From assembly GCA_011051925.1 (NCBI GenBank), contig DRKE01000369.1, positions 1 to 34,980 of the forward strand: 34,980 bases of DNA. The letters run 5' to 3'. Positions 1 to 34,980 of this stretch are shown here, piece by piece. Within the stretch, counting starts at the first letter, position 1. Each line of letters opens with the position of its first letter. A program made the position numbers and the translations under genes. The DNA comes from Deltaproteobacteria bacterium (lineage in GTDB: Bacteria; Myxococcota_A; UBA9160; UBA4427). The notes under the pieces are model-generated. The model did no database searches, was not told the DNA's origin, and worked only from the letters and a program-made list of their open reading frames with translations.

Positions 1-435
1 GATCATGGCGTTGAAGGCCCGACAGATCGCCCAGGTGAAGGGAATCAGATCCCGATTGTCGGCAACGGCTTCGAGGAGCCGATCCGCCGCGAAGGTATGG
101 AACGCGTCCATCGCACCCGCACACACGAACGCGAACCCGATGATCGGAAGAAACGGATCCCGGACGATCCGGTACTGGACGAGGGCGAGCATCCCGCCGA
201 AGGCCGCGAAACAGACAGCCGTCCACTCGAGGAGGGTGTGGGTGAAACTTCCTCGGAGAGCAAGATGGGCATTCTCGAATGCCGGACTCGAGAGGAGGGC
301 ATCGTCAACCGGAGCAGACGGCATCCCGAGATCGATGCCGAGCGCGATCAGGATCGCGGGAAACGCGGACAAGAAGAGCAGGATGGGCGCCCATCGTCGA
401 ACGCGGTCGTTGCTCGCCCTGCCTGCCGTCTCCAT
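1..435 (-). CDS. Membrane sensor protein N-terminus (MASE3-like), truncated at the left window edge; probably a histidine kinase or similar signalling protein
   Basis: Absent from the ORF track. My translation of the minus frame gives METAGRASNDRVRRWAPILLFLSAFPAILIALG...GSFTHTLLEWTAVCFAAFGGMLALVQYRIVRDPFLPIIGFAFVCAGAMDAFHTFAADRLLEAVADNRDLIPFTWAICRAFNAMI. It has several TM helices and the HTLLE / DAFHT / FTW pattern of MASE3. A purine-rich RBS precedes ATG 435; alternative start at 468. Confidence 0.75.
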   Translation of the reverse strand, partial: METAGRASNDRVRRWAPILLFLSAFPAILIALGIDLGMPSAPVDDALLSSPAFENAHLALRGSFTHTLLEWTAVCFAAFGGMLALVQYRIVRDPFLPIIGFAFVCAGAMDAFHTFAADRLLEAVADNRDLIPFTWAICRAFNAMI

Positions 436-728
436 GCCCGCCCCTTCCCTTCGAATCGAGCGGATCATGACGCCTTCGCTCGAAACGGGTCACGCCTTGC
501 CGAGGCGGATTCCCCTTCTGCCGGAGCGGCACCCCGGAAGGCCGGATTGAGCCGCTCGGCATCGGCTGGGGCATGGATCTCCGCTCTGCCCTCCCTTCTC
601 TCGATCGGGGGATCGAGTGAAACACCGACGATCCCGAGGACCAGCGCTGGACCCGGTCGGCGGAATCCGGGCGGCTCATGCGTTCCGCCGGTCTTGACGA
701 TCCAGCCACCTGGCACGGGGAGGTGGAC

Positions 729-2864
729 TTGAGGCTGTTGTTGGTCGAGGACGATTCGAGCACGCGTCGGATGCTCGAAGGCCTCTTTGTGGGCCAGGGC
801 TACGAAGTCACGGCCTGCCCGAATGGCGAAGCGGCCCTGGTTCGCCACGCCGAGGATCCTTTTCCCTTCATCGCGCTCGACCTCTCCCTGCCCGGCATGA
901 GCGGGCTCGAGGTCTGCAGGCTGATTCGTGCGCGCCGCGACGGGGATCGCGCCTATATTCTCGTCATCACGTCGAGTACGGCGCCGGAGCGTCTCCAGGA
1001 GACACTCGCCGCCGGAGCGAACGACTATCTCGTCAAGCCGGTCAGCCTCGACCTCCTGCATGTCCGCCTGGCCGTCGCGAATCGGCATATCCATGAAGTC
1101 GAGCGGCGTTTCACGCTGGAAGAGCAGAACACGGCGACACGATCCGAGATCAGCGACATCATCCGCTCGATTCCGGACATGCTTCTCGTTCTCGATCGAA
1201 GCGGACGGATCCTCAGGACGAACCAGAGGGTGACGGAGATCCTGGGCTACGAGCAGGACGAGCTGGTCGGCGGCTCGGCGAACCGGATCTTCGGTCCGGC
1301 CTTTGCGGAATGTTTCGCGTCGGAATCTCCGAAATGGGAGAGTCCGTTCCACAATCTCGATATCGTCCTGACGGCTCGTGACGGTCGCCAGATTTCCGTT
1401 CTCGTTTCCGGCGCGCCTCTCCGCGCGTCGACCGAAGGTTCCGGAGGTGGAATCGTCTGCATCGCCAAGGACATGAGCGAACGGAATCGTGCCGAGGAAC
1501 GCATCCGGACCCTGGCCTTCTATGATGGCCTGACCGGTCTCCCGAATCGACATCTCATGCAGGAGCGCGTTCGCGCCGCGATGGCCTCGGCGAGGAAACA
1601 CGGGCGATCGCTCGCACTGCTCTTCCTCGACCTCGATCAGTTCAAACACGTCAACGACACCCTCGGACATCAGGTGGGCGATCGGCTGCTTCGCGACGTG
1701 TCCTCCCGTCTGATCGAGAGCGTCCGGCTGACCGACACGGTCGGTCGCAACGGCGCTACGGCCCAATCGGGCACGGTATCGCGGTTCGGGGGCGACGAGT
1801 TCACGATCCTGCTCACCGATATCGACGACGCGAATGGCGCGAGCCTGGTGGCCAACCGGATCCTGTCGGCCCTGGCAGAGCCCTTCGAGGTCGACGGGCG
1901 TGAGCTCTACTCCGGAGCGAGCATCGGCATCGCCATGTTCCCAGGAGATGGCAACGACGCCGAATCCCTCCTCCAAAGCGCCGATACGGCCATGTACGAC
2001 GCCAAGAGCCAGGGACGAAGTGGTTTCCGGTTCTTCACCCAGCCGATGAACGAAGCCGCCTCGAAGCGGCTCTCGATCGAGAACCGGCTGCGACGCGCCC
2101 TCGAGCGCGACGAGTTCGCGCTCCACTTCCAGCCGCTCCAGGCTTCGCGCACGGGCGCGCTCACCGGTGCCGAAGTACTGCTGCGCTGGCATCCAACGGG
2201 CGGAAAGCCGATCTCACCGGCCGACTTCATTCCCGTGGCCGAGGAAACCGGTCTGATCGTCGCGATCGGCGAATGGGTCCTCCGCGAAGCCTGCCGGCAG
2301 GCGGCGCGCTGGAATCGCTCCGGTCACCCACCGATCCGGATCTCCGTCAACCTTTCGACACGACAGCTTCGCGACGAGGCACTCTGCGAGACGGTTTTCG
2401 ATTGTCTGCGGGAGGGCGACCTCGACCCGTCACAGCTCGAATTGGAGATCACGGAAACGGCCGTCATGCAGGAATACGAAGCCTCCATCTCGGCGCTGCG
2501 CCGACTCGCCGAAGCGGGAATCGGCCTGTGTCTCGACGATTTCGGGACTGGATACTCATCGCTGGCGTATATCCGCCGCTTCCCGATCGAACGGATCAAG
2601 ATCGATCAATCCTTCGTATCGACGATCACGGAATGCCGGGATGACGCGATCTTCTCGGCCGCGATCATCGCCATGGCTCATACCCTCGGGCTCGACGTGG
2701 TCGGTGAAGGGGTCGAGACGACCGAACAGGCCGAGCTCCTCACCGCGCAGGGATGCGACGAACTCCAGGGTTTCCTCTTCAGCCGGCCCTGCCCCGCGGC
2801 TGGATTCGAACGTCTCCTGACCGGCAGCGGGGATCCGAAACCCGACGAAGAGGGATCCGACTGA
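729..2864 (+). CDS. Response-regulator diguanylate cyclase/phosphodiesterase (REC-PAS-GGDEF-EAL)
   Basis: REC motifs (LLVEDD, ALDLSLPGMSG, DYLVKP), a PAS domain, DGLTGLPNR, FKHVNDTLGH, RFGGDEF, AEVLLRW, LELEITE, DDFGTGYSS and ELQGFLFSRP. The ORF opens at 678; the likely start is TTG 729 (or GTG 723) after GGGGAGG. Confidence 0.95.
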   Translation: MRLLLVEDDSSTRRMLEGLFVGQGYEVTACPNGEAALVRHAEDPFPFIALDLSLPGMSGLEVCRLIRARRDGDRAYILVITSSTAPERLQETLAAGANDYLVKPVSLDLLHVRLAVANRHIHEVERRFTLEEQNTATRSEISDIIRSIPDMLLVLDRSGRILRTNQRVTEILGYEQDELVGGSANRIFGPAFAECFASESPKWESPFHNLDIVLTARDGRQISVLVSGAPLRASTEGSGGGIVCIAKDMSERNRAEERIRTLAFYDGLTGLPNRHLMQERVRAAMASARKHGRSLALLFLDLDQFKHVNDTLGHQVGDRLLRDVSSRLIESVRLTDTVGRNGATAQSGTVSRFGGDEFTILLTDIDDANGASLVANRILSALAEPFEVDGRELYSGASIGIAMFPGDGNDAESLLQSADTAMYDAKSQGRSGFRFFTQPMNEAASKRLSIENRLRRALERDEFALHFQPLQASRTGALTGAEVLLRWHPTGGKPISPADFIPVAEETGLIVAIGEWVLREACRQAARWNRSGHPPIRISVNLSTRQLRDEALCETVFDCLREGDLDPSQLELEITETAVMQEYEASISALRRLAEAGIGLCLDDFGTGYSSLAYIRRFPIERIKIDQSFVSTITECRDDAIFSAAIIAMAHTLGLDVVGEGVETTEQAELLTAQGCDELQGFLFSRPCPAAGFERLLTGSGDPKPDEEGSD

Positions 2865-2878
2865 AGCGAATCGGGGCA

Positions 2879-3964
2879 TCAGCGAAGCAGACGCCTTCCT
2901 CGGCGCAGCACACGACGGAGGCGCTTGCGGAGCCGGACCGACCGGCTCTCGCCTGATTTCGGATCGATCCGGATCCGGCTGAAGGCGGCGCGTATGGCCG
3001 CCACCTCGTCTTCATCGAGCCGGGCCCCCGCGGCCGCGGCGTTGGCCGTCACCTGCTCGACGGCACTCGCACCGGCGATCACCGCCGAAACCTCGTCGCG
3101 ATGAAGCAGCACGGCGAGACAGACCTGGGCCAGCGTCATGCCCTTCGCCCTCGCAACGGGCTCCACCACGGAGCGCAGGACCTCGTTCACCCGCCGAGCG
3201 TTGTCGGGATGGAATCCCGATCGGCCCGAACGGCCGTCAAGGGGTCGCGGATCGGGACCGAGCAGCCGACCGGCCAGCAGGCCCGCGTCCAGGGGCGAAT
3301 AGGCCAGCACGCCGATGCCGGTCTCGCGAACGAGGGGGAAGATCTCGTCCTCCGCGGCGCGATGGATCAGGTTGTATTCCAGTTGATCGCTCGCCAGGCC
3401 GGGCCGGCCCGGCGCATCCAGGAATCGAATCGTCTCCTCGAGTGCGTCTGCGCGGAAATTCGAAACACCAATCGCCCGAACCTTCCCCTCGGTCACGAGT
3501 TCGACGAGCGTGCCCAGGGATTCCGCCAGAGGCGTATCGGGATCGGGATGATGGATCTGACAGAGATCGATCCGATCCGTTTCCAGTCGCGCGAGGCTTT
3601 CTTCCACATCCCGGCGGATCGATTCCGGCCGACTGTCACGCCGCACGGCGCGCCGGAGGCCAGACGCGTCCGTGAACTCGAAGAGGGTCTCGCCGTGATC
3701 GGAATCCCAGCGCAGGCCGACCTTGGTGAGGATCTCGACGCGGTCCCGCTTGCCGCGGATCGCACGACCGACCAGTCGTTCTCCCTCGCCGAAACCGTAG
3801 AGCGGAGCCGTGTCGATAGTCGTGATTCCGCGTTCGACGGCCGCCTGGATCGTCCGGATCCGGTCCGATTCGAGTTGCCTGCCCTGGGGCATCGAACCGA
3901 AAACGACTCGCGATACCTCGAGCGGCCCATGGCCCAGGACGATCCTCGGAACGTCTTCAGACAA
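2879..3964 (-). CDS. Aldo/keto reductase
   Basis: IDTAPLYGFG, ILTKVG, SLARLETDRIDLCQIHHPD, GKVRAIGVSNF, QLEYNL and LAYSPL. Confidence 0.95.
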   Translation of the reverse strand: MSEDVPRIVLGHGPLEVSRVVFGSMPQGRQLESDRIRTIQAAVERGITTIDTAPLYGFGEGERLVGRAIRGKRDRVEILTKVGLRWDSDHGETLFEFTDASGLRRAVRRDSRPESIRRDVEESLARLETDRIDLCQIHHPDPDTPLAESLGTLVELVTEGKVRAIGVSNFRADALEETIRFLDAPGRPGLASDQLEYNLIHRAAEDEIFPLVRETGIGVLAYSPLDAGLLAGRLLGPDPRPLDGRSGRSGFHPDNARRVNEVLRSVVEPVARAKGMTLAQVCLAVLLHRDEVSAVIAGASAVEQVTANAAAAGARLDEDEVAAIRAAFSRIRIDPKSGESRSVRLRKRLRRVLRRGRRLLR

Positions 3965-3975
3965 GACCGTTCGAC

Positions 3976-5733
3976 TCAGCCCTCGAAGCCACGCTGGGCA
4001 CCCCGGATCAACTGGCCTGGCAATGCTCCCGTCGCCTCGCCGTTCTCGAAAACGACCTGCCCGGACACGATCGTCGCCGAATAGCCCTTCGCCCCCTGGT
4101 AGAGGCGCCGTCCCGAAGCGGGAAAATCATGGCGCATGTGAGGAGCGCCGAGACCGAGGTTCTCGAAATCGATGACGTTCACGTCGGCCTTCAAGCCGGG
4201 CCGGAGGATGCCACGATCATGCAGACCGTACTGATGGGCGGTATCGGCCGTCTGCCGGCGAACGATGAACTCGAGTGGCATCCGATCGCCGCGGGTGCGA
4301 TCCCGCACCCAATGCATCAGCATGAACGTCGGCGTTCCCGCATCACAGATCGCGCCGCAATGGGCACCGCCGTCCGCCAGACTCAATCCCGTCTGTGGGT
4401 GGAGCATCGTCTCCTCGATCGCATCGAAGCGATTCGTCCCGTATCCGAAGAGCGGGAAATAGATGAGCCCCTGGCCTTCCTGGTCCATCATCGCGTCGTA
4501 CACGATCTCGGCCGGCGTCCGACCCGTCGATTCCACCTGGCCCGCCACCGAACTCGAGGGGTCGGGTTCGTAGTCGTGTCCGCCCCCCATCGGATACATC
4601 TTGTAGGTCGCGGCCGTCAGGAATTGCAGGAAGACGGCAGGGATCGGTGCGTTCCTGGGCAGCGCATCGGTCCGCAGCTCGCCACCCTCGAGCAACCGGG
4701 CCTTCACCTCGGGTCTGCGCAGCTGCTCGAGGCGCTCCTTGATCGGAAGCCTCATCAACTTCACGTATTCGGGATGCCCGAGGAAGGGATGGACGCTCGT
4801 TTCCCAACCCATGAGGACGCCGACCGGCCGTCCCGAGAACTGGCCACGGAGATTCGTGATCCCTTCGGCCCGCGCCTCGTCGAGTCCACGCAGCGCCTCC
4901 TTGTAGAGGTCGGGCGCTTCGTCGATCTGCTGGAGGTTGAAGGTCACCATGCGACCCGTCTCCCGGGCCAGCTCCTTCATCCATGCCATCTCGTTCGGAA
5001 CTTCGCGATGGGTCAGGCTCATCTGGAAGACGCCTGCATTCTCCCTGGCGAGCGCGGCGCCGATTCCGAAGAGTTCGTCCCGCTCGGCAAAGGTTCCCGG
5101 AACCGGATCTCCTTTCAGCGTGTTGTGCATCTCCGTGCGGGAGGTCGAGAATCCCAGCGCTCCGGCGCGGATGGCCTCGCCGACGATTTCCTGCATGCGT
5201 GCGATGTCCTCGGCCGTCGCCGCCTCGTTGTCGATCCCGCGCTGACCCATCACGTAGGCCCTGAGGGCGCAATGCGGAACCTGGAGGCCGTAATCGATCG
5301 CATGTTCCCGCCGCTCGAGGGCCTCCATGAATTCAGGGAACGTCTCCCATTCCCATTGGATTCCCTCGTGCATGGCCGATCCGGGGATATCCTCGACCGC
5401 CTCCATCAGATCGATCAATTCATCCCGCAGGGACTCCCGGACGGGGGCGAATCCGACGCCACAATTGCCAAGCACGACCGTCGTGACGCCATGCTCCGAA
5501 GAGGGGGAGAACATCGGGTCCCAGGTCGCCTGGGCGTCGTAGTGTGCATGGATGTCGACCCAGCCGGGCGTCACGAGTTGGCCGTCCGCATCGATCTCCC
5601 GATGTCCCGTCCCGACATCGTCGCCAACCGCCGTGATGCGATCGCCGTCGATGGCGAGGTCTCCGCGTCGGGGGGCACTCCCCGTTCCGTCCACGAGGGT
5701 TCCCCCCCGGATGACCAGATCGTGTTCACTCAT
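3976..5733 (-). CDS. N-acyl-D-amino-acid deacylase family amidohydrolase
   Basis: LVIRGGTLVDGTG, TPGWVDIHAHYD, GVTTVVLGNCGVGFAP, DGGAH, RGILRPGLKADVNVID and ATGALPG. Confidence 0.92.
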   Translation of the reverse strand: MSEHDLVIRGGTLVDGTGSAPRRGDLAIDGDRITAVGDDVGTGHREIDADGQLVTPGWVDIHAHYDAQATWDPMFSPSSEHGVTTVVLGNCGVGFAPVRESLRDELIDLMEAVEDIPGSAMHEGIQWEWETFPEFMEALERREHAIDYGLQVPHCALRAYVMGQRGIDNEAATAEDIARMQEIVGEAIRAGALGFSTSRTEMHNTLKGDPVPGTFAERDELFGIGAALARENAGVFQMSLTHREVPNEMAWMKELARETGRMVTFNLQQIDEAPDLYKEALRGLDEARAEGITNLRGQFSGRPVGVLMGWETSVHPFLGHPEYVKLMRLPIKERLEQLRRPEVKARLLEGGELRTDALPRNAPIPAVFLQFLTAATYKMYPMGGGHDYEPDPSSSVAGQVESTGRTPAEIVYDAMMDQEGQGLIYFPLFGYGTNRFDAIEETMLHPQTGLSLADGGAHCGAICDAGTPTFMLMHWVRDRTRGDRMPLEFIVRRQTADTAHQYGLHDRGILRPGLKADVNVIDFENLGLGAPHMRHDFPASGRRLYQGAKGYSATIVSGQVVFENGEATGALPGQLIRGAQRGFEG

Positions 5734-5750
5734 GGTGTCGCTCCTCTTCG

Positions 5751-5778
5751 CGGCGGGAACTCGCTTCGGTTCCCGTCG
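5751..5778. other. Intergenic 10-bp stem-loop between tetR and the deacylase gene
   Basis: CGGCGGGAAC-N8-GTTCCCGTCG. There is no U-tract, so it could be a terminator or an mRNA stability element. Confidence 0.4.
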
Positions 5779-5799
5779 GTCTTCACGTCGCCCGGACGC

Positions 5800-6585
5800 T
5801 CATTCGTCGGACGTCAACAGGGAATCGAGCGCCGACTCCGGAGAGGCGGCGAAGGCTTCGGAAAGCGCGAGCTCGACGACCCGGTCGACCGCCCGGGCGC
5901 GAGCCCCCCAACCGACCAGCAACGTCGCGAGCAGGCCTCGCGCGATCCGGGTCGAGTCGATGCGAGCGGTCGCGTGGCGAGCCAGCTTGCGAGTCTGGAC
6001 CACGCCCTGCAGGCTCGCCCAGATGGTCACCGCGCGCCCACTCTCGTCGCCGGGCCCGAGAGCCCCGCAATCCTGCGCGATCCGCAACCGTGATGCCAGA
6101 TCCGAAAGCGCCGACCAGGCCATCTCGAAGACCCGCGCCGCCTCGTGATCCGAAAGTGTGTACTCCGGCGCGCTGAGATCCGTCGAGAGAATGCCGAATT
6201 CGACAGGCGAACTTCGCGAGAACTCCTCGAAGACGAAGGCGGAAACCGTCACGTCGAGCAGGGCCCTTTCCTGCTCGGAGAGCCGGATCCGTCTGGCATG
6301 GTCCTCGGCGAGACCGACCCTCGCCCGCGTCGTCTCCGCGAGCGCCGAGATGATCGCCCTCTGCAGCTCGGCGACGAGCGCGTCCTTCGACGGGAAATAG
6401 CGGTAGAGCGCCGCACTGGTCACACCCTGGCGTTCCGCCAGGCGTTTCAGCGTCAGGGCGTCCCGCCCTTCGGCCGTGACGATCTCGAGGGCGATGCGCA
6501 GGATCTCCCGGATCCTGGCCTGACGCTTGCGCGCCACGTGCGGACTGTGACGTGCCTCGGCGAGATCGTATACTTCATGAACCAT
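5800..6585 (-). CDS. TetR/AcrR family transcriptional regulator
   Basis: HTH region ILRIALEIVTAEGRDALTLKRLAERQGVTSAALYRYFPSKDAL, and C-terminal TIWASLQGVV. True start taken as ATG 6585; the rest of track ORF 5800..7518 is antisense to the methyltransferase. Confidence 0.92.
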   Translation of the reverse strand: MVHEVYDLAEARHSPHVARKRQARIREILRIALEIVTAEGRDALTLKRLAERQGVTSAALYRYFPSKDALVAELQRAIISALAETTRARVGLAEDHARRIRLSEQERALLDVTVSAFVFEEFSRSSPVEFGILSTDLSAPEYTLSDHEAARVFEMAWSALSDLASRLRIAQDCGALGPGDESGRAVTIWASLQGVVQTRKLARHATARIDSTRIARGLLATLLVGWGARARAVDRVVELALSEAFAASPESALDSLLTSDE

Positions 6586-6591
6586 CCAAAA

Positions 6592-6620
6592 AAAGTAAAC
6601 TAGATTCACGAATCTGACAA
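6592..6620 (-). promoter_or_regulatory. Sigma-70-type promoter for tetR, predicting a leaderless mRNA, with overlapping operator palindrome
   Basis: Minus strand reads TTGTCA(6620-6615)-N17-TACTTT(6597-6592)-N6-ATG(6585). Inverted repeat AGATTC-AC-GAATCT at 6602-6615. The region is an AT-rich island. Confidence 0.65.
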
Positions 6621-6718
6621 GCGGCCCGGGCGCCTCTCTACAGGGACATCGCAGCGGGACGCATGGCGGCCCCCGTTCCCCCATGGTACCTGTGGCGACC
6701 GACCAGCGGGGGATCGAC

Positions 6719-7591
6719 ATGACACAGCGGGCGGAAGACGGGCCGAATGCCCAGCAGGCCGAATACTGGAACGACGTCTCGGGGCGCCGATGGGTCGAGA
6801 TGGGAGACGTGATCGACGCCCAGATCGCCCCGCTCGGCCGGACCGCCATGGAACGCGCGGGGATCGAACCCGGGGAGCGGATCGTGGACGTCGGCTGCGG
6901 CTGCGGCCAGACCACCCTCGAGCTGGCTGCTCGCGTTGGCGAAAAGGGTCGCGTGCTCGGACTCGATATTTCGCAGCCGATGCTCGAGAGCGCCCGCGAC
7001 CGGGCGGCTCGCGAGGGCACGAAACAGGTCAGCTTCGAGCAAGCCGATGCACAGACCCACGAATTCGAGGCCGGGACCTTCGATCTCCTCTTTTCCCGAT
7101 TCGGCGTGATGTTCTTCTCGTCACCGGCCGAAGCCTTCGCGAACCTGCGCTCGGCCCTTCGTCCGGGCGGGCGCCTGACGTTCATCGCCTGGCAGGAACC
7201 GAACAAGAATCCCTGGATGATCCTCCCCGCGATGGCCGCCTTCAAGCATCTTCCCGCGCCGGAATCTCCTCCCGATCCGACCGCACCGGGCCCCTTCGCT
7301 TTCGCGGACCCGGAGCGCGTCGAGGGCATCCTTCGCGAAGCCGGTTTCCAGGACGTCGGACTCGAGGCGCTGGAACGCGATCTGCTCGTCGGAGGAGGTC
7401 GTCCACTCGACGAGACGGTCGAGTTCCTCGCCCAGCTCGGTCCGGCCGGAGCCGCGCTTCGCGAGGCCAGCCCCGAACTCCGACAGACGGTCATGCGGGA
7501 GATCCACGATGCGATCACGTCCTATCAGGTCGACGACGGCATTCGGATGCCGAGCGCGACCTGGATCGCGAGTGCAAGGAACCCCGGATGA
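6719..7591 (+). CDS. Class I SAM-dependent methyltransferase
   Basis: IVDVGCGCG, LGLDIS, EQADAQ, FDLLFSRFGVMFF, LRPGGRL and PGPFAFAD. Start 6719 has a G-rich RBS; the ORF opens at 6683. Confidence 0.92.
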   Translation: MTQRAEDGPNAQQAEYWNDVSGRRWVEMGDVIDAQIAPLGRTAMERAGIEPGERIVDVGCGCGQTTLELAARVGEKGRVLGLDISQPMLESARDRAAREGTKQVSFEQADAQTHEFEAGTFDLLFSRFGVMFFSSPAEAFANLRSALRPGGRLTFIAWQEPNKNPWMILPAMAAFKHLPAPESPPDPTAPGPFAFADPERVEGILREAGFQDVGLEALERDLLVGGGRPLDETVEFLAQLGPAGAALREASPELRQTVMREIHDAITSYQVDDGIRMPSATWIASARNPG

Positions 7592-7632
7592 ATCGACTCT
7601 TTCCCTCCCCGACCCCACGGAGAACCACAACC

Positions 7633-8148
7633 ATGTCCGCTCGTCTCTTCCGGCCGCTCGTCCCCCTTCTCCTCCTCACCTTGATGATCTCGACCCTGGC
7701 GTCGGGTTCCGCCTCTGCCGAGAGCAAACCCGACAATTCCGCCGCCCTGGACGGCGTGAAGCGAACGAAGGCCGTCTTCCTGATCCGATTCGACGAACCC
7801 GGTCGAACGGGTTCCTTCATGAAGGCCATCCTCGCGACCGACAAGGGGCTGGAAGAGGAGGGGGTCGAATCCGACATGGTGGTCGTCTTCATCGGCAAGG
7901 CCGTCCGGTTCCTGACGACGACCCCCGACGCGGAGATCGCCCGGGAACACGGCAAGGCGCTGGAGACGATCGCCGAGACCGCCAGGGACCTGAAGTCCCG
8001 CGGAATCCGCATGGAGGTCTGCGGTGCGGCGACGAAGCGCTTCGGCGTCGACAACGCGACGATCCTCGATGAAATGGATGTCGTCGGCAACGGATTCATC
8101 TCCCTGATCGGTTGGCAGACACAGGGCTATGTTCCCATGACCTTCTGA
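7633..8148 (+). CDS. Exported DsrE-family protein
   Basis: Signal peptide MSARLFRPLVPLLLLTLMISTLASGSASA, then VVVFIGKAVRFL, GIRMEVCG and VVGNGFISLIGWQTQGY. C-terminal part of track ORF 6790..8148; GGAG RBS before 7633. Confidence 0.8.
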   Translation: MSARLFRPLVPLLLLTLMISTLASGSASAESKPDNSAALDGVKRTKAVFLIRFDEPGRTGSFMKAILATDKGLEEEGVESDMVVVFIGKAVRFLTTTPDAEIAREHGKALETIAETARDLKSRGIRMEVCGAATKRFGVDNATILDEMDVVGNGFISLIGWQTQGYVPMTF

Positions 8149-8265
8149 ATGGACGGGAACGCGACGATCGGGCACGGTCCCGATCGGCACCCGGCGGCCT
8201 GGAATCCCGCCAGGACGCGCGAAGAAAAAGAAGAGCAAGGAAGAAGGAAAGAAGAAAGGAGCCCC

Positions 8266-8619
8266 ATGCCCCCCGTCACGATCATGGAACTACTTGAAAA
8301 GTGCAAGGAGAAGACGGCGCTCTGTGACGCACGAGAGGCTGCCCACCGGATCAAGAACGATGGGGATCTCGTCCTGATCGATGTTCGCGAACCAGGCGAA
8401 TTCGAAGAGAATCCCGTTCCCGGCGCCGTCAACATCCCCCGCGGATTCCTGGAATTCAAGATCTGCGAAACCTGCCCGGAAGATCATGCTCCGATCCTGC
8501 TCCACTGTCGGACGGGAGGTCGTGCGGTCCTCGCCGCGAAGACCCTCGCGGAGATGGGCTACCGCAACGTCGCCGCCTACCAGGGGACCGTCGACGAATT
8601 GCTCGCGGCACTCGAATAG
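8266..8619 (+). CDS. Single-domain rhodanese (sulfurtransferase)
   Basis: LIDVREPGEF, PGAVNIPRGFLEF, active loop CRTGGR and LAEMGY. AAGGAG RBS before ATG 8266. Confidence 0.93.
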   Translation: MPPVTIMELLEKCKEKTALCDAREAAHRIKNDGDLVLIDVREPGEFEENPVPGAVNIPRGFLEFKICETCPEDHAPILLHCRTGGRAVLAAKTLAEMGYRNVAAYQGTVDELLAALE

Positions 8620-8768
8620 GGGACTTCGGGCCGCCCCGGGATCCCGTCCCCTCGAGGAATTCCCGCGACTTCGCCGGCGTGAAACGGGCGCATGGGCCTG
8701 GAACCGACCGATTCGGGCGCGAGCCGCCCTCTCCCCCGCTCGGCGGTCGATCGCGGCCGGTCGGGATT

Positions 8769-8784
8769 CAAGCCGATCGGCTTG
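8769..8784. promoter_or_regulatory. Perfect 16-bp palindrome within a possible sigma-28-like promoter
   Basis: CAAGCCGATCGGCTTG is self-complementary. It overlaps TCAAG(8768)-N15-GCCGATTG(8788). Confidence 0.4.
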
Positions 8785-8802
8785 CTGGCCGATTGCTTCT
8801 GC

Positions 8803-9414
8803 ATGCGGACACGATTCGATTTCCCGGGACTGATCCCGATGGTGATCGTCCTCGGCGCCCTCGCCTGTGCGACGAAGGACGCGCGCTGGGTCAATGAGCA
8901 CCTCGAACTCAGCGAGAACTTCCATGCGGGCACGAAGGTCCTCGAGACACCCCCGATTCCCGATACCGGGGCACATCGGGCCTGGCTGCGCGCGACCGGC
9001 AGGACCCGGGGTCCGCGGCGCGGTGCCGACATCGAACTCGCCGTCCGTGCCGAATTCGAGGACTTCTCGTTTCTCGATCGCGTCTCCTTCGCCAGCGGAC
9101 GGGCCTATCCACTCACGGTCGTCAAACGGGAGAACGAGGATTGCGGAACGACCGACATCTCGCTCTGCAACGTCCACGAAGACGTCTCCGTCCGGCTCTC
9201 GCGAAAATTCCTGATCGCGAAACGAGCGACTGGCTTCCATGTGAAGCTCTGGGGTCGACGGGAGAGCGTCGTCCTCTTCGTCCCTCCGGAATACATCGAG
9301 GGTCTGATCTCCAGGATGGAGAACCGCGAACCCCGACCGATCGAAGCCCTGAAGGCGGCACCCCCGGCCAGCGTGCCCGCTGCCGCCGATCCGGCTGCGT
9401 CTGCTCGCCGCTGA
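8803..9414 (+). CDS. Uncharacterised lipoprotein
   Basis: MRTRFDFPGLIPMVIVLGALA-C lipobox, a Cys pair (DCGTTDISLC) and a Pro/Ala-rich tail. Start uncertain; the ORF opens at 8692. Confidence 0.65.
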   Translation: MRTRFDFPGLIPMVIVLGALACATKDARWVNEHLELSENFHAGTKVLETPPIPDTGAHRAWLRATGRTRGPRRGADIELAVRAEFEDFSFLDRVSFASGRAYPLTVVKRENEDCGTTDISLCNVHEDVSVRLSRKFLIAKRATGFHVKLWGRRESVVLFVPPEYIEGLISRMENREPRPIEALKAAPPASVPAAADPAASARR

Positions 9415-9420
9415 CGCCCC

Positions 9421-10059
9421 TCAGTCCCAGTCCGATTCGTCGCGCCCGAGTGCCCGAAGTCGTTCTCTCACGGGAAGCGGCGGGAAACCCGGTCGCTCTC
9501 CGCGGTCCAGGGCAGCCACATGTGCCCCGTCCTCGGCCCAGAGATGGCAGGTGTTCAGGTTCCCCTTCAAGCGACGACGGCGCTCCTCCGGGCTGATCAC
9601 CTGACCGGATTCCCCTCTCAGGCGGCCCTTGCGAACCGACACGGACCAGGTCGACTGGACGACGGCGGGCGCCATGGCCTGCATCAACGCATTGACATGG
9701 GTACACCCTTTCGGACCACCGAAGAGATCGCGGATTTCACGAGTGAAGCCCCGGGCGATCGAGAGCCCGACGAGCTTCTCGTAGTCGTTCGCGATGAGCG
9801 GACAATTCGCCTGGGGATGGGTCTCGAAGAGCACGCGGGCTGATGTGATCTCCAACATCGGAAGGCGTACGCGCAACTCGAGTTGCATCTGGTGGATCTC
9901 GAGGCTCTCCGGATCTTCGACCACATAGAGCCCGGGCGGCTTCGTGTCGGAGATGGCGCCACGAACGAGAAGTTCCTCGTCCGAGAGCTGGTAGACACGC
10001 GTCTCGTATCGACGCGTGTGGATGAGATCGAGATCGTCGTCGGGAGGCAGAAGGCTCAT
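9421..10059 (-). CDS. DUF2889 family protein
   Basis: IHTRRYET, IHQMQLELRV, CPLIA, LVGLSIARGFT, FGGPKGCTH and NTCH. AAGGAGG RBS. Confidence 0.85.
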   Translation of the reverse strand: MSLLPPDDDLDLIHTRRYETRVYQLSDEELLVRGAISDTKPPGLYVVEDPESLEIHQMQLELRVRLPMLEITSARVLFETHPQANCPLIANDYEKLVGLSIARGFTREIRDLFGGPKGCTHVNALMQAMAPAVVQSTWSVSVRKGRLRGESGQVISPEERRRRLKGNLNTCHLWAEDGAHVAALDRGERPGFPPLPVRERLRALGRDESDWD

Positions 10060-10236
10060 GCCTCCTTCTTAGCACTGTCTCCGACGCCGTTCCCCTGGCG
10101 ACACGGCCTTCCGCGACCGCCCGCGGCGGATCGGGAGCGCTATCATCGCGGCGCCGGATTCCGATCCGGCGAGCCGGAATCCCTGCCTTCGCGAGGGATC
10201 CCCTTGCCTCCCGAACCACAACCGTCGAGGAACGCG

Positions 10237-11376
10237 ATGAGTCAGACGACACCCCGAGAAACGCTCCAGATCGAGAGCACCGTGACCCCCGACGGACGCC
10301 TCGAGATCTCGCTCGCTTCGGCCGAGATCCCGCCGCTCGGCCCCGACGACGTCCTCGTTCGCGTCGAGGCCGCACCGATCAACCCCTCGGACCTCGGCCT
10401 CCTCTTCGGCCCCGCCGACATCCGGAAAGCCACCGCCGGCGGAACCCCGGAACGTCCTGTCCTGGCCGCTCCGATTCCCGACGCGTCGATCGGCAGCGTG
10501 GCGGCGCGGGTGGGCCGGCCGATGCCGGTCGGGAACGAAGGCGCAGGGATCGTCATCGAAGCGGGAACCTCCGATGCGGCACGAGCGCTCCTCGGTCGGA
10601 CGGTCGGCGTGATCGGCGGCGGGATGTACGCCCAGTACAGGGTCGTGCCGGCTGCCATGTGTCTTCCCCTGCCGGAGGGGACCGCGCCCGCCGAAGGCGC
10701 ATCGTGTTTCGTGAATCCGATGACCGCGCTGGGCATGGTCGAAACGATGCGTCTCGAAGGACACCACGCGCTGGTCCATACCGCCGCAGCCTCGAATCTC
10801 GGGCAGATGCTGAACAAGGTCTGTCTCGCAGACGGGATCCCGCTCGTCAACATCGTCCGCCGCAAGGAGCAGCAGGAGATCCTCCGCGCGATCGGCGCCA
10901 CGATCCTCTGCGACACGAGCGACCCCGATTTCAGGGACCGGTTGACCGATGCCCTGGCGGAAACCGGCGCCACTCTGGCCTTCGATGCCACGGGCGGAGG
11001 GAAGCTCGCCGGTTGGATTCTTTCGTGCATGGAGGCTGCCCTCAACCGGAACGCCGAGGAATACAGCCGGTACGGCTCGACGACCCACAAGCAGATCTAC
11101 ATCTACGGCCGGCTCGATCGTTCGCCCACCGTCCTCGAAGGGGATTTCGGAACGGCCTGGAGCGTGGGCGGTTGGTTGCTACCGCCGTTCCTGGCCAGGC
11201 TCGGTCCCGAAGGCGCCGCCCGGCTCCGCGAACGCGTCGCCTCCGAGATCAAGACGACCTTCGCGAGCCACTATACCTCCGAGATCTCGCTGGCCCAGGC
11301 CCTCGAGCCCGAAACGGCGGCCGCCTACGGAAGAATGGCAACGGGAGAGAAGTACCTGATCAATCCCCAGAAGTGA
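10237..11376 (+). CDS. MDR superfamily NAD(P)-dependent oxidoreductase (quinone or enoyl reductase-like)
   Basis: VRVEAAPINPSDLG, VGNEGAG, FVNPMTALGM, HTAAASNLGQML, FDATGGG and TGEKYLINP. GAGG RBS before ATG 10237. Confidence 0.92.
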   Translation: MSQTTPRETLQIESTVTPDGRLEISLASAEIPPLGPDDVLVRVEAAPINPSDLGLLFGPADIRKATAGGTPERPVLAAPIPDASIGSVAARVGRPMPVGNEGAGIVIEAGTSDAARALLGRTVGVIGGGMYAQYRVVPAAMCLPLPEGTAPAEGASCFVNPMTALGMVETMRLEGHHALVHTAAASNLGQMLNKVCLADGIPLVNIVRRKEQQEILRAIGATILCDTSDPDFRDRLTDALAETGATLAFDATGGGKLAGWILSCMEAALNRNAEEYSRYGSTTHKQIYIYGRLDRSPTVLEGDFGTAWSVGGWLLPPFLARLGPEGAARLRERVASEIKTTFASHYTSEISLAQALEPETAAAYGRMATGEKYLINPQK

Positions 11377-11386
11377 CGACCGACCG

Positions 11387-12274
11387 TCAGCCACGCTCGT
11401 CGAGGATCTCGAGCAGGCCGTCGATCTCGGCGATTTCGGGCGTGGCGGAGTTCAGCCAGCATTCCTGGATTCCCAGTTCCTCGTAGGCATCGAGCGACGC
11501 GTGGATCGCTTCGCGCGAAGACCGATCGACCGTCCGCGCCATCGCCTTTGCCGGTCCCTCCCCTGCCAACCGGATGTACTTGTAGACGTAGTTCTTGAGC
11601 TTCGCATCCGCGTCGGGCGCGAGCGAGTACCAGAATCCCGCGATCCGGATGGGCGGCTCGTCGCGAGCGGCACGGTCCCACTCCGACAGGATCATCTCCT
11701 GTTGCGCCTTCATCTCCGAGCGGTCACCGTTGCCCGACCAGGAGTAGATGCCATCGGCCCAACGGACTGCCTGTGCGATCGCACGAGGTCGCGTCACCCC
11801 CGCCAGGATGGGCGGCCCGCCCGGCTGCACCGGCCGGGGGCCCAGGGGTTCCGCCCCTTCCAGGGGAGGCTCGCCAGCCCAGATCCTGCGGATCTGCGCG
11901 ACCTGCTCCGACATCTTCTTGTGTTGCTGGCGGACGGGTTCCCGTTCCATCACGGCATAGTCCTGGGGACGTCCACCCACGCCGACGGTGATCATCGTAC
12001 GGCCGTCCGAAATCAGATCGAGGGTCGCCGCATGCTTCGCGACCTTGCTCGCGGAGTGCATCGGCAGGACATAGAGCGTCGGCACGATCCGGACCCGCTC
12101 GGTCACGGCCGCTGCCGCGCCGAGCATCGCCATCATGTCCACGCCCGGACCGACCATCCGCTCGCCACAGGAGAGGGCCGAAAAGGGCCCCTCGTCGATG
12201 CGGCGACACCACTCCCGGAGGACCTCCCACGAAAGCCCCTCCTGGGAATACGGAAGACAGAGTCCGACCTTCAT
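11387..12274 (-). CDS. LLM-class flavin/F420-dependent oxidoreductase
   Basis: MKVGLCLP, GER, LGAAAAVTERVRI, AKHAATLDLISDGR, GVGGR and GPRPVQPGGPPILAG. Confidence 0.9.
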   Translation of the reverse strand: MKVGLCLPYSQEGLSWEVLREWCRRIDEGPFSALSCGERMVGPGVDMMAMLGAAAAVTERVRIVPTLYVLPMHSASKVAKHAATLDLISDGRTMITVGVGGRPQDYAVMEREPVRQQHKKMSEQVAQIRRIWAGEPPLEGAEPLGPRPVQPGGPPILAGVTRPRAIAQAVRWADGIYSWSGNGDRSEMKAQQEMILSEWDRAARDEPPIRIAGFWYSLAPDADAKLKNYVYKYIRLAGEGPAKAMARTVDRSSREAIHASLDAYEELGIQECWLNSATPEIAEIDGLLEILDERG

Positions 12275-12708
12275 CGCGCGCTCAGCCGGTAGAGATGGAC
12301 CTCTGCGATGTCCTCATGCCGAGGCCGCACGCCGTATTTCTCCTCGTAGTGATTCGCGAACGCGTCGAATTCCTCCTGCTCGCGAACCCGGAAGGCGACC
12401 AGGTCGTAGATCCGTCCGTCGATCGCGACCCGGACAGAAGGGTCCTTCTCCATGTTCTCGACCCAGCGGCTGCGATTCCTTCCCGCATGGACGTAGAGCC
12501 GGTCGCCCAGTCCGATCGCCCAGATATTGACCGAATAGGGATCCTCCGGCCGGGTCTCGAGCTGGATCGTCGACACCTCGTCGGTCCATTCCCAGTCGGA
12601 CGGCGCCGGAGCCGGCGTTCCGCTCAACCTTCCGCCGGGAAGCACGAGCATCGGGCCGCATCCGACGAGGAAGAAGAGGGTCGCGACCGCCAGCGTCCGG
12701 AAGATCAT
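12271..12708 (-). CDS. Lipoprotein with split-barrel (DUF2255/nitroreductase-like) domain
   Basis: LAVATLFFLVG-C lipobox, then IQLETR, YSVNIW, LYV, WVENMEKDPSVRVAIDG and YEEKY. 4-bp overlap with the LLM gene. Confidence 0.7.
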   Translation of the reverse strand: MIFRTLAVATLFFLVGCGPMLVLPGGRLSGTPAPAPSDWEWTDEVSTIQLETRPEDPYSVNIWAIGLGDRLYVHAGRNRSRWVENMEKDPSVRVAIDGRIYDLVAFRVREQEEFDAFANHYEEKYGVRPRHEDIAEVHLYRLSAR

Positions 12709-12717
12709 CCAAAGCCC

Positions 12718-13602
12718 TCAATCCGAAGCGGAACGCTTCCGTTCTCCGTAGTCTCCGAAGGGCGCATCGCGCTCTGCGATGACCTTTCGGAAGCCCTTTT
12801 CCTCGAAACTCTCGACCCAGCGATAGGCCTCTTCGGTATGTCGGGTGATCCCGTCGAAGAGGGTCCCGAGCAGCTGTGTCGTTCGCAGGCCCATGTTCTC
12901 GAAGGCCTGGTTGATCAGGAGCTTGTTCAGCGCGAGCTGGTTGGCGGGAATGTTCTCGAGCCGTCGTGCATCCGCCTCGATCCGCTCTTCGATCTCGTCG
13001 GGAGGACAGACGTGCGAAACGAGCCCGATCCGATGGGCAGTCCCGGCATCGATCGCGTCCCCGCTCAGAAGGAACTGCTTCGCATGCTCCAGGCCCAGAC
13101 GATAGACCCAGATCATCGTCGTCGGTGTCCCGAAGATTCGCGAGGGCGCATAGCCGATAAAGGCATCTTCGGCCATGTAGAGGAGGTCGCAGCACAGGAT
13201 CAGGTCGGTCGCTCCCCCGATCGCCCAACCATGGATCTGGCCGAGCACGGGCTTCGGACACTCCCAGATCTTCATGAAGCGTTTGACGTTATGCCCCATG
13301 AACTGGAGATCGCGAACCGGGTCCCAGGCGCCTTCCCGGGGCTCCGGACCGGGTGCATCGAAGGGGCTCCCCCAACCCCCCTCCATCTGGCCGCCCGGAT
13401 TGAGATCGTATCCGCCCGTGAGCGCCCGCCCGGCACCGCGCAGGACGATCGAACGCACCGGTCGCGATGCCGTCGCACGATCGATCGCGTCCGCCACGCC
13501 CTGGACCATCGCTTCGGTCAGGGTATTCATCTTCTCGGGCCGGTTGAGCGTGACGATCGCGACGCTTCCCCGCTCTTCATAGAGCACGACCGACTCATCC
13601 AT
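12718..13602 (-). CDS. Enoyl-CoA hydratase/isomerase (crotonase) family protein
   Basis: VTLNRPEKMNTL, LRGAGRALTGGYDL, PKPVLGQIHGWAIGGA and AHRIGLV. AGGAGG RBS before ATG 13602. Confidence 0.93.
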   Translation of the reverse strand: MDESVVLYEERGSVAIVTLNRPEKMNTLTEAMVQGVADAIDRATASRPVRSIVLRGAGRALTGGYDLNPGGQMEGGWGSPFDAPGPEPREGAWDPVRDLQFMGHNVKRFMKIWECPKPVLGQIHGWAIGGATDLILCCDLLYMAEDAFIGYAPSRIFGTPTTMIWVYRLGLEHAKQFLLSGDAIDAGTAHRIGLVSHVCPPDEIEERIEADARRLENIPANQLALNKLLINQAFENMGLRTTQLLGTLFDGITRHTEEAYRWVESFEEKGFRKVIAERDAPFGDYGERKRSASD

Positions 13603-13784
13603 GACTCCCACCTCCTGCCCGATCGACCCTCGCATGATAGACGACCCGATTCCTCCGGACACGAGTCGATTGCCGGACCGGTTCGGCCAGAGCCATGGGC
13701 GCAGCAGCCGTGTTCGCGCGACGCGCCGGAATGATCGACAATCGCCCCGGGGAGCCATTCACGAGATTTCCGCCCGGGAGTGAC

Positions 13785-15269
13785 ATGAAGACGACGAGAC
13801 GGAGCGCCGGATCGGCGAGCGTGACCTACCGCAACGCGGACGCCGACTACTTCGAACGCCGGGGCCTGCGTCGCTTCGCAGGCGTCTGGTCCCTCTGGGC
13901 CCTGGGCGTCGGCGCCGTGATCTCGGGCGATTTCTTCGGCTGGAACTACGGCCTGCTCTCCGGAGGCTTCGGCGGCCTGCTCGTCGCGACCGGGATCGTG
14001 AGCGTCATGTACGTCGGACTCTGTTTCTCGATCGCGGAACTCGGTCCCGCGCTCCCTCATACGGGCGGTGCCTATTCCTTCGGCCGAACGGCCTTCGGAC
14101 CCTGGGGCGGCTTCCTGACGGGACTCGCCGAAAGCATTGAGTACGTGTTGACGCCGGCCGTGATCGTCGTCGGTATCGGTGGCTATGTCGGAGCGATCGT
14201 GGAGGACACGCTCGGCCTCTCGCTGCCCGAGCCGGTCTGGTGGGCGCTCTTCTATGCATTCTTCGTCGGAATCAACGTCATCGGTGTCGAACTGACCTTT
14301 CGCGTGACGGTCGGCATCACCATCCTGGCCCTGCTCGTGCTCGTCGTCTTCTGGATCGGAGCGCTACCGCTTTTCAGTTGGGACGAAGCGCTCTCCGTCG
14401 GACCCCTGGCCGGCGCGAATCGATGGTTTCCCCGTGGCCTCTCCGGAGTCAGCGCGTCTCTTCCCTTTGCGATCTGGTTCTACCTGGCCATCGAGCAGCT
14501 TCCCCTTGCGGCCGAGGAGAGCCATGATCCGAAACGGGACATGCCGCGTGGACTCCTCTGGGGCATCGCGACCCTGATCGTCGCTTCGCTCCTCACGCTC
14601 TTTCTCAACGCGGGCATCCCGCCGGGCGCGGCGGTCGTCGGTGCTTCGGAAGAGCCCCTTCTTCTGGCGTTCAAGACCATCCATGGCGAGGGAACCGGCA
14701 CGACCCTCCTCGCGCTCGCGGCGGTCGCAGGCCTGGTCGCCAGCTTCCACGCGATCATCTACGCCTACGGCCGGAACATCTACTCCCTGGCCCGCGCGGG
14801 ATATTTCCCGACCTGGATGTCGAGAACCCATTCGACCCGGAAGACGCCCCATGTCGCACTGCTCGTCGGCGCCGCTTCGGGCTATGCGGTCGCCCTGGCG
14901 ATCCGATTCGGAAGCGCGATCTTCGGAGACGTACCCGTCGGCGGTGTCCTCCTCAACATGGCCGTCTTCGGTGCGGTCATCGCGTACATCATGCAGATGG
15001 CGGCCTACCTGCGAATCAAGTCGATGGACTCCCTCGAGCGTCCCTGGGTGAGTCCGCTGGGGAGAGCGGGGGCGCTCACGGCCGGCGGGATCGCGGCGAT
15101 CACGCTCGTGTTCCTGTTCGTGAATCCGGACTACCGACCGGGCATCTACGGCGTCGCGATCTGGTTCGGCCTATCGCTTCTCTACTTCGGGCTCTACGCG
15201 CGTCATCGGATGATCCTTTCTCCCGAGGAGGAATTCGCCCTCCGGGCACGCGAGGACACCGCGACCTGA
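13785..15269 (+). CDS. APC-family amino acid/amine permease (ethanolamine permease-like)
   Basis: LWALGVGAVISGDFFGWNYG, PHTGGAYSF, PFAIWFYLAIEQLPLAAEE, GLVASFH and SLARAGYFP; about 12 TM segments. Confidence 0.9.
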   Translation: MKTTRRSAGSASVTYRNADADYFERRGLRRFAGVWSLWALGVGAVISGDFFGWNYGLLSGGFGGLLVATGIVSVMYVGLCFSIAELGPALPHTGGAYSFGRTAFGPWGGFLTGLAESIEYVLTPAVIVVGIGGYVGAIVEDTLGLSLPEPVWWALFYAFFVGINVIGVELTFRVTVGITILALLVLVVFWIGALPLFSWDEALSVGPLAGANRWFPRGLSGVSASLPFAIWFYLAIEQLPLAAEESHDPKRDMPRGLLWGIATLIVASLLTLFLNAGIPPGAAVVGASEEPLLLAFKTIHGEGTGTTLLALAAVAGLVASFHAIIYAYGRNIYSLARAGYFPTWMSRTHSTRKTPHVALLVGAASGYAVALAIRFGSAIFGDVPVGGVLLNMAVFGAVIAYIMQMAAYLRIKSMDSLERPWVSPLGRAGALTAGGIAAITLVFLFVNPDYRPGIYGVAIWFGLSLLYFGLYARHRMILSPEEEFALRAREDTAT

Positions 15270-15351
15270 GCCGATTCCCGGCGCGGATTCCCCCATGCGC
15301 ACATGAAGACCCGCCCCCACGCCCGGGAACCCGGGAGGCGCCCGAAGGAGT

Positions 15352-16608
15352 TCAGGCGGCCGGTCGGATCTTGTATCGGATGGGCAGCGTCTTGTACCCG
15401 ACGACGAAGCTCGACTCGATCAGGCTCGGGTCGGCCGCCGGCTCGACGTGTTCGATCCGGGTCGCGAGCTCACGGAAGAGCGCCCGCGCGCTGAGCCTCG
15501 CCACGTGGGATCCCAGACAGAAATGCTCACCGGTTCCGAATCCCAGGTGCCTGTTCGGTTGGCGTCGGATATCGAACTCGAAGGGTCTGTCGAAGACCGA
15601 TTCATCACGGTTCGCGGAAGCATAGAAGAGCGCCAGATCCTCCCCCTTCTTCATCTTCACGCCATGCATCTCCACATCCTCCAGCAGATGCCGCCGCATG
15701 TAGTTCACGGGCGTCGTCCAGCGAACGATCTCTTCGAAGGCCGGTTTCGTCAGCTCGGGATCATCGCAGAGGCGTTCCAGCTGTTCGGGATTCTCGAGGA
15801 GCGCCGCCATCCCGCCCGCGATCGCGTTTCTCGTCGTGTCGTGGCCGGCGGTGAAGACGATCAGGAAATACCCGAAGGTCTCGATCGGAGGCATCGGCGA
15901 CCCGTCCGCCATCTTCGCGTTGGCGAGCAGGCTCGCGAGATCGTCTCGGGGATTCGCGCGTCGATCCTCGATGATCCGGGCGAAGAGCCCCATGAACTCG
16001 GCCCCGAGGGCCATGATCGCTTCTTTCCGATCCTCGCCTTCGCGCTGGAGATCGGGATCTTCCGAAGCGAAGAGCTGTTGCGTCAAGGAGAGGACGAGCT
16101 CTTCGTCATCACGATCGATGCCGAGAATCGTCGCCAGGACGCGGAGGGGATGTCGCTGGGCGATCGCCTCGACGAAATCGCATTCCCCCTCGTCGCCGAG
16201 CTTGTCGACCTGTTCGCGAGCGCATTCCGTCACGATGTCGTCCAGACGATGGATGCTACGCGGCGTGAAGAACCCGCTCGCCACCTTCCGGAACTCCCGA
16301 TGCTCCGGCGGGTCCATGTCGATGATGCTGCGCATGGCGGCAAAGGGGCTCTCGGTCTTCTCGAGTTCCGCCTTCTGTTCGCGGTTCAACAGGACTGCAC
16401 CCTGCGTGTTGCTGAAGATCTCCGGCCGGCTGGAAATCTCGACGATGTCCGCGTGCCGCGTGATCGTATAGAAGGGCGGGAAGGTCTCCGTCTCGCAGCG
16501 CCAGACCGGTGCATTCTGGCGAAGCCAGGTCCAGGCCTCGTGGGGTTGTCCGGAAACGCCGTAGTGGCTCGGAACGATCAGATCGTCGGGATCGAAATCT
16601 GGGGACAT
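15352..16608 (-). CDS. Cytochrome P450 (CYP108-like I-helix)
   Basis: MDPPEH, I-helix FTAGHDTT, EEIVRW (ExxR), SANRDE and haem motif FGTGEHFCLG. Confidence 0.96.
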   Translation of the reverse strand: MSPDFDPDDLIVPSHYGVSGQPHEAWTWLRQNAPVWRCETETFPPFYTITRHADIVEISSRPEIFSNTQGAVLLNREQKAELEKTESPFAAMRSIIDMDPPEHREFRKVASGFFTPRSIHRLDDIVTECAREQVDKLGDEGECDFVEAIAQRHPLRVLATILGIDRDDEELVLSLTQQLFASEDPDLQREGEDRKEAIMALGAEFMGLFARIIEDRRANPRDDLASLLANAKMADGSPMPPIETFGYFLIVFTAGHDTTRNAIAGGMAALLENPEQLERLCDDPELTKPAFEEIVRWTTPVNYMRRHLLEDVEMHGVKMKKGEDLALFYASANRDESVFDRPFEFDIRRQPNRHLGFGTGEHFCLGSHVARLSARALFRELATRIEHVEPAADPSLIESSFVVGYKTLPIRYKIRPAA

Positions 16609-16782
16609 CGGATCACACTCCTTGGCTTCGAGGCACCTGTTCCGACTCGGCCGTCCCGGACGTCATCCTCCGCGCCATCAGCCGATCGCTTCGTGGCGGG
16701 AGGGCCATCGTCGCCTCCGCCTGCGCTCGAGAATGGATTATGGCATAGTGCGTGTCGATAGAAAAACACGCCGGAGGCCCGC

Positions 16783-17913
16783 ATGAATACCCGCCTGGCT
16801 CGCGATCTCGGTCTCGAATTCCCGATCTTCGCCTTCACCCATTGCCGGGACGTCGCGGCCGCCGTCTCGAAAGCCGGGGGAATGGGCGTCTTCGGCGTCG
16901 CCGCCCATTCGGCGGAAGGGCTTCGCGCCGAACTCGAGTGGATCGAAAAGGAGGTCGGAGACAAGCCCTATGGCGTCGACCTCCTCCTCCCCACGCGATT
17001 CGTCGGCAGCGACAAGAAGGGCGGCCTGAATGACGCCGAGCTCGACGCGAAGATTCCCGAGACGCATCGACGATTCGTGAAGAACCTGCTCGATGAGTTC
17101 GAGGTTCCGCCGCTTCCGCCCGACGTCGATACTTCGGGAACCCTGGGTGTCGGCTACGAACGCCAGAAGGACGTGATCGAACTCCTCTTCCAGCATGATA
17201 TCAGCCTGATCGCGAGCGCCCTCGGTCCACCCCCGGCCTGGATGATCGACATGAGTCGGGACAAAGGGGTCAAGGTCGCGGCGCTCGCCGGGACGGTCGA
17301 GCACGCGAAACGACACGTCGAGGCCGGTGTCGACATCGTGGTCGCCCAGGGCTACGAAGCCGGCGGTCATACGGGCCAGATCGCGACGATGGTGCTGGTT
17401 CCCGAGGTCGTCGATGCGGTCGATCCGATTCCCGTCCTGGCGGCAGGCGGCATCGGGAGTGGCCGACAGATCACCGCAGCCCTCGCCTTGGGCGCCCAGG
17501 GCGTCTGGCTGGGCTCGCTCTGGCTGACGACCGAAGAGGCCGAAACCCACCCGGTCGTGAAGGAGAAATTCCTGAAGGCCTCGTCGAGCGACACGATCCG
17601 CAGTCGCTCGCTCACGGGAAAGCCCGCGCGGCAGCTCCGTAGTGCCTGGACCGACGCCTGGGAGGATCCGTCGAATCCCGATCCCCTTCCCATGCCCCTC
17701 CAACCCCGTCTGGTCCGCGAAGCCCAGGCCCGCATCTCGCGTACGGCGCATAAGTCGAAGGGCGCCGCCCAGCTGAGCAACTACTTCGTGGGGCAGATCG
17801 TTGGATCGATGAACCACACGAAATCCGTACGCACGGTGATGGAGGAGCTCGCGGTCGGGTATGCCGACACCATGGAGCGCCTCGACGAGTGGGCCCGGGG
17901 CGAAGAGGCCTGA
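16783..17913 (+). CDS. Nitronate monooxygenase / FabK-like FMN oxidoreductase
   Basis: FPIFAFTHCRDVAAAVSKAGGMG, PYGVDLL, VAQGYEAGGHTG, VLAAGGIGSG and ALGAQGVWLGS. GGAGG RBS. Confidence 0.92.
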   Translation: MNTRLARDLGLEFPIFAFTHCRDVAAAVSKAGGMGVFGVAAHSAEGLRAELEWIEKEVGDKPYGVDLLLPTRFVGSDKKGGLNDAELDAKIPETHRRFVKNLLDEFEVPPLPPDVDTSGTLGVGYERQKDVIELLFQHDISLIASALGPPPAWMIDMSRDKGVKVAALAGTVEHAKRHVEAGVDIVVAQGYEAGGHTGQIATMVLVPEVVDAVDPIPVLAAGGIGSGRQITAALALGAQGVWLGSLWLTTEEAETHPVVKEKFLKASSSDTIRSRSLTGKPARQLRSAWTDAWEDPSNPDPLPMPLQPRLVREAQARISRTAHKSKGAAQLSNYFVGQIVGSMNHTKSVRTVMEELAVGYADTMERLDEWARGEEA

Positions 17914-18149
17914 ACCGGATCGGTGCGTACCGTTCCGGCGCTGTTCCGGAATGAAAGACCGCGTTTCGATCTGGAAGCCGCGCCCACCGATGCACGCCGA
18001 CGGGCGGCCGTTCCCAGCGACCAGGGCGAGAGAGCGCGATGCGGCAAAGGGCCCGTGCAGGCACGATCGAACGCGCCGAGACTTCCGGATCAGGCCGCTG
18101 GCAGCGCCCTCGGGCGGGATCCCATGGGACCGTGATCGGCTTCGCCCCC

Positions 18150-18166
18150 TTGGCATCGGTCTTGCT
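18150..18166 (+). promoter_or_regulatory. Sigma-54 (RpoN) -24/-12 promoter upstream of maf
   Basis: TTGGCAT-CGGTC-TTGCT, with GG(18152-18153)-N10-GC(18164-18165), matching TGGCAC-N5-TTGCW. It lies about 70 bp before the start codon. Confidence 0.75.
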
Positions 18167-18237
18167 CCTTCCCTTCCGACCGATCCCCGGGCCGCGGCCC
18201 TGGCGGGCCGTTCGGGATCATCGGTCGGGGAGGAAAC

Positions 18238-20226
18238 TTGGGCTCACGAGCCGTCTTCGAAAGAAATCTCGCCGCGATCCGCAAGCGGAGCCCGCAGCTC
18301 GCGGACGCCCTGGCGAAGACGGATGCCGCGGGGATCGAGGAAGTCGAAGGACCACGCGGCGCCGTCGTCCTGCGCGAACGGGGCGTGCTTCTCGGATCCG
18401 CCTACGATCCGAAGCGGGAGGCGGAACAGATCGCCGAGACCATGGCTTCGGAACCCGCCGACATCATGGTCGCGATCGGATTCGGCCTGGGCGACCAGTT
18501 CCCGCACTATTGCGAGCAGAACCCGGCGACCGTGATCGTCTTCGAGCCCTCGGTGGCGCGGCTCCGAGCAGCACTCCATCGCTTCTGCTTGACGAATCTC
18601 TATGCGACGAATCGGGATTTCTACATCACGACGGATCTCGAACACTTCTCCCGCCTCCTCGATCATCGCTATTTCCCCGGCCTGCGCATCCGGGTCTTCC
18701 CGCATCCCGCCGTGCTCCGACTCGACCCCGAGGCCGTCGGGCGGGCGGTCGAACGGACCCGTCGCGTGAAGGACGCCGCCGACACGGGAAGGATCACGAC
18801 GATCGAACGAATGATGCCCTGGGCACGCCTGGTCGCGGGAAATGGCCGGCGGATCGCTTCCTCCGCGAGCCTTCGCGCGCTGGTGGGTCCCTTCGAAGGC
18901 AAGCCCGCCGTCATCGTCGCCGCCGGACCTTCCCTCGACAAGCAACTCCCCCTCCTGAAGGAGCGGGAAGACCACGTTCTCATCATCGCCATCGGCCAGA
19001 CCGTGAAGGCCCTCGCCGCCGCAGGGATCACGCCGCATCTCGTACATGTCCTCGAAAGCCGGAACGTCTCCCATCAGTTGACGGACGGGGGCGATTCGCG
19101 GGAGCTGAACGTCGTGCTCTCCCCGGATTGCCATCCAGCCATCTACGACGTCCCGGTTCGCGGTTCCTTCGTCGCGACACCGAGCGTCAATCCGATGGGA
19201 GCCTGGATCGAGACGGTTCGCGGAGACCCCTGCCTCACGATCGGCGGGGGTACGGTCGCCCTGGGTGCCGTTGCCGTCGCACAGGCCCTCGGGTCGGATC
19301 CGGTCATGTTGATCGGCCAGGATCTCGCGTTCACCGAAGGGCGTGCCTACGCGAAGAATTCGGCCTACGACTTCGTCGGCGTCGAGCTTTCGGAAGACGG
19401 AGAGTGTTCCTTCACGAACGGGAAGCGGAAGGTCGCCCTGCTCGGCGACGAAGACGTCGACCGGGTTCGCGATCGGTTCTCCCGATCCGACGTGGTCTGG
19501 GTCGACGGCTGGCACGAAGGCGAGCGGGTTCCGACCTGGCGCGCCTACGCCTCGTTCATCGAGCAGTATCGCGACGCGGGACTCTTCCTGGCCCAGTCGG
19601 GAATCCGACTGGTGAACTGCACCGAAGGGGGCGCGCGCATCCCCGGAATCGAGCACCTCGCTTTTCGAGAAGTCCTGGACGCGCTTCCGAGCGACTCCCT
19701 GGAGGCTTTCGCGACGATCGATCGCGCCTTCCGCGAGGCACCGCGACACGACCTCTCCGATTTCGCGGACGCGATCCGGAAGGCGCGCCGATCCCTCGAG
19801 CGGATCGAGCAGGAGTCCAGGAAGGCCCTCCGCTTCGCGAAGCGAAACGGGTCGAGGCTTCTCCGGGGGAAGGACGACCAACAGACCATCGACGTGCTCC
19901 GTCGGCTGGCTCGCCATGAGAAGAAGCTCCGAACGCAACTGGATCGGATGCCCTGGCTCGACGCGCTCGTCCAGCCGGAGATCTACAGCGCGATGGCCGC
20001 ATCCCGGAGGACCGAGCGCCAGGACCCCGGCCTCGAGGAACTTCTCGAGGAGTCACTCTTCCTCTTCGAAGCCGTCTGCCATGGGGTCGTACGCGCGCGA
20101 TCCTGGTTCGATCACTTCGAGGCTTCCTTCGACGAGGGAGCGGGCAACGGGGCCGGCCCGGATCGGCGAGAGGGAAAACCGGTCCGGCGGACCGATTCCC
20201 CGGATCTCGCGGCCGTCGCGCCCTGA
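18238..20226 (+). CDS. maf: Motility associated factor (Maf) family glycosyltransferase (DUF115/MptE-like core)
   Basis: FERNLAAI, S.YDP..EAE, GFGLG, VIVFEP, core KPAVIVAAGPSLDKQLPLLK, GITPHLV, GGTVA, MLIGQDLAF and NCTEGGARIPG, with a helical C-terminus. TTG start with GGGGAGGA RBS. Confidence 0.88.
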   Translation: MGSRAVFERNLAAIRKRSPQLADALAKTDAAGIEEVEGPRGAVVLRERGVLLGSAYDPKREAEQIAETMASEPADIMVAIGFGLGDQFPHYCEQNPATVIVFEPSVARLRAALHRFCLTNLYATNRDFYITTDLEHFSRLLDHRYFPGLRIRVFPHPAVLRLDPEAVGRAVERTRRVKDAADTGRITTIERMMPWARLVAGNGRRIASSASLRALVGPFEGKPAVIVAAGPSLDKQLPLLKEREDHVLIIAIGQTVKALAAAGITPHLVHVLESRNVSHQLTDGGDSRELNVVLSPDCHPAIYDVPVRGSFVATPSVNPMGAWIETVRGDPCLTIGGGTVALGAVAVAQALGSDPVMLIGQDLAFTEGRAYAKNSAYDFVGVELSEDGECSFTNGKRKVALLGDEDVDRVRDRFSRSDVVWVDGWHEGERVPTWRAYASFIEQYRDAGLFLAQSGIRLVNCTEGGARIPGIEHLAFREVLDALPSDSLEAFATIDRAFREAPRHDLSDFADAIRKARRSLERIEQESRKALRFAKRNGSRLLRGKDDQQTIDVLRRLARHEKKLRTQLDRMPWLDALVQPEIYSAMAASRRTERQDPGLEELLEESLFLFEAVCHGVVRARSWFDHFEASFDEGAGNGAGPDRREGKPVRRTDSPDLAAVAP

Positions 20227-20258
20227 CGATACGCCCGTGAGACCCGATCAGATCCCGA

Positions 20259-22052
20259 TCATGCGTTCCTGATCCCCGCGATCCGGTCGGCGATTCCCTT
20301 CGCATCGAGACCGTAGGCCGCCTCGAGTTCGGCGTTGCTTCCCGCTTCGATGAAGCTCGCTGGAAGACCGATCTGGACGAGTTCCCGGTCGTTCTCCCCG
20401 GCAGAGAAAAGCAGGGAAGCGACCGCCGATCCGACCCCTCCGTCGAGAACGGCTTCTTCGACCGTGACGACGCGAGCATGGTCGCGGATCTTCTCGAGGA
20501 GCGCCGCTTCGGGAAGGGGCTTCAGTCTCCGCAGGTTGACGACTCGTGCCTCGATTCCCCTGTTCGCGAGAAGCTCCGATGCCTCGAGACAGGCCCGGAC
20601 CTTGTTGCCGACGGCGACGATCGCCACGTCCGGACCGTCTCGAACGATCTCGGGCTCGAAGAGTGTCCCGCCGCGGGCATCTTCGGCGGCGGGATCGATC
20701 GAATCCGCTGGTCCGTAGGGCATCATGACCAGGACGGGCCCCTCGATCGTTTCGAGAATCTCCCGGACCATCGCCCGCGCCTCATGGCGGTCCTTCGGAT
20801 AGAAGATCTCCAGATTCGGGATCGGGCGCAGATAGGCGATGTCGTAGATGCCATGGTGGGTGGGATTGTCGTAGCCGCTGAAGCCGCTCCGATACGAGAG
20901 CATCAGACAGGGACGATTCGCGAAAGCCACGTCGTGGATGATCTGATCGAAAGCACGCTGCAGGAAGGTCGACTGATAGGCGATGATCGGCAGCTTCCCG
21001 GCCAGGGAGAACCCCACGCACATGGAGAGCGCGTGTTGTTCTTCCATCCCGGGATCGAAACAGCGTTCCGGGTACTTCTCGAAGACTCCAGCCAGGCCTG
21101 TCGCGTAGAGCGTCGAGGGCGTGATGCAGACCGCATCGCGATTCGCCGCCATGAAGCCGTCGATCACTTCCGCGACCACCTCGGGATAGCCGGGAGCGGG
21201 CGTCGAGGCATCCCGCGGCGTGCCGGACACCGGATCGAAGGGAAAGGAGAAATGCAACCGGAAGGGATGATCGTCGGCCGGGGCCCAGCCCTTTCCCTTG
21301 ACCGTGCGCGCATGCACGAGGCTGAGCCCGTCTGCCGCCTTGGCTGCCTCGAGGGCTTCCATCAGGTCCCCGATCGAATGCCCATCGACGCGCCCGAGAT
21401 AATTCGCGCCGAGACTCCCGAAATAATCCCTTGCCCGCCCCGCCTCGCCCTGCAACATCTCGTGAAAGGCACCGAATCCGGGACTGATCGCATAGCCATT
21501 GTCGTTCAGGAGAACGATCAGGTTCGTCTTTTCGACGATCGCATGGTTGAAGGCTTCGAGGGAGATCCCCTCGACGAAGGCGCCATCGCCCACCGTCGCG
21601 ACGACATGGGAGGGATCATGGTCGAGCTTCCGTGCCAGCGCCAATCCCAGCCCCACGGAAATGGCGGTACCCGCATGAGAAGACTCGATCAGGTCGTGAG
21701 GGCTTTCGGTCGGCGTCAGGAAACGATTCATTCCGCCATGGCGGTTCAGTGACGGAAAGAGGCCAGCTCGTCCGGTGAGCAACTTGTGCGTGTAGCCCTG
21801 ATGACCGGTATCGAAGAGGAGTGCGTCCCGGGGCGTCTCGAAACAGGCGTGGAGAGCGATCGTCAATTCGACCGTCCCGAGGTTGGCTCCGATATGGCCT
21901 CCCGTCTTCGAGACATGGTCGAGCAGGAAACGCCGGACCTGCGTCGCCAGATCTTCCAGCTCGGACAGTCCGCATCGACGCAGCGGCGATGGATCCGCGA
22001 GCCGTGTCAATTCGATCGGGCCCGCCTCGTGGATCGGGAGTTGTGCACTCAA
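20259..22052 (-). CDS. Divergent DXS-like ThDP-dependent carboligase
   Basis: GGHIGANLGTVELTIALH, FDTGHQGYTHKLLTGR, ThDP motif GDGA...LLNDN, VDGH, TVKGKG, EQHA, STFLQRAFDQ, and a transketolase C-terminal domain. TTG start with GAGGGG RBS. Confidence 0.9.
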   Translation of the reverse strand: MSAQLPIHEAGPIELTRLADPSPLRRCGLSELEDLATQVRRFLLDHVSKTGGHIGANLGTVELTIALHACFETPRDALLFDTGHQGYTHKLLTGRAGLFPSLNRHGGMNRFLTPTESPHDLIESSHAGTAISVGLGLALARKLDHDPSHVVATVGDGAFVEGISLEAFNHAIVEKTNLIVLLNDNGYAISPGFGAFHEMLQGEAGRARDYFGSLGANYLGRVDGHSIGDLMEALEAAKAADGLSLVHARTVKGKGWAPADDHPFRLHFSFPFDPVSGTPRDASTPAPGYPEVVAEVIDGFMAANRDAVCITPSTLYATGLAGVFEKYPERCFDPGMEEQHALSMCVGFSLAGKLPIIAYQSTFLQRAFDQIIHDVAFANRPCLMLSYRSGFSGYDNPTHHGIYDIAYLRPIPNLEIFYPKDRHEARAMVREILETIEGPVLVMMPYGPADSIDPAAEDARGGTLFEPEIVRDGPDVAIVAVGNKVRACLEASELLANRGIEARVVNLRRLKPLPEAALLEKIRDHARVVTVEEAVLDGGVGSAVASLLFSAGENDRELVQIGLPASFIEAGSNAELEAAYGLDAKGIADRIAGIRNA

Positions 22053-22276
22053 ATCGGATTCCCCTCGGCCCGCGTCGGATCGGGGCCCTGACCGGTCATC
22101 GGGAAAGCCCTTGTTTTTCTTTACATTGCGCCGGGAAGGCGCGGCTCGGTTGCCGGACCCGGCCGAGCCGGCATGACACCCGGCACGAACTCCGGAGAAC
22201 CCCCCAGAAAATCCGTCTCCCGATCGGAAAGACCGAGCGGATCCGCAATTTTGGATCTCCTCGAATCACGCCATCT

Positions 22277-22284
22277 GCCGATAG
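22277..22284 (+). promoter_or_regulatory. Possible sigma-28 (FliA) -10 element upstream of the ATP-grasp operon
   Basis: GCCGATAG is a 7/8 match to GCCGATAA, 75 bp before ATG 22360. The -35 match is poor. Confidence 0.35.
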
Positions 22285-22359
22285 GCAGGGGGAACGCAGG
22301 GAGAGAAGCATGACGACACGCAGGGGCAACCGACCTCTTCTTCCGCGAAGCCCGGAAGC

Positions 22360-23694
22360 ATGACCGGAAACGCGCGAACGCTCGTCGTTCTGGGCGCGAG
22401 TACCGATCAGCTCTTCCTGATCGAGACGGCGCAGGCACTCGGCCTGCGTGTCCTCGCCGTGGACCGGGATGCCGACGCCCCCGGGTTTGCCGTGGCCGAG
22501 GAATCGGCGCTCATCAGCACCCGGGACGTCGCCGGGATCTGCGCTCATCTCGATCGACTCGAGAAGGACGAAGGCGCGGTCTTCGCGGGGGTCACGACGA
22601 TGGGAAGCGACATTCCCGAGATCGTCGCCGCGATCGCCGGGCATCTGGGGACGCCCTCCATTCCCCTCGAAGCGGCTCGATTGACCGTCGACAAGTTCGC
22701 GATGAAGGTGCGTCTTCGCGAATGCTCGATTCCGATCCCCTGGTTCCGGGAAGTTCCCGGCGTGGAAGACCTGCTCGAGGTGATCGCGGATCGAGGACTT
22801 CCCCTCGTCATCAAACCGATCGACCGCTCGGGGTCCCGGGGCGTCTTCTTCCTCCGCCCGGGCTGCGACCCCACGGATCTCTTCCAGAAGGCGAAGGCCT
22901 TTTCGTTCTCGGGTCGCGTCCAGGTCGAGGAATATCTTCCCGGGCCCCAGATCAGCACGGAAACGATCCTCTACGGTGGGCGGGCGGTCACCCCGGGTTT
23001 CGCCGATCGGAACTACGACACCTTCGAGCGGTTCCTTCCCCAGATCATGGAAAACGGAGGATGGGTCCCTTCCCTCCTCTCGGCCGAGGAACGGAAGCAG
23101 GTGGAAGAGCTGGTCGTCTCGGCTTCCCTCGCATTGGGCATCTCGGAGGGCGTCACGAAGGGGGACGTCGTGATGACACCCGAGGGCCCCAGGATCATCG
23201 AGATTGCCGCCCGCCTGAGCGGCGGTGACTTCTGCGCGGGACTGGTCCCTCTCGGATCGGGCGTCAACTACGTCCGGACCGCGATCCAGATCGCGATCGG
23301 CGAGACGCCGGATCTCGACGCCCTCGCACCCCGTTTCGAGAGAGCCGTCGCGAATCGTTATTTCTTTCCCGAACCGGGCCGTCTCGTCCGGATCGAGGGC
23401 GTCGAAGCCATTCGCGCGAGGCCCTGGCTCCACAAACTCGAATTCTGGTACCGACCCGGGGAGATCGTTCCCGAAAGCCTCAGCCATGCCCATCGGTTCG
23501 GGGTCTTCGTCGTGAGCGCGCCGGATCGCGCGACGGCCCAGGCAAGGGTCGACGAGGTCTACGACACGATCCGGATCGTGACGAGGCCCGAGAAGGCAGC
23601 CTCGAGGACCCGTCCGGAATCCTCGTTCCCGCCGGACAGGCCATCGGCCGTCGCGACCCGCCCCGGGGCGATCGCGTCCGGGACTCGAGGATGA
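22360..23694 (+). CDS. ATP-grasp ligase 1
   Basis: VVLGASTDQ, DKFAMK, PLVIKPIDRSGSRGV, VEEYLPGPQIS, KGD and IIEIAARLSGG, plus an LAL_C2-like C-terminus (FFPEPG...HRFG). Confidence 0.9.
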   Translation: MTGNARTLVVLGASTDQLFLIETAQALGLRVLAVDRDADAPGFAVAEESALISTRDVAGICAHLDRLEKDEGAVFAGVTTMGSDIPEIVAAIAGHLGTPSIPLEAARLTVDKFAMKVRLRECSIPIPWFREVPGVEDLLEVIADRGLPLVIKPIDRSGSRGVFFLRPGCDPTDLFQKAKAFSFSGRVQVEEYLPGPQISTETILYGGRAVTPGFADRNYDTFERFLPQIMENGGWVPSLLSAEERKQVEELVVSASLALGISEGVTKGDVVMTPEGPRIIEIAARLSGGDFCAGLVPLGSGVNYVRTAIQIAIGETPDLDALAPRFERAVANRYFFPEPGRLVRIEGVEAIRARPWLHKLEFWYRPGEIVPESLSHAHRFGVFVVSAPDRATAQARVDEVYDTIRIVTRPEKAASRTRPESSFPPDRPSAVATRPGAIASGTRG

Positions 23695-23695
23695 A

Positions 23696-24916
23696 ATGGT
23701 GACGGTACCCGTCCGCTCGGGAGCCCTCGAATGGATCCACGTCGATTGCCCGCTCTGCGGGGCCGACGATGCCGAACCCGTCTATGAACGTGACCACGAG
23801 ACCGGTTCGACCCTCGGTCGACTCCGCAAGATCGACGTCCTCTGCCGCCGATGCGGATTCATGTACACCGACCCGCGACCGTCAGCCGCGGACATGCGTC
23901 GCTATTATGCGGAGGCCAGCGGCGCTTCGGGAAGCGTCTTCCACGCGATGGAGCCGGGCTCTCGGCTGCGCGGATTGATCGAGGAGCGTGCGGCCTTCAT
24001 GCAACCGCTCGTCGCTTCCCACTTCGGATCGGGACCCGGCGCGATCCTCGACATCGGATGCGCGACCGGCGACCTGCTCGAACACCTCGATCTTCCGGAA
24101 TGGCACAAGGCCGGGCTCGAGCCTTCGGCCAGAGCCTCCGCGACAGCCCGGACGCGCGGCCTCGAAGTCGAATGCGGGGATCTCGAGTCGACGTCGCTTC
24201 CCGACCGGAGCTTCGACGTCATCACATGCATCAGCGTGCTCGAACACGTCCACGATCTCCGGGCCTCGGTCGGACGGATCCGGCAGAGCCTCCGACCCGG
24301 AGGCCTGGCCTTCGTCGAAGTCCCCGACTCGACGCGGCCCGTGGCGCAGATCGCGGAGTTCTTTTCCTTCGAGCATCTCTCCCATTTCACGCGGGGAACG
24401 CTGGTCCGCTGTCTCGCGGAGGCCGGACTCGAAGCGATCGCCTTCGACGAACAGGTCGGCCTTCCCAACCTGCGCGTATGCGCACGGCGAAGCGAGCAGA
24501 TTCCCGCAAAGGCCGCCTTCGGAACGGACGATGCCGAAGCGCTTCGCCGGGCCATCGCTCGCTATCGTCGGCAACGCGAGGCCTTCGCGGAGACGCTCAC
24601 CCGCCGGCTGAACGATCGGGTCGACCGCTGGGCGACCCGGGATGCCCGCGTGGCGGTCTACGGCGCGGGCATGCACACGCGTTTCCTGATGGAGGTCGTC
24701 GATCTCGGCCGATCGGTCACATGTCTTCTCGACAGCGATCCGCGCAAGGCGGGAAGTTCGTTTCTCGGCTGGCGGGTCTTCGGACCGGACGACATCCCGC
24801 GACTCGGGCTGGACGCGATCCTGATTTCGACCAATGCCTTCGAGGAGGAGGTCTACTCGGCCATCGCCCCCACGGCGCGCGCACACGCGATCGAGGTCGT
24901 GCGGTGTTACGGATGA
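23696..24916 (+). CDS. SAM-dependent methyltransferase with NDP-sugar C-methyltransferase-like architecture
   Basis: N-terminal CPLC...CRRC Zn motif, ILDIGCATG, SVLEHV, FVEVP, EHLSHF, and C-terminal VAVYGAG...LDSDPRKAG domain. Confidence 0.85.
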   Translation: MVTVPVRSGALEWIHVDCPLCGADDAEPVYERDHETGSTLGRLRKIDVLCRRCGFMYTDPRPSAADMRRYYAEASGASGSVFHAMEPGSRLRGLIEERAAFMQPLVASHFGSGPGAILDIGCATGDLLEHLDLPEWHKAGLEPSARASATARTRGLEVECGDLESTSLPDRSFDVITCISVLEHVHDLRASVGRIRQSLRPGGLAFVEVPDSTRPVAQIAEFFSFEHLSHFTRGTLVRCLAEAGLEAIAFDEQVGLPNLRVCARRSEQIPAKAAFGTDDAEALRRAIARYRRQREAFAETLTRRLNDRVDRWATRDARVAVYGAGMHTRFLMEVVDLGRSVTCLLDSDPRKAGSSFLGWRVFGPDDIPRLGLDAILISTNAFEEEVYSAIAPTARAHAIEVVRCYG

Positions 24917-26028
24917 ACCGGGGCGGAACCCCGCGAAGGAACGACCCACGGAAGAGCCTGCTCGTCTACGGAGCCGGACGGAACCAGCTGCCCCTTCTCG
25001 CAGCCGGAAGGCGCAGGGGATGGCGCATCATCGCGATCGACCGTGACGCCGGAGCGCCCGGCCGCTCCCTCGCCGACCGTTTCCTGTGTCTCAGCCTGCG
25101 CGATCACGAAGCGATCGTGAAGGAACTGGCGTCCGAGAAGATCGTCGGGGTGGTCGCGCGAATCACCGATCACGTCGGCCTCGAGTCCGCCTGCCGGATC
25201 GCCCGTGACCAGGGTCTCGCCTCCGTCTGTCCCGGTCTCTTCGCCGCGGCGACCCACAAGACGGCCCTGGCCCGCCAGTGCCGACGCGCTGGCCTGCGCA
25301 CCCCCGAACGCCGTTCAGCGAGTGATCCGGACCTCTTCGAGAAGGGCCCCATCCTGTTGCGACCCGACGTGACGATCCGGGGGAAGGCCGGCATCCGCCG
25401 GGTCCGGTCCGTGGAAGCCCTCGAACTCGCGCTTCCCGAGACCCGTTCGCGATCGGGAAACGGAGAGGTCGACCTCGCGGATTGGATCGACGGCACGGAC
25501 GTCTCGATTCTCGTCCAGCTCGATCGGGGCCACGGACGGCGACTCGCCTTGTGGGACGAGTGGGTCGCACTCGATGCCGAGGGGATGATCCGGGGCGTCG
25601 GCTGCGGCATGCCCTCGGTCTTCGAGGAGGACCCGACCTCGATCGATCGGGTCATCGACCGATTGGCCCGCGCCTTTCCCGAAAGCCGTGGCCTGATCGC
25701 CCTCTCCCTTCGCATCGACGCGGCGAACCGGCCCTGGATGATCGAGATCCATCTGGGAATCGGCGGCGACGGCATCGCGGACCGCCTCCTGCCCGCGGCA
25801 CTGCCGGGTTTCGATGCGTTCGAGCTCCTCGCCCGGACGCAGGCCGGCGAACGGGTCGACCCGCCGCCTGCTCGCGCGCGACCTCGCGCATTGCTGCGGG
25901 ATGGGGAGGGCGGAGCATGGCGGATCGTCGAAGCCCGGGATGCCGCGACGCTGCGCGCCCGATGTCTCGCCTCGCTGCCCCGGGATTGGGAGGCGCCCCG
26001 GGGCCTGCTTCCGGGGACGAAGCCATGA
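24913..26028 (+). CDS. ATP-grasp protein 2 (degenerate motifs)
   Basis: LLVYGAGRNQ, THKTAL, LLRPDVTIRGKAGI, DWIDG and MIEIH. ATGA overlap with the upstream gene; C-terminal part of track ORF 23851..26028. Confidence 0.78.
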   Translation: MNRGGTPRRNDPRKSLLVYGAGRNQLPLLAAGRRRGWRIIAIDRDAGAPGRSLADRFLCLSLRDHEAIVKELASEKIVGVVARITDHVGLESACRIARDQGLASVCPGLFAAATHKTALARQCRRAGLRTPERRSASDPDLFEKGPILLRPDVTIRGKAGIRRVRSVEALELALPETRSRSGNGEVDLADWIDGTDVSILVQLDRGHGRRLALWDEWVALDAEGMIRGVGCGMPSVFEEDPTSIDRVIDRLARAFPESRGLIALSLRIDAANRPWMIEIHLGIGGDGIADRLLPAALPGFDAFELLARTQAGERVDPPPARARPRALLRDGEGGAWRIVEARDAATLRARCLASLPRDWEAPRGLLPGTKP

Positions 26029-27218
26029 GACGCGGGGTCGTCCAGCTGGGCGCGGGTCCCGTCCAACGCGGGCTGCTCGAACGCTTCCGCGAAAACGGCC
26101 TGGTCCCGATCCTCGTCGACCGGAACGAGCGACCCGCCGGCCGCGTTCCCGGAAGCCTCCACGTTCGCGCGCCGATCGACGAGCCGCAGACGATCGTCCG
26201 GGCTCTTCAGGAAGCCCGGTCGGATCGGCGGCTGGCCGGAGTCGGGATCGGCGCCGTTCTCACGAGCACCGACCTCGGTGTCGCGAGCGTCCCGGTCGTC
26301 GCGAGAGCCCTCGACCTGCCGCATGCCTCGATCGATTCGATCGCCACGATGGACGACAAGGCCCTTGCGCGACGGGTGCTCTCCGAAGCGGGAGTCCGCG
26401 TACCGGAGGGATGGCTCGGCCGACGCCCCTGCGACATTCCCGCCCTCGAAACCGACCGCGAGTGGATCGTGAAACCCGTCGACTCTTCGGGCAGCCGCGG
26501 CGTCAGGCGCATCCGGGGCCCGGTCGCCCTGGCCCATGCGATCGAGAACGCCCTCGCCTTCAGCGACCGCTTCCTCGTCGAGGAATGCATCGACGGGATC
26601 CATCTCGACATCAACGGTCTGGTCATCGACGGCCGGTTCGAGCTGGTTTCGATCGGCCGGCGGCATTTCACGAGGCCCCCCGCCTGCGTGCCGATCCATG
26701 GCGGAATCGCCGGTGGCTGGAGCGCATCGCTCGCCGAAGAGGTCGTCCGGCTGATGCAGGCCTCCGTTGCGGCCTTCGACTATCGCCATGGCCCCGTGAA
26801 GGCCGATCTCATCCAGGACGAGCGCGGTCTCGTCGTCCTCGAACTGGCCGCCCGTTTCCATGGGGACGTCTTCTCCCATCACGTCGCCGAAGCAGCCGGA
26901 CGGCCTCCCGCCGCCCTCGTCTGGCTGGCGCGCCTGGGACTCTGCCCGAAGCCGGTGGAAGGACCCCGCCACGGGGGCTGGTTCGGCGTCTTCGCCGAGA
27001 AGGCCGGCACGATCCGGGCGATCGAGGGACTCGACGAGGTCCGCTCGCTTCCCGGCTTCCGGACCTGGATCCCCCGGCTCGGTCCGGGCGACCCGGTCGG
27101 CTCGCCCGAGGACAACCGAGCCCTCGTGGGCTTCGGGCTGATCGGTTTCGACCGGACGGAAGATCTCTGGGCGGAAGCCGATCGGCGGCGGCAGATGATC
27201 CGGGTGGCGCTCGACTGA
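26025..27218 (+). CDS. ATP-grasp ligase 3
   Basis: QLGAGPVQ, DDKALAR, WIVKPVDSSGSRGV, LVEECIDG, GPVKAD and LELAARFHG, with an LAL_C2-like tail. ATGA overlap with the upstream gene. Confidence 0.88.
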   Translation: MRRGVVQLGAGPVQRGLLERFRENGLVPILVDRNERPAGRVPGSLHVRAPIDEPQTIVRALQEARSDRRLAGVGIGAVLTSTDLGVASVPVVARALDLPHASIDSIATMDDKALARRVLSEAGVRVPEGWLGRRPCDIPALETDREWIVKPVDSSGSRGVRRIRGPVALAHAIENALAFSDRFLVEECIDGIHLDINGLVIDGRFELVSIGRRHFTRPPACVPIHGGIAGGWSASLAEEVVRLMQASVAAFDYRHGPVKADLIQDERGLVVLELAARFHGDVFSHHVAEAAGRPPAALVWLARLGLCPKPVEGPRHGGWFGVFAEKAGTIRAIEGLDEVRSLPGFRTWIPRLGPGDPVGSPEDNRALVGFGLIGFDRTEDLWAEADRRRQMIRVALD

Positions 27219-27243
27219 TCGTCGAAGGGAAACGGTTCGGACG

Positions 27244-27286
27244 GACGGGTCCCGACCTGGACCGGCCAGGAGAATCCCGACCCGTC
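27244..27286. terminator. Nested stem-loop between convergent genes (possible bidirectional terminator)
   Basis: GACGGGTC...GACCCGTC outer arms with an inner CCTGG-N5-CCAGG stem. No U-tract. Confidence 0.35.
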
Positions 27287-27327
27287 ATCCGCGTCGAGCC
27301 AGGACGGGGCATCCGCCGGATCCCGCC

Positions 27328-28086
27328 CTATCCCATGAACTGTCCACCGTTCACGTTCAGGACCTGTCCCGTCACGAAGGCCGCGTCATCCGAGGCGAGA
27401 TAGACCGCCGCGGCGGCCACGTCGCCCACCTCGCCGATCCGGCCCAACGGAAGGCCTGCGGCGATCTCGCGCTCTTCGTCTTCGAGCAGGTGTTGGATCA
27501 TCTCCGTCCGGATGAAACCCGGCGAGATCGCGTTCACGCGAACGCCCATCGGCCCCAGGATCCGTGCACAGGATTTCGTGAGCGCGAGGATCGCGGCCTT
27601 CGAGGCCGAATAGTGCGGTGCTTTCGGTCCGCCGAACTGACCGCCGACGGAGGCGATGTTGATCACGACCCCCGAGCCCGCGGCTTCGAAGCGACGGGCG
27701 GCGGCCTGGGTCGCAAAGAACGTGCCCTTGAGATTCGTGTCGAGGGTCCGCTCGTAGCTTGCCTCCGTGATCTCCAGGAAGGGTTCCTGCGCGAGATGAC
27801 CGGCGTTGTTCACCAGGATGTCGAGGCTCCCCAGGCATTCGTCGATCGTTCCGAAGACCTTTTCGAGGCTCGACAGCTTCGTCACGTCGAGTTCGAGACA
27901 GAGCGCGTCGCCGAGCTCCCGGGCGAGCGCACGAGCGCGTTCTTCTTCCCTGCGATAGGTGACGACGACCCGGGCGCCCTCCTCGTGGAAGGCGCGGGCG
28001 ATCTCGGCGCCGATGCCCCGGGCTGAACCCGTGACGAGGGCGACGCGATCCATCAGTCGACGACCGGCTCCCAGACGATCGAGCAC
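27328..28086 (-). CDS. SDR family oxidoreductase (FabG-like)
   Basis: VALVTGSARGIG, ILVNNAG, NIAS, YSASK, VNAISPGFIRT and VTGQVLNVNGG. GTG 28086 follows GGGAGG; alternative start ATG 28053. Confidence 0.93.
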   Translation of the reverse strand: MLDRLGAGRRLMDRVALVTGSARGIGAEIARAFHEEGARVVVTYRREEERARALARELGDALCLELDVTKLSSLEKVFGTIDECLGSLDILVNNAGHLAQEPFLEITEASYERTLDTNLKGTFFATQAAARRFEAAGSGVVINIASVGGQFGGPKAPHYSASKAAILALTKSCARILGPMGVRVNAISPGFIRTEMIQHLLEDEEREIAAGLPLGRIGEVGDVAAAAVYLASDDAAFVTGQVLNVNGGQFMG

Positions 28087-28210
28087 GATTCTTCCTCCCG
28101 GCATGGGACCCCGTCTGCCCCGATCCCGGCATCGGACGCGGACGACACCGCCAATGCCTGATCCGAACGAAGGGCCGCAGCCCGATCGGGCGACGAGCCG
28201 CCCCTCCCGT

Positions 28211-28218
28211 CTATCGGC
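28211..28218 (-). promoter_or_regulatory. Possible sigma-28 (FliA) -10 element upstream of the SDR
   Basis: Minus strand reads TCGG-N15-GCCGATAG, the same octamer as at 22277. Confidence 0.35.
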
Positions 28219-28397
28219 CGATTCCGTGCAAGACCGAGGGATAAGTGCGCGGAAAAAGAGGGCGATCGATCACGAGGGTGTGGCTGCGGAAAGGACCGGA
28301 GAGGGTCTCGGGCGTTCCCCGGAATCGCCCTGGCGTCGTTCCGGCCGGGAAGCCATGCCGACCGACCCATGCCCGACCGACAAGAGGGGGAAGTCGC

Positions 28398-28697
28398 TCA
28401 GCCCGGAACGCCGTTCACGAGGATGGCGAAATGGTTCGAGGTCGCCGCGTGTCGTTTGGGAATCAGCGCCTGGTAGTCCCCCGATTCGTAGAGCGCCTTC
28501 GCCTCCTCCTTCGATCCGAAGCGCAGGACGATCGTCTGATGCCCCGCACTTTCGCCTTCGAGCCGCTCGGTCGCAGGATCGAAGGCGATGAGCTGGCAGG
28601 CGTCGCCGATCTTCATGACCGAACCGGCCGAAGCGGAATATTCCGCGTAGCCTTCGGGGTCCTCGACGTTGTAGTTGACGATCAGATAGGCGGGCAT
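28398..28697 (-). CDS. DUF1330 family protein
   Basis: MPAYLIVNYNVEDPEGYAEY, LEG, IVLRFGSKEEAKALYESGDYQ and R...ILVNG. Confidence 0.88.
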   Translation of the reverse strand: MPAYLIVNYNVEDPEGYAEYSASAGSVMKIGDACQLIAFDPATERLEGESAGHQTIVLRFGSKEEAKALYESGDYQALIPKRHAATSNHFAILVNGVPG

Positions 28698-28729
28698 TCC
28701 GAATCCTCGACGGGATAGAATCGTGGGGT

Positions 28730-30514
28730 TTGCGAACATCGGACAATGACCGATCGGGAGGCGCGGCGCCAGCCTCGAGGTGCGGCCGGTCGGAAGAGGG
28801 GTTTCCGCTGTCTCGTCTCGATCTCGCCGTCATCGCTGCCTACCTCGCGATCACGCTCGGCTGGGGTGCGTGGCACGCGCGACGCGCGTCGAGGGACACG
28901 ACCGCCTTTTTCGTCGCCGATCGGACGCTCCCCTGGTGGCTCGCGGGAACCTCGATCGTCGCAACGACCTTCGCGGCGGATACGCCGCTGGCGATCGCCG
29001 GTCTGGTCGCGGTCGATGGCATCTCTGGAAACTGGTTCTGGTGGGCCGACGTCCTGCCCGTCGTGATCGGCACCTTCATCGTGAGCCATCTCTGGCGTCG
29101 CAGCCGGGTCCTCACGGACAACGAGATCTCTGAACTCCGCTATGGCGGCCGCCCCGCCGCCGGGCTTCGCCTTTTCCGGGCGCTCTATTTCGGCGTGCTT
29201 CGCAACGCGATCGTGATGGGCTGGGTGAACCTCGCCATGGTGAAGATCCTTTCGCTGGCCCTCGGATTGGACGAGGAGGCCAGTGGGCTCGTCCTCGCCG
29301 GACTCTTCGCCCTGACGGTGCTCTATACGCTTCTCTCGGGCCTGCTCGGCGTCGTGCTCACCGATTTCCTGCAATTCGGACTCGCCCTCATGGGTGGGGT
29401 GGCGCTGGCCTTCCTCGCACTCGAGGAAGTCGGTGGGCTCGGCCACCTCGTCGAAGCGTTCCGCCTTGCCCCCGACGTCCTGCGGCTCGTTCCGTCGCCC
29501 GGAAACAACGAGGCCTTCTGGGCCTTCGTCGCCTATGTCGGCGTCAAGAGCTGGTCGAGCGGCAATACCGAGGGCAGCGGCTACGTCGCCCAGCGGATCC
29601 TGTCGACGCGCAGCGAGAGGGACGCCCGTCTGGCTTCCCTCTGGTATGCGATCGCCCATTTCGCCCTGCGGCCATGGCCCTGGATCATCGTCGGACTCGT
29701 CGCCCTCGTCCGCTTTCCCGGCCTCGAGGATCCCGAGGCCGGCTATGTGCGGGTGATGCTCGAGGTCCTGCCGAGCGGGCTTCTGGGCCTCGTGCTGGCC
29801 GCGTTCTTCGCTGCCTACATGTCGACGATCGATACCCAGCTGAACTGGGGCGCTTCCTATCTCACGCATGACGTCTATGAACGCTTCCTCGATCCCGGGG
29901 CCTCGCAGGCGAGACGGATCGTCGTCGCACGGGCGAGCGTCGTGCTCCTCGCCACAGCGGGCGTCGGCGCCACCCTCGCCATGGATTCCATCGCTGGAGC
30001 CTGGAGATTCCTGGCGATGATCAGCGCGGGAACGGGGCTCGTCGGACTCCTTCGCTGGCTCTGGTGGCGGATCAACGCGTGGAGCGAGATCGCCGTCATG
30101 ACCGCCTCGCTCCTGGGCGCGAACCTCGTCGGCGTCTTCAGTGACATCGCCTTCCCCTTCTCTCTCGTGCTCGTCGTCCTCTTCGCGCTCCCCATCGCCT
30201 TCGCGGTCACCCTGGCGACGCCACCCGAGGAGGCCGCCACGCTGAAGGCCTTTTTCGTTCGTGTCCGACCCGCGGGCGCCTGGGCGCCCGTCGCTCGGAT
30301 GACCGGGCTTCCCTGCCGACGGATCGGTCTCCGCCCGTGGCTCGACGTCGCCGCCGCCACCTTCGGCATCTACGCCGCCATCGCGAGCACGGGCTGGCTC
30401 CTCTTCGGAGAATCGTTCCGGGGAGTGCTGGCGGGCGGCCTGGCGATCGGACTGCTCGCCTTCTCGATCCAGGGGGCCGAGGCCTGCCCGGCTGCCGAAT
30501 CCCGAAGGCGCTGA
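28730..30514 (+). CDS. Sodium:solute symporter family transporter
   Basis: FFVADRTLPWWLAGTSIVATTFAADTPL, ELRYGG, SGLLGVVLTDFLQF, QRILS, LRPWPW and AAYMSTIDTQLNWGASY. Start uncertain: TTG 28730 or CTG 28808. Confidence 0.92.
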   Translation: MRTSDNDRSGGAAPASRCGRSEEGFPLSRLDLAVIAAYLAITLGWGAWHARRASRDTTAFFVADRTLPWWLAGTSIVATTFAADTPLAIAGLVAVDGISGNWFWWADVLPVVIGTFIVSHLWRRSRVLTDNEISELRYGGRPAAGLRLFRALYFGVLRNAIVMGWVNLAMVKILSLALGLDEEASGLVLAGLFALTVLYTLLSGLLGVVLTDFLQFGLALMGGVALAFLALEEVGGLGHLVEAFRLAPDVLRLVPSPGNNEAFWAFVAYVGVKSWSSGNTEGSGYVAQRILSTRSERDARLASLWYAIAHFALRPWPWIIVGLVALVRFPGLEDPEAGYVRVMLEVLPSGLLGLVLAAFFAAYMSTIDTQLNWGASYLTHDVYERFLDPGASQARRIVVARASVVLLATAGVGATLAMDSIAGAWRFLAMISAGTGLVGLLRWLWWRINAWSEIAVMTASLLGANLVGVFSDIAFPFSLVLVVLFALPIAFAVTLATPPEEAATLKAFFVRVRPAGAWAPVARMTGLPCRRIGLRPWLDVAAATFGIYAAIASTGWLLFGESFRGVLAGGLAIGLLAFSIQGAEACPAAESRRR

Positions 30515-30677
30515 TCCGCAGCCGGATCCGGCCTCACCCCGGCCTTGCAGGAGAGCGGGCGGATGGGCTTCACTTGCCGGTCTACGACCCACGAGAGCCC
30601 GCCACGTCACGATCCTTCGAGCCCGCGACCCACGGCCGACTCGCGGCGCGCGTGAGGAACCGAAACGGGAGCCCAGG

Positions 30678-31655
30678 ATGCCGATTCTCGATGCCAGACA
30701 CGACCGCATGCATCCCGTCGAAGGCGAATCCGCCTGGAGCGAGTCCTACTACTTCAACGGATACGATCCCCACGAGGATGTCGGCCTCTATACGCGAATC
30801 GGCATCCGGCCCAACGAAGGCACGATGGACGTGATGCTCGCCAGTTGGCAGCCCGGCAACCGATTGGCCTTCGCACGCGCCGTCCGGGAGCAGGACGAGA
30901 TGTGCGAATCGCCCCTCGAGGTCGGCGGCGTGCGTTATGCCTGCCTCGAGGAGGGTCGGCGCTGGCGCCTCACGGCGGATTGCGACGCCAGGCTCTATTC
31001 CCTCGGCACCCGGGAGCAGGCCGACACCCGCCTCGTCCTGGATCTCGAGTTCGAGGCCTTGATGCCGATGGTCGGCGTCGACGGTCAGGGAGCGCAGGGA
31101 AGCGGCGCGAGTGCCGCCACGGGCCAGGCCACGGGCAAGGGCCATCTCGAGCAGGCGGGGCGCTGGTCGGGATGGATCGAGGCGGACGGAAAGCGGCTGA
31201 CGCTCGGCGAACAGGCCCGGGGCAACCGCGACAAGTCCTGGGGGCCGCGCCGCTGGGGCGGCCCGAAGATGTGGCGCTGGTTCTCGATCAACATCTCCGA
31301 CGACATCCATTTCGGCGGCATCCGGATCGGTACGGACGCCGGCGATCTCCATCGCGGCTGGGTCTGGCGCGATGGCGAACTCACGAGCCTCGTCGAATGG
31401 CGTATTCGAACGGAGACCCGAGCCGACGGGATCACCCAGAAGACCTGCTTCGTGACGGCGGTCGACAAGCGTGGTCGTGAACACGTGCTTCGGGGTGACG
31501 TCCTGCGGGTCTTTCCGGGGGGCGCCCGAGCCGGTCGGACGGTCGTGAACGAAGGACTCACGCGCTGGACCCTCGATGGGATGACGGGCCACGGAATCGC
31601 CGAATACCTTCATCAATTCGACGACGAAGGCCGCCCGCTCGTTCCGATCGAATGA
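30678..31655 (+). CDS. Uncharacterised beta-barrel enzyme (tocopherol cyclase/AttH/CrtC-like pattern)
   Basis: H.....WSESYYF, GLYTRIGIRPN, HLEQAG...G, GNRDKSWGPRRW, WRWF and GHGIAEYL. Confidence 0.7.
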   Translation: MPILDARHDRMHPVEGESAWSESYYFNGYDPHEDVGLYTRIGIRPNEGTMDVMLASWQPGNRLAFARAVREQDEMCESPLEVGGVRYACLEEGRRWRLTADCDARLYSLGTREQADTRLVLDLEFEALMPMVGVDGQGAQGSGASAATGQATGKGHLEQAGRWSGWIEADGKRLTLGEQARGNRDKSWGPRRWGGPKMWRWFSINISDDIHFGGIRIGTDAGDLHRGWVWRDGELTSLVEWRIRTETRADGITQKTCFVTAVDKRGREHVLRGDVLRVFPGGARAGRTVVNEGLTRWTLDGMTGHGIAEYLHQFDDEGRPLVPIE

Positions 31656-31692
31656 CGGCAGACGAGGGGGCGCCTGGCCCCGGCCCGGCCTG

Positions 31693-31733
31693 TCCCGCTC
31701 CTCCGCAGTCGGACGGAGTGGGAAGAGTGGGAA
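31693..31733 (+). repeat. Stem-loop plus tandem 9-mer GAGTGGGAA x2
   Basis: TCCCGCTCC-TCCG-CAGT-CGGA-C-GGAGTGGGA hairpin at 31693-31723. Repeat copies at 31716-31724 and 31725-31733. Confidence 0.55.
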
Positions 31734-31748
31734 GAAAAGGCGGATCCG

Positions 31749-32162
31749 ATGCTCGATCAACCCGACATGGCGACGCTCCTGGGGGCCATCGCGCGAACCC
31801 TCGACGATGAGGTCCTGGCCTCGACCGCGGGACCCGCGCAACACGCGGTCCGGGTGATCGCGAATCTCTGTCGGATCCTCGAGCGGGAGATCCATCTCGG
31901 GCCGACCGCCGCGGAAACATCCCGCCGGGCCCTGGCCGATCTGCTGGGGCGGGACGCGCCGCTTCCGGAGCTGGTCGGAGAACTCGATGCGCGGCTTCGC
32001 CAGGGAACGGACGACGGCCGCTCCGCGCATCGGGATTCCGAGGCCCACGTGGCCAACGCTCCGAGGGCGGACGATGCGGATTTCGACGAACGGGTCCGCT
32101 TGCTGCTGCTGGCCGACGTGGAACGGCGACTCGCGATCGACCGACCGGGATACGCCTCATGA
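31749..32162 (+). CDS. DUF6285/LvaB-like small protein
   Basis: DQPDMATLLGAI, RVIANLCRILERE, LDARLRQG and RRLAIDRPGY. ATGA overlap with the kinase gene. Confidence 0.75.
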   Translation: MLDQPDMATLLGAIARTLDDEVLASTAGPAQHAVRVIANLCRILEREIHLGPTAAETSRRALADLLGRDAPLPELVGELDARLRQGTDDGRSAHRDSEAHVANAPRADDADFDERVRLLLLADVERRLAIDRPGYAS

Positions 32163-33124
32163 GCGCGAAGGATGCGGAAGGCGTCACCCGTCATCTGGCA
32201 GGACTCTTCCCGGACGTCGACGAGGTCCGGATCACGGGGGTCGCCTCCGTCGGGGCGCAGCGCAAGACGCTCTTCATCGACCTCGTCCGGAACGGCGAAA
32301 CGAAGAAGGCCGTGGCGCAGATCGCGGGTCGGGCCCTCGACGTCTCGGACACGGGGCTCGAAGCCGCGCTGCTGCGAGCCGCGCGGGCGGGCGGCGTCGC
32401 GGTCCCGCGGGTCCTCGCCTGGGACGAAAAGACGGGCACCCTCGTCACGAGCCATGTCGAAGGCGAATCGATCCCGCGACGGATCCTCCGGAAGATCGAG
32501 GCGGATGCGGGTCTGGGGCCGAAACTGACGACCGACTGCGGCTCGGCACTCGCCGCGATCCACCGGATCCCGACCGATGCCTTCGAGCGCCTTCCAGCCC
32601 CGGCCGATCCCTTCGACTATGCGAACGATCTCGAACGGCTGCTCGAAACGCTGACGACACCCCATCCGAGCTTCCGGCTCGGACTCCGCTGGCTCCGCCG
32701 CCATGCGATTCCCAGCGTCCCACAGGAGGCGATCGTTCATGGGGATTTCCGACTCGGAAACCTGCTCGTCTCGGACGATGGCCTCTCCGCCGTCCTCGAT
32801 TGGGAGCTCGCCCATCGCGGCGATCCGATGGAGGACCTGGCCTGGCTCTGCCTGCGGACCTGGCGATTCGGGAACGACGATCGCACGGTCGGTGGATTCG
32901 GAAGTCTCGACGGATTGCGCGAGGCCTACGCCGAGGCCGGGGGCGAATGGCGAGACGAGGCCTTCGCGTGGTGGACGGTGGCGAGAACCCTCTGGTGGGG
33001 ACTCGGTCTCGCCCGACAGGCCCAGGCCTTCGTGGGCGGCGAGGCGGACTCGATCGTCCTGGCCGCCAGCGGACGACGCGTGGTCGAGCTCGAGTACGAT
33101 CTGCTTCGCATGATCGGCGCATGA
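32159..33124 (+). CDS. APH-family phosphotransferase (LvaA/ACAD10-11 kinase-like)
   Basis: EAALLRAA...VPRV, IPRRILR, LAAIH, VHGDFRLGN, LDWELAHRGDPMEDLAW, WRFG and GRRVVELEYDLL. Confidence 0.88.
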   Translation: MSAKDAEGVTRHLAGLFPDVDEVRITGVASVGAQRKTLFIDLVRNGETKKAVAQIAGRALDVSDTGLEAALLRAARAGGVAVPRVLAWDEKTGTLVTSHVEGESIPRRILRKIEADAGLGPKLTTDCGSALAAIHRIPTDAFERLPAPADPFDYANDLERLLETLTTPHPSFRLGLRWLRRHAIPSVPQEAIVHGDFRLGNLLVSDDGLSAVLDWELAHRGDPMEDLAWLCLRTWRFGNDDRTVGGFGSLDGLREAYAEAGGEWRDEAFAWWTVARTLWWGLGLARQAQAFVGGEADSIVLAASGRRVVELEYDLLRMIGA

Positions 33125-33230
33125 TGGAGGGCCGTCGGAACGGGGGCGGGCCGTCCCCGCCATCAGCCCATCGCGGACAGGGGCCGGAAGCCACGGGGAT
33201 CGGCAGACGGAGAAGAGGAGACGGACGACG

Positions 33231-33974
33231 GTGTTCGATCTGAGGGGCAGGGTCGCGCTGGTGACCGGCGCTGGGCGGCATGTCGGCCTCGCGATCGCCG
33301 AGGCCCTCGCGCGCCAGGGTGCCGCGGTCGCAATCAACGACGTCGTGGCCGACCGGGCCCACGCCGCCGCCGAAGGATTGGCCCGGACGGGGGCACAGGC
33401 GCTTGCGGTCCCTGCCGACATGACCGATCTCGGAGCCGTCGAAGAGGCCGTCGCCGCGGTCGGATCGCAGCTCGGCCCGGTCGACATCCTCGTCTCGAAC
33501 GCGGGCAACGCGGGCGCAGCGCCCGCCCTGCCCACCCCGTTTCTCGACATGGCGCCCGGCGACTGGCATCGGTACATCGACATCAATTTCTACGCCGTCC
33601 TGAACGGGATCCATGCCGTCCTGCCGGGGATGTGCCGTCGAAACCACGGGCGCATCATCACGATCTCATCGGACGCGGGACGGGCGGGCGTCGGCATGGG
33701 CATGTCGGTCTACAGCGGCGGCAAGGCGGCCGCGATGGGCTTCCAGCGATCCCTCGCCTGTGAAGTCGGCCCGCAGCAGGTCACGGTGAATACGATCGCC
33801 CTGGGTCTCGTTCCCGGAGATTGGGATGCGGGTTCGCCGGACAAGATCCCCCTCGGACGGTTCGGGACGCCCGACGATGTCGGACCGGCCGCCGTCTTCT
33901 TCGCTTCCGACGAAGCGGGCTGGGTCACGGGACAGGTGCTGTCGGTCAATGGCGGCTATTTCCGGAACCTGTGA
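33231..33974 (+). CDS. SDR family oxidoreductase
   Basis: VALVTGAGRHVG, ILVSNAG, ISSDAGR, YSGGK and VTGQVLSVNGG. GTG start with GAGGAG RBS. Confidence 0.92.
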   Translation: MFDLRGRVALVTGAGRHVGLAIAEALARQGAAVAINDVVADRAHAAAEGLARTGAQALAVPADMTDLGAVEEAVAAVGSQLGPVDILVSNAGNAGAAPALPTPFLDMAPGDWHRYIDINFYAVLNGIHAVLPGMCRRNHGRIITISSDAGRAGVGMGMSVYSGGKAAAMGFQRSLACEVGPQQVTVNTIALGLVPGDWDAGSPDKIPLGRFGTPDDVGPAAVFFASDEAGWVTGQVLSVNGGYFRNL

Positions 33975-34055
33975 TCCGGGGGATCCGGACACACGATGCG
34001 GAAGGACACGAGGACAAGAGGGGTCGGCGGATCGGCCTTGCGGAAGGGAGTCCCG

Positions 34056-34844
34056 ATGAAGTGCAGTCTCGAAGGCAAGGTCGCGCTCGTGACCGGCGGG
34101 AGCGGAGGGATCGGCAGGGCGACCCTGCGTCGTTTCGTCGAAGAAGGAGCGGCCGTGGTCTGCGCGGACATCGACGAGGAGGGCGGAAAGAAGATCGTCG
34201 GGGAGCTCGAGGCCGCTGGTGGGCGAGCGCGCTTCACGCGCTGTGACGTGAGCCGGCTCGAGGAAGTGACCGCGAGTGTCGACGAGGCCGTCCGGGAATT
34301 CGGCCGGATCGACATCCTCTTCAACAACGCGGCGACCAGCACCGGGGGCTATGTCGCGGATCTCGACCCCGAAGGTTGGGACCGGAGCCTGCGCGTCATG
34401 CTGACCGCAGCGATGTACGGCATGAAGGCGGCCATCCCCCACATGCTGGAGCAGGGCGGCGGATCGATCATCTCGACCTCCTCGATCTATGGCCACGTTT
34501 CGAGTCCCGGCAATGCGCCCTACGCCACGGCCAAGGCCGGGCTCGTCAATCTCACGCGCACGGCCGCCCTCGAATACGGACGCCGGGGAATCCGCGTGAA
34601 CGCGGTCTGCCCCGGTGCGGTCGAAACCCCGATGCTCGACGCCGTCGTGGGCCTCGGGCTGAAGAGCCGGGAAGCGATCGCCGACATGCATGCGCTGGGC
34701 AGGACGATCCGTCCGGAAGAGGTCGCCAATCTCGTCCTTTTTCTCGCCAGCGACGAGGCCTCGGCGATCACGGGACAGTCGATCGTGATCGACGGTGGAC
34801 TGCTCGCCGGTTGTGATCTCACGGGTGTTCCGCCGATGGGCTGA
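34056..34844 (+). CDS. SDR family oxidoreductase (NAD-type)
   Basis: VALVTGGSGGIG, CADID, ILFNNA, YATAK, VNAVCPG and ITGQSIVIDGG. GGGAG RBS before ATG 34056. Confidence 0.93.
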   Translation: MKCSLEGKVALVTGGSGGIGRATLRRFVEEGAAVVCADIDEEGGKKIVGELEAAGGRARFTRCDVSRLEEVTASVDEAVREFGRIDILFNNAATSTGGYVADLDPEGWDRSLRVMLTAAMYGMKAAIPHMLEQGGGSIISTSSIYGHVSSPGNAPYATAKAGLVNLTRTAALEYGRRGIRVNAVCPGAVETPMLDAVVGLGLKSREAIADMHALGRTIRPEEVANLVLFLASDEASAITGQSIVIDGGLLAGCDLTGVPPMG

Positions 34845-34979
34845 TCACCAGGGCCCGTCGTCGTCCGTCACCACCCGAGTCTCCGGTTCCAGGCCCCTTC
34901 GCTTCCCGCCGAATCCTTCGAGCGCCTCGACGGCCTCCTTCACGCTCGCCACCTGCTGGATCCGGGCACGCCCGACCAG
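34845..34979 (-). CDS. C-terminal fragment of a CDS entering from the right edge; identity unresolved
   Basis: Open minus frame LVGRARIQQVASVKEAVEALEGFGGKRRGLEPETRVVTDDDGPW* with GC-rich third positions. V.SV.EA resembles the ends of RadA/Lon-type domains, but the fragment is too short to call. Confidence 0.5.
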   Translation of the reverse strand: MVGRARIQQVASVKEAVEALEGFGGKRRGLEPETRVVTDDDGPW

Positions 34980-34980
34980 C

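Follow-up and report, generated by a model that had tools for sequence, protein, structure and literature searches.

The canonical pathway of pseudaminic acid (Pse), known from Campylobacter, Helicobacter and Aeromonas, comprises PseB, PseC, PseH, PseG, PseI and PseF together with Maf/PseD/PseE. In the biosynthesis of yersiniose a two-carbon branch is added to CDP-keto sugars by YerE/YerF, and to our knowledge ATP-grasp ligases are no part of that pathway. The system closest to the locus analyzed here was described in Shewanella oneidensis MR-1, and consists of the genes sfmABCDE (SO_3261–SO_3265) and of maf (SO_3259; Bubendorfer et al., 2013; PMC3765264). The operon was shown to be necessary for the flagellin mass shift, which deletions in sfmABCDE and maf abolished or reduced. 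The glycan comprised a 274-Da mono-N-acetyl Pse-like residue and an outer moiety free of nitrogen, with a mass of 236, 250 or 264 Da and from zero to two methyl groups (PMC3765264). Without the ThDP enzyme or without the methyltransferase all modification disappeared, while the lack of the ATP-grasp enzyme abolished only a part of it (PMC3765264). Such a pattern is hard to reconcile with a scheme that simply makes an acid and then ligates it.

The window, i.e., the whole analyzed stretch of 34,980 nucleotides, belongs to a 4.4-Mb MAG of an uncultured Deltaproteobacteria bacterium. A preliminary description placed seven contiguous genes in it, and domain searches, or for AG2 an AlphaFold model with Foldseek, located all of them at the given coordinates: Maf, a DXS paralogue, AG1, MT, AG2, AG3 and SDR. 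The island genes form three transcription units. One of them is the four-gene operon at 22360–27218, encoding an ATP-grasp enzyme (AG1), a TcaB9-like methyltransferase (MT), an ATP-grasp-fold protein (AG2) and a further ATP-grasp enzyme (AG3). Its translational coupling, also claimed before, is evident from the junctions, since a single base separates the AG1 stop from the MT start and ATGA overlaps are present at both MT/AG2 and AG2/AG3.

The first gene of the island (18238..20226, plus strand) encodes a 662-aa Maf-type (MptE-like/DUF115) putative flagellin nonulosonate glycosyltransferase, whose TTG start codon is preceded by GGAGG. Residues 207–367 match the MptE-like family PF01973 with 108 bits (cut-off 34.6), the N-terminal domain PF20157 is scored just under its cut-off (21.5 vs. 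23.5 bits), the PseD model NF050051 gives 67 bits, far under the cut-off of 670, and the match to PDB 5mu5 (E = 5.8e-6) covers the core only. It is the only MptE-like match in the host genome. The protein is 68% identical to Maf of locus L045 and 58–61% identical to Mafs of two pse loci (L051 and L053), in which these orthologues lie between a GH57-like gene and pseI. Maf is the probable transferase for the last step, the attachment of the completed sugar to flagellin.

Motifs resembling promoters precede the island genes. The sigma-54-type −24/−12 motif TGGCATCGGTCTTGC (18151..18165, plus strand), situated 73 nt 5′ of the Maf start, has one mismatch to TGGCAC-N5-TTGC. An identical 15-mer is found in the same genome 5′ of pseB (C99:9665), TGGCATC-N4-TTGC is present also 5′ of two host flagellin genes (C99:7970 and C418:1388), and TGGCATCGGACTTGC stands 5′ of the orthologous Maf in L045; TGGCAY-N5-TTGC has 32 matches in the 4.4-Mb genome. 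About 44 nt 5′ of the DXS-paralogue start there is a FliA-like motif, TAAAG-N15-CCCGATGA (22096..22123, minus strand), with 2 mismatches to TAAAG-N15-GCCGATAA, and FliA itself is encoded on host contig C319 (278 bits, cut-off 189.6). The sigma-28 −10-like octamer GCCGATAG occurs 75 nt 5′ of AG1 (22277..22284, plus strand) and ~100 nt 5′ of the SDR start (28211..28218, minus strand). It has 123 copies genome-wide (~1 per 35 kb), and either this octamer or GCCGATAC is present 5′ of the DXS paralogue in three further loci (L012, L036 and L011). Sigma-54 and FliA-like motifs had been claimed for the island; they do stand at the sites given above, but their counts are no higher than chance, as 17 sigma-54-type matches of TGGCATCGGTCTTGC quality were found in the window where shuffles gave 17.9, and a stricter N14 FliA-like pattern gave 2 matches against 2.4 expected and nothing at these sites. 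The weight of the promoter-like motifs is thus a matter of position and conservation only, not of number.

The DXS paralogue (20259..22052, minus strand) is a ThDP-dependent carboligase of 597 aa, with the domains PF13292, PF02779 and PF02780. It scores 505 bits against TIGR00204 (cut-off 466) and 448 against NF003933 (cut-off 395), it matches DXS structures in the PDB with E = 1e-112, and the cofactor and catalytic positions GGH, EQH, LQR, R-x-G, D and TH-x-G are kept. A loop of ~30 aa is missing, and the acceptor site is altered: IYST is changed to YQST and FPRG to MPYG, the host's own DXS having FPRGA where the paralogue has MPYGP. In E. coli DXS, Y392, R420 and R478 are the residues holding glyceraldehyde-3-phosphate (GAP). 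R420 is retained in the paralogue, the Y392 column is occupied by Q and the R478 column by Y, and because of these two changes the gene was filed as a DXS paralogue and not as DXS. The combination of Q at the first column with no basic residue at the second is shared by 23 of 157 aligned sequences, and 127 of the 157 have Y together with R or K. The canonical DXS of the host is encoded elsewhere (contig C298, 364 bits).

MT (23696..24916, plus strand; 406 aa) is a three-domain methyltransferase, composed of a Zn-ribbon, a SAM domain and a C-terminal domain, of the NDP-sugar C3-methyltransferase type. Class I methyltransferase domains exceed their Pfam cut-offs, and the C-methyltransferase C-terminal domain PF08484 reaches 20.6 bits, under the cut-off of 23.5. 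The earlier view of a C-methyltransferase-like enzyme gained support from both profile and structure searches, since the profile matched MtmC (4.7e-24) and TcaB9 (5.8e-23) in the PDB, and Foldseek matches along the whole model (pLDDT 90.7) were obtained only to MtmC, KijD1 and TcaB9 (TM 0.63–0.68). The residues C18, C21, C50, C53, E183, H184, H227 and H230 are shared by all 35 sequences compared. In the alignment to 4rv9, H184 and E226-H227 fall at the catalytic His/Glu positions H181, E224 and H225 of TcaB9, mutants of which are named in PDB titles; the position of TcaB9 Y222 is taken by Ser. The SDR (27328..28104, minus strand; 258 aa) is a classical FabG-like ketoreductase with TGxxxGIG and YxxxK motifs (adh_short_C2, 232 bits). 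It scores 247 bits against NF005559 (cut-off 215), FabG equivalogs remain under cut-off, and it is 76% identical to the SDR that adjoins the DXS paralogue in L045. Its true start is perhaps M18.

Two of the three ATP-grasp genes encode enzymes of the L-amino-acid-ligase type with ATP-grasp_3 and LAL_C2 domains. AG1 (22360..23694, plus strand; 444 aa) scores 60.7 bits with PF18603 and 33.8 bits with PF02655, both over cut-off, and matches the L-amino-acid ligase 3vot with 1.7e-12. The best 120 of its 590 relatives are all at least 56% identical, and AG1-like genes (32–34% identity) are found on plasmids of Streptomyces, Enterococcus and Parabacteroides. AG1 is the conserved core ligase and probably the counterpart of SfmE. 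AG3 (26025..27218, plus strand; 397 aa) also exceeds both cut-offs (ATP-grasp_3 43.3 bits, LAL_C2 46.2 bits; 3vot, 4.3e-9), and among the fetched loci its close orthologues, of at least 200 bits, are limited to L011, L012 and L036. AG2 (24913..26028, plus strand; 371 aa) is a divergent protein for which no Pfam family exceeded its cut-off. Its AlphaFold model (pLDDT 93.4) has the ATP-grasp fold, with Foldseek E ~1e-17 and TM ~0.65 to PurT, PurK, biotin carboxylase and L-amino-acid ligases. The family is rare, as 43 relative clusters and one distant match, none of them with a Pfam domain, were obtained among 5.8 billion proteins. The motifs of AG2 diverge from those of AG1 (ILLRPD vs. LVIKPID; EIHLGIGGD vs. 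EIAARLSGGD), with Arg replacing Lys in the "KP" strand and EIHLG in place of the E-x-x-x-R motif. AG2 has neither the Lys nor the Arg typical of ATP-grasp motifs and may be inactive.

The window itself contains no sugar-nucleotide gene. Flagellar and nonulosonate genes, which the preliminary description left to a search of the host genome, are encoded there on contigs other than that of the window: four flagellin-domain matches and one NeuB were found, with pseB and pseC adjoining flagellins on contig C99, pseI located on C424 and pseF on C2. PseH (TIGR03585) had no match in the genomes G000, G001 and G002.

How is the gene set arranged in related genomes? Of the 38 stretches fetched, 31 contain AG1 with a score of at least 230 bits. 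An SDR is adjacent in 24 of these 31 loci, and in 24 there is a ThDP enzyme within 3 kb. The ThDP enzyme is DXS-like, acetolactate-synthase (ALS)-like or split-transketolase-like, and the occurrence of three unrelated families in the same slot argues for a common C2-transfer function. A DXS paralogue is beside SDR and AG1 in L011, L012, L015, L036, L045, L055, L057, L065 and L066; in other loci an ALS- or transketolase-type enzyme replaces it at that position.

Conserved synteny with maf and glycan loci, on which the initial proposal depended, holds in other lineages but usually not in the nearest relatives. Of the 31 AG1 loci, 17 have a pse gene or Maf in the stretch that was fetched and 14 have neither there, three of the latter being contigs shorter than 4 kb. 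Operons of pse genes, often with maf alongside, contain orthologues of the ligase, SDR, ThDP enzyme and methyltransferase; this was seen in Desulfobacterota, in further families belonging to the same order, and on a plasmid of Solidesulfovibrio. The cassette is inside PseB-PseC-NeuB-PseF operons in L014 and L015, the former also with Maf. The order Maf-PseI-PseF-ThDP-SDR-AG1-GH57-like-MT is found in L038, L039, L042 and L043, with no GH57-like gene there in L038, and the same run from PseI to MT occurs in L041, with neither Maf nor a GH57-like gene in the fetched stretch. In the RefSeq annotation of plasmid pDCAR1 there are neuB, pseF, a cytidylyltransferase, a small methyltransferase, FabG, transketolase N and C parts, a methyltransferase, an ATP-grasp protein, a glycoside hydrolase, pseB and pseC. 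Placement resembling sfm, by maf and a neuB/pse gene, was seen in L038, L039, L042, L043, L014 and L071; in the window Maf is adjacent to the cassette and neuB is on another contig. The nearest relatives L011, L012, L036, L065, L066 and L072 show neither a pse gene nor Maf in the stretches fetched, L045 being the sole nearest relative with Maf, and the full cassette of these relatives is surrounded by P450 and DUF1330 genes. In genomes G001 and G002 maf, pse and flagellin genes are on contigs other than that of the cassette, and in the genomes behind L011–L015 NeuB was found in five of five, Maf and flagellin in four of five. Since in Smithella (L015) a pse operon includes the cassette though the genome contains neither flagellin nor Maf, the module is not flagellin-specific.

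The island quite probably tailors a nonulosonate glycan of the pseudaminic-acid type, pseudaminic acid being the sialic-acid-like sugar with which the flagella of the host are probably modified. Granted such tailoring, there is about an even chance that an N-acyl or peptidyl side chain is made, a nucleotide-sugar skeleton that is branched before ligation is possible though clearly less expected, and the rest falls to something else. The enzymes of the island would carry out C–C ligation, reduction, C-methylation and amide formation. The Pse pathway encoded on other contigs would supply either a UDP-4-amino sugar or a Pse core, with the second amino group left unacetylated. The DXS paralogue would decarboxylate a 2-oxo acid and transfer the C2 unit not to GAP but to a different carbonyl compound. 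The TcaB9-like methyltransferase would methylate the position next to the ketone so formed, or else a nucleotide-linked keto sugar, and SDR would reduce the ketone. AG1 could then couple the hydroxy acid thus obtained to the free amine as an amide, at the expense of ATP, and AG3, plus AG2 if active, would add further carboxylate or amino-acid units. Activation by PseF and transfer by Maf would complete the pathway.

The side-chain scheme competes with one in which the tailoring is the same but the three non-ligase enzymes act on the nucleotide-sugar skeleton. There the TcaB9-like enzyme would C-methylate UDP-4-keto-6-deoxy-HexNAc of PseB, the ThDP enzyme would add a two-carbon branch to a keto sugar as YerE does, SDR would reduce it as YerF does, and the ATP-grasp enzymes would act late, so that either the nonulosonate itself or a second sugar would be branched. 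The full-length matches of MT to NDP-sugar C3-methyltransferases only, with the Zn-ribbon, E-H and H positions kept, agree with it, as does the succession of an ALS-type ThDP enzyme and SDR in L014 and L037–L043, a pairing of the YerE/YerF kind. The need for the ThDP and methyltransferase genes in any modification in Shewanella, and for the ATP-grasp gene in part of it only, agrees with it too, but the formula of the inner residue is that of plain mono-N-acetyl Pse and the methyls are on the outer moiety (PMC3765264). Moreover, pseC is kept in these loci, so that the 4-keto group is presumably aminated, and the tightest linkage, that of SDR with AG1, suggests that the product of SDR is passed on to the ligase. 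On balance we regard action on the skeleton as rather unlikely.

Two further readings do without tailoring. AG1 and AG3 are of the dipeptide-antibiotic ligase type, with 3vot, BacD and RizA among their PDB matches, and this, together with the AG1-like genes on plasmids of other bacteria and the P450 and DUF1330 surroundings of the relatives' cassettes, apart from pse and maf, would suit a six-gene cassette that makes a free small molecule (pseudopeptide or dipeptide-like), with no glycan role and with Maf adjacent by chance. That is improbable, as members of two phyla, and also pDCAR1, have AG1, SDR, the ThDP enzyme and the methyltransferase inside pse operons, the cassette is not accompanied by any conserved transporter, resistance or regulator gene, the Maf adjacency recurs in L045 with the sigma-54 motif conserved, and NeuB is present in all five cassette genomes tested. 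It could also be that the DXS-like gene encodes an additional DXS isozyme supplying precursors of isoprenoids, thiamine and pyridoxal, and that its clustering is meaningless; the exceeded NCBIfam equivalog cut-offs and the retained cofactor and catalytic positions speak for this. Yet the host already has a canonical DXS, the paralogue clade departs at the Y392 and R478 columns from what 127 of 157 sequences keep, the gene stands beside SDR and AG1 in nine loci and enzymes of other ThDP families occupy its slot elsewhere, so we give this explanation hardly any credence.

Several known systems resemble the island in part. With the canonical Pse pathway the host shares homologues of pseB, pseC, pseI and pseF, flagellins and Maf; the carboligase, reductase, methyltransferase and ligases of the island have no counterpart there, and no PseH was found in the genomes searched. 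With YerE/YerF the island has in common that a ThDP carboligase is followed by a ketoreductase in a sugar pathway. Where the slot holds an ALS-type enzyme (L014, L037–L043), this is of the YerE class; the window enzyme is instead DXS-type. The fold and ThDP machinery are common to DXS and the window enzyme, which is a second copy clustered with glycan genes. TcaB9, MtmC and KijD1 (PDB 3ndi, 4rv9 and 5t64) have the three-domain architecture and four-Cys Zn-ribbon of MT, but MT is ~16–20% identical to them, and their context is that of antibiotic dTDP-deoxysugars, whereas that of MT is nonulosonate; to the methyltransferases of ALS-type loci the MT subfamily is only 33–36% identical.

The island had been introduced as undescribed, which is too strong, since its core composition, i.e., ThDP enzyme, SDR, ~400-aa SAM methyltransferase and ATP-grasp enzyme, equals that of S. 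oneidensis sfmABCDE with maf, for which flagellin modification was shown genetically in 2013 (PMC3765264). The comparison is made by the sizes and families given in that paper (SDR ~255 aa, SAM methyltransferase ~395 aa, ATP-grasp ~412 aa, near maf and a neuB-type gene), and the sfm gene order recurs in L038–L043 and pDCAR1. Set against what is described of sfm there, the window has a DXS-family enzyme in place of the IlvB-type SfmB, adds AG2 and AG3, lacks neuB and is divided into three transcription units. New here are the position of Maf beside the cassette with a sigma-54 motif identical to that of pseB, two additional ligase genes, one of which belongs to a family that numbers only 43 clusters, and a DXS clade without two acceptor-site residues. 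By its gene composition the island is an enlarged and rearranged version of the sfm module, with a predicted chemistry.

All seven genes that the preliminary description had assigned to the island are present in the window, which is the entire contig C369 of the host assembly. The Maf glycosyltransferase (18238-20226, forward strand) contains an MptE-like domain, scoring 108 bits (cut-off 34.6), and is followed on the reverse strand by the DXS paralogue (20259-22052), a ThDP enzyme with three DXS domains that passes two NCBIfam DXS equivalog cut-offs. Then come AG1 (22360-23694), the class I methyltransferase MT (23696-24916), whose match to the C-methyltransferase C-terminal domain stays below threshold, AG2 (24913-26028), which has no Pfam family above cut-off, and AG3 (26025-27218); AG1 and AG3 each combine an ATP-grasp domain with an L-amino-acid-ligase C-terminal domain. 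With a gap of 1 base between AG1 and MT and ATGA overlaps at MT/AG2 and AG2/AG3, these four genes are coupled. A classical SDR (27328-28104, reverse strand) completes the set, in which the genes other than Maf are termed here the cassette. The genes that flank the island (678-2864, 6790-8619, 15352-17913 and 28398-30514) are ordinary and have no apparent connection with it; they encode a response-regulator-PAS-GGDEF-EAL protein, DsrE-like and rhodanese proteins, a P450, a nitronate monooxygenase, a DUF1330 protein and a sodium:solute symporter. Homologues of the P450 and DUF1330 genes likewise flank the cassette in the related loci L012 and L036.

The host assembly (4.4 Mb, 552 contigs, 66% G+C, estimated to be about 92% complete) holds both flagellar and nonulosonate genes. 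Four flagellin-domain matches (two on contig C99, one each on C418 and C288), one NeuB (on C424) and a single MptE-like match, the window's Maf itself, were found. In tblastn searches, genes of the pseudaminic acid (Pse) pathway were located: pseB and pseC directly follow a flagellin gene on C99 (queries taken from loci L014 and L015), a GH57-like gene after pseC runs off the end of C99 and resumes on C424, which further carries a small methyltransferase gene, a PseG-like gene and pseI, and pseF lies at the start of C2. PseH (TIGR03585) gave no match at E ≤1e-5 in the host or in its close relatives L011 and L012 (genomes G001 and G002); the genomes are incomplete, so that the absence is not proof. 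The genomes of these two relatives carry several flagellin genes.

Related loci were collected with two of the cassette proteins. A profile of the MT family, run over the species collection with a single peptide pattern, gave six loci, and the sample was then widened: the MT profile had 21 matches among 193 genomes of the window's order, host included, and AG1 orthologues (E ≤1e-60) occurred in 15 of 401 genomes of the window's phylum, again with the host and all within its order, while an AG1 search over 401 genomes of the phylum of genome G004 gave 11 matches. Up to 20 kb was fetched around 18 AG1 matches and 15 of the 20 non-host MT matches (those in G125, G149, G138, G028 and G186 were left out, G138 and G028 being on contigs shorter than 4 kb). 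AG1 was present at ≥230 bits in 31 of the 38 stretches. An SDR is next to AG1 in 24 of these 31 AG1 loci, and 24 have a ThDP enzyme within 3 kb. A pse gene or Maf is present in 17, all of them among the 28 stretches that reach at least 11 kb, and Maf itself in nine. These tallies are descriptive and carry no test, because the genomes are kin and were chosen through the cassette's own genes.

The arrangement of individual loci shows how closely the cassette may be embedded in nonulosonate genes. In L015, from a Smithella metagenome-assembled genome (MAG), genes for a PglF-like protein, an ABC transporter, PseB, PseC, NeuB, a PseF-PseG fusion and a small methyltransferase are followed by MT, AG2, AG3, SDR, the DXS paralogue, AG1 and a GH57-like gene. 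L014, from a Pelobacter MAG, begins with Maf with TPR repeats, PseB, PseC, NeuB, an SDR, an aldo-keto reductase and a cytidylyltransferase, and continues with an unknown gene, MT, AG2, a small methyltransferase, an acetolactate-synthase (ALS)-type ThDP enzyme, SDR, AG1, a formyltransferase and a GH57-like gene. The order Maf-PseI-PseF-ALS-SDR-AG1-GH57-MT is found in L039, L042 and L043, and in L038 without the GH57-like gene at that place; in L058 it is PseB-PseC-PseF-PseI-MT-transketolase-SDR-AG1-GH57. On pDCAR1, a plasmid of the cultured Solidesulfovibrio carbinolicus DSM 3852, the RefSeq-annotated module comprises a neuB-family gene, pseF, a cytidylyltransferase, a methyltransferase, FabG, transketolase N and C subunits, a methyltransferase, an ATP-grasp protein, a glycoside hydrolase, pseB and pseC. 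The ThDP-SDR-ATP-grasp-methyltransferase module thus recurs as a mobile component of pse loci, occurring in two or more phyla and also plasmid-borne in a cultured Solidesulfovibrio.

The GH57-like ORF of these loci (about 650-690 aa; PF03065, E 6e-17 and 5e-13; named 'glycoside hydrolase' in RefSeq) lies 3' of AG1 or PseC in 14 of the 31 AG1 loci and is also present in the host pse locus (C99:11968-13890 with C424:22-393; L014:18469-20433; L015:17320-19377; pDCAR1 13230-15200). L059 (G786:C36) has a pair of AG1 paralogues and a pair of transketolase-like genes together with a GH57-like gene and Maf, which may be a duplicated tailoring module.

The proposed synteny with maf and nonulosonate genes is found in loci elsewhere, but among the closest relatives of the window the cassette usually lies apart from pse and maf. 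No pse or maf gene was found in the fetched stretches of L011, L012, L036, L065, L066 and L072, and in G001 and G002 flagellin, PseB, PseC, the GH57-like gene, Maf and PseI are on contigs other than that of the cassette. The only nearest relative with Maf near a set of DXS paralogue, SDR, AG1 and MT-like genes is L045, of the same genus. With L045 the island shares 76% identity in the DXS paralogue, 76% in SDR and 68% in Maf, but only 48% in AG1 and 30% in MT; for AG1, MT, AG2 and AG3 the identity to the L011, L012 and L036 proteins is 52-64%. The gene order is unlike either group. Judged by these identities, the island looks mosaic in the origin of its parts. In the Smithella genome the cassette is within a pse operon, yet neither flagellin nor Maf was found there, which points to a module for nonulosonate chemistry generally and not for flagellin as such.

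The DXS paralogue differs from the canonical DXS of the host (on C298), whose N-domain scores 364 bits against 228 for the paralogue. GGH, AEQH and LQR are kept in the paralogue and in the orthologous proteins of L011, L012, L015, L036 and L045, as are Arg in DRAG, Asp in ADG and His in THxG, whereas IYST and FPRG of the C298 enzyme are changed to YQST and MPYG and a loop of about 30 residues is absent. In E. coli DXS, glyceraldehyde-3-phosphate (GAP) is held by Y392 and R478. In an alignment of 157 sequences made with a fast setting (the top 150 out of 1.84 billion representatives and seven locus sequences), 23 have Gln in the Y392 column and a non-basic position in the R478 column, against 127 with Tyr and Arg or Lys; the R478 column of this fast alignment holds a gap in 21 of the 23 and Tyr in two, while a careful alignment of seven sequences gives Tyr in the clade. 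The paralogues therefore form a discrete, small clade with an altered acceptor site. The gene at 20259-22052 scores above the NCBIfam equivalog cut-offs despite the changed acceptor-site columns; automatic annotation probably names such paralogues DXS, and they should not be counted as isoprenoid-pathway genes.

The carboligase position beside SDR and AG1 is not reserved for this clade, since it holds three families, DXS-like, acetolactate-synthase-like and split-transketolase-like (cases are L014:13118-14812; L037-L043; L049, L056, L058-L061, L063 and L069; pDCAR1 8981-10749), and is thus a case of non-orthologous replacement. A common C2-transfer step onto an acceptor that is not GAP is supported by several points: enzymes of the ALS, DXS and transketolase types can replace one another in this position, the acceptor site of the DXS clade is altered, and, as a lead only, AG1-like ligases are fused in Atlas clusters to an FMN-dependent hydroxy-acid dehydrogenase. 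The Atlas search with AG1 returned generic ATP-grasp clusters as well as fusions to FMN_dh and Bac_transf; the former are Spirochaetota clusters with an FMN-dependent alpha-hydroxy-acid dehydrogenase domain, the latter Bacillota clusters with a bacterial sugar transferase domain, and both may hint, as a lead only, at the substrate class.

The naming of three ATP-grasp ligases was borne out for the fold of all three proteins, while AG2, the motifs of which deviate, is putative as a ligase. The AG2 family comprises 43 clusters and one distant match among 5.8 billion proteins, with a Pfam domain in none. A structural model built from 29 sequences (pLDDT 93.4) matches PurT, PurK, biotin carboxylase and the L-amino-acid ligases 3vot and 4wd3 (E ~1e-17, TM ~0.65), so that the modelled AG2 has an ATP-grasp fold. 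However, KP and EIAAR/ELAAR of AG1 and AG3 are replaced in AG2 by ILLRPD and EIHLGIGGD. Among the 38 stretches, close orthologues (≥200 bits) of both AG2 and AG3 occur only in L011, L012 and L036, and L065 has a close orthologue (≥200 bits) of AG2 alone. As for MT, it is closest, by profile and by full-length fold, to NDP-sugar C3-methyltransferases, in agreement with its earlier designation as C-methyltransferase-like. Its first profile matches are the C3-methyltransferases MtmC (4.7e-24), TcaB9 (5.8e-23) and KijD1, and the MT model (pLDDT 90.7) matches these three over its full length (TM 0.63-0.68), whereas other methyltransferases cover only its SAM-binding core (query TM <0.4). C18, C21, C50, C53, E183, H184, H227 and H230 are invariant over 35 relatives; H184 and E226-H227 align with H181 and E224-H225 of TcaB9, positions at which mutants are named in PDB titles.

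Sigma-54 and FliA-like motifs do lie 5' of Maf, the DXS paralogue, AG1 and SDR, but their counts are not above chance and all are putative. The 15-mer TGGCATCGGTCTTGC at 18151, 73 nt 5' of Maf, has an identical copy just 5' of pseB (C99:9665), and TGGCATC-N4-TTGC is found at two flagellin genes (C99:7970 and C418:1388); this sigma-54-type motif is common to host flagellin genes, pseB and Maf. The looser TGGCAY-N5-TTGC has 32 matches across the host genome, and TGGCATCGGACTTGC lies 5' of the L045 Maf. The identical or similar motifs suggest that Maf, pseB and the flagellins are under common sigma-54 control. GCCGATAG is present 5' of AG1 (22277) and of SDR (28211), and GCCGATAG or GCCGATAC stands 9-10 nt 5' of the DXS-paralogue start in L012, L036 and L011. 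A candidate motif, TAAAG-N15-CCCGATGA, lies 5' of the DXS paralogue in the window, and a FliA gene is on C319. A FliA pattern with fixed N14 spacing had no match in the island. Between 17800 and 28800 a sigma-70 promoter scan gave 0 sites, and the eight terminator-like sites found there, with 5.7 expected from shuffles, are no excess.

Gene identity, linkage and co-occurrence are established, and from these we infer the rest of the mechanism. Nonulosonate tailoring together with Maf is, in our judgement, the probable role of the island. Within it, acylation by the ligases has about an even chance of being the route. The Pse core would most likely be made without N7-acetylation and its free amine acylated by ATP-grasp ligases; AG1, being tightly coupled to SDR, would probably ligate a hydroxy acid supplied by the ThDP enzyme and SDR, methyl groups would come from MT, and the chain would be extended by AG3 and, if active, by AG2. 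Alternatively, the non-ligase enzymes might act early, on nucleotide-linked keto sugars; the NDP-sugar type architecture of MT speaks for this, and so does the report that in Shewanella both the ThDP enzyme and the methyltransferase are required for any modification (PMC3765264), and we hold this route to be the less likely of the two.

The ligase-acylation route can be extended to a bolder and distinctly tentative proposal, in which a neofunctionalised DXS clade, deprived of the GAP-holding Tyr and Arg, performs a new carboligation, the product is C-methylated and reduced, ATP-grasp ligases that replace the acetyl-CoA-dependent PseH N-acylate the Pse core with that acid, and AG2 and AG3 extend it, giving a peptide-like branched substituent of the flagellar sugar that would be chemically undescribed. 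Nonulosonic acids on flagella and other surfaces are chemically very diverse, and the enzymes for unusual N-substituents are mostly unknown; the module supplies defined candidates for in vitro work. Literature searches returned no publication on the enzymology of such a module and, as far as they show, the Shewanella operon discussed below has been without enzymology since 2013; a 2023 preprint covers, in its accessible part, two Mafs and the adaptor GlfM and not enzymes of this type (10.1101/2023.12.03.569772).

The nearest described system is the sfmABCDE operon of S. oneidensis, which adjoins maf SO_3259 (Bubendorfer et al., 2013, PMC3765264). Besides a NeuB-like protein, its products are a 581-aa IlvB-type ThDP enzyme, a 255-aa SDR, a 395-aa SAM methyltransferase and a 412-aa ATP-grasp protein. 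Deletion of sfmA-D abolished the flagellin mass shift, and deletion of sfmE reduced it with the filament still made (PMC3765264). The Shewanella glycan was described there as a 274-Da Pse-like residue that bears a single N-acetyl group, together with a nitrogen-free moiety of 236, 250 or 264 Da, that is, C9H16O7 with 0-2 methyl groups (PMC3765264). Set beside Sfm by description only, the island core agrees with sfmBCDE and maf in composition, sizes and context and is therefore of the same kind. The island is thus a real, conserved module, the kind of which is known genetically and not understood enzymatically, and the claim that it is undescribed has to be narrowed to its new parts: the clade of DXS-derived carboligases, the pairing of the rare AG2 family with a subfamily of methyltransferases, the expansion to six genes and the relocation of Maf beside the cassette.

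Follow-up and report, generated by a model that had tools for sequence, protein, structure and literature searches.

One of the closest described counterparts of the locus studied here is the sfm system of Shewanella oneidensis, in which sfmA-E encode a NeuB-like protein, a TPP enzyme, a FabG-like protein, a methyltransferase and an ATP-grasp protein, each needed for the flagellin glycan (PMC3765264). In this source, the glycan is described as mono-N-acetyl Pse with an O-methylated, nitrogen-free moiety of 236-264 Da, the 236-Da form having the formula C9H16O7; the inner sugar matches ordinary mono-N-acetyl Pse in composition and contains no additional C2. The glycan is lost entirely when sfmB or sfmC is deleted, whereas a shift, if slightly smaller, persists without sfmE, the ATP-grasp gene; SO_3262 (SfmB) is called "ilvB" (PMC3765264). 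Since its description in 2013 (PMC3765264), no chemical structure has been settled for the side chain of the Shewanella-type pseudaminic acid, and a 2023 preprint still gives masses only. In Treponema denticola, flagellin bears a 2-methoxy-4,5,6-trihydroxy-hexanoyl nonulosonic acid (PMC13439194), which sets a chemical precedent for the role proposed below. A literature search that lacked most subscription journals found no report of a DXS-like enzyme or a transketolase that takes part in glycosylating flagellin.

The carboligase and ketoreductase pair YerE/YerF exemplifies how, during deoxysugar tailoring, a ThDP enzyme transfers a C2 unit taken from pyruvate and a reductase then acts on the product. 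YerE is an acetolactate-synthase-type flavoprotein that acts on a CDP-4-keto sugar and, with YerF, yields yersiniose A. AviB1/AviB2 are E1-type ThDP enzymes that make two-carbon sugar branches. In DXS itself (EC 2.2.1.7), which opens isoprenoid synthesis, R420, R478 and Y392 form the conserved pocket for glyceraldehyde-3-phosphate (GAP) (PMC11019550). The first-pass annotation of the present locus had named the same three residues as GAP-binding when it proposed that a DXS paralogue acts as a carboligase with a different acceptor, conceptually like YerE.

The glycosylation island around the DXS-like gene

The window, which is the whole stretch of 34,980 nucleotides analysed here, carries the following features:

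18238..20226, plus strand: Maf-type (MptE-like/DUF115, PseD-like) putative flagellin nonulosonic-acid glycosyltransferase (Pfam MptE-like, E 5.8e-31; NCBIfam FlagModPseD domain)
20259..22052, minus strand: DXS-like ThDP enzyme gene (TTG start, 597 aa), a member of the Q392/Y478 clade
22096..22123, minus strand: candidate sigma-28 (FliA)-like promoter, TAAAG-N15-CCCGATGA, whose end lies 44 nt 5' of the TTG start
22360..23694, plus strand: ATP-grasp ligase 1 (L-amino-acid-ligase type; Pfam LAL_C2 and ATP-grasp_3), divergent from the DXS-like gene
23696..24916, plus strand: 406-aa SAM methyltransferase, a relative of the SfmD type (Pfam methyltransferase domains)
24913..26028, plus strand: divergent third ATP-grasp-like gene (tblastn to the ATP-grasp cluster, E 1e-11; faint PylC-like N-terminal domain)
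26025..27218, plus strand: ATP-grasp ligase 2 (LAL type; Pfam LAL_C2 and ATP-grasp_3), its ATG overlapping the stop of the preceding gene
27328..28104, minus strand: FabG-like short-chain dehydrogenase/reductase (SDR; Pfam adh_short_C2), a partner conserved alongside the DXS-like enzyme

These genes include an sfm-type module of a ThDP enzyme, a FabG-like SDR and LAL-type ATP-grasp ligases. SfmB is likewise a ThDP enzyme, whose neighbours encode a FabG-like SDR, a SAM methyltransferase, an ATP-grasp ligase and a NeuB-like synthase of short length, close to Maf, PseB and PseC; the same partner set is found in the window. The Maf gene lies in the window itself and the pseudaminic-acid genes of this flagellated organism on other contigs (C99, C418, C288 and C424), which carry the flagellins, PseB, PseC, the NeuB-like gene and a 653-aa protein. 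The Maf-type gene is convergent with the DXS-like gene, is the sole MptE-like match in the assembly and encodes a protein 67% identical to the Maf of locus L006. The best PDB match of ATP-grasp ligase 1 is the L-amino acid ligase BL00235. The ATG of the third ATP-grasp-like gene overlaps the methyltransferase stop, and equivalents of this gene (362-371 aa) occur in loci L108 and L109. The SDR gene is not adjacent to the DXS-like gene; it lies 5.3 kb away, past the opposite-strand ATP-grasp/methyltransferase block. Its product is 76% identical to the SDR of L006, which sits directly downstream of the L006 DXS-like gene.

A Shine-Dalgarno-like GAGGGG is found just 5' of the TTG start. The pattern TAAAG-N16-CCGAT, chosen post hoc, has one match in the window versus 0.02 expected, with matches in 2 of 100 shuffles; the published sfm operon carries TAAAG-N14-GCCGTTAA (PMC3765264). 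Taken as a sigma-28 -10 box, GCCGATA has 5 window matches versus 3.1 expected, which is not significant. A sigma-70 promoter scan of positions 17800-28400 returned 0 sites, and the number of terminator-like sequences (7 versus 5.5 in shuffles) shows no excess.

Active site, phylogeny and annotation of the DXS-like clade

The DXS-like protein consists of DXP_synthase_N, Transket_pyr and Transketolase_C domains (Pfam), has PDB matches down to E 1e-112 and is identical to E. coli Dxs (L084), whose numbering is used here, at 208 of 584 aligned positions (~35%). In this alignment, the ThDP/pyruvate machinery is intact, as the first-pass annotation had described: GHQ, GDGA..NDN (opposite residues 151-181 of E. 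coli Dxs), EQH and STFLQR are all retained. The catalytic or cofactor-activating residues H49, H80, H299, E370, R398, D427 and H431 are present in the protein and in 44-45 of the 45 members of its clade. The acceptor-side replacements were recovered as well, with RYPRG (475-479) changed to MMPYG (R478Y), IYSTF to YQSTF (Y392Q), DRAG to YRSG (D419Y, R420 being retained) and TPAM to TPST; R99N is a further pocket change, absent from the earlier list. Three other differences on that list are present but not diagnostic. DNPTHHG in place of DGQTHQG is typical of sub-clade A only; SHAGTA replaces GHSSTS, but its HAGT also occurs in the canonical DXS of the same genome (GHAGTS); and a short segment after NDN (77-86 residues) is shared by some proteins that have Y392 and R478 as in canonical DXS (e.g. 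P0128, P0141, P0174 and P0179). In the DXS-like protein, 79 residues correspond to E. coli 183-299; E. coli Dxs itself has 115 in this segment, and the canonical DXS of the same genome has 120, a difference of ~36-41 residues.

The protein thus shares with canonical DXS the three-domain fold family, GDG..NDN, R420 and all of the catalytic residues named above, but differs by R99N, Y392Q, R478Y and D419Y. Of the three GAP-pocket residues, R420 alone is retained, and a further active-site arginine is lost. Its gene also lies in a flagellin-glycosylation island and not beside ispA.

All 45 DXS-like rows form one clade separate from canonical DXS (SH-aLRT 100), on a stem of 0.96 substitutions per site. 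It comprises two sub-clades (support 99 and 100), each mixing many phyla, and is horizontally spread. When the 45 members were compared with 36 canonical DXS, position 392 was Q in all 45 and Y in all 36, and position 478 was Y in all 45 versus R in 28, K in 7 and T in 1 of the canonical proteins. Position 99 is N in 44 clade members (the 45th being a partial row with a gap) and R in 33 of 36 canonical DXS; position 419, D in 36/36 canonical proteins, is never D in the clade (V, Y, A, F or M instead). Being family-wide, these pocket differences do not reflect chance drift. In a library of 1.84 billion proteins, the best 150 representatives comprise 17 that combine Q392 with Y478 and 124 that combine Y392 with R or K478; no mixed Q/R or Y/Y form was found among them. 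As judged from sequence, the clade is without most of the D-GAP phosphate pocket and retains the ThDP and pyruvate machinery.

The product of the DXS-like gene is probably not the DXP synthase of the cell. A canonical dxs is encoded elsewhere in the genome, on contig C298 (TIGR00204, 802.7 bits), where it immediately follows a gene for a polyprenyl synthetase; dxr was also found. This second gene, the separate clade and the clade-invariant pocket swaps bear out the earlier view that the DXS-like protein is not the housekeeping MEP enzyme. Canonical DXS and the DXS-like protein occur together in six of nine genomes tested (G000-G003, G153 and G155). Two others, MAGs of Falkowbacteria (1.1 Mb) and Methanobacteriota, contain the DXS-like protein only, with no canonical dxs or dxr found. 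In the ninth, a Vampirovibrionales MAG (G154), dxr is present and a canonical dxs was not found; either this MAG is incomplete, or the DXS-like enzyme is able to serve the MEP pathway there.

The protein passes the cut-offs of TIGR00204 (505 bits versus 465.95) and NF003933 (448.2 versus 395) and fails that of NF008968 (401.2 versus 510). Since the NCBIfam dxs equivalog model is passed, annotation pipelines label the protein DXS. Given the two equivalog cut-offs passed and the retention of R420, D427 and H431, residual DXP synthesis is possible. These features, the retention of every cofactor and catalytic residue and the detection of dxr without a canonical dxs in G154 would also suit a true DXP synthase, present as a second isozyme that feeds thiamine, pyridoxal or additional isoprenoid synthesis, with an incidental flagellar linkage. 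We nevertheless consider such an isozyme highly improbable: R478 and Y392 are replaced in 45/45 members and R99 in 44/45, and the R478A exchange alone lifts the Km(D-GAP) of DXS to 1400 uM (PMC11019550). Moreover, canonical dxs coexists in six of the nine genomes, two carriers showed no dxr, the linkage to SDR and ATP-grasp genes persists across many phyla, and unrelated types of ThDP enzyme occupy the same slot elsewhere.

Conserved neighbours and exchange of ThDP enzymes

An SDR gene is present in 44 of the 45 DXS-like loci, on the strand of the DXS-like gene in all 44, and directly adjoins or overlaps the called DXS-like ORF in 38/45. Homologues of the LAL-type ATP-grasp ligases were identified in 42 loci. 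At least one gene for PseB, PseC, a NeuB-like, a cytidylyltransferase-like, the 653-aa protein or Maf lies within 8 kb in 39/45; no such nonulosonic-acid gene was found within this distance in the remaining six, two of which have full flanks. In L005, the DXS-like, SDR and ATP-grasp genes stand alone, without a sugar-nucleotide gene within 8 kb, and the trio therefore looks like one unit.

Three types of ThDP enzyme were found in Shewanella islands of equal make-up: DXS-like in L104-L109, acetolactate-synthase-type in L137 and L140, and split transketolase in L138, L139 and L142. All three adjoin the same SDR, methyltransferase and ATP-grasp genes. L137, a locus of the genus Shewanella that matches the published sfm gene order and product lengths, encodes a ThDP enzyme with TPP_enzyme_N/M/C domains. 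This architecture, also seen in L140, is absent from the DXS-like protein, which shows a weak partial TPP_enzyme_C match (31.7 bits) under its DXS N domain. S. oneidensis SfmB was considered as a DXS-like protein and rejected, as L137 carries the acetolactate-synthase-type enzyme and has no match to the DXS-like cluster. Given the domains of the L137 enzyme, SfmB is analogous to the DXS-like protein but not homologous at the family level, and the genetic requirement for the flagellin glycan concerns the acetolactate-synthase type, not the DXS-like one.

The split transketolases are pairs of ~278 and 324 aa (Transketolase_N and Transket_pyr/Transketolase_C). They share the superfamily of the DXS-like enzyme and its slot beside SDR, methyltransferase and ATP-grasp genes, but are made of two polypeptides, and the unit that they transfer is expected to be glycolaldehyde in place of an acetyl-derived one, which would give a product with one more oxygen. 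Four Acidobacteriota loci (L014 and L017-L019) contain both a split transketolase and a DXS-like gene. This co-occurrence, the shared slot in L138, L139 and L142 and the synthesis of 2-ulosonic acids by NeuB-like synthases in the islands could point away from a pyruvate carboligase, to a decarboxylase of a larger 2-oxo acid (e.g. a 3-deoxy-2-ulosonic acid) or a transketolase-like ketol transferase with a ketose or hydroxypyruvate donor. Such an activity seems most improbable. Two enzymes in one locus likely do different jobs, the transketolase models remain far under their equivalog cut-offs (at best NF004559, 180.3 bits versus 488), and H49, H299 and H431, which we take to hold the lactyl-ThDP intermediate in DXS, are invariant in the clade.

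The comparison with YerE made in the first-pass annotation was apt, as the clade is found in sugar-tailoring islands and an enzyme of the YerE structural class, the acetolactate-synthase type, fills the slot in L137 and L140. Both systems pair a carboligase, a putative one in the DXS-like case, with a reductase in a context of sugar decoration. Unlike YerE, the DXS-like enzyme has a DXS/transketolase fold, and its predicted acceptor may not be a sugar nucleotide. A full YerE/YerF-like branching would attach an acetyl unit from pyruvate at the keto group of an NDP-4-keto-6-deoxy sugar (e.g. the PseB product); the SDR would reduce this to a 1-hydroxyethyl branch or chain extension, and the ATP-grasp ligases would be independent tailoring. 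We regard this as unlikely, even though PseB, a maker of UDP-4-keto sugars, is present in the same genome and many loci, AviB1/AviB2 provide a precedent and C9H16O7 arithmetically equals a heptose residue plus C2H4O. Residues 97-341 of the island methyltransferase (~240 residues) also weakly resemble NDP-ketosugar 3-C-methyltransferases, which are of similar total length, but the match to the C-methyltransferase C-terminal domain is under the Pfam cut-off (20.6 versus 23.5 bits). Furthermore, the tight coupling of DXS-like, SDR and ATP-grasp genes, alone in L005, suggests a self-contained route ending in ligation, and the inner S. oneidensis sugar corresponds in composition to ordinary mono-N-acetyl Pse, without an extra C2 (PMC3765264).

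Proposed role in flagellin-glycan tailoring

The DXS-like enzyme is probably a non-DXP carboligase that serves flagellin-glycan tailoring. As an explanation of the whole, we lean towards a pyruvate-dependent carboligase with a non-phosphorylated acceptor, the product of which would end on the flagellin nonulosonic acid. More tentatively, and with somewhat less than even confidence, we propose a hydroxy-acid side-chain route. The enzyme would decarboxylate pyruvate to the hydroxyethyl-ThDP enamine and attach this C2 unit at the carbonyl of an acceptor that is not phosphorylated, for which our preferred guess is a carboxylate-bearing aldehyde gripped by the surviving R420. The FabG-like reductase would then convert the new ketone to a diol, and the methyltransferases may O-methylate the product. 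An LAL-type ATP-grasp ligase would couple the resulting hydroxy-acid to the free amino group of pseudaminic acid or of a UDP-4-amino precursor, and the adjoining Maf transferase would attach the decorated nonulosonic acid to flagellin.

By analogy with S. oneidensis, the order in which the side chain is made and then ligated would fit poorly with the loss of the whole glycan in sfmB and sfmC mutants and the slightly smaller shift in sfmE. The 236-Da moiety is also too large for a simple C4-C5 hydroxy-acid. Its composition can be matched arithmetically by a mono-O-methyl deoxy-octonoyl group (pyruvate C2 plus a hexuronic acid, reduced), by a reduced methylated KDO, by a 3,9-dideoxy-nononoyl group or by the heptose plus C2H4O mentioned above; as arithmetic cannot choose among these, none of them is claimed.

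A broader proposal, which we hold to be evenly balanced, is that flagellin-glycosylation islands contain a swappable "C2-adding" cassette. Unrelated or distantly related DXS-like, split transketolase and acetolactate-synthase-like enzymes would be exchanged beside one reductase, ligase and methyltransferase set, each writing a different hydroxy-acyl or branched substituent on pseudaminic acid. The DXS-like clade would then represent a so far uncharacterised activity on pyruvate and a non-phosphorylated, probably carboxylate-bearing aldehyde, horizontally transferred across more than 10 phyla and systematically mislabelled as DXS. The cassette view offers a testable route to the side chain and predicts mass differences between species with different ThDP enzymes.

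The whole clade passes a curated dxs equivalog cut-off despite its rebuilt substrate pocket. This set includes the best 120 clusters at 90% identity, each at least 52% identical, and 17 among the best 150 library representatives, with members in Acidobacteriota, Planctomycetota, Pseudomonadota, Bacillota and Nitrospirota, one candidate-phyla-radiation (CPR) MAG and one archaeal MAG. Counting such proteins as DXS can lead metabolic reconstructions to infer an MEP pathway wrongly, and two carriers showed no dxr. The clade is a natural DXS scaffold with R99N, Y392Q and R478Y and a shortened mobile segment. Its members offer a ready test of what determines acceptor choice in an enzyme that is an antibiotic target, and may yield a new carboligase for synthesis.

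Acceptor pocket of the DXS-like protein

The DXS-like gene (20259..22052, minus strand) begins with a TTG codon preceded by a Shine–Dalgarno-like GAGGGG stretch and encodes 597 aa. The database gene call (P0002) starts later and yields 561 aa; we favour the longer model because homologue alignments begin at about residue 9–15. The protein contains the Pfam domains DXP_synthase_N, Transket_pyr, and Transketolase_C, and it passes two NCBIfam dxs equivalog models, TIGR00204 (505 bits, cut-off 465.95, the match being split over two stretches) and NF003933 (448.2, cut-off 395). The closest solved structures are DXS structures: the E. coli (2o1s) and D. radiodurans (2o1x) enzymes match in two stretches, and the best single-stretch matches are 7a9h and 8ogh (E about 1e-112; molecule name doubled). 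The latter constructs are presumably loop-deleted engineered DXS forms.

For comparison, 87 rows were aligned: E. coli K-12 dxs (L084), the canonical DXS of the genome containing the window (L001), 34 further canonical DXS, 45 DXS-like proteins, and six short transketolase-C sequences. Identity of the DXS-like protein amounts to 35.6% with E. coli Dxs (208/584) and 34.8% with the canonical DXS of its own genome (204/586); these two canonical enzymes share 45.9% with each other. The motif differences from E. coli Dxs listed in the first-pass annotation all hold on this alignment, and the two groups are separated at seven positions.

Residues at positions that separate the groups (E. coli Dxs numbering; canonical DXS, n = 36; DXS-like, n = 45)
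Position 99: canonical R 33, K 2, G 1; DXS-like N 44, gap 1
Position 294: canonical D 33; DXS-like H 45
Position 346: canonical M 36; DXS-like T 45
Position 368: canonical I 36; DXS-like M 45
Position 392: canonical Y 36; DXS-like Q 45
Position 419: canonical D 36; DXS-like V 27, Y 9, A 5, F 3, M 1
Position 478: canonical R 28, K 7, T 1; DXS-like Y 45

Common to both groups are H49, H80, H299, E370, R398, R420, D427, and H431. In passages of a study of E. coli DXPS, R420, R478, and Y392 are termed “the conserved GAP binding pocket”, the R478A variant has a Km for D-GAP of 1400 µM, and R99 is important for ligands that extend into this pocket (PMC11019550).

Three of the listed motifs are present but not diagnostic. 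HAGT also occurs in the canonical DXS of the same genome, and DNPTHHG is typical of only one DXS-like sub-clade. The segment after NDN (E. coli 183–299) is indeed short, with 79 residues in this protein and 77–83 in 45/45 DXS-like proteins, compared with 115–127 in the 36 canonical DXS. Six database proteins (P0128, P0141, P0144, P0174, P0179, and P0181) have the canonical Y392/R478/D419 signature yet a segment of 77–86 residues; the mobile loop can thus be lost without a change in the pocket.

Clade membership and the housekeeping enzyme

A tree was built in IQ-TREE quick mode from 84 rows (36 canonical, 45 DXS-like, and 3 transketolase-C as outgroup), with three short rows omitted and two over-long ORF calls trimmed to their last 640 residues. 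All DXS-like rows fall into one separate clade (SH-aLRT 100, stem length 0.96), as the proposed paralogy predicted. This clade is nested within the DXS radiation, and its position as sister to actinobacterial DXS (support 97) applies to this sample and is not to be relied on. It divides into sub-clade A (25 rows, support 99), which contains the protein studied here, and sub-clade B (20 rows, support 100), which includes seven Shewanella-labelled loci, Thalassotalea, and Oceanospirillum. Phyla are freely mixed in both, which points to horizontal spread. Among the best 150 matches in a representative library of 1.84 billion proteins, 17 have Q392 and Y478, 124 have Y392 with R or K478, and 9 have other combinations, with no mixed Q/R or Y/Y forms among these 150. 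The best 120 clusters of a 90%-identity collection are all at least 52% identical, measure 561–626 aa, and are named DXS wherever the source gives a name.

The assembly (4.4 Mb, 552 contigs, about 92% complete) also carries a canonical dxs (contig C298, 802.7 bits) and dxr, which supports the earlier proposal that the DXS-like gene does not encode the housekeeping enzyme. This canonical gene begins before the preceding polyprenyl synthetase gene has ended, much as ispA adjoins dxs in E. coli, and a TlyA-like methyltransferase gene follows downstream. Canonical and DXS-like genes occur together in 6/9 carrier genomes tested (G000, G001, G002, G003, G153, and G155). Neither canonical dxs nor dxr was found in two of the nine, a 1.1-Mb Falkowbacteria MAG of the candidate phyla radiation (G151, locus L029) and a Methanobacteriota archaeon MAG (G152, L031); both carry the DXS-like/SDR/ATP-grasp module, so either the module has entered unexpected hosts by horizontal transfer or the bins are contaminated. 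In the ninth, a Vampirovibrionales MAG (G154, L037), dxr accompanies the DXS-like gene, but a search at E ≤ 1e-50 found no canonical dxs. This pattern counts against a non-housekeeping reading: the MAG may be incomplete, or it may be a real exception whose DXS-like enzyme continues to act in the MEP pathway.

Flagellin-glycan islands and the ThDP slot

The DXS-like gene is surrounded by the following genes, of which the second to fifth form an overlapping operon:

18238-20226, plus strand: Maf, the sole copy in the assembly
from 22360, plus strand: ATP-grasp 1
23696-24916, plus strand: 406-aa methyltransferase
from 24913, plus strand: divergent ATP-grasp-like gene
26025-27218, plus strand: ATP-grasp 2
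27328-28104, minus strand: SDR

Directly upstream of Maf lies a nitronate-monooxygenase/FabK-like gene (16783-17913, plus strand); the other 44 loci yielded no homologue, so it probably lies outside the island. The same contig encodes a response-regulator/PAS/GGDEF/EAL protein of c-di-GMP turnover (678-2864, plus strand). Matches to NDP-sugar 3-C-methyltransferases (4rv9, 5t64, TcaB9) cover roughly residues 97–341 of the 406-aa methyltransferase, which also has a sub-threshold C-methyltransferase C-terminal domain (20.6 against 23.5 bits) and a faint N-terminal zinc-ribbon match.

The remaining pathway genes sit on other contigs of this fragmented assembly: C99 carries flagellin genes, PseB, PseC, and the start of a 653-aa gene; C424 the end of that gene, a 307-aa methyltransferase, and a NeuB-like synthase; and C418 and C288 further flagellins.

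ORFs of at least 80 aa from the window region and 44 further loci (L005–L048) were clustered, and clusters were named with NCBIfam and Pfam.

Genes accompanying the DXS-like gene across 45 loci
FabG-like SDR: 44/45, always on the same strand, abutting or overlapping the DXS-like ORF call in 38
LAL-type ATP-grasp ligase: 42/45, often in two or three copies
Enlarged cytidylyltransferase-like protein: 28/45
653-aa protein with faint GH57-like N-terminus: 28/45
307-aa methyltransferase: 26/45
Short NeuB/PseI-like synthase: 25/45
PseC: 17/45
416-aa methyltransferase: 14/45
Window-type methyltransferase: 13/45
PseB: 10/45
Maf-type proteins: 10/45
Split transketolase: 5/45

One or more nonulosonic-acid or Maf genes are encoded no further than 8 kb away in 39/45 loci; none was found within that distance at L005, L010, L011, L015, L018, and L019, four of which are on short contigs. 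At L005, which has full flanks, the ATP-grasp/SDR/DXS-like trio stands by itself amid unrelated genes. The set of window-type methyltransferase, three ATP-grasp genes, SDR, and DXS-like gene recurs in L016, L022, L025, L027, L029, L030, L032, L034, L108, and L109. In four Acidobacteriota loci (L014, L017, L018, and L019), a split transketolase (N and C halves) stands downstream of the DXS-like gene and ahead of the SDR, placing two ThDP enzymes in a single cluster. Two island genes conserved in 28/45 loci encode a protein of about 650 aa with the faint GH57 match and one of about 570 aa with a cytidylyltransferase in its first ~130 residues (L137:13089-15005 and L137:15002-16726; in the genome studied, C99:11971-13902 with C424:25-411). 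These two proteins may stand in for PseG, PseH, and PseF.

A related operon, sfmABCDE, modifies flagellin in S. oneidensis MR-1. According to passages of Bubendorfer et al, 2013 (PMC3765264), its five products measure 290, 581, 255, 395, and 412 aa and are, in that order, a NeuB-like protein, a TPP enzyme annotated ilvB, a FabG-like reductase, a methyltransferase, and an ATP-grasp protein. Every deletion shifted the flagellin mass, that of sfmE (ATP-grasp) slightly less. The same passages describe a glycan of a 274-Da mono-N-acetyl pseudaminic-acid-like sugar to which a nitrogen-free 236-Da unit (C9H16O7) with one or two further methyl groups is attached. Passages of a 2023 preprint confirm the glycan masses, treat SO_3261 as pseI, describe the cytidylyltransferase as oversized, and assign no structure to the 236-Da unit (10.1101/2023.12.03.569772).

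Within Shewanella, 13/148 genomes carry a DXS-like gene (E ≤ 1e-120) and 27/148 the short NeuB-like gene. In twelve island loci of the genus, the ThDP enzyme is DXS-like in six (L104–L109), a split transketolase in three (L138, L139, and L142), and of acetolactate-synthase type in two (L137 and L140; TPP_enzyme_N/M/C domains, best PDB match E. coli AHAS I, E 6.6e-98). The remaining locus (L141, genome G028) has only shortened ORFs of 203, 215, and 223 aa, matching the transketolase N half, C half, and ATP-grasp gene, and looks like a decaying copy of the module. In all island loci examined, the ThDP enzyme adjoins homologous SDR and ATP-grasp genes and at least one methyltransferase, and the set is flanked on one side by the NeuB-like gene and on the other by the 653-aa, cytidylyltransferase, PseC, and PseB genes; Maf adjoins these islands, as does FlgT in several. 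One genus thus holds three ThDP architectures in one slot of homologous islands, which argues strongly that chemistry of the ThDP carboligase type is required at this position. L137 has the gene order and product lengths of the published sfm operon. Because its slot enzyme is of acetolactate-synthase type, the published genetics concerns an analogue, SfmB, and not a homologue of the enzyme studied here.

A candidate sigma-28-like element, TAAAG-N15-CCCGATGA, precedes the DXS-like gene and ends 44 nt before its start codon. No other site in the window matches the underlying pattern, which was chosen post hoc (0.02 matches expected; 2/100 shuffles matched). For the sfm operon, a FliA consensus TAAAG-N14-GCCGTTAA is given in passages of PMC3765264. 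Copies of the sigma-28 -10-like box GCCGATAG lie at 22277-22284 (plus strand) and 28211-28218 (minus strand), some 80 nt before ATP-grasp 1 and some 108 nt before the SDR gene, respectively; the 7-mer itself shows no over-representation in the window (5 matches, 3.1 expected).

Proposed chemistry and family assignment

The histidines, E370, D427, and the cofactor motif are all retained, which argues, on DXS enzymology, for continued decarboxylation of pyruvate to the enamine. Y392Q and the absence of R99 and R478 argue against a phosphate ester as the present acceptor. That nearly every locus pairs the gene with a ketoreductase fits reduction of an acyloin ketone, and its pairing with carboxylate-amine ligases suggests a product that bears, or is joined to, a carboxylate. 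R420, which survives, could hold a carboxylate. The natural products of the acetolactate-synthase-type substitute are keto-acids. On these grounds, we prefer a route in which the enzyme would add the C2 unit of pyruvate to an aldehyde-acid. The ketone of the adduct would then be reduced, the product coupled, possibly after O-methylation, to the free amino group of either Pse or the PseC product, and the decorated sugar moved onto flagellin by Maf. Passages on T. denticola flagellin describe a 2-methoxy-4,5,6-trihydroxy-hexanoyl nonulosonic acid (PMC13439194), so an O-methylated polyhydroxy-acyl substituent on such a sugar has a chemical precedent.

The main rival is C2 branching of a UDP-4-keto sugar, as by YerE/YerF, the parallel drawn in the first-pass annotation. 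It draws some support from the weak likeness of the 406-aa methyltransferase to NDP-ketosugar C-methyltransferases, and this protein may, from its sequence, be a C- rather than an O-methyltransferase. Neither this branching nor the aldehyde-acid route cleanly fits the S. oneidensis deletion phenotypes or the 236-Da size.

Taken together, the altered acceptor pocket is confirmed, and a non-housekeeping carboligase with a different acceptor is supported. Sequence and gene context support the protein as a probable neofunctionalised member of the DXS family, belonging to an uncharacterised clade that is linked to tailoring of the flagellin nonulosonic acid and mislabelled by a curated equivalog model.
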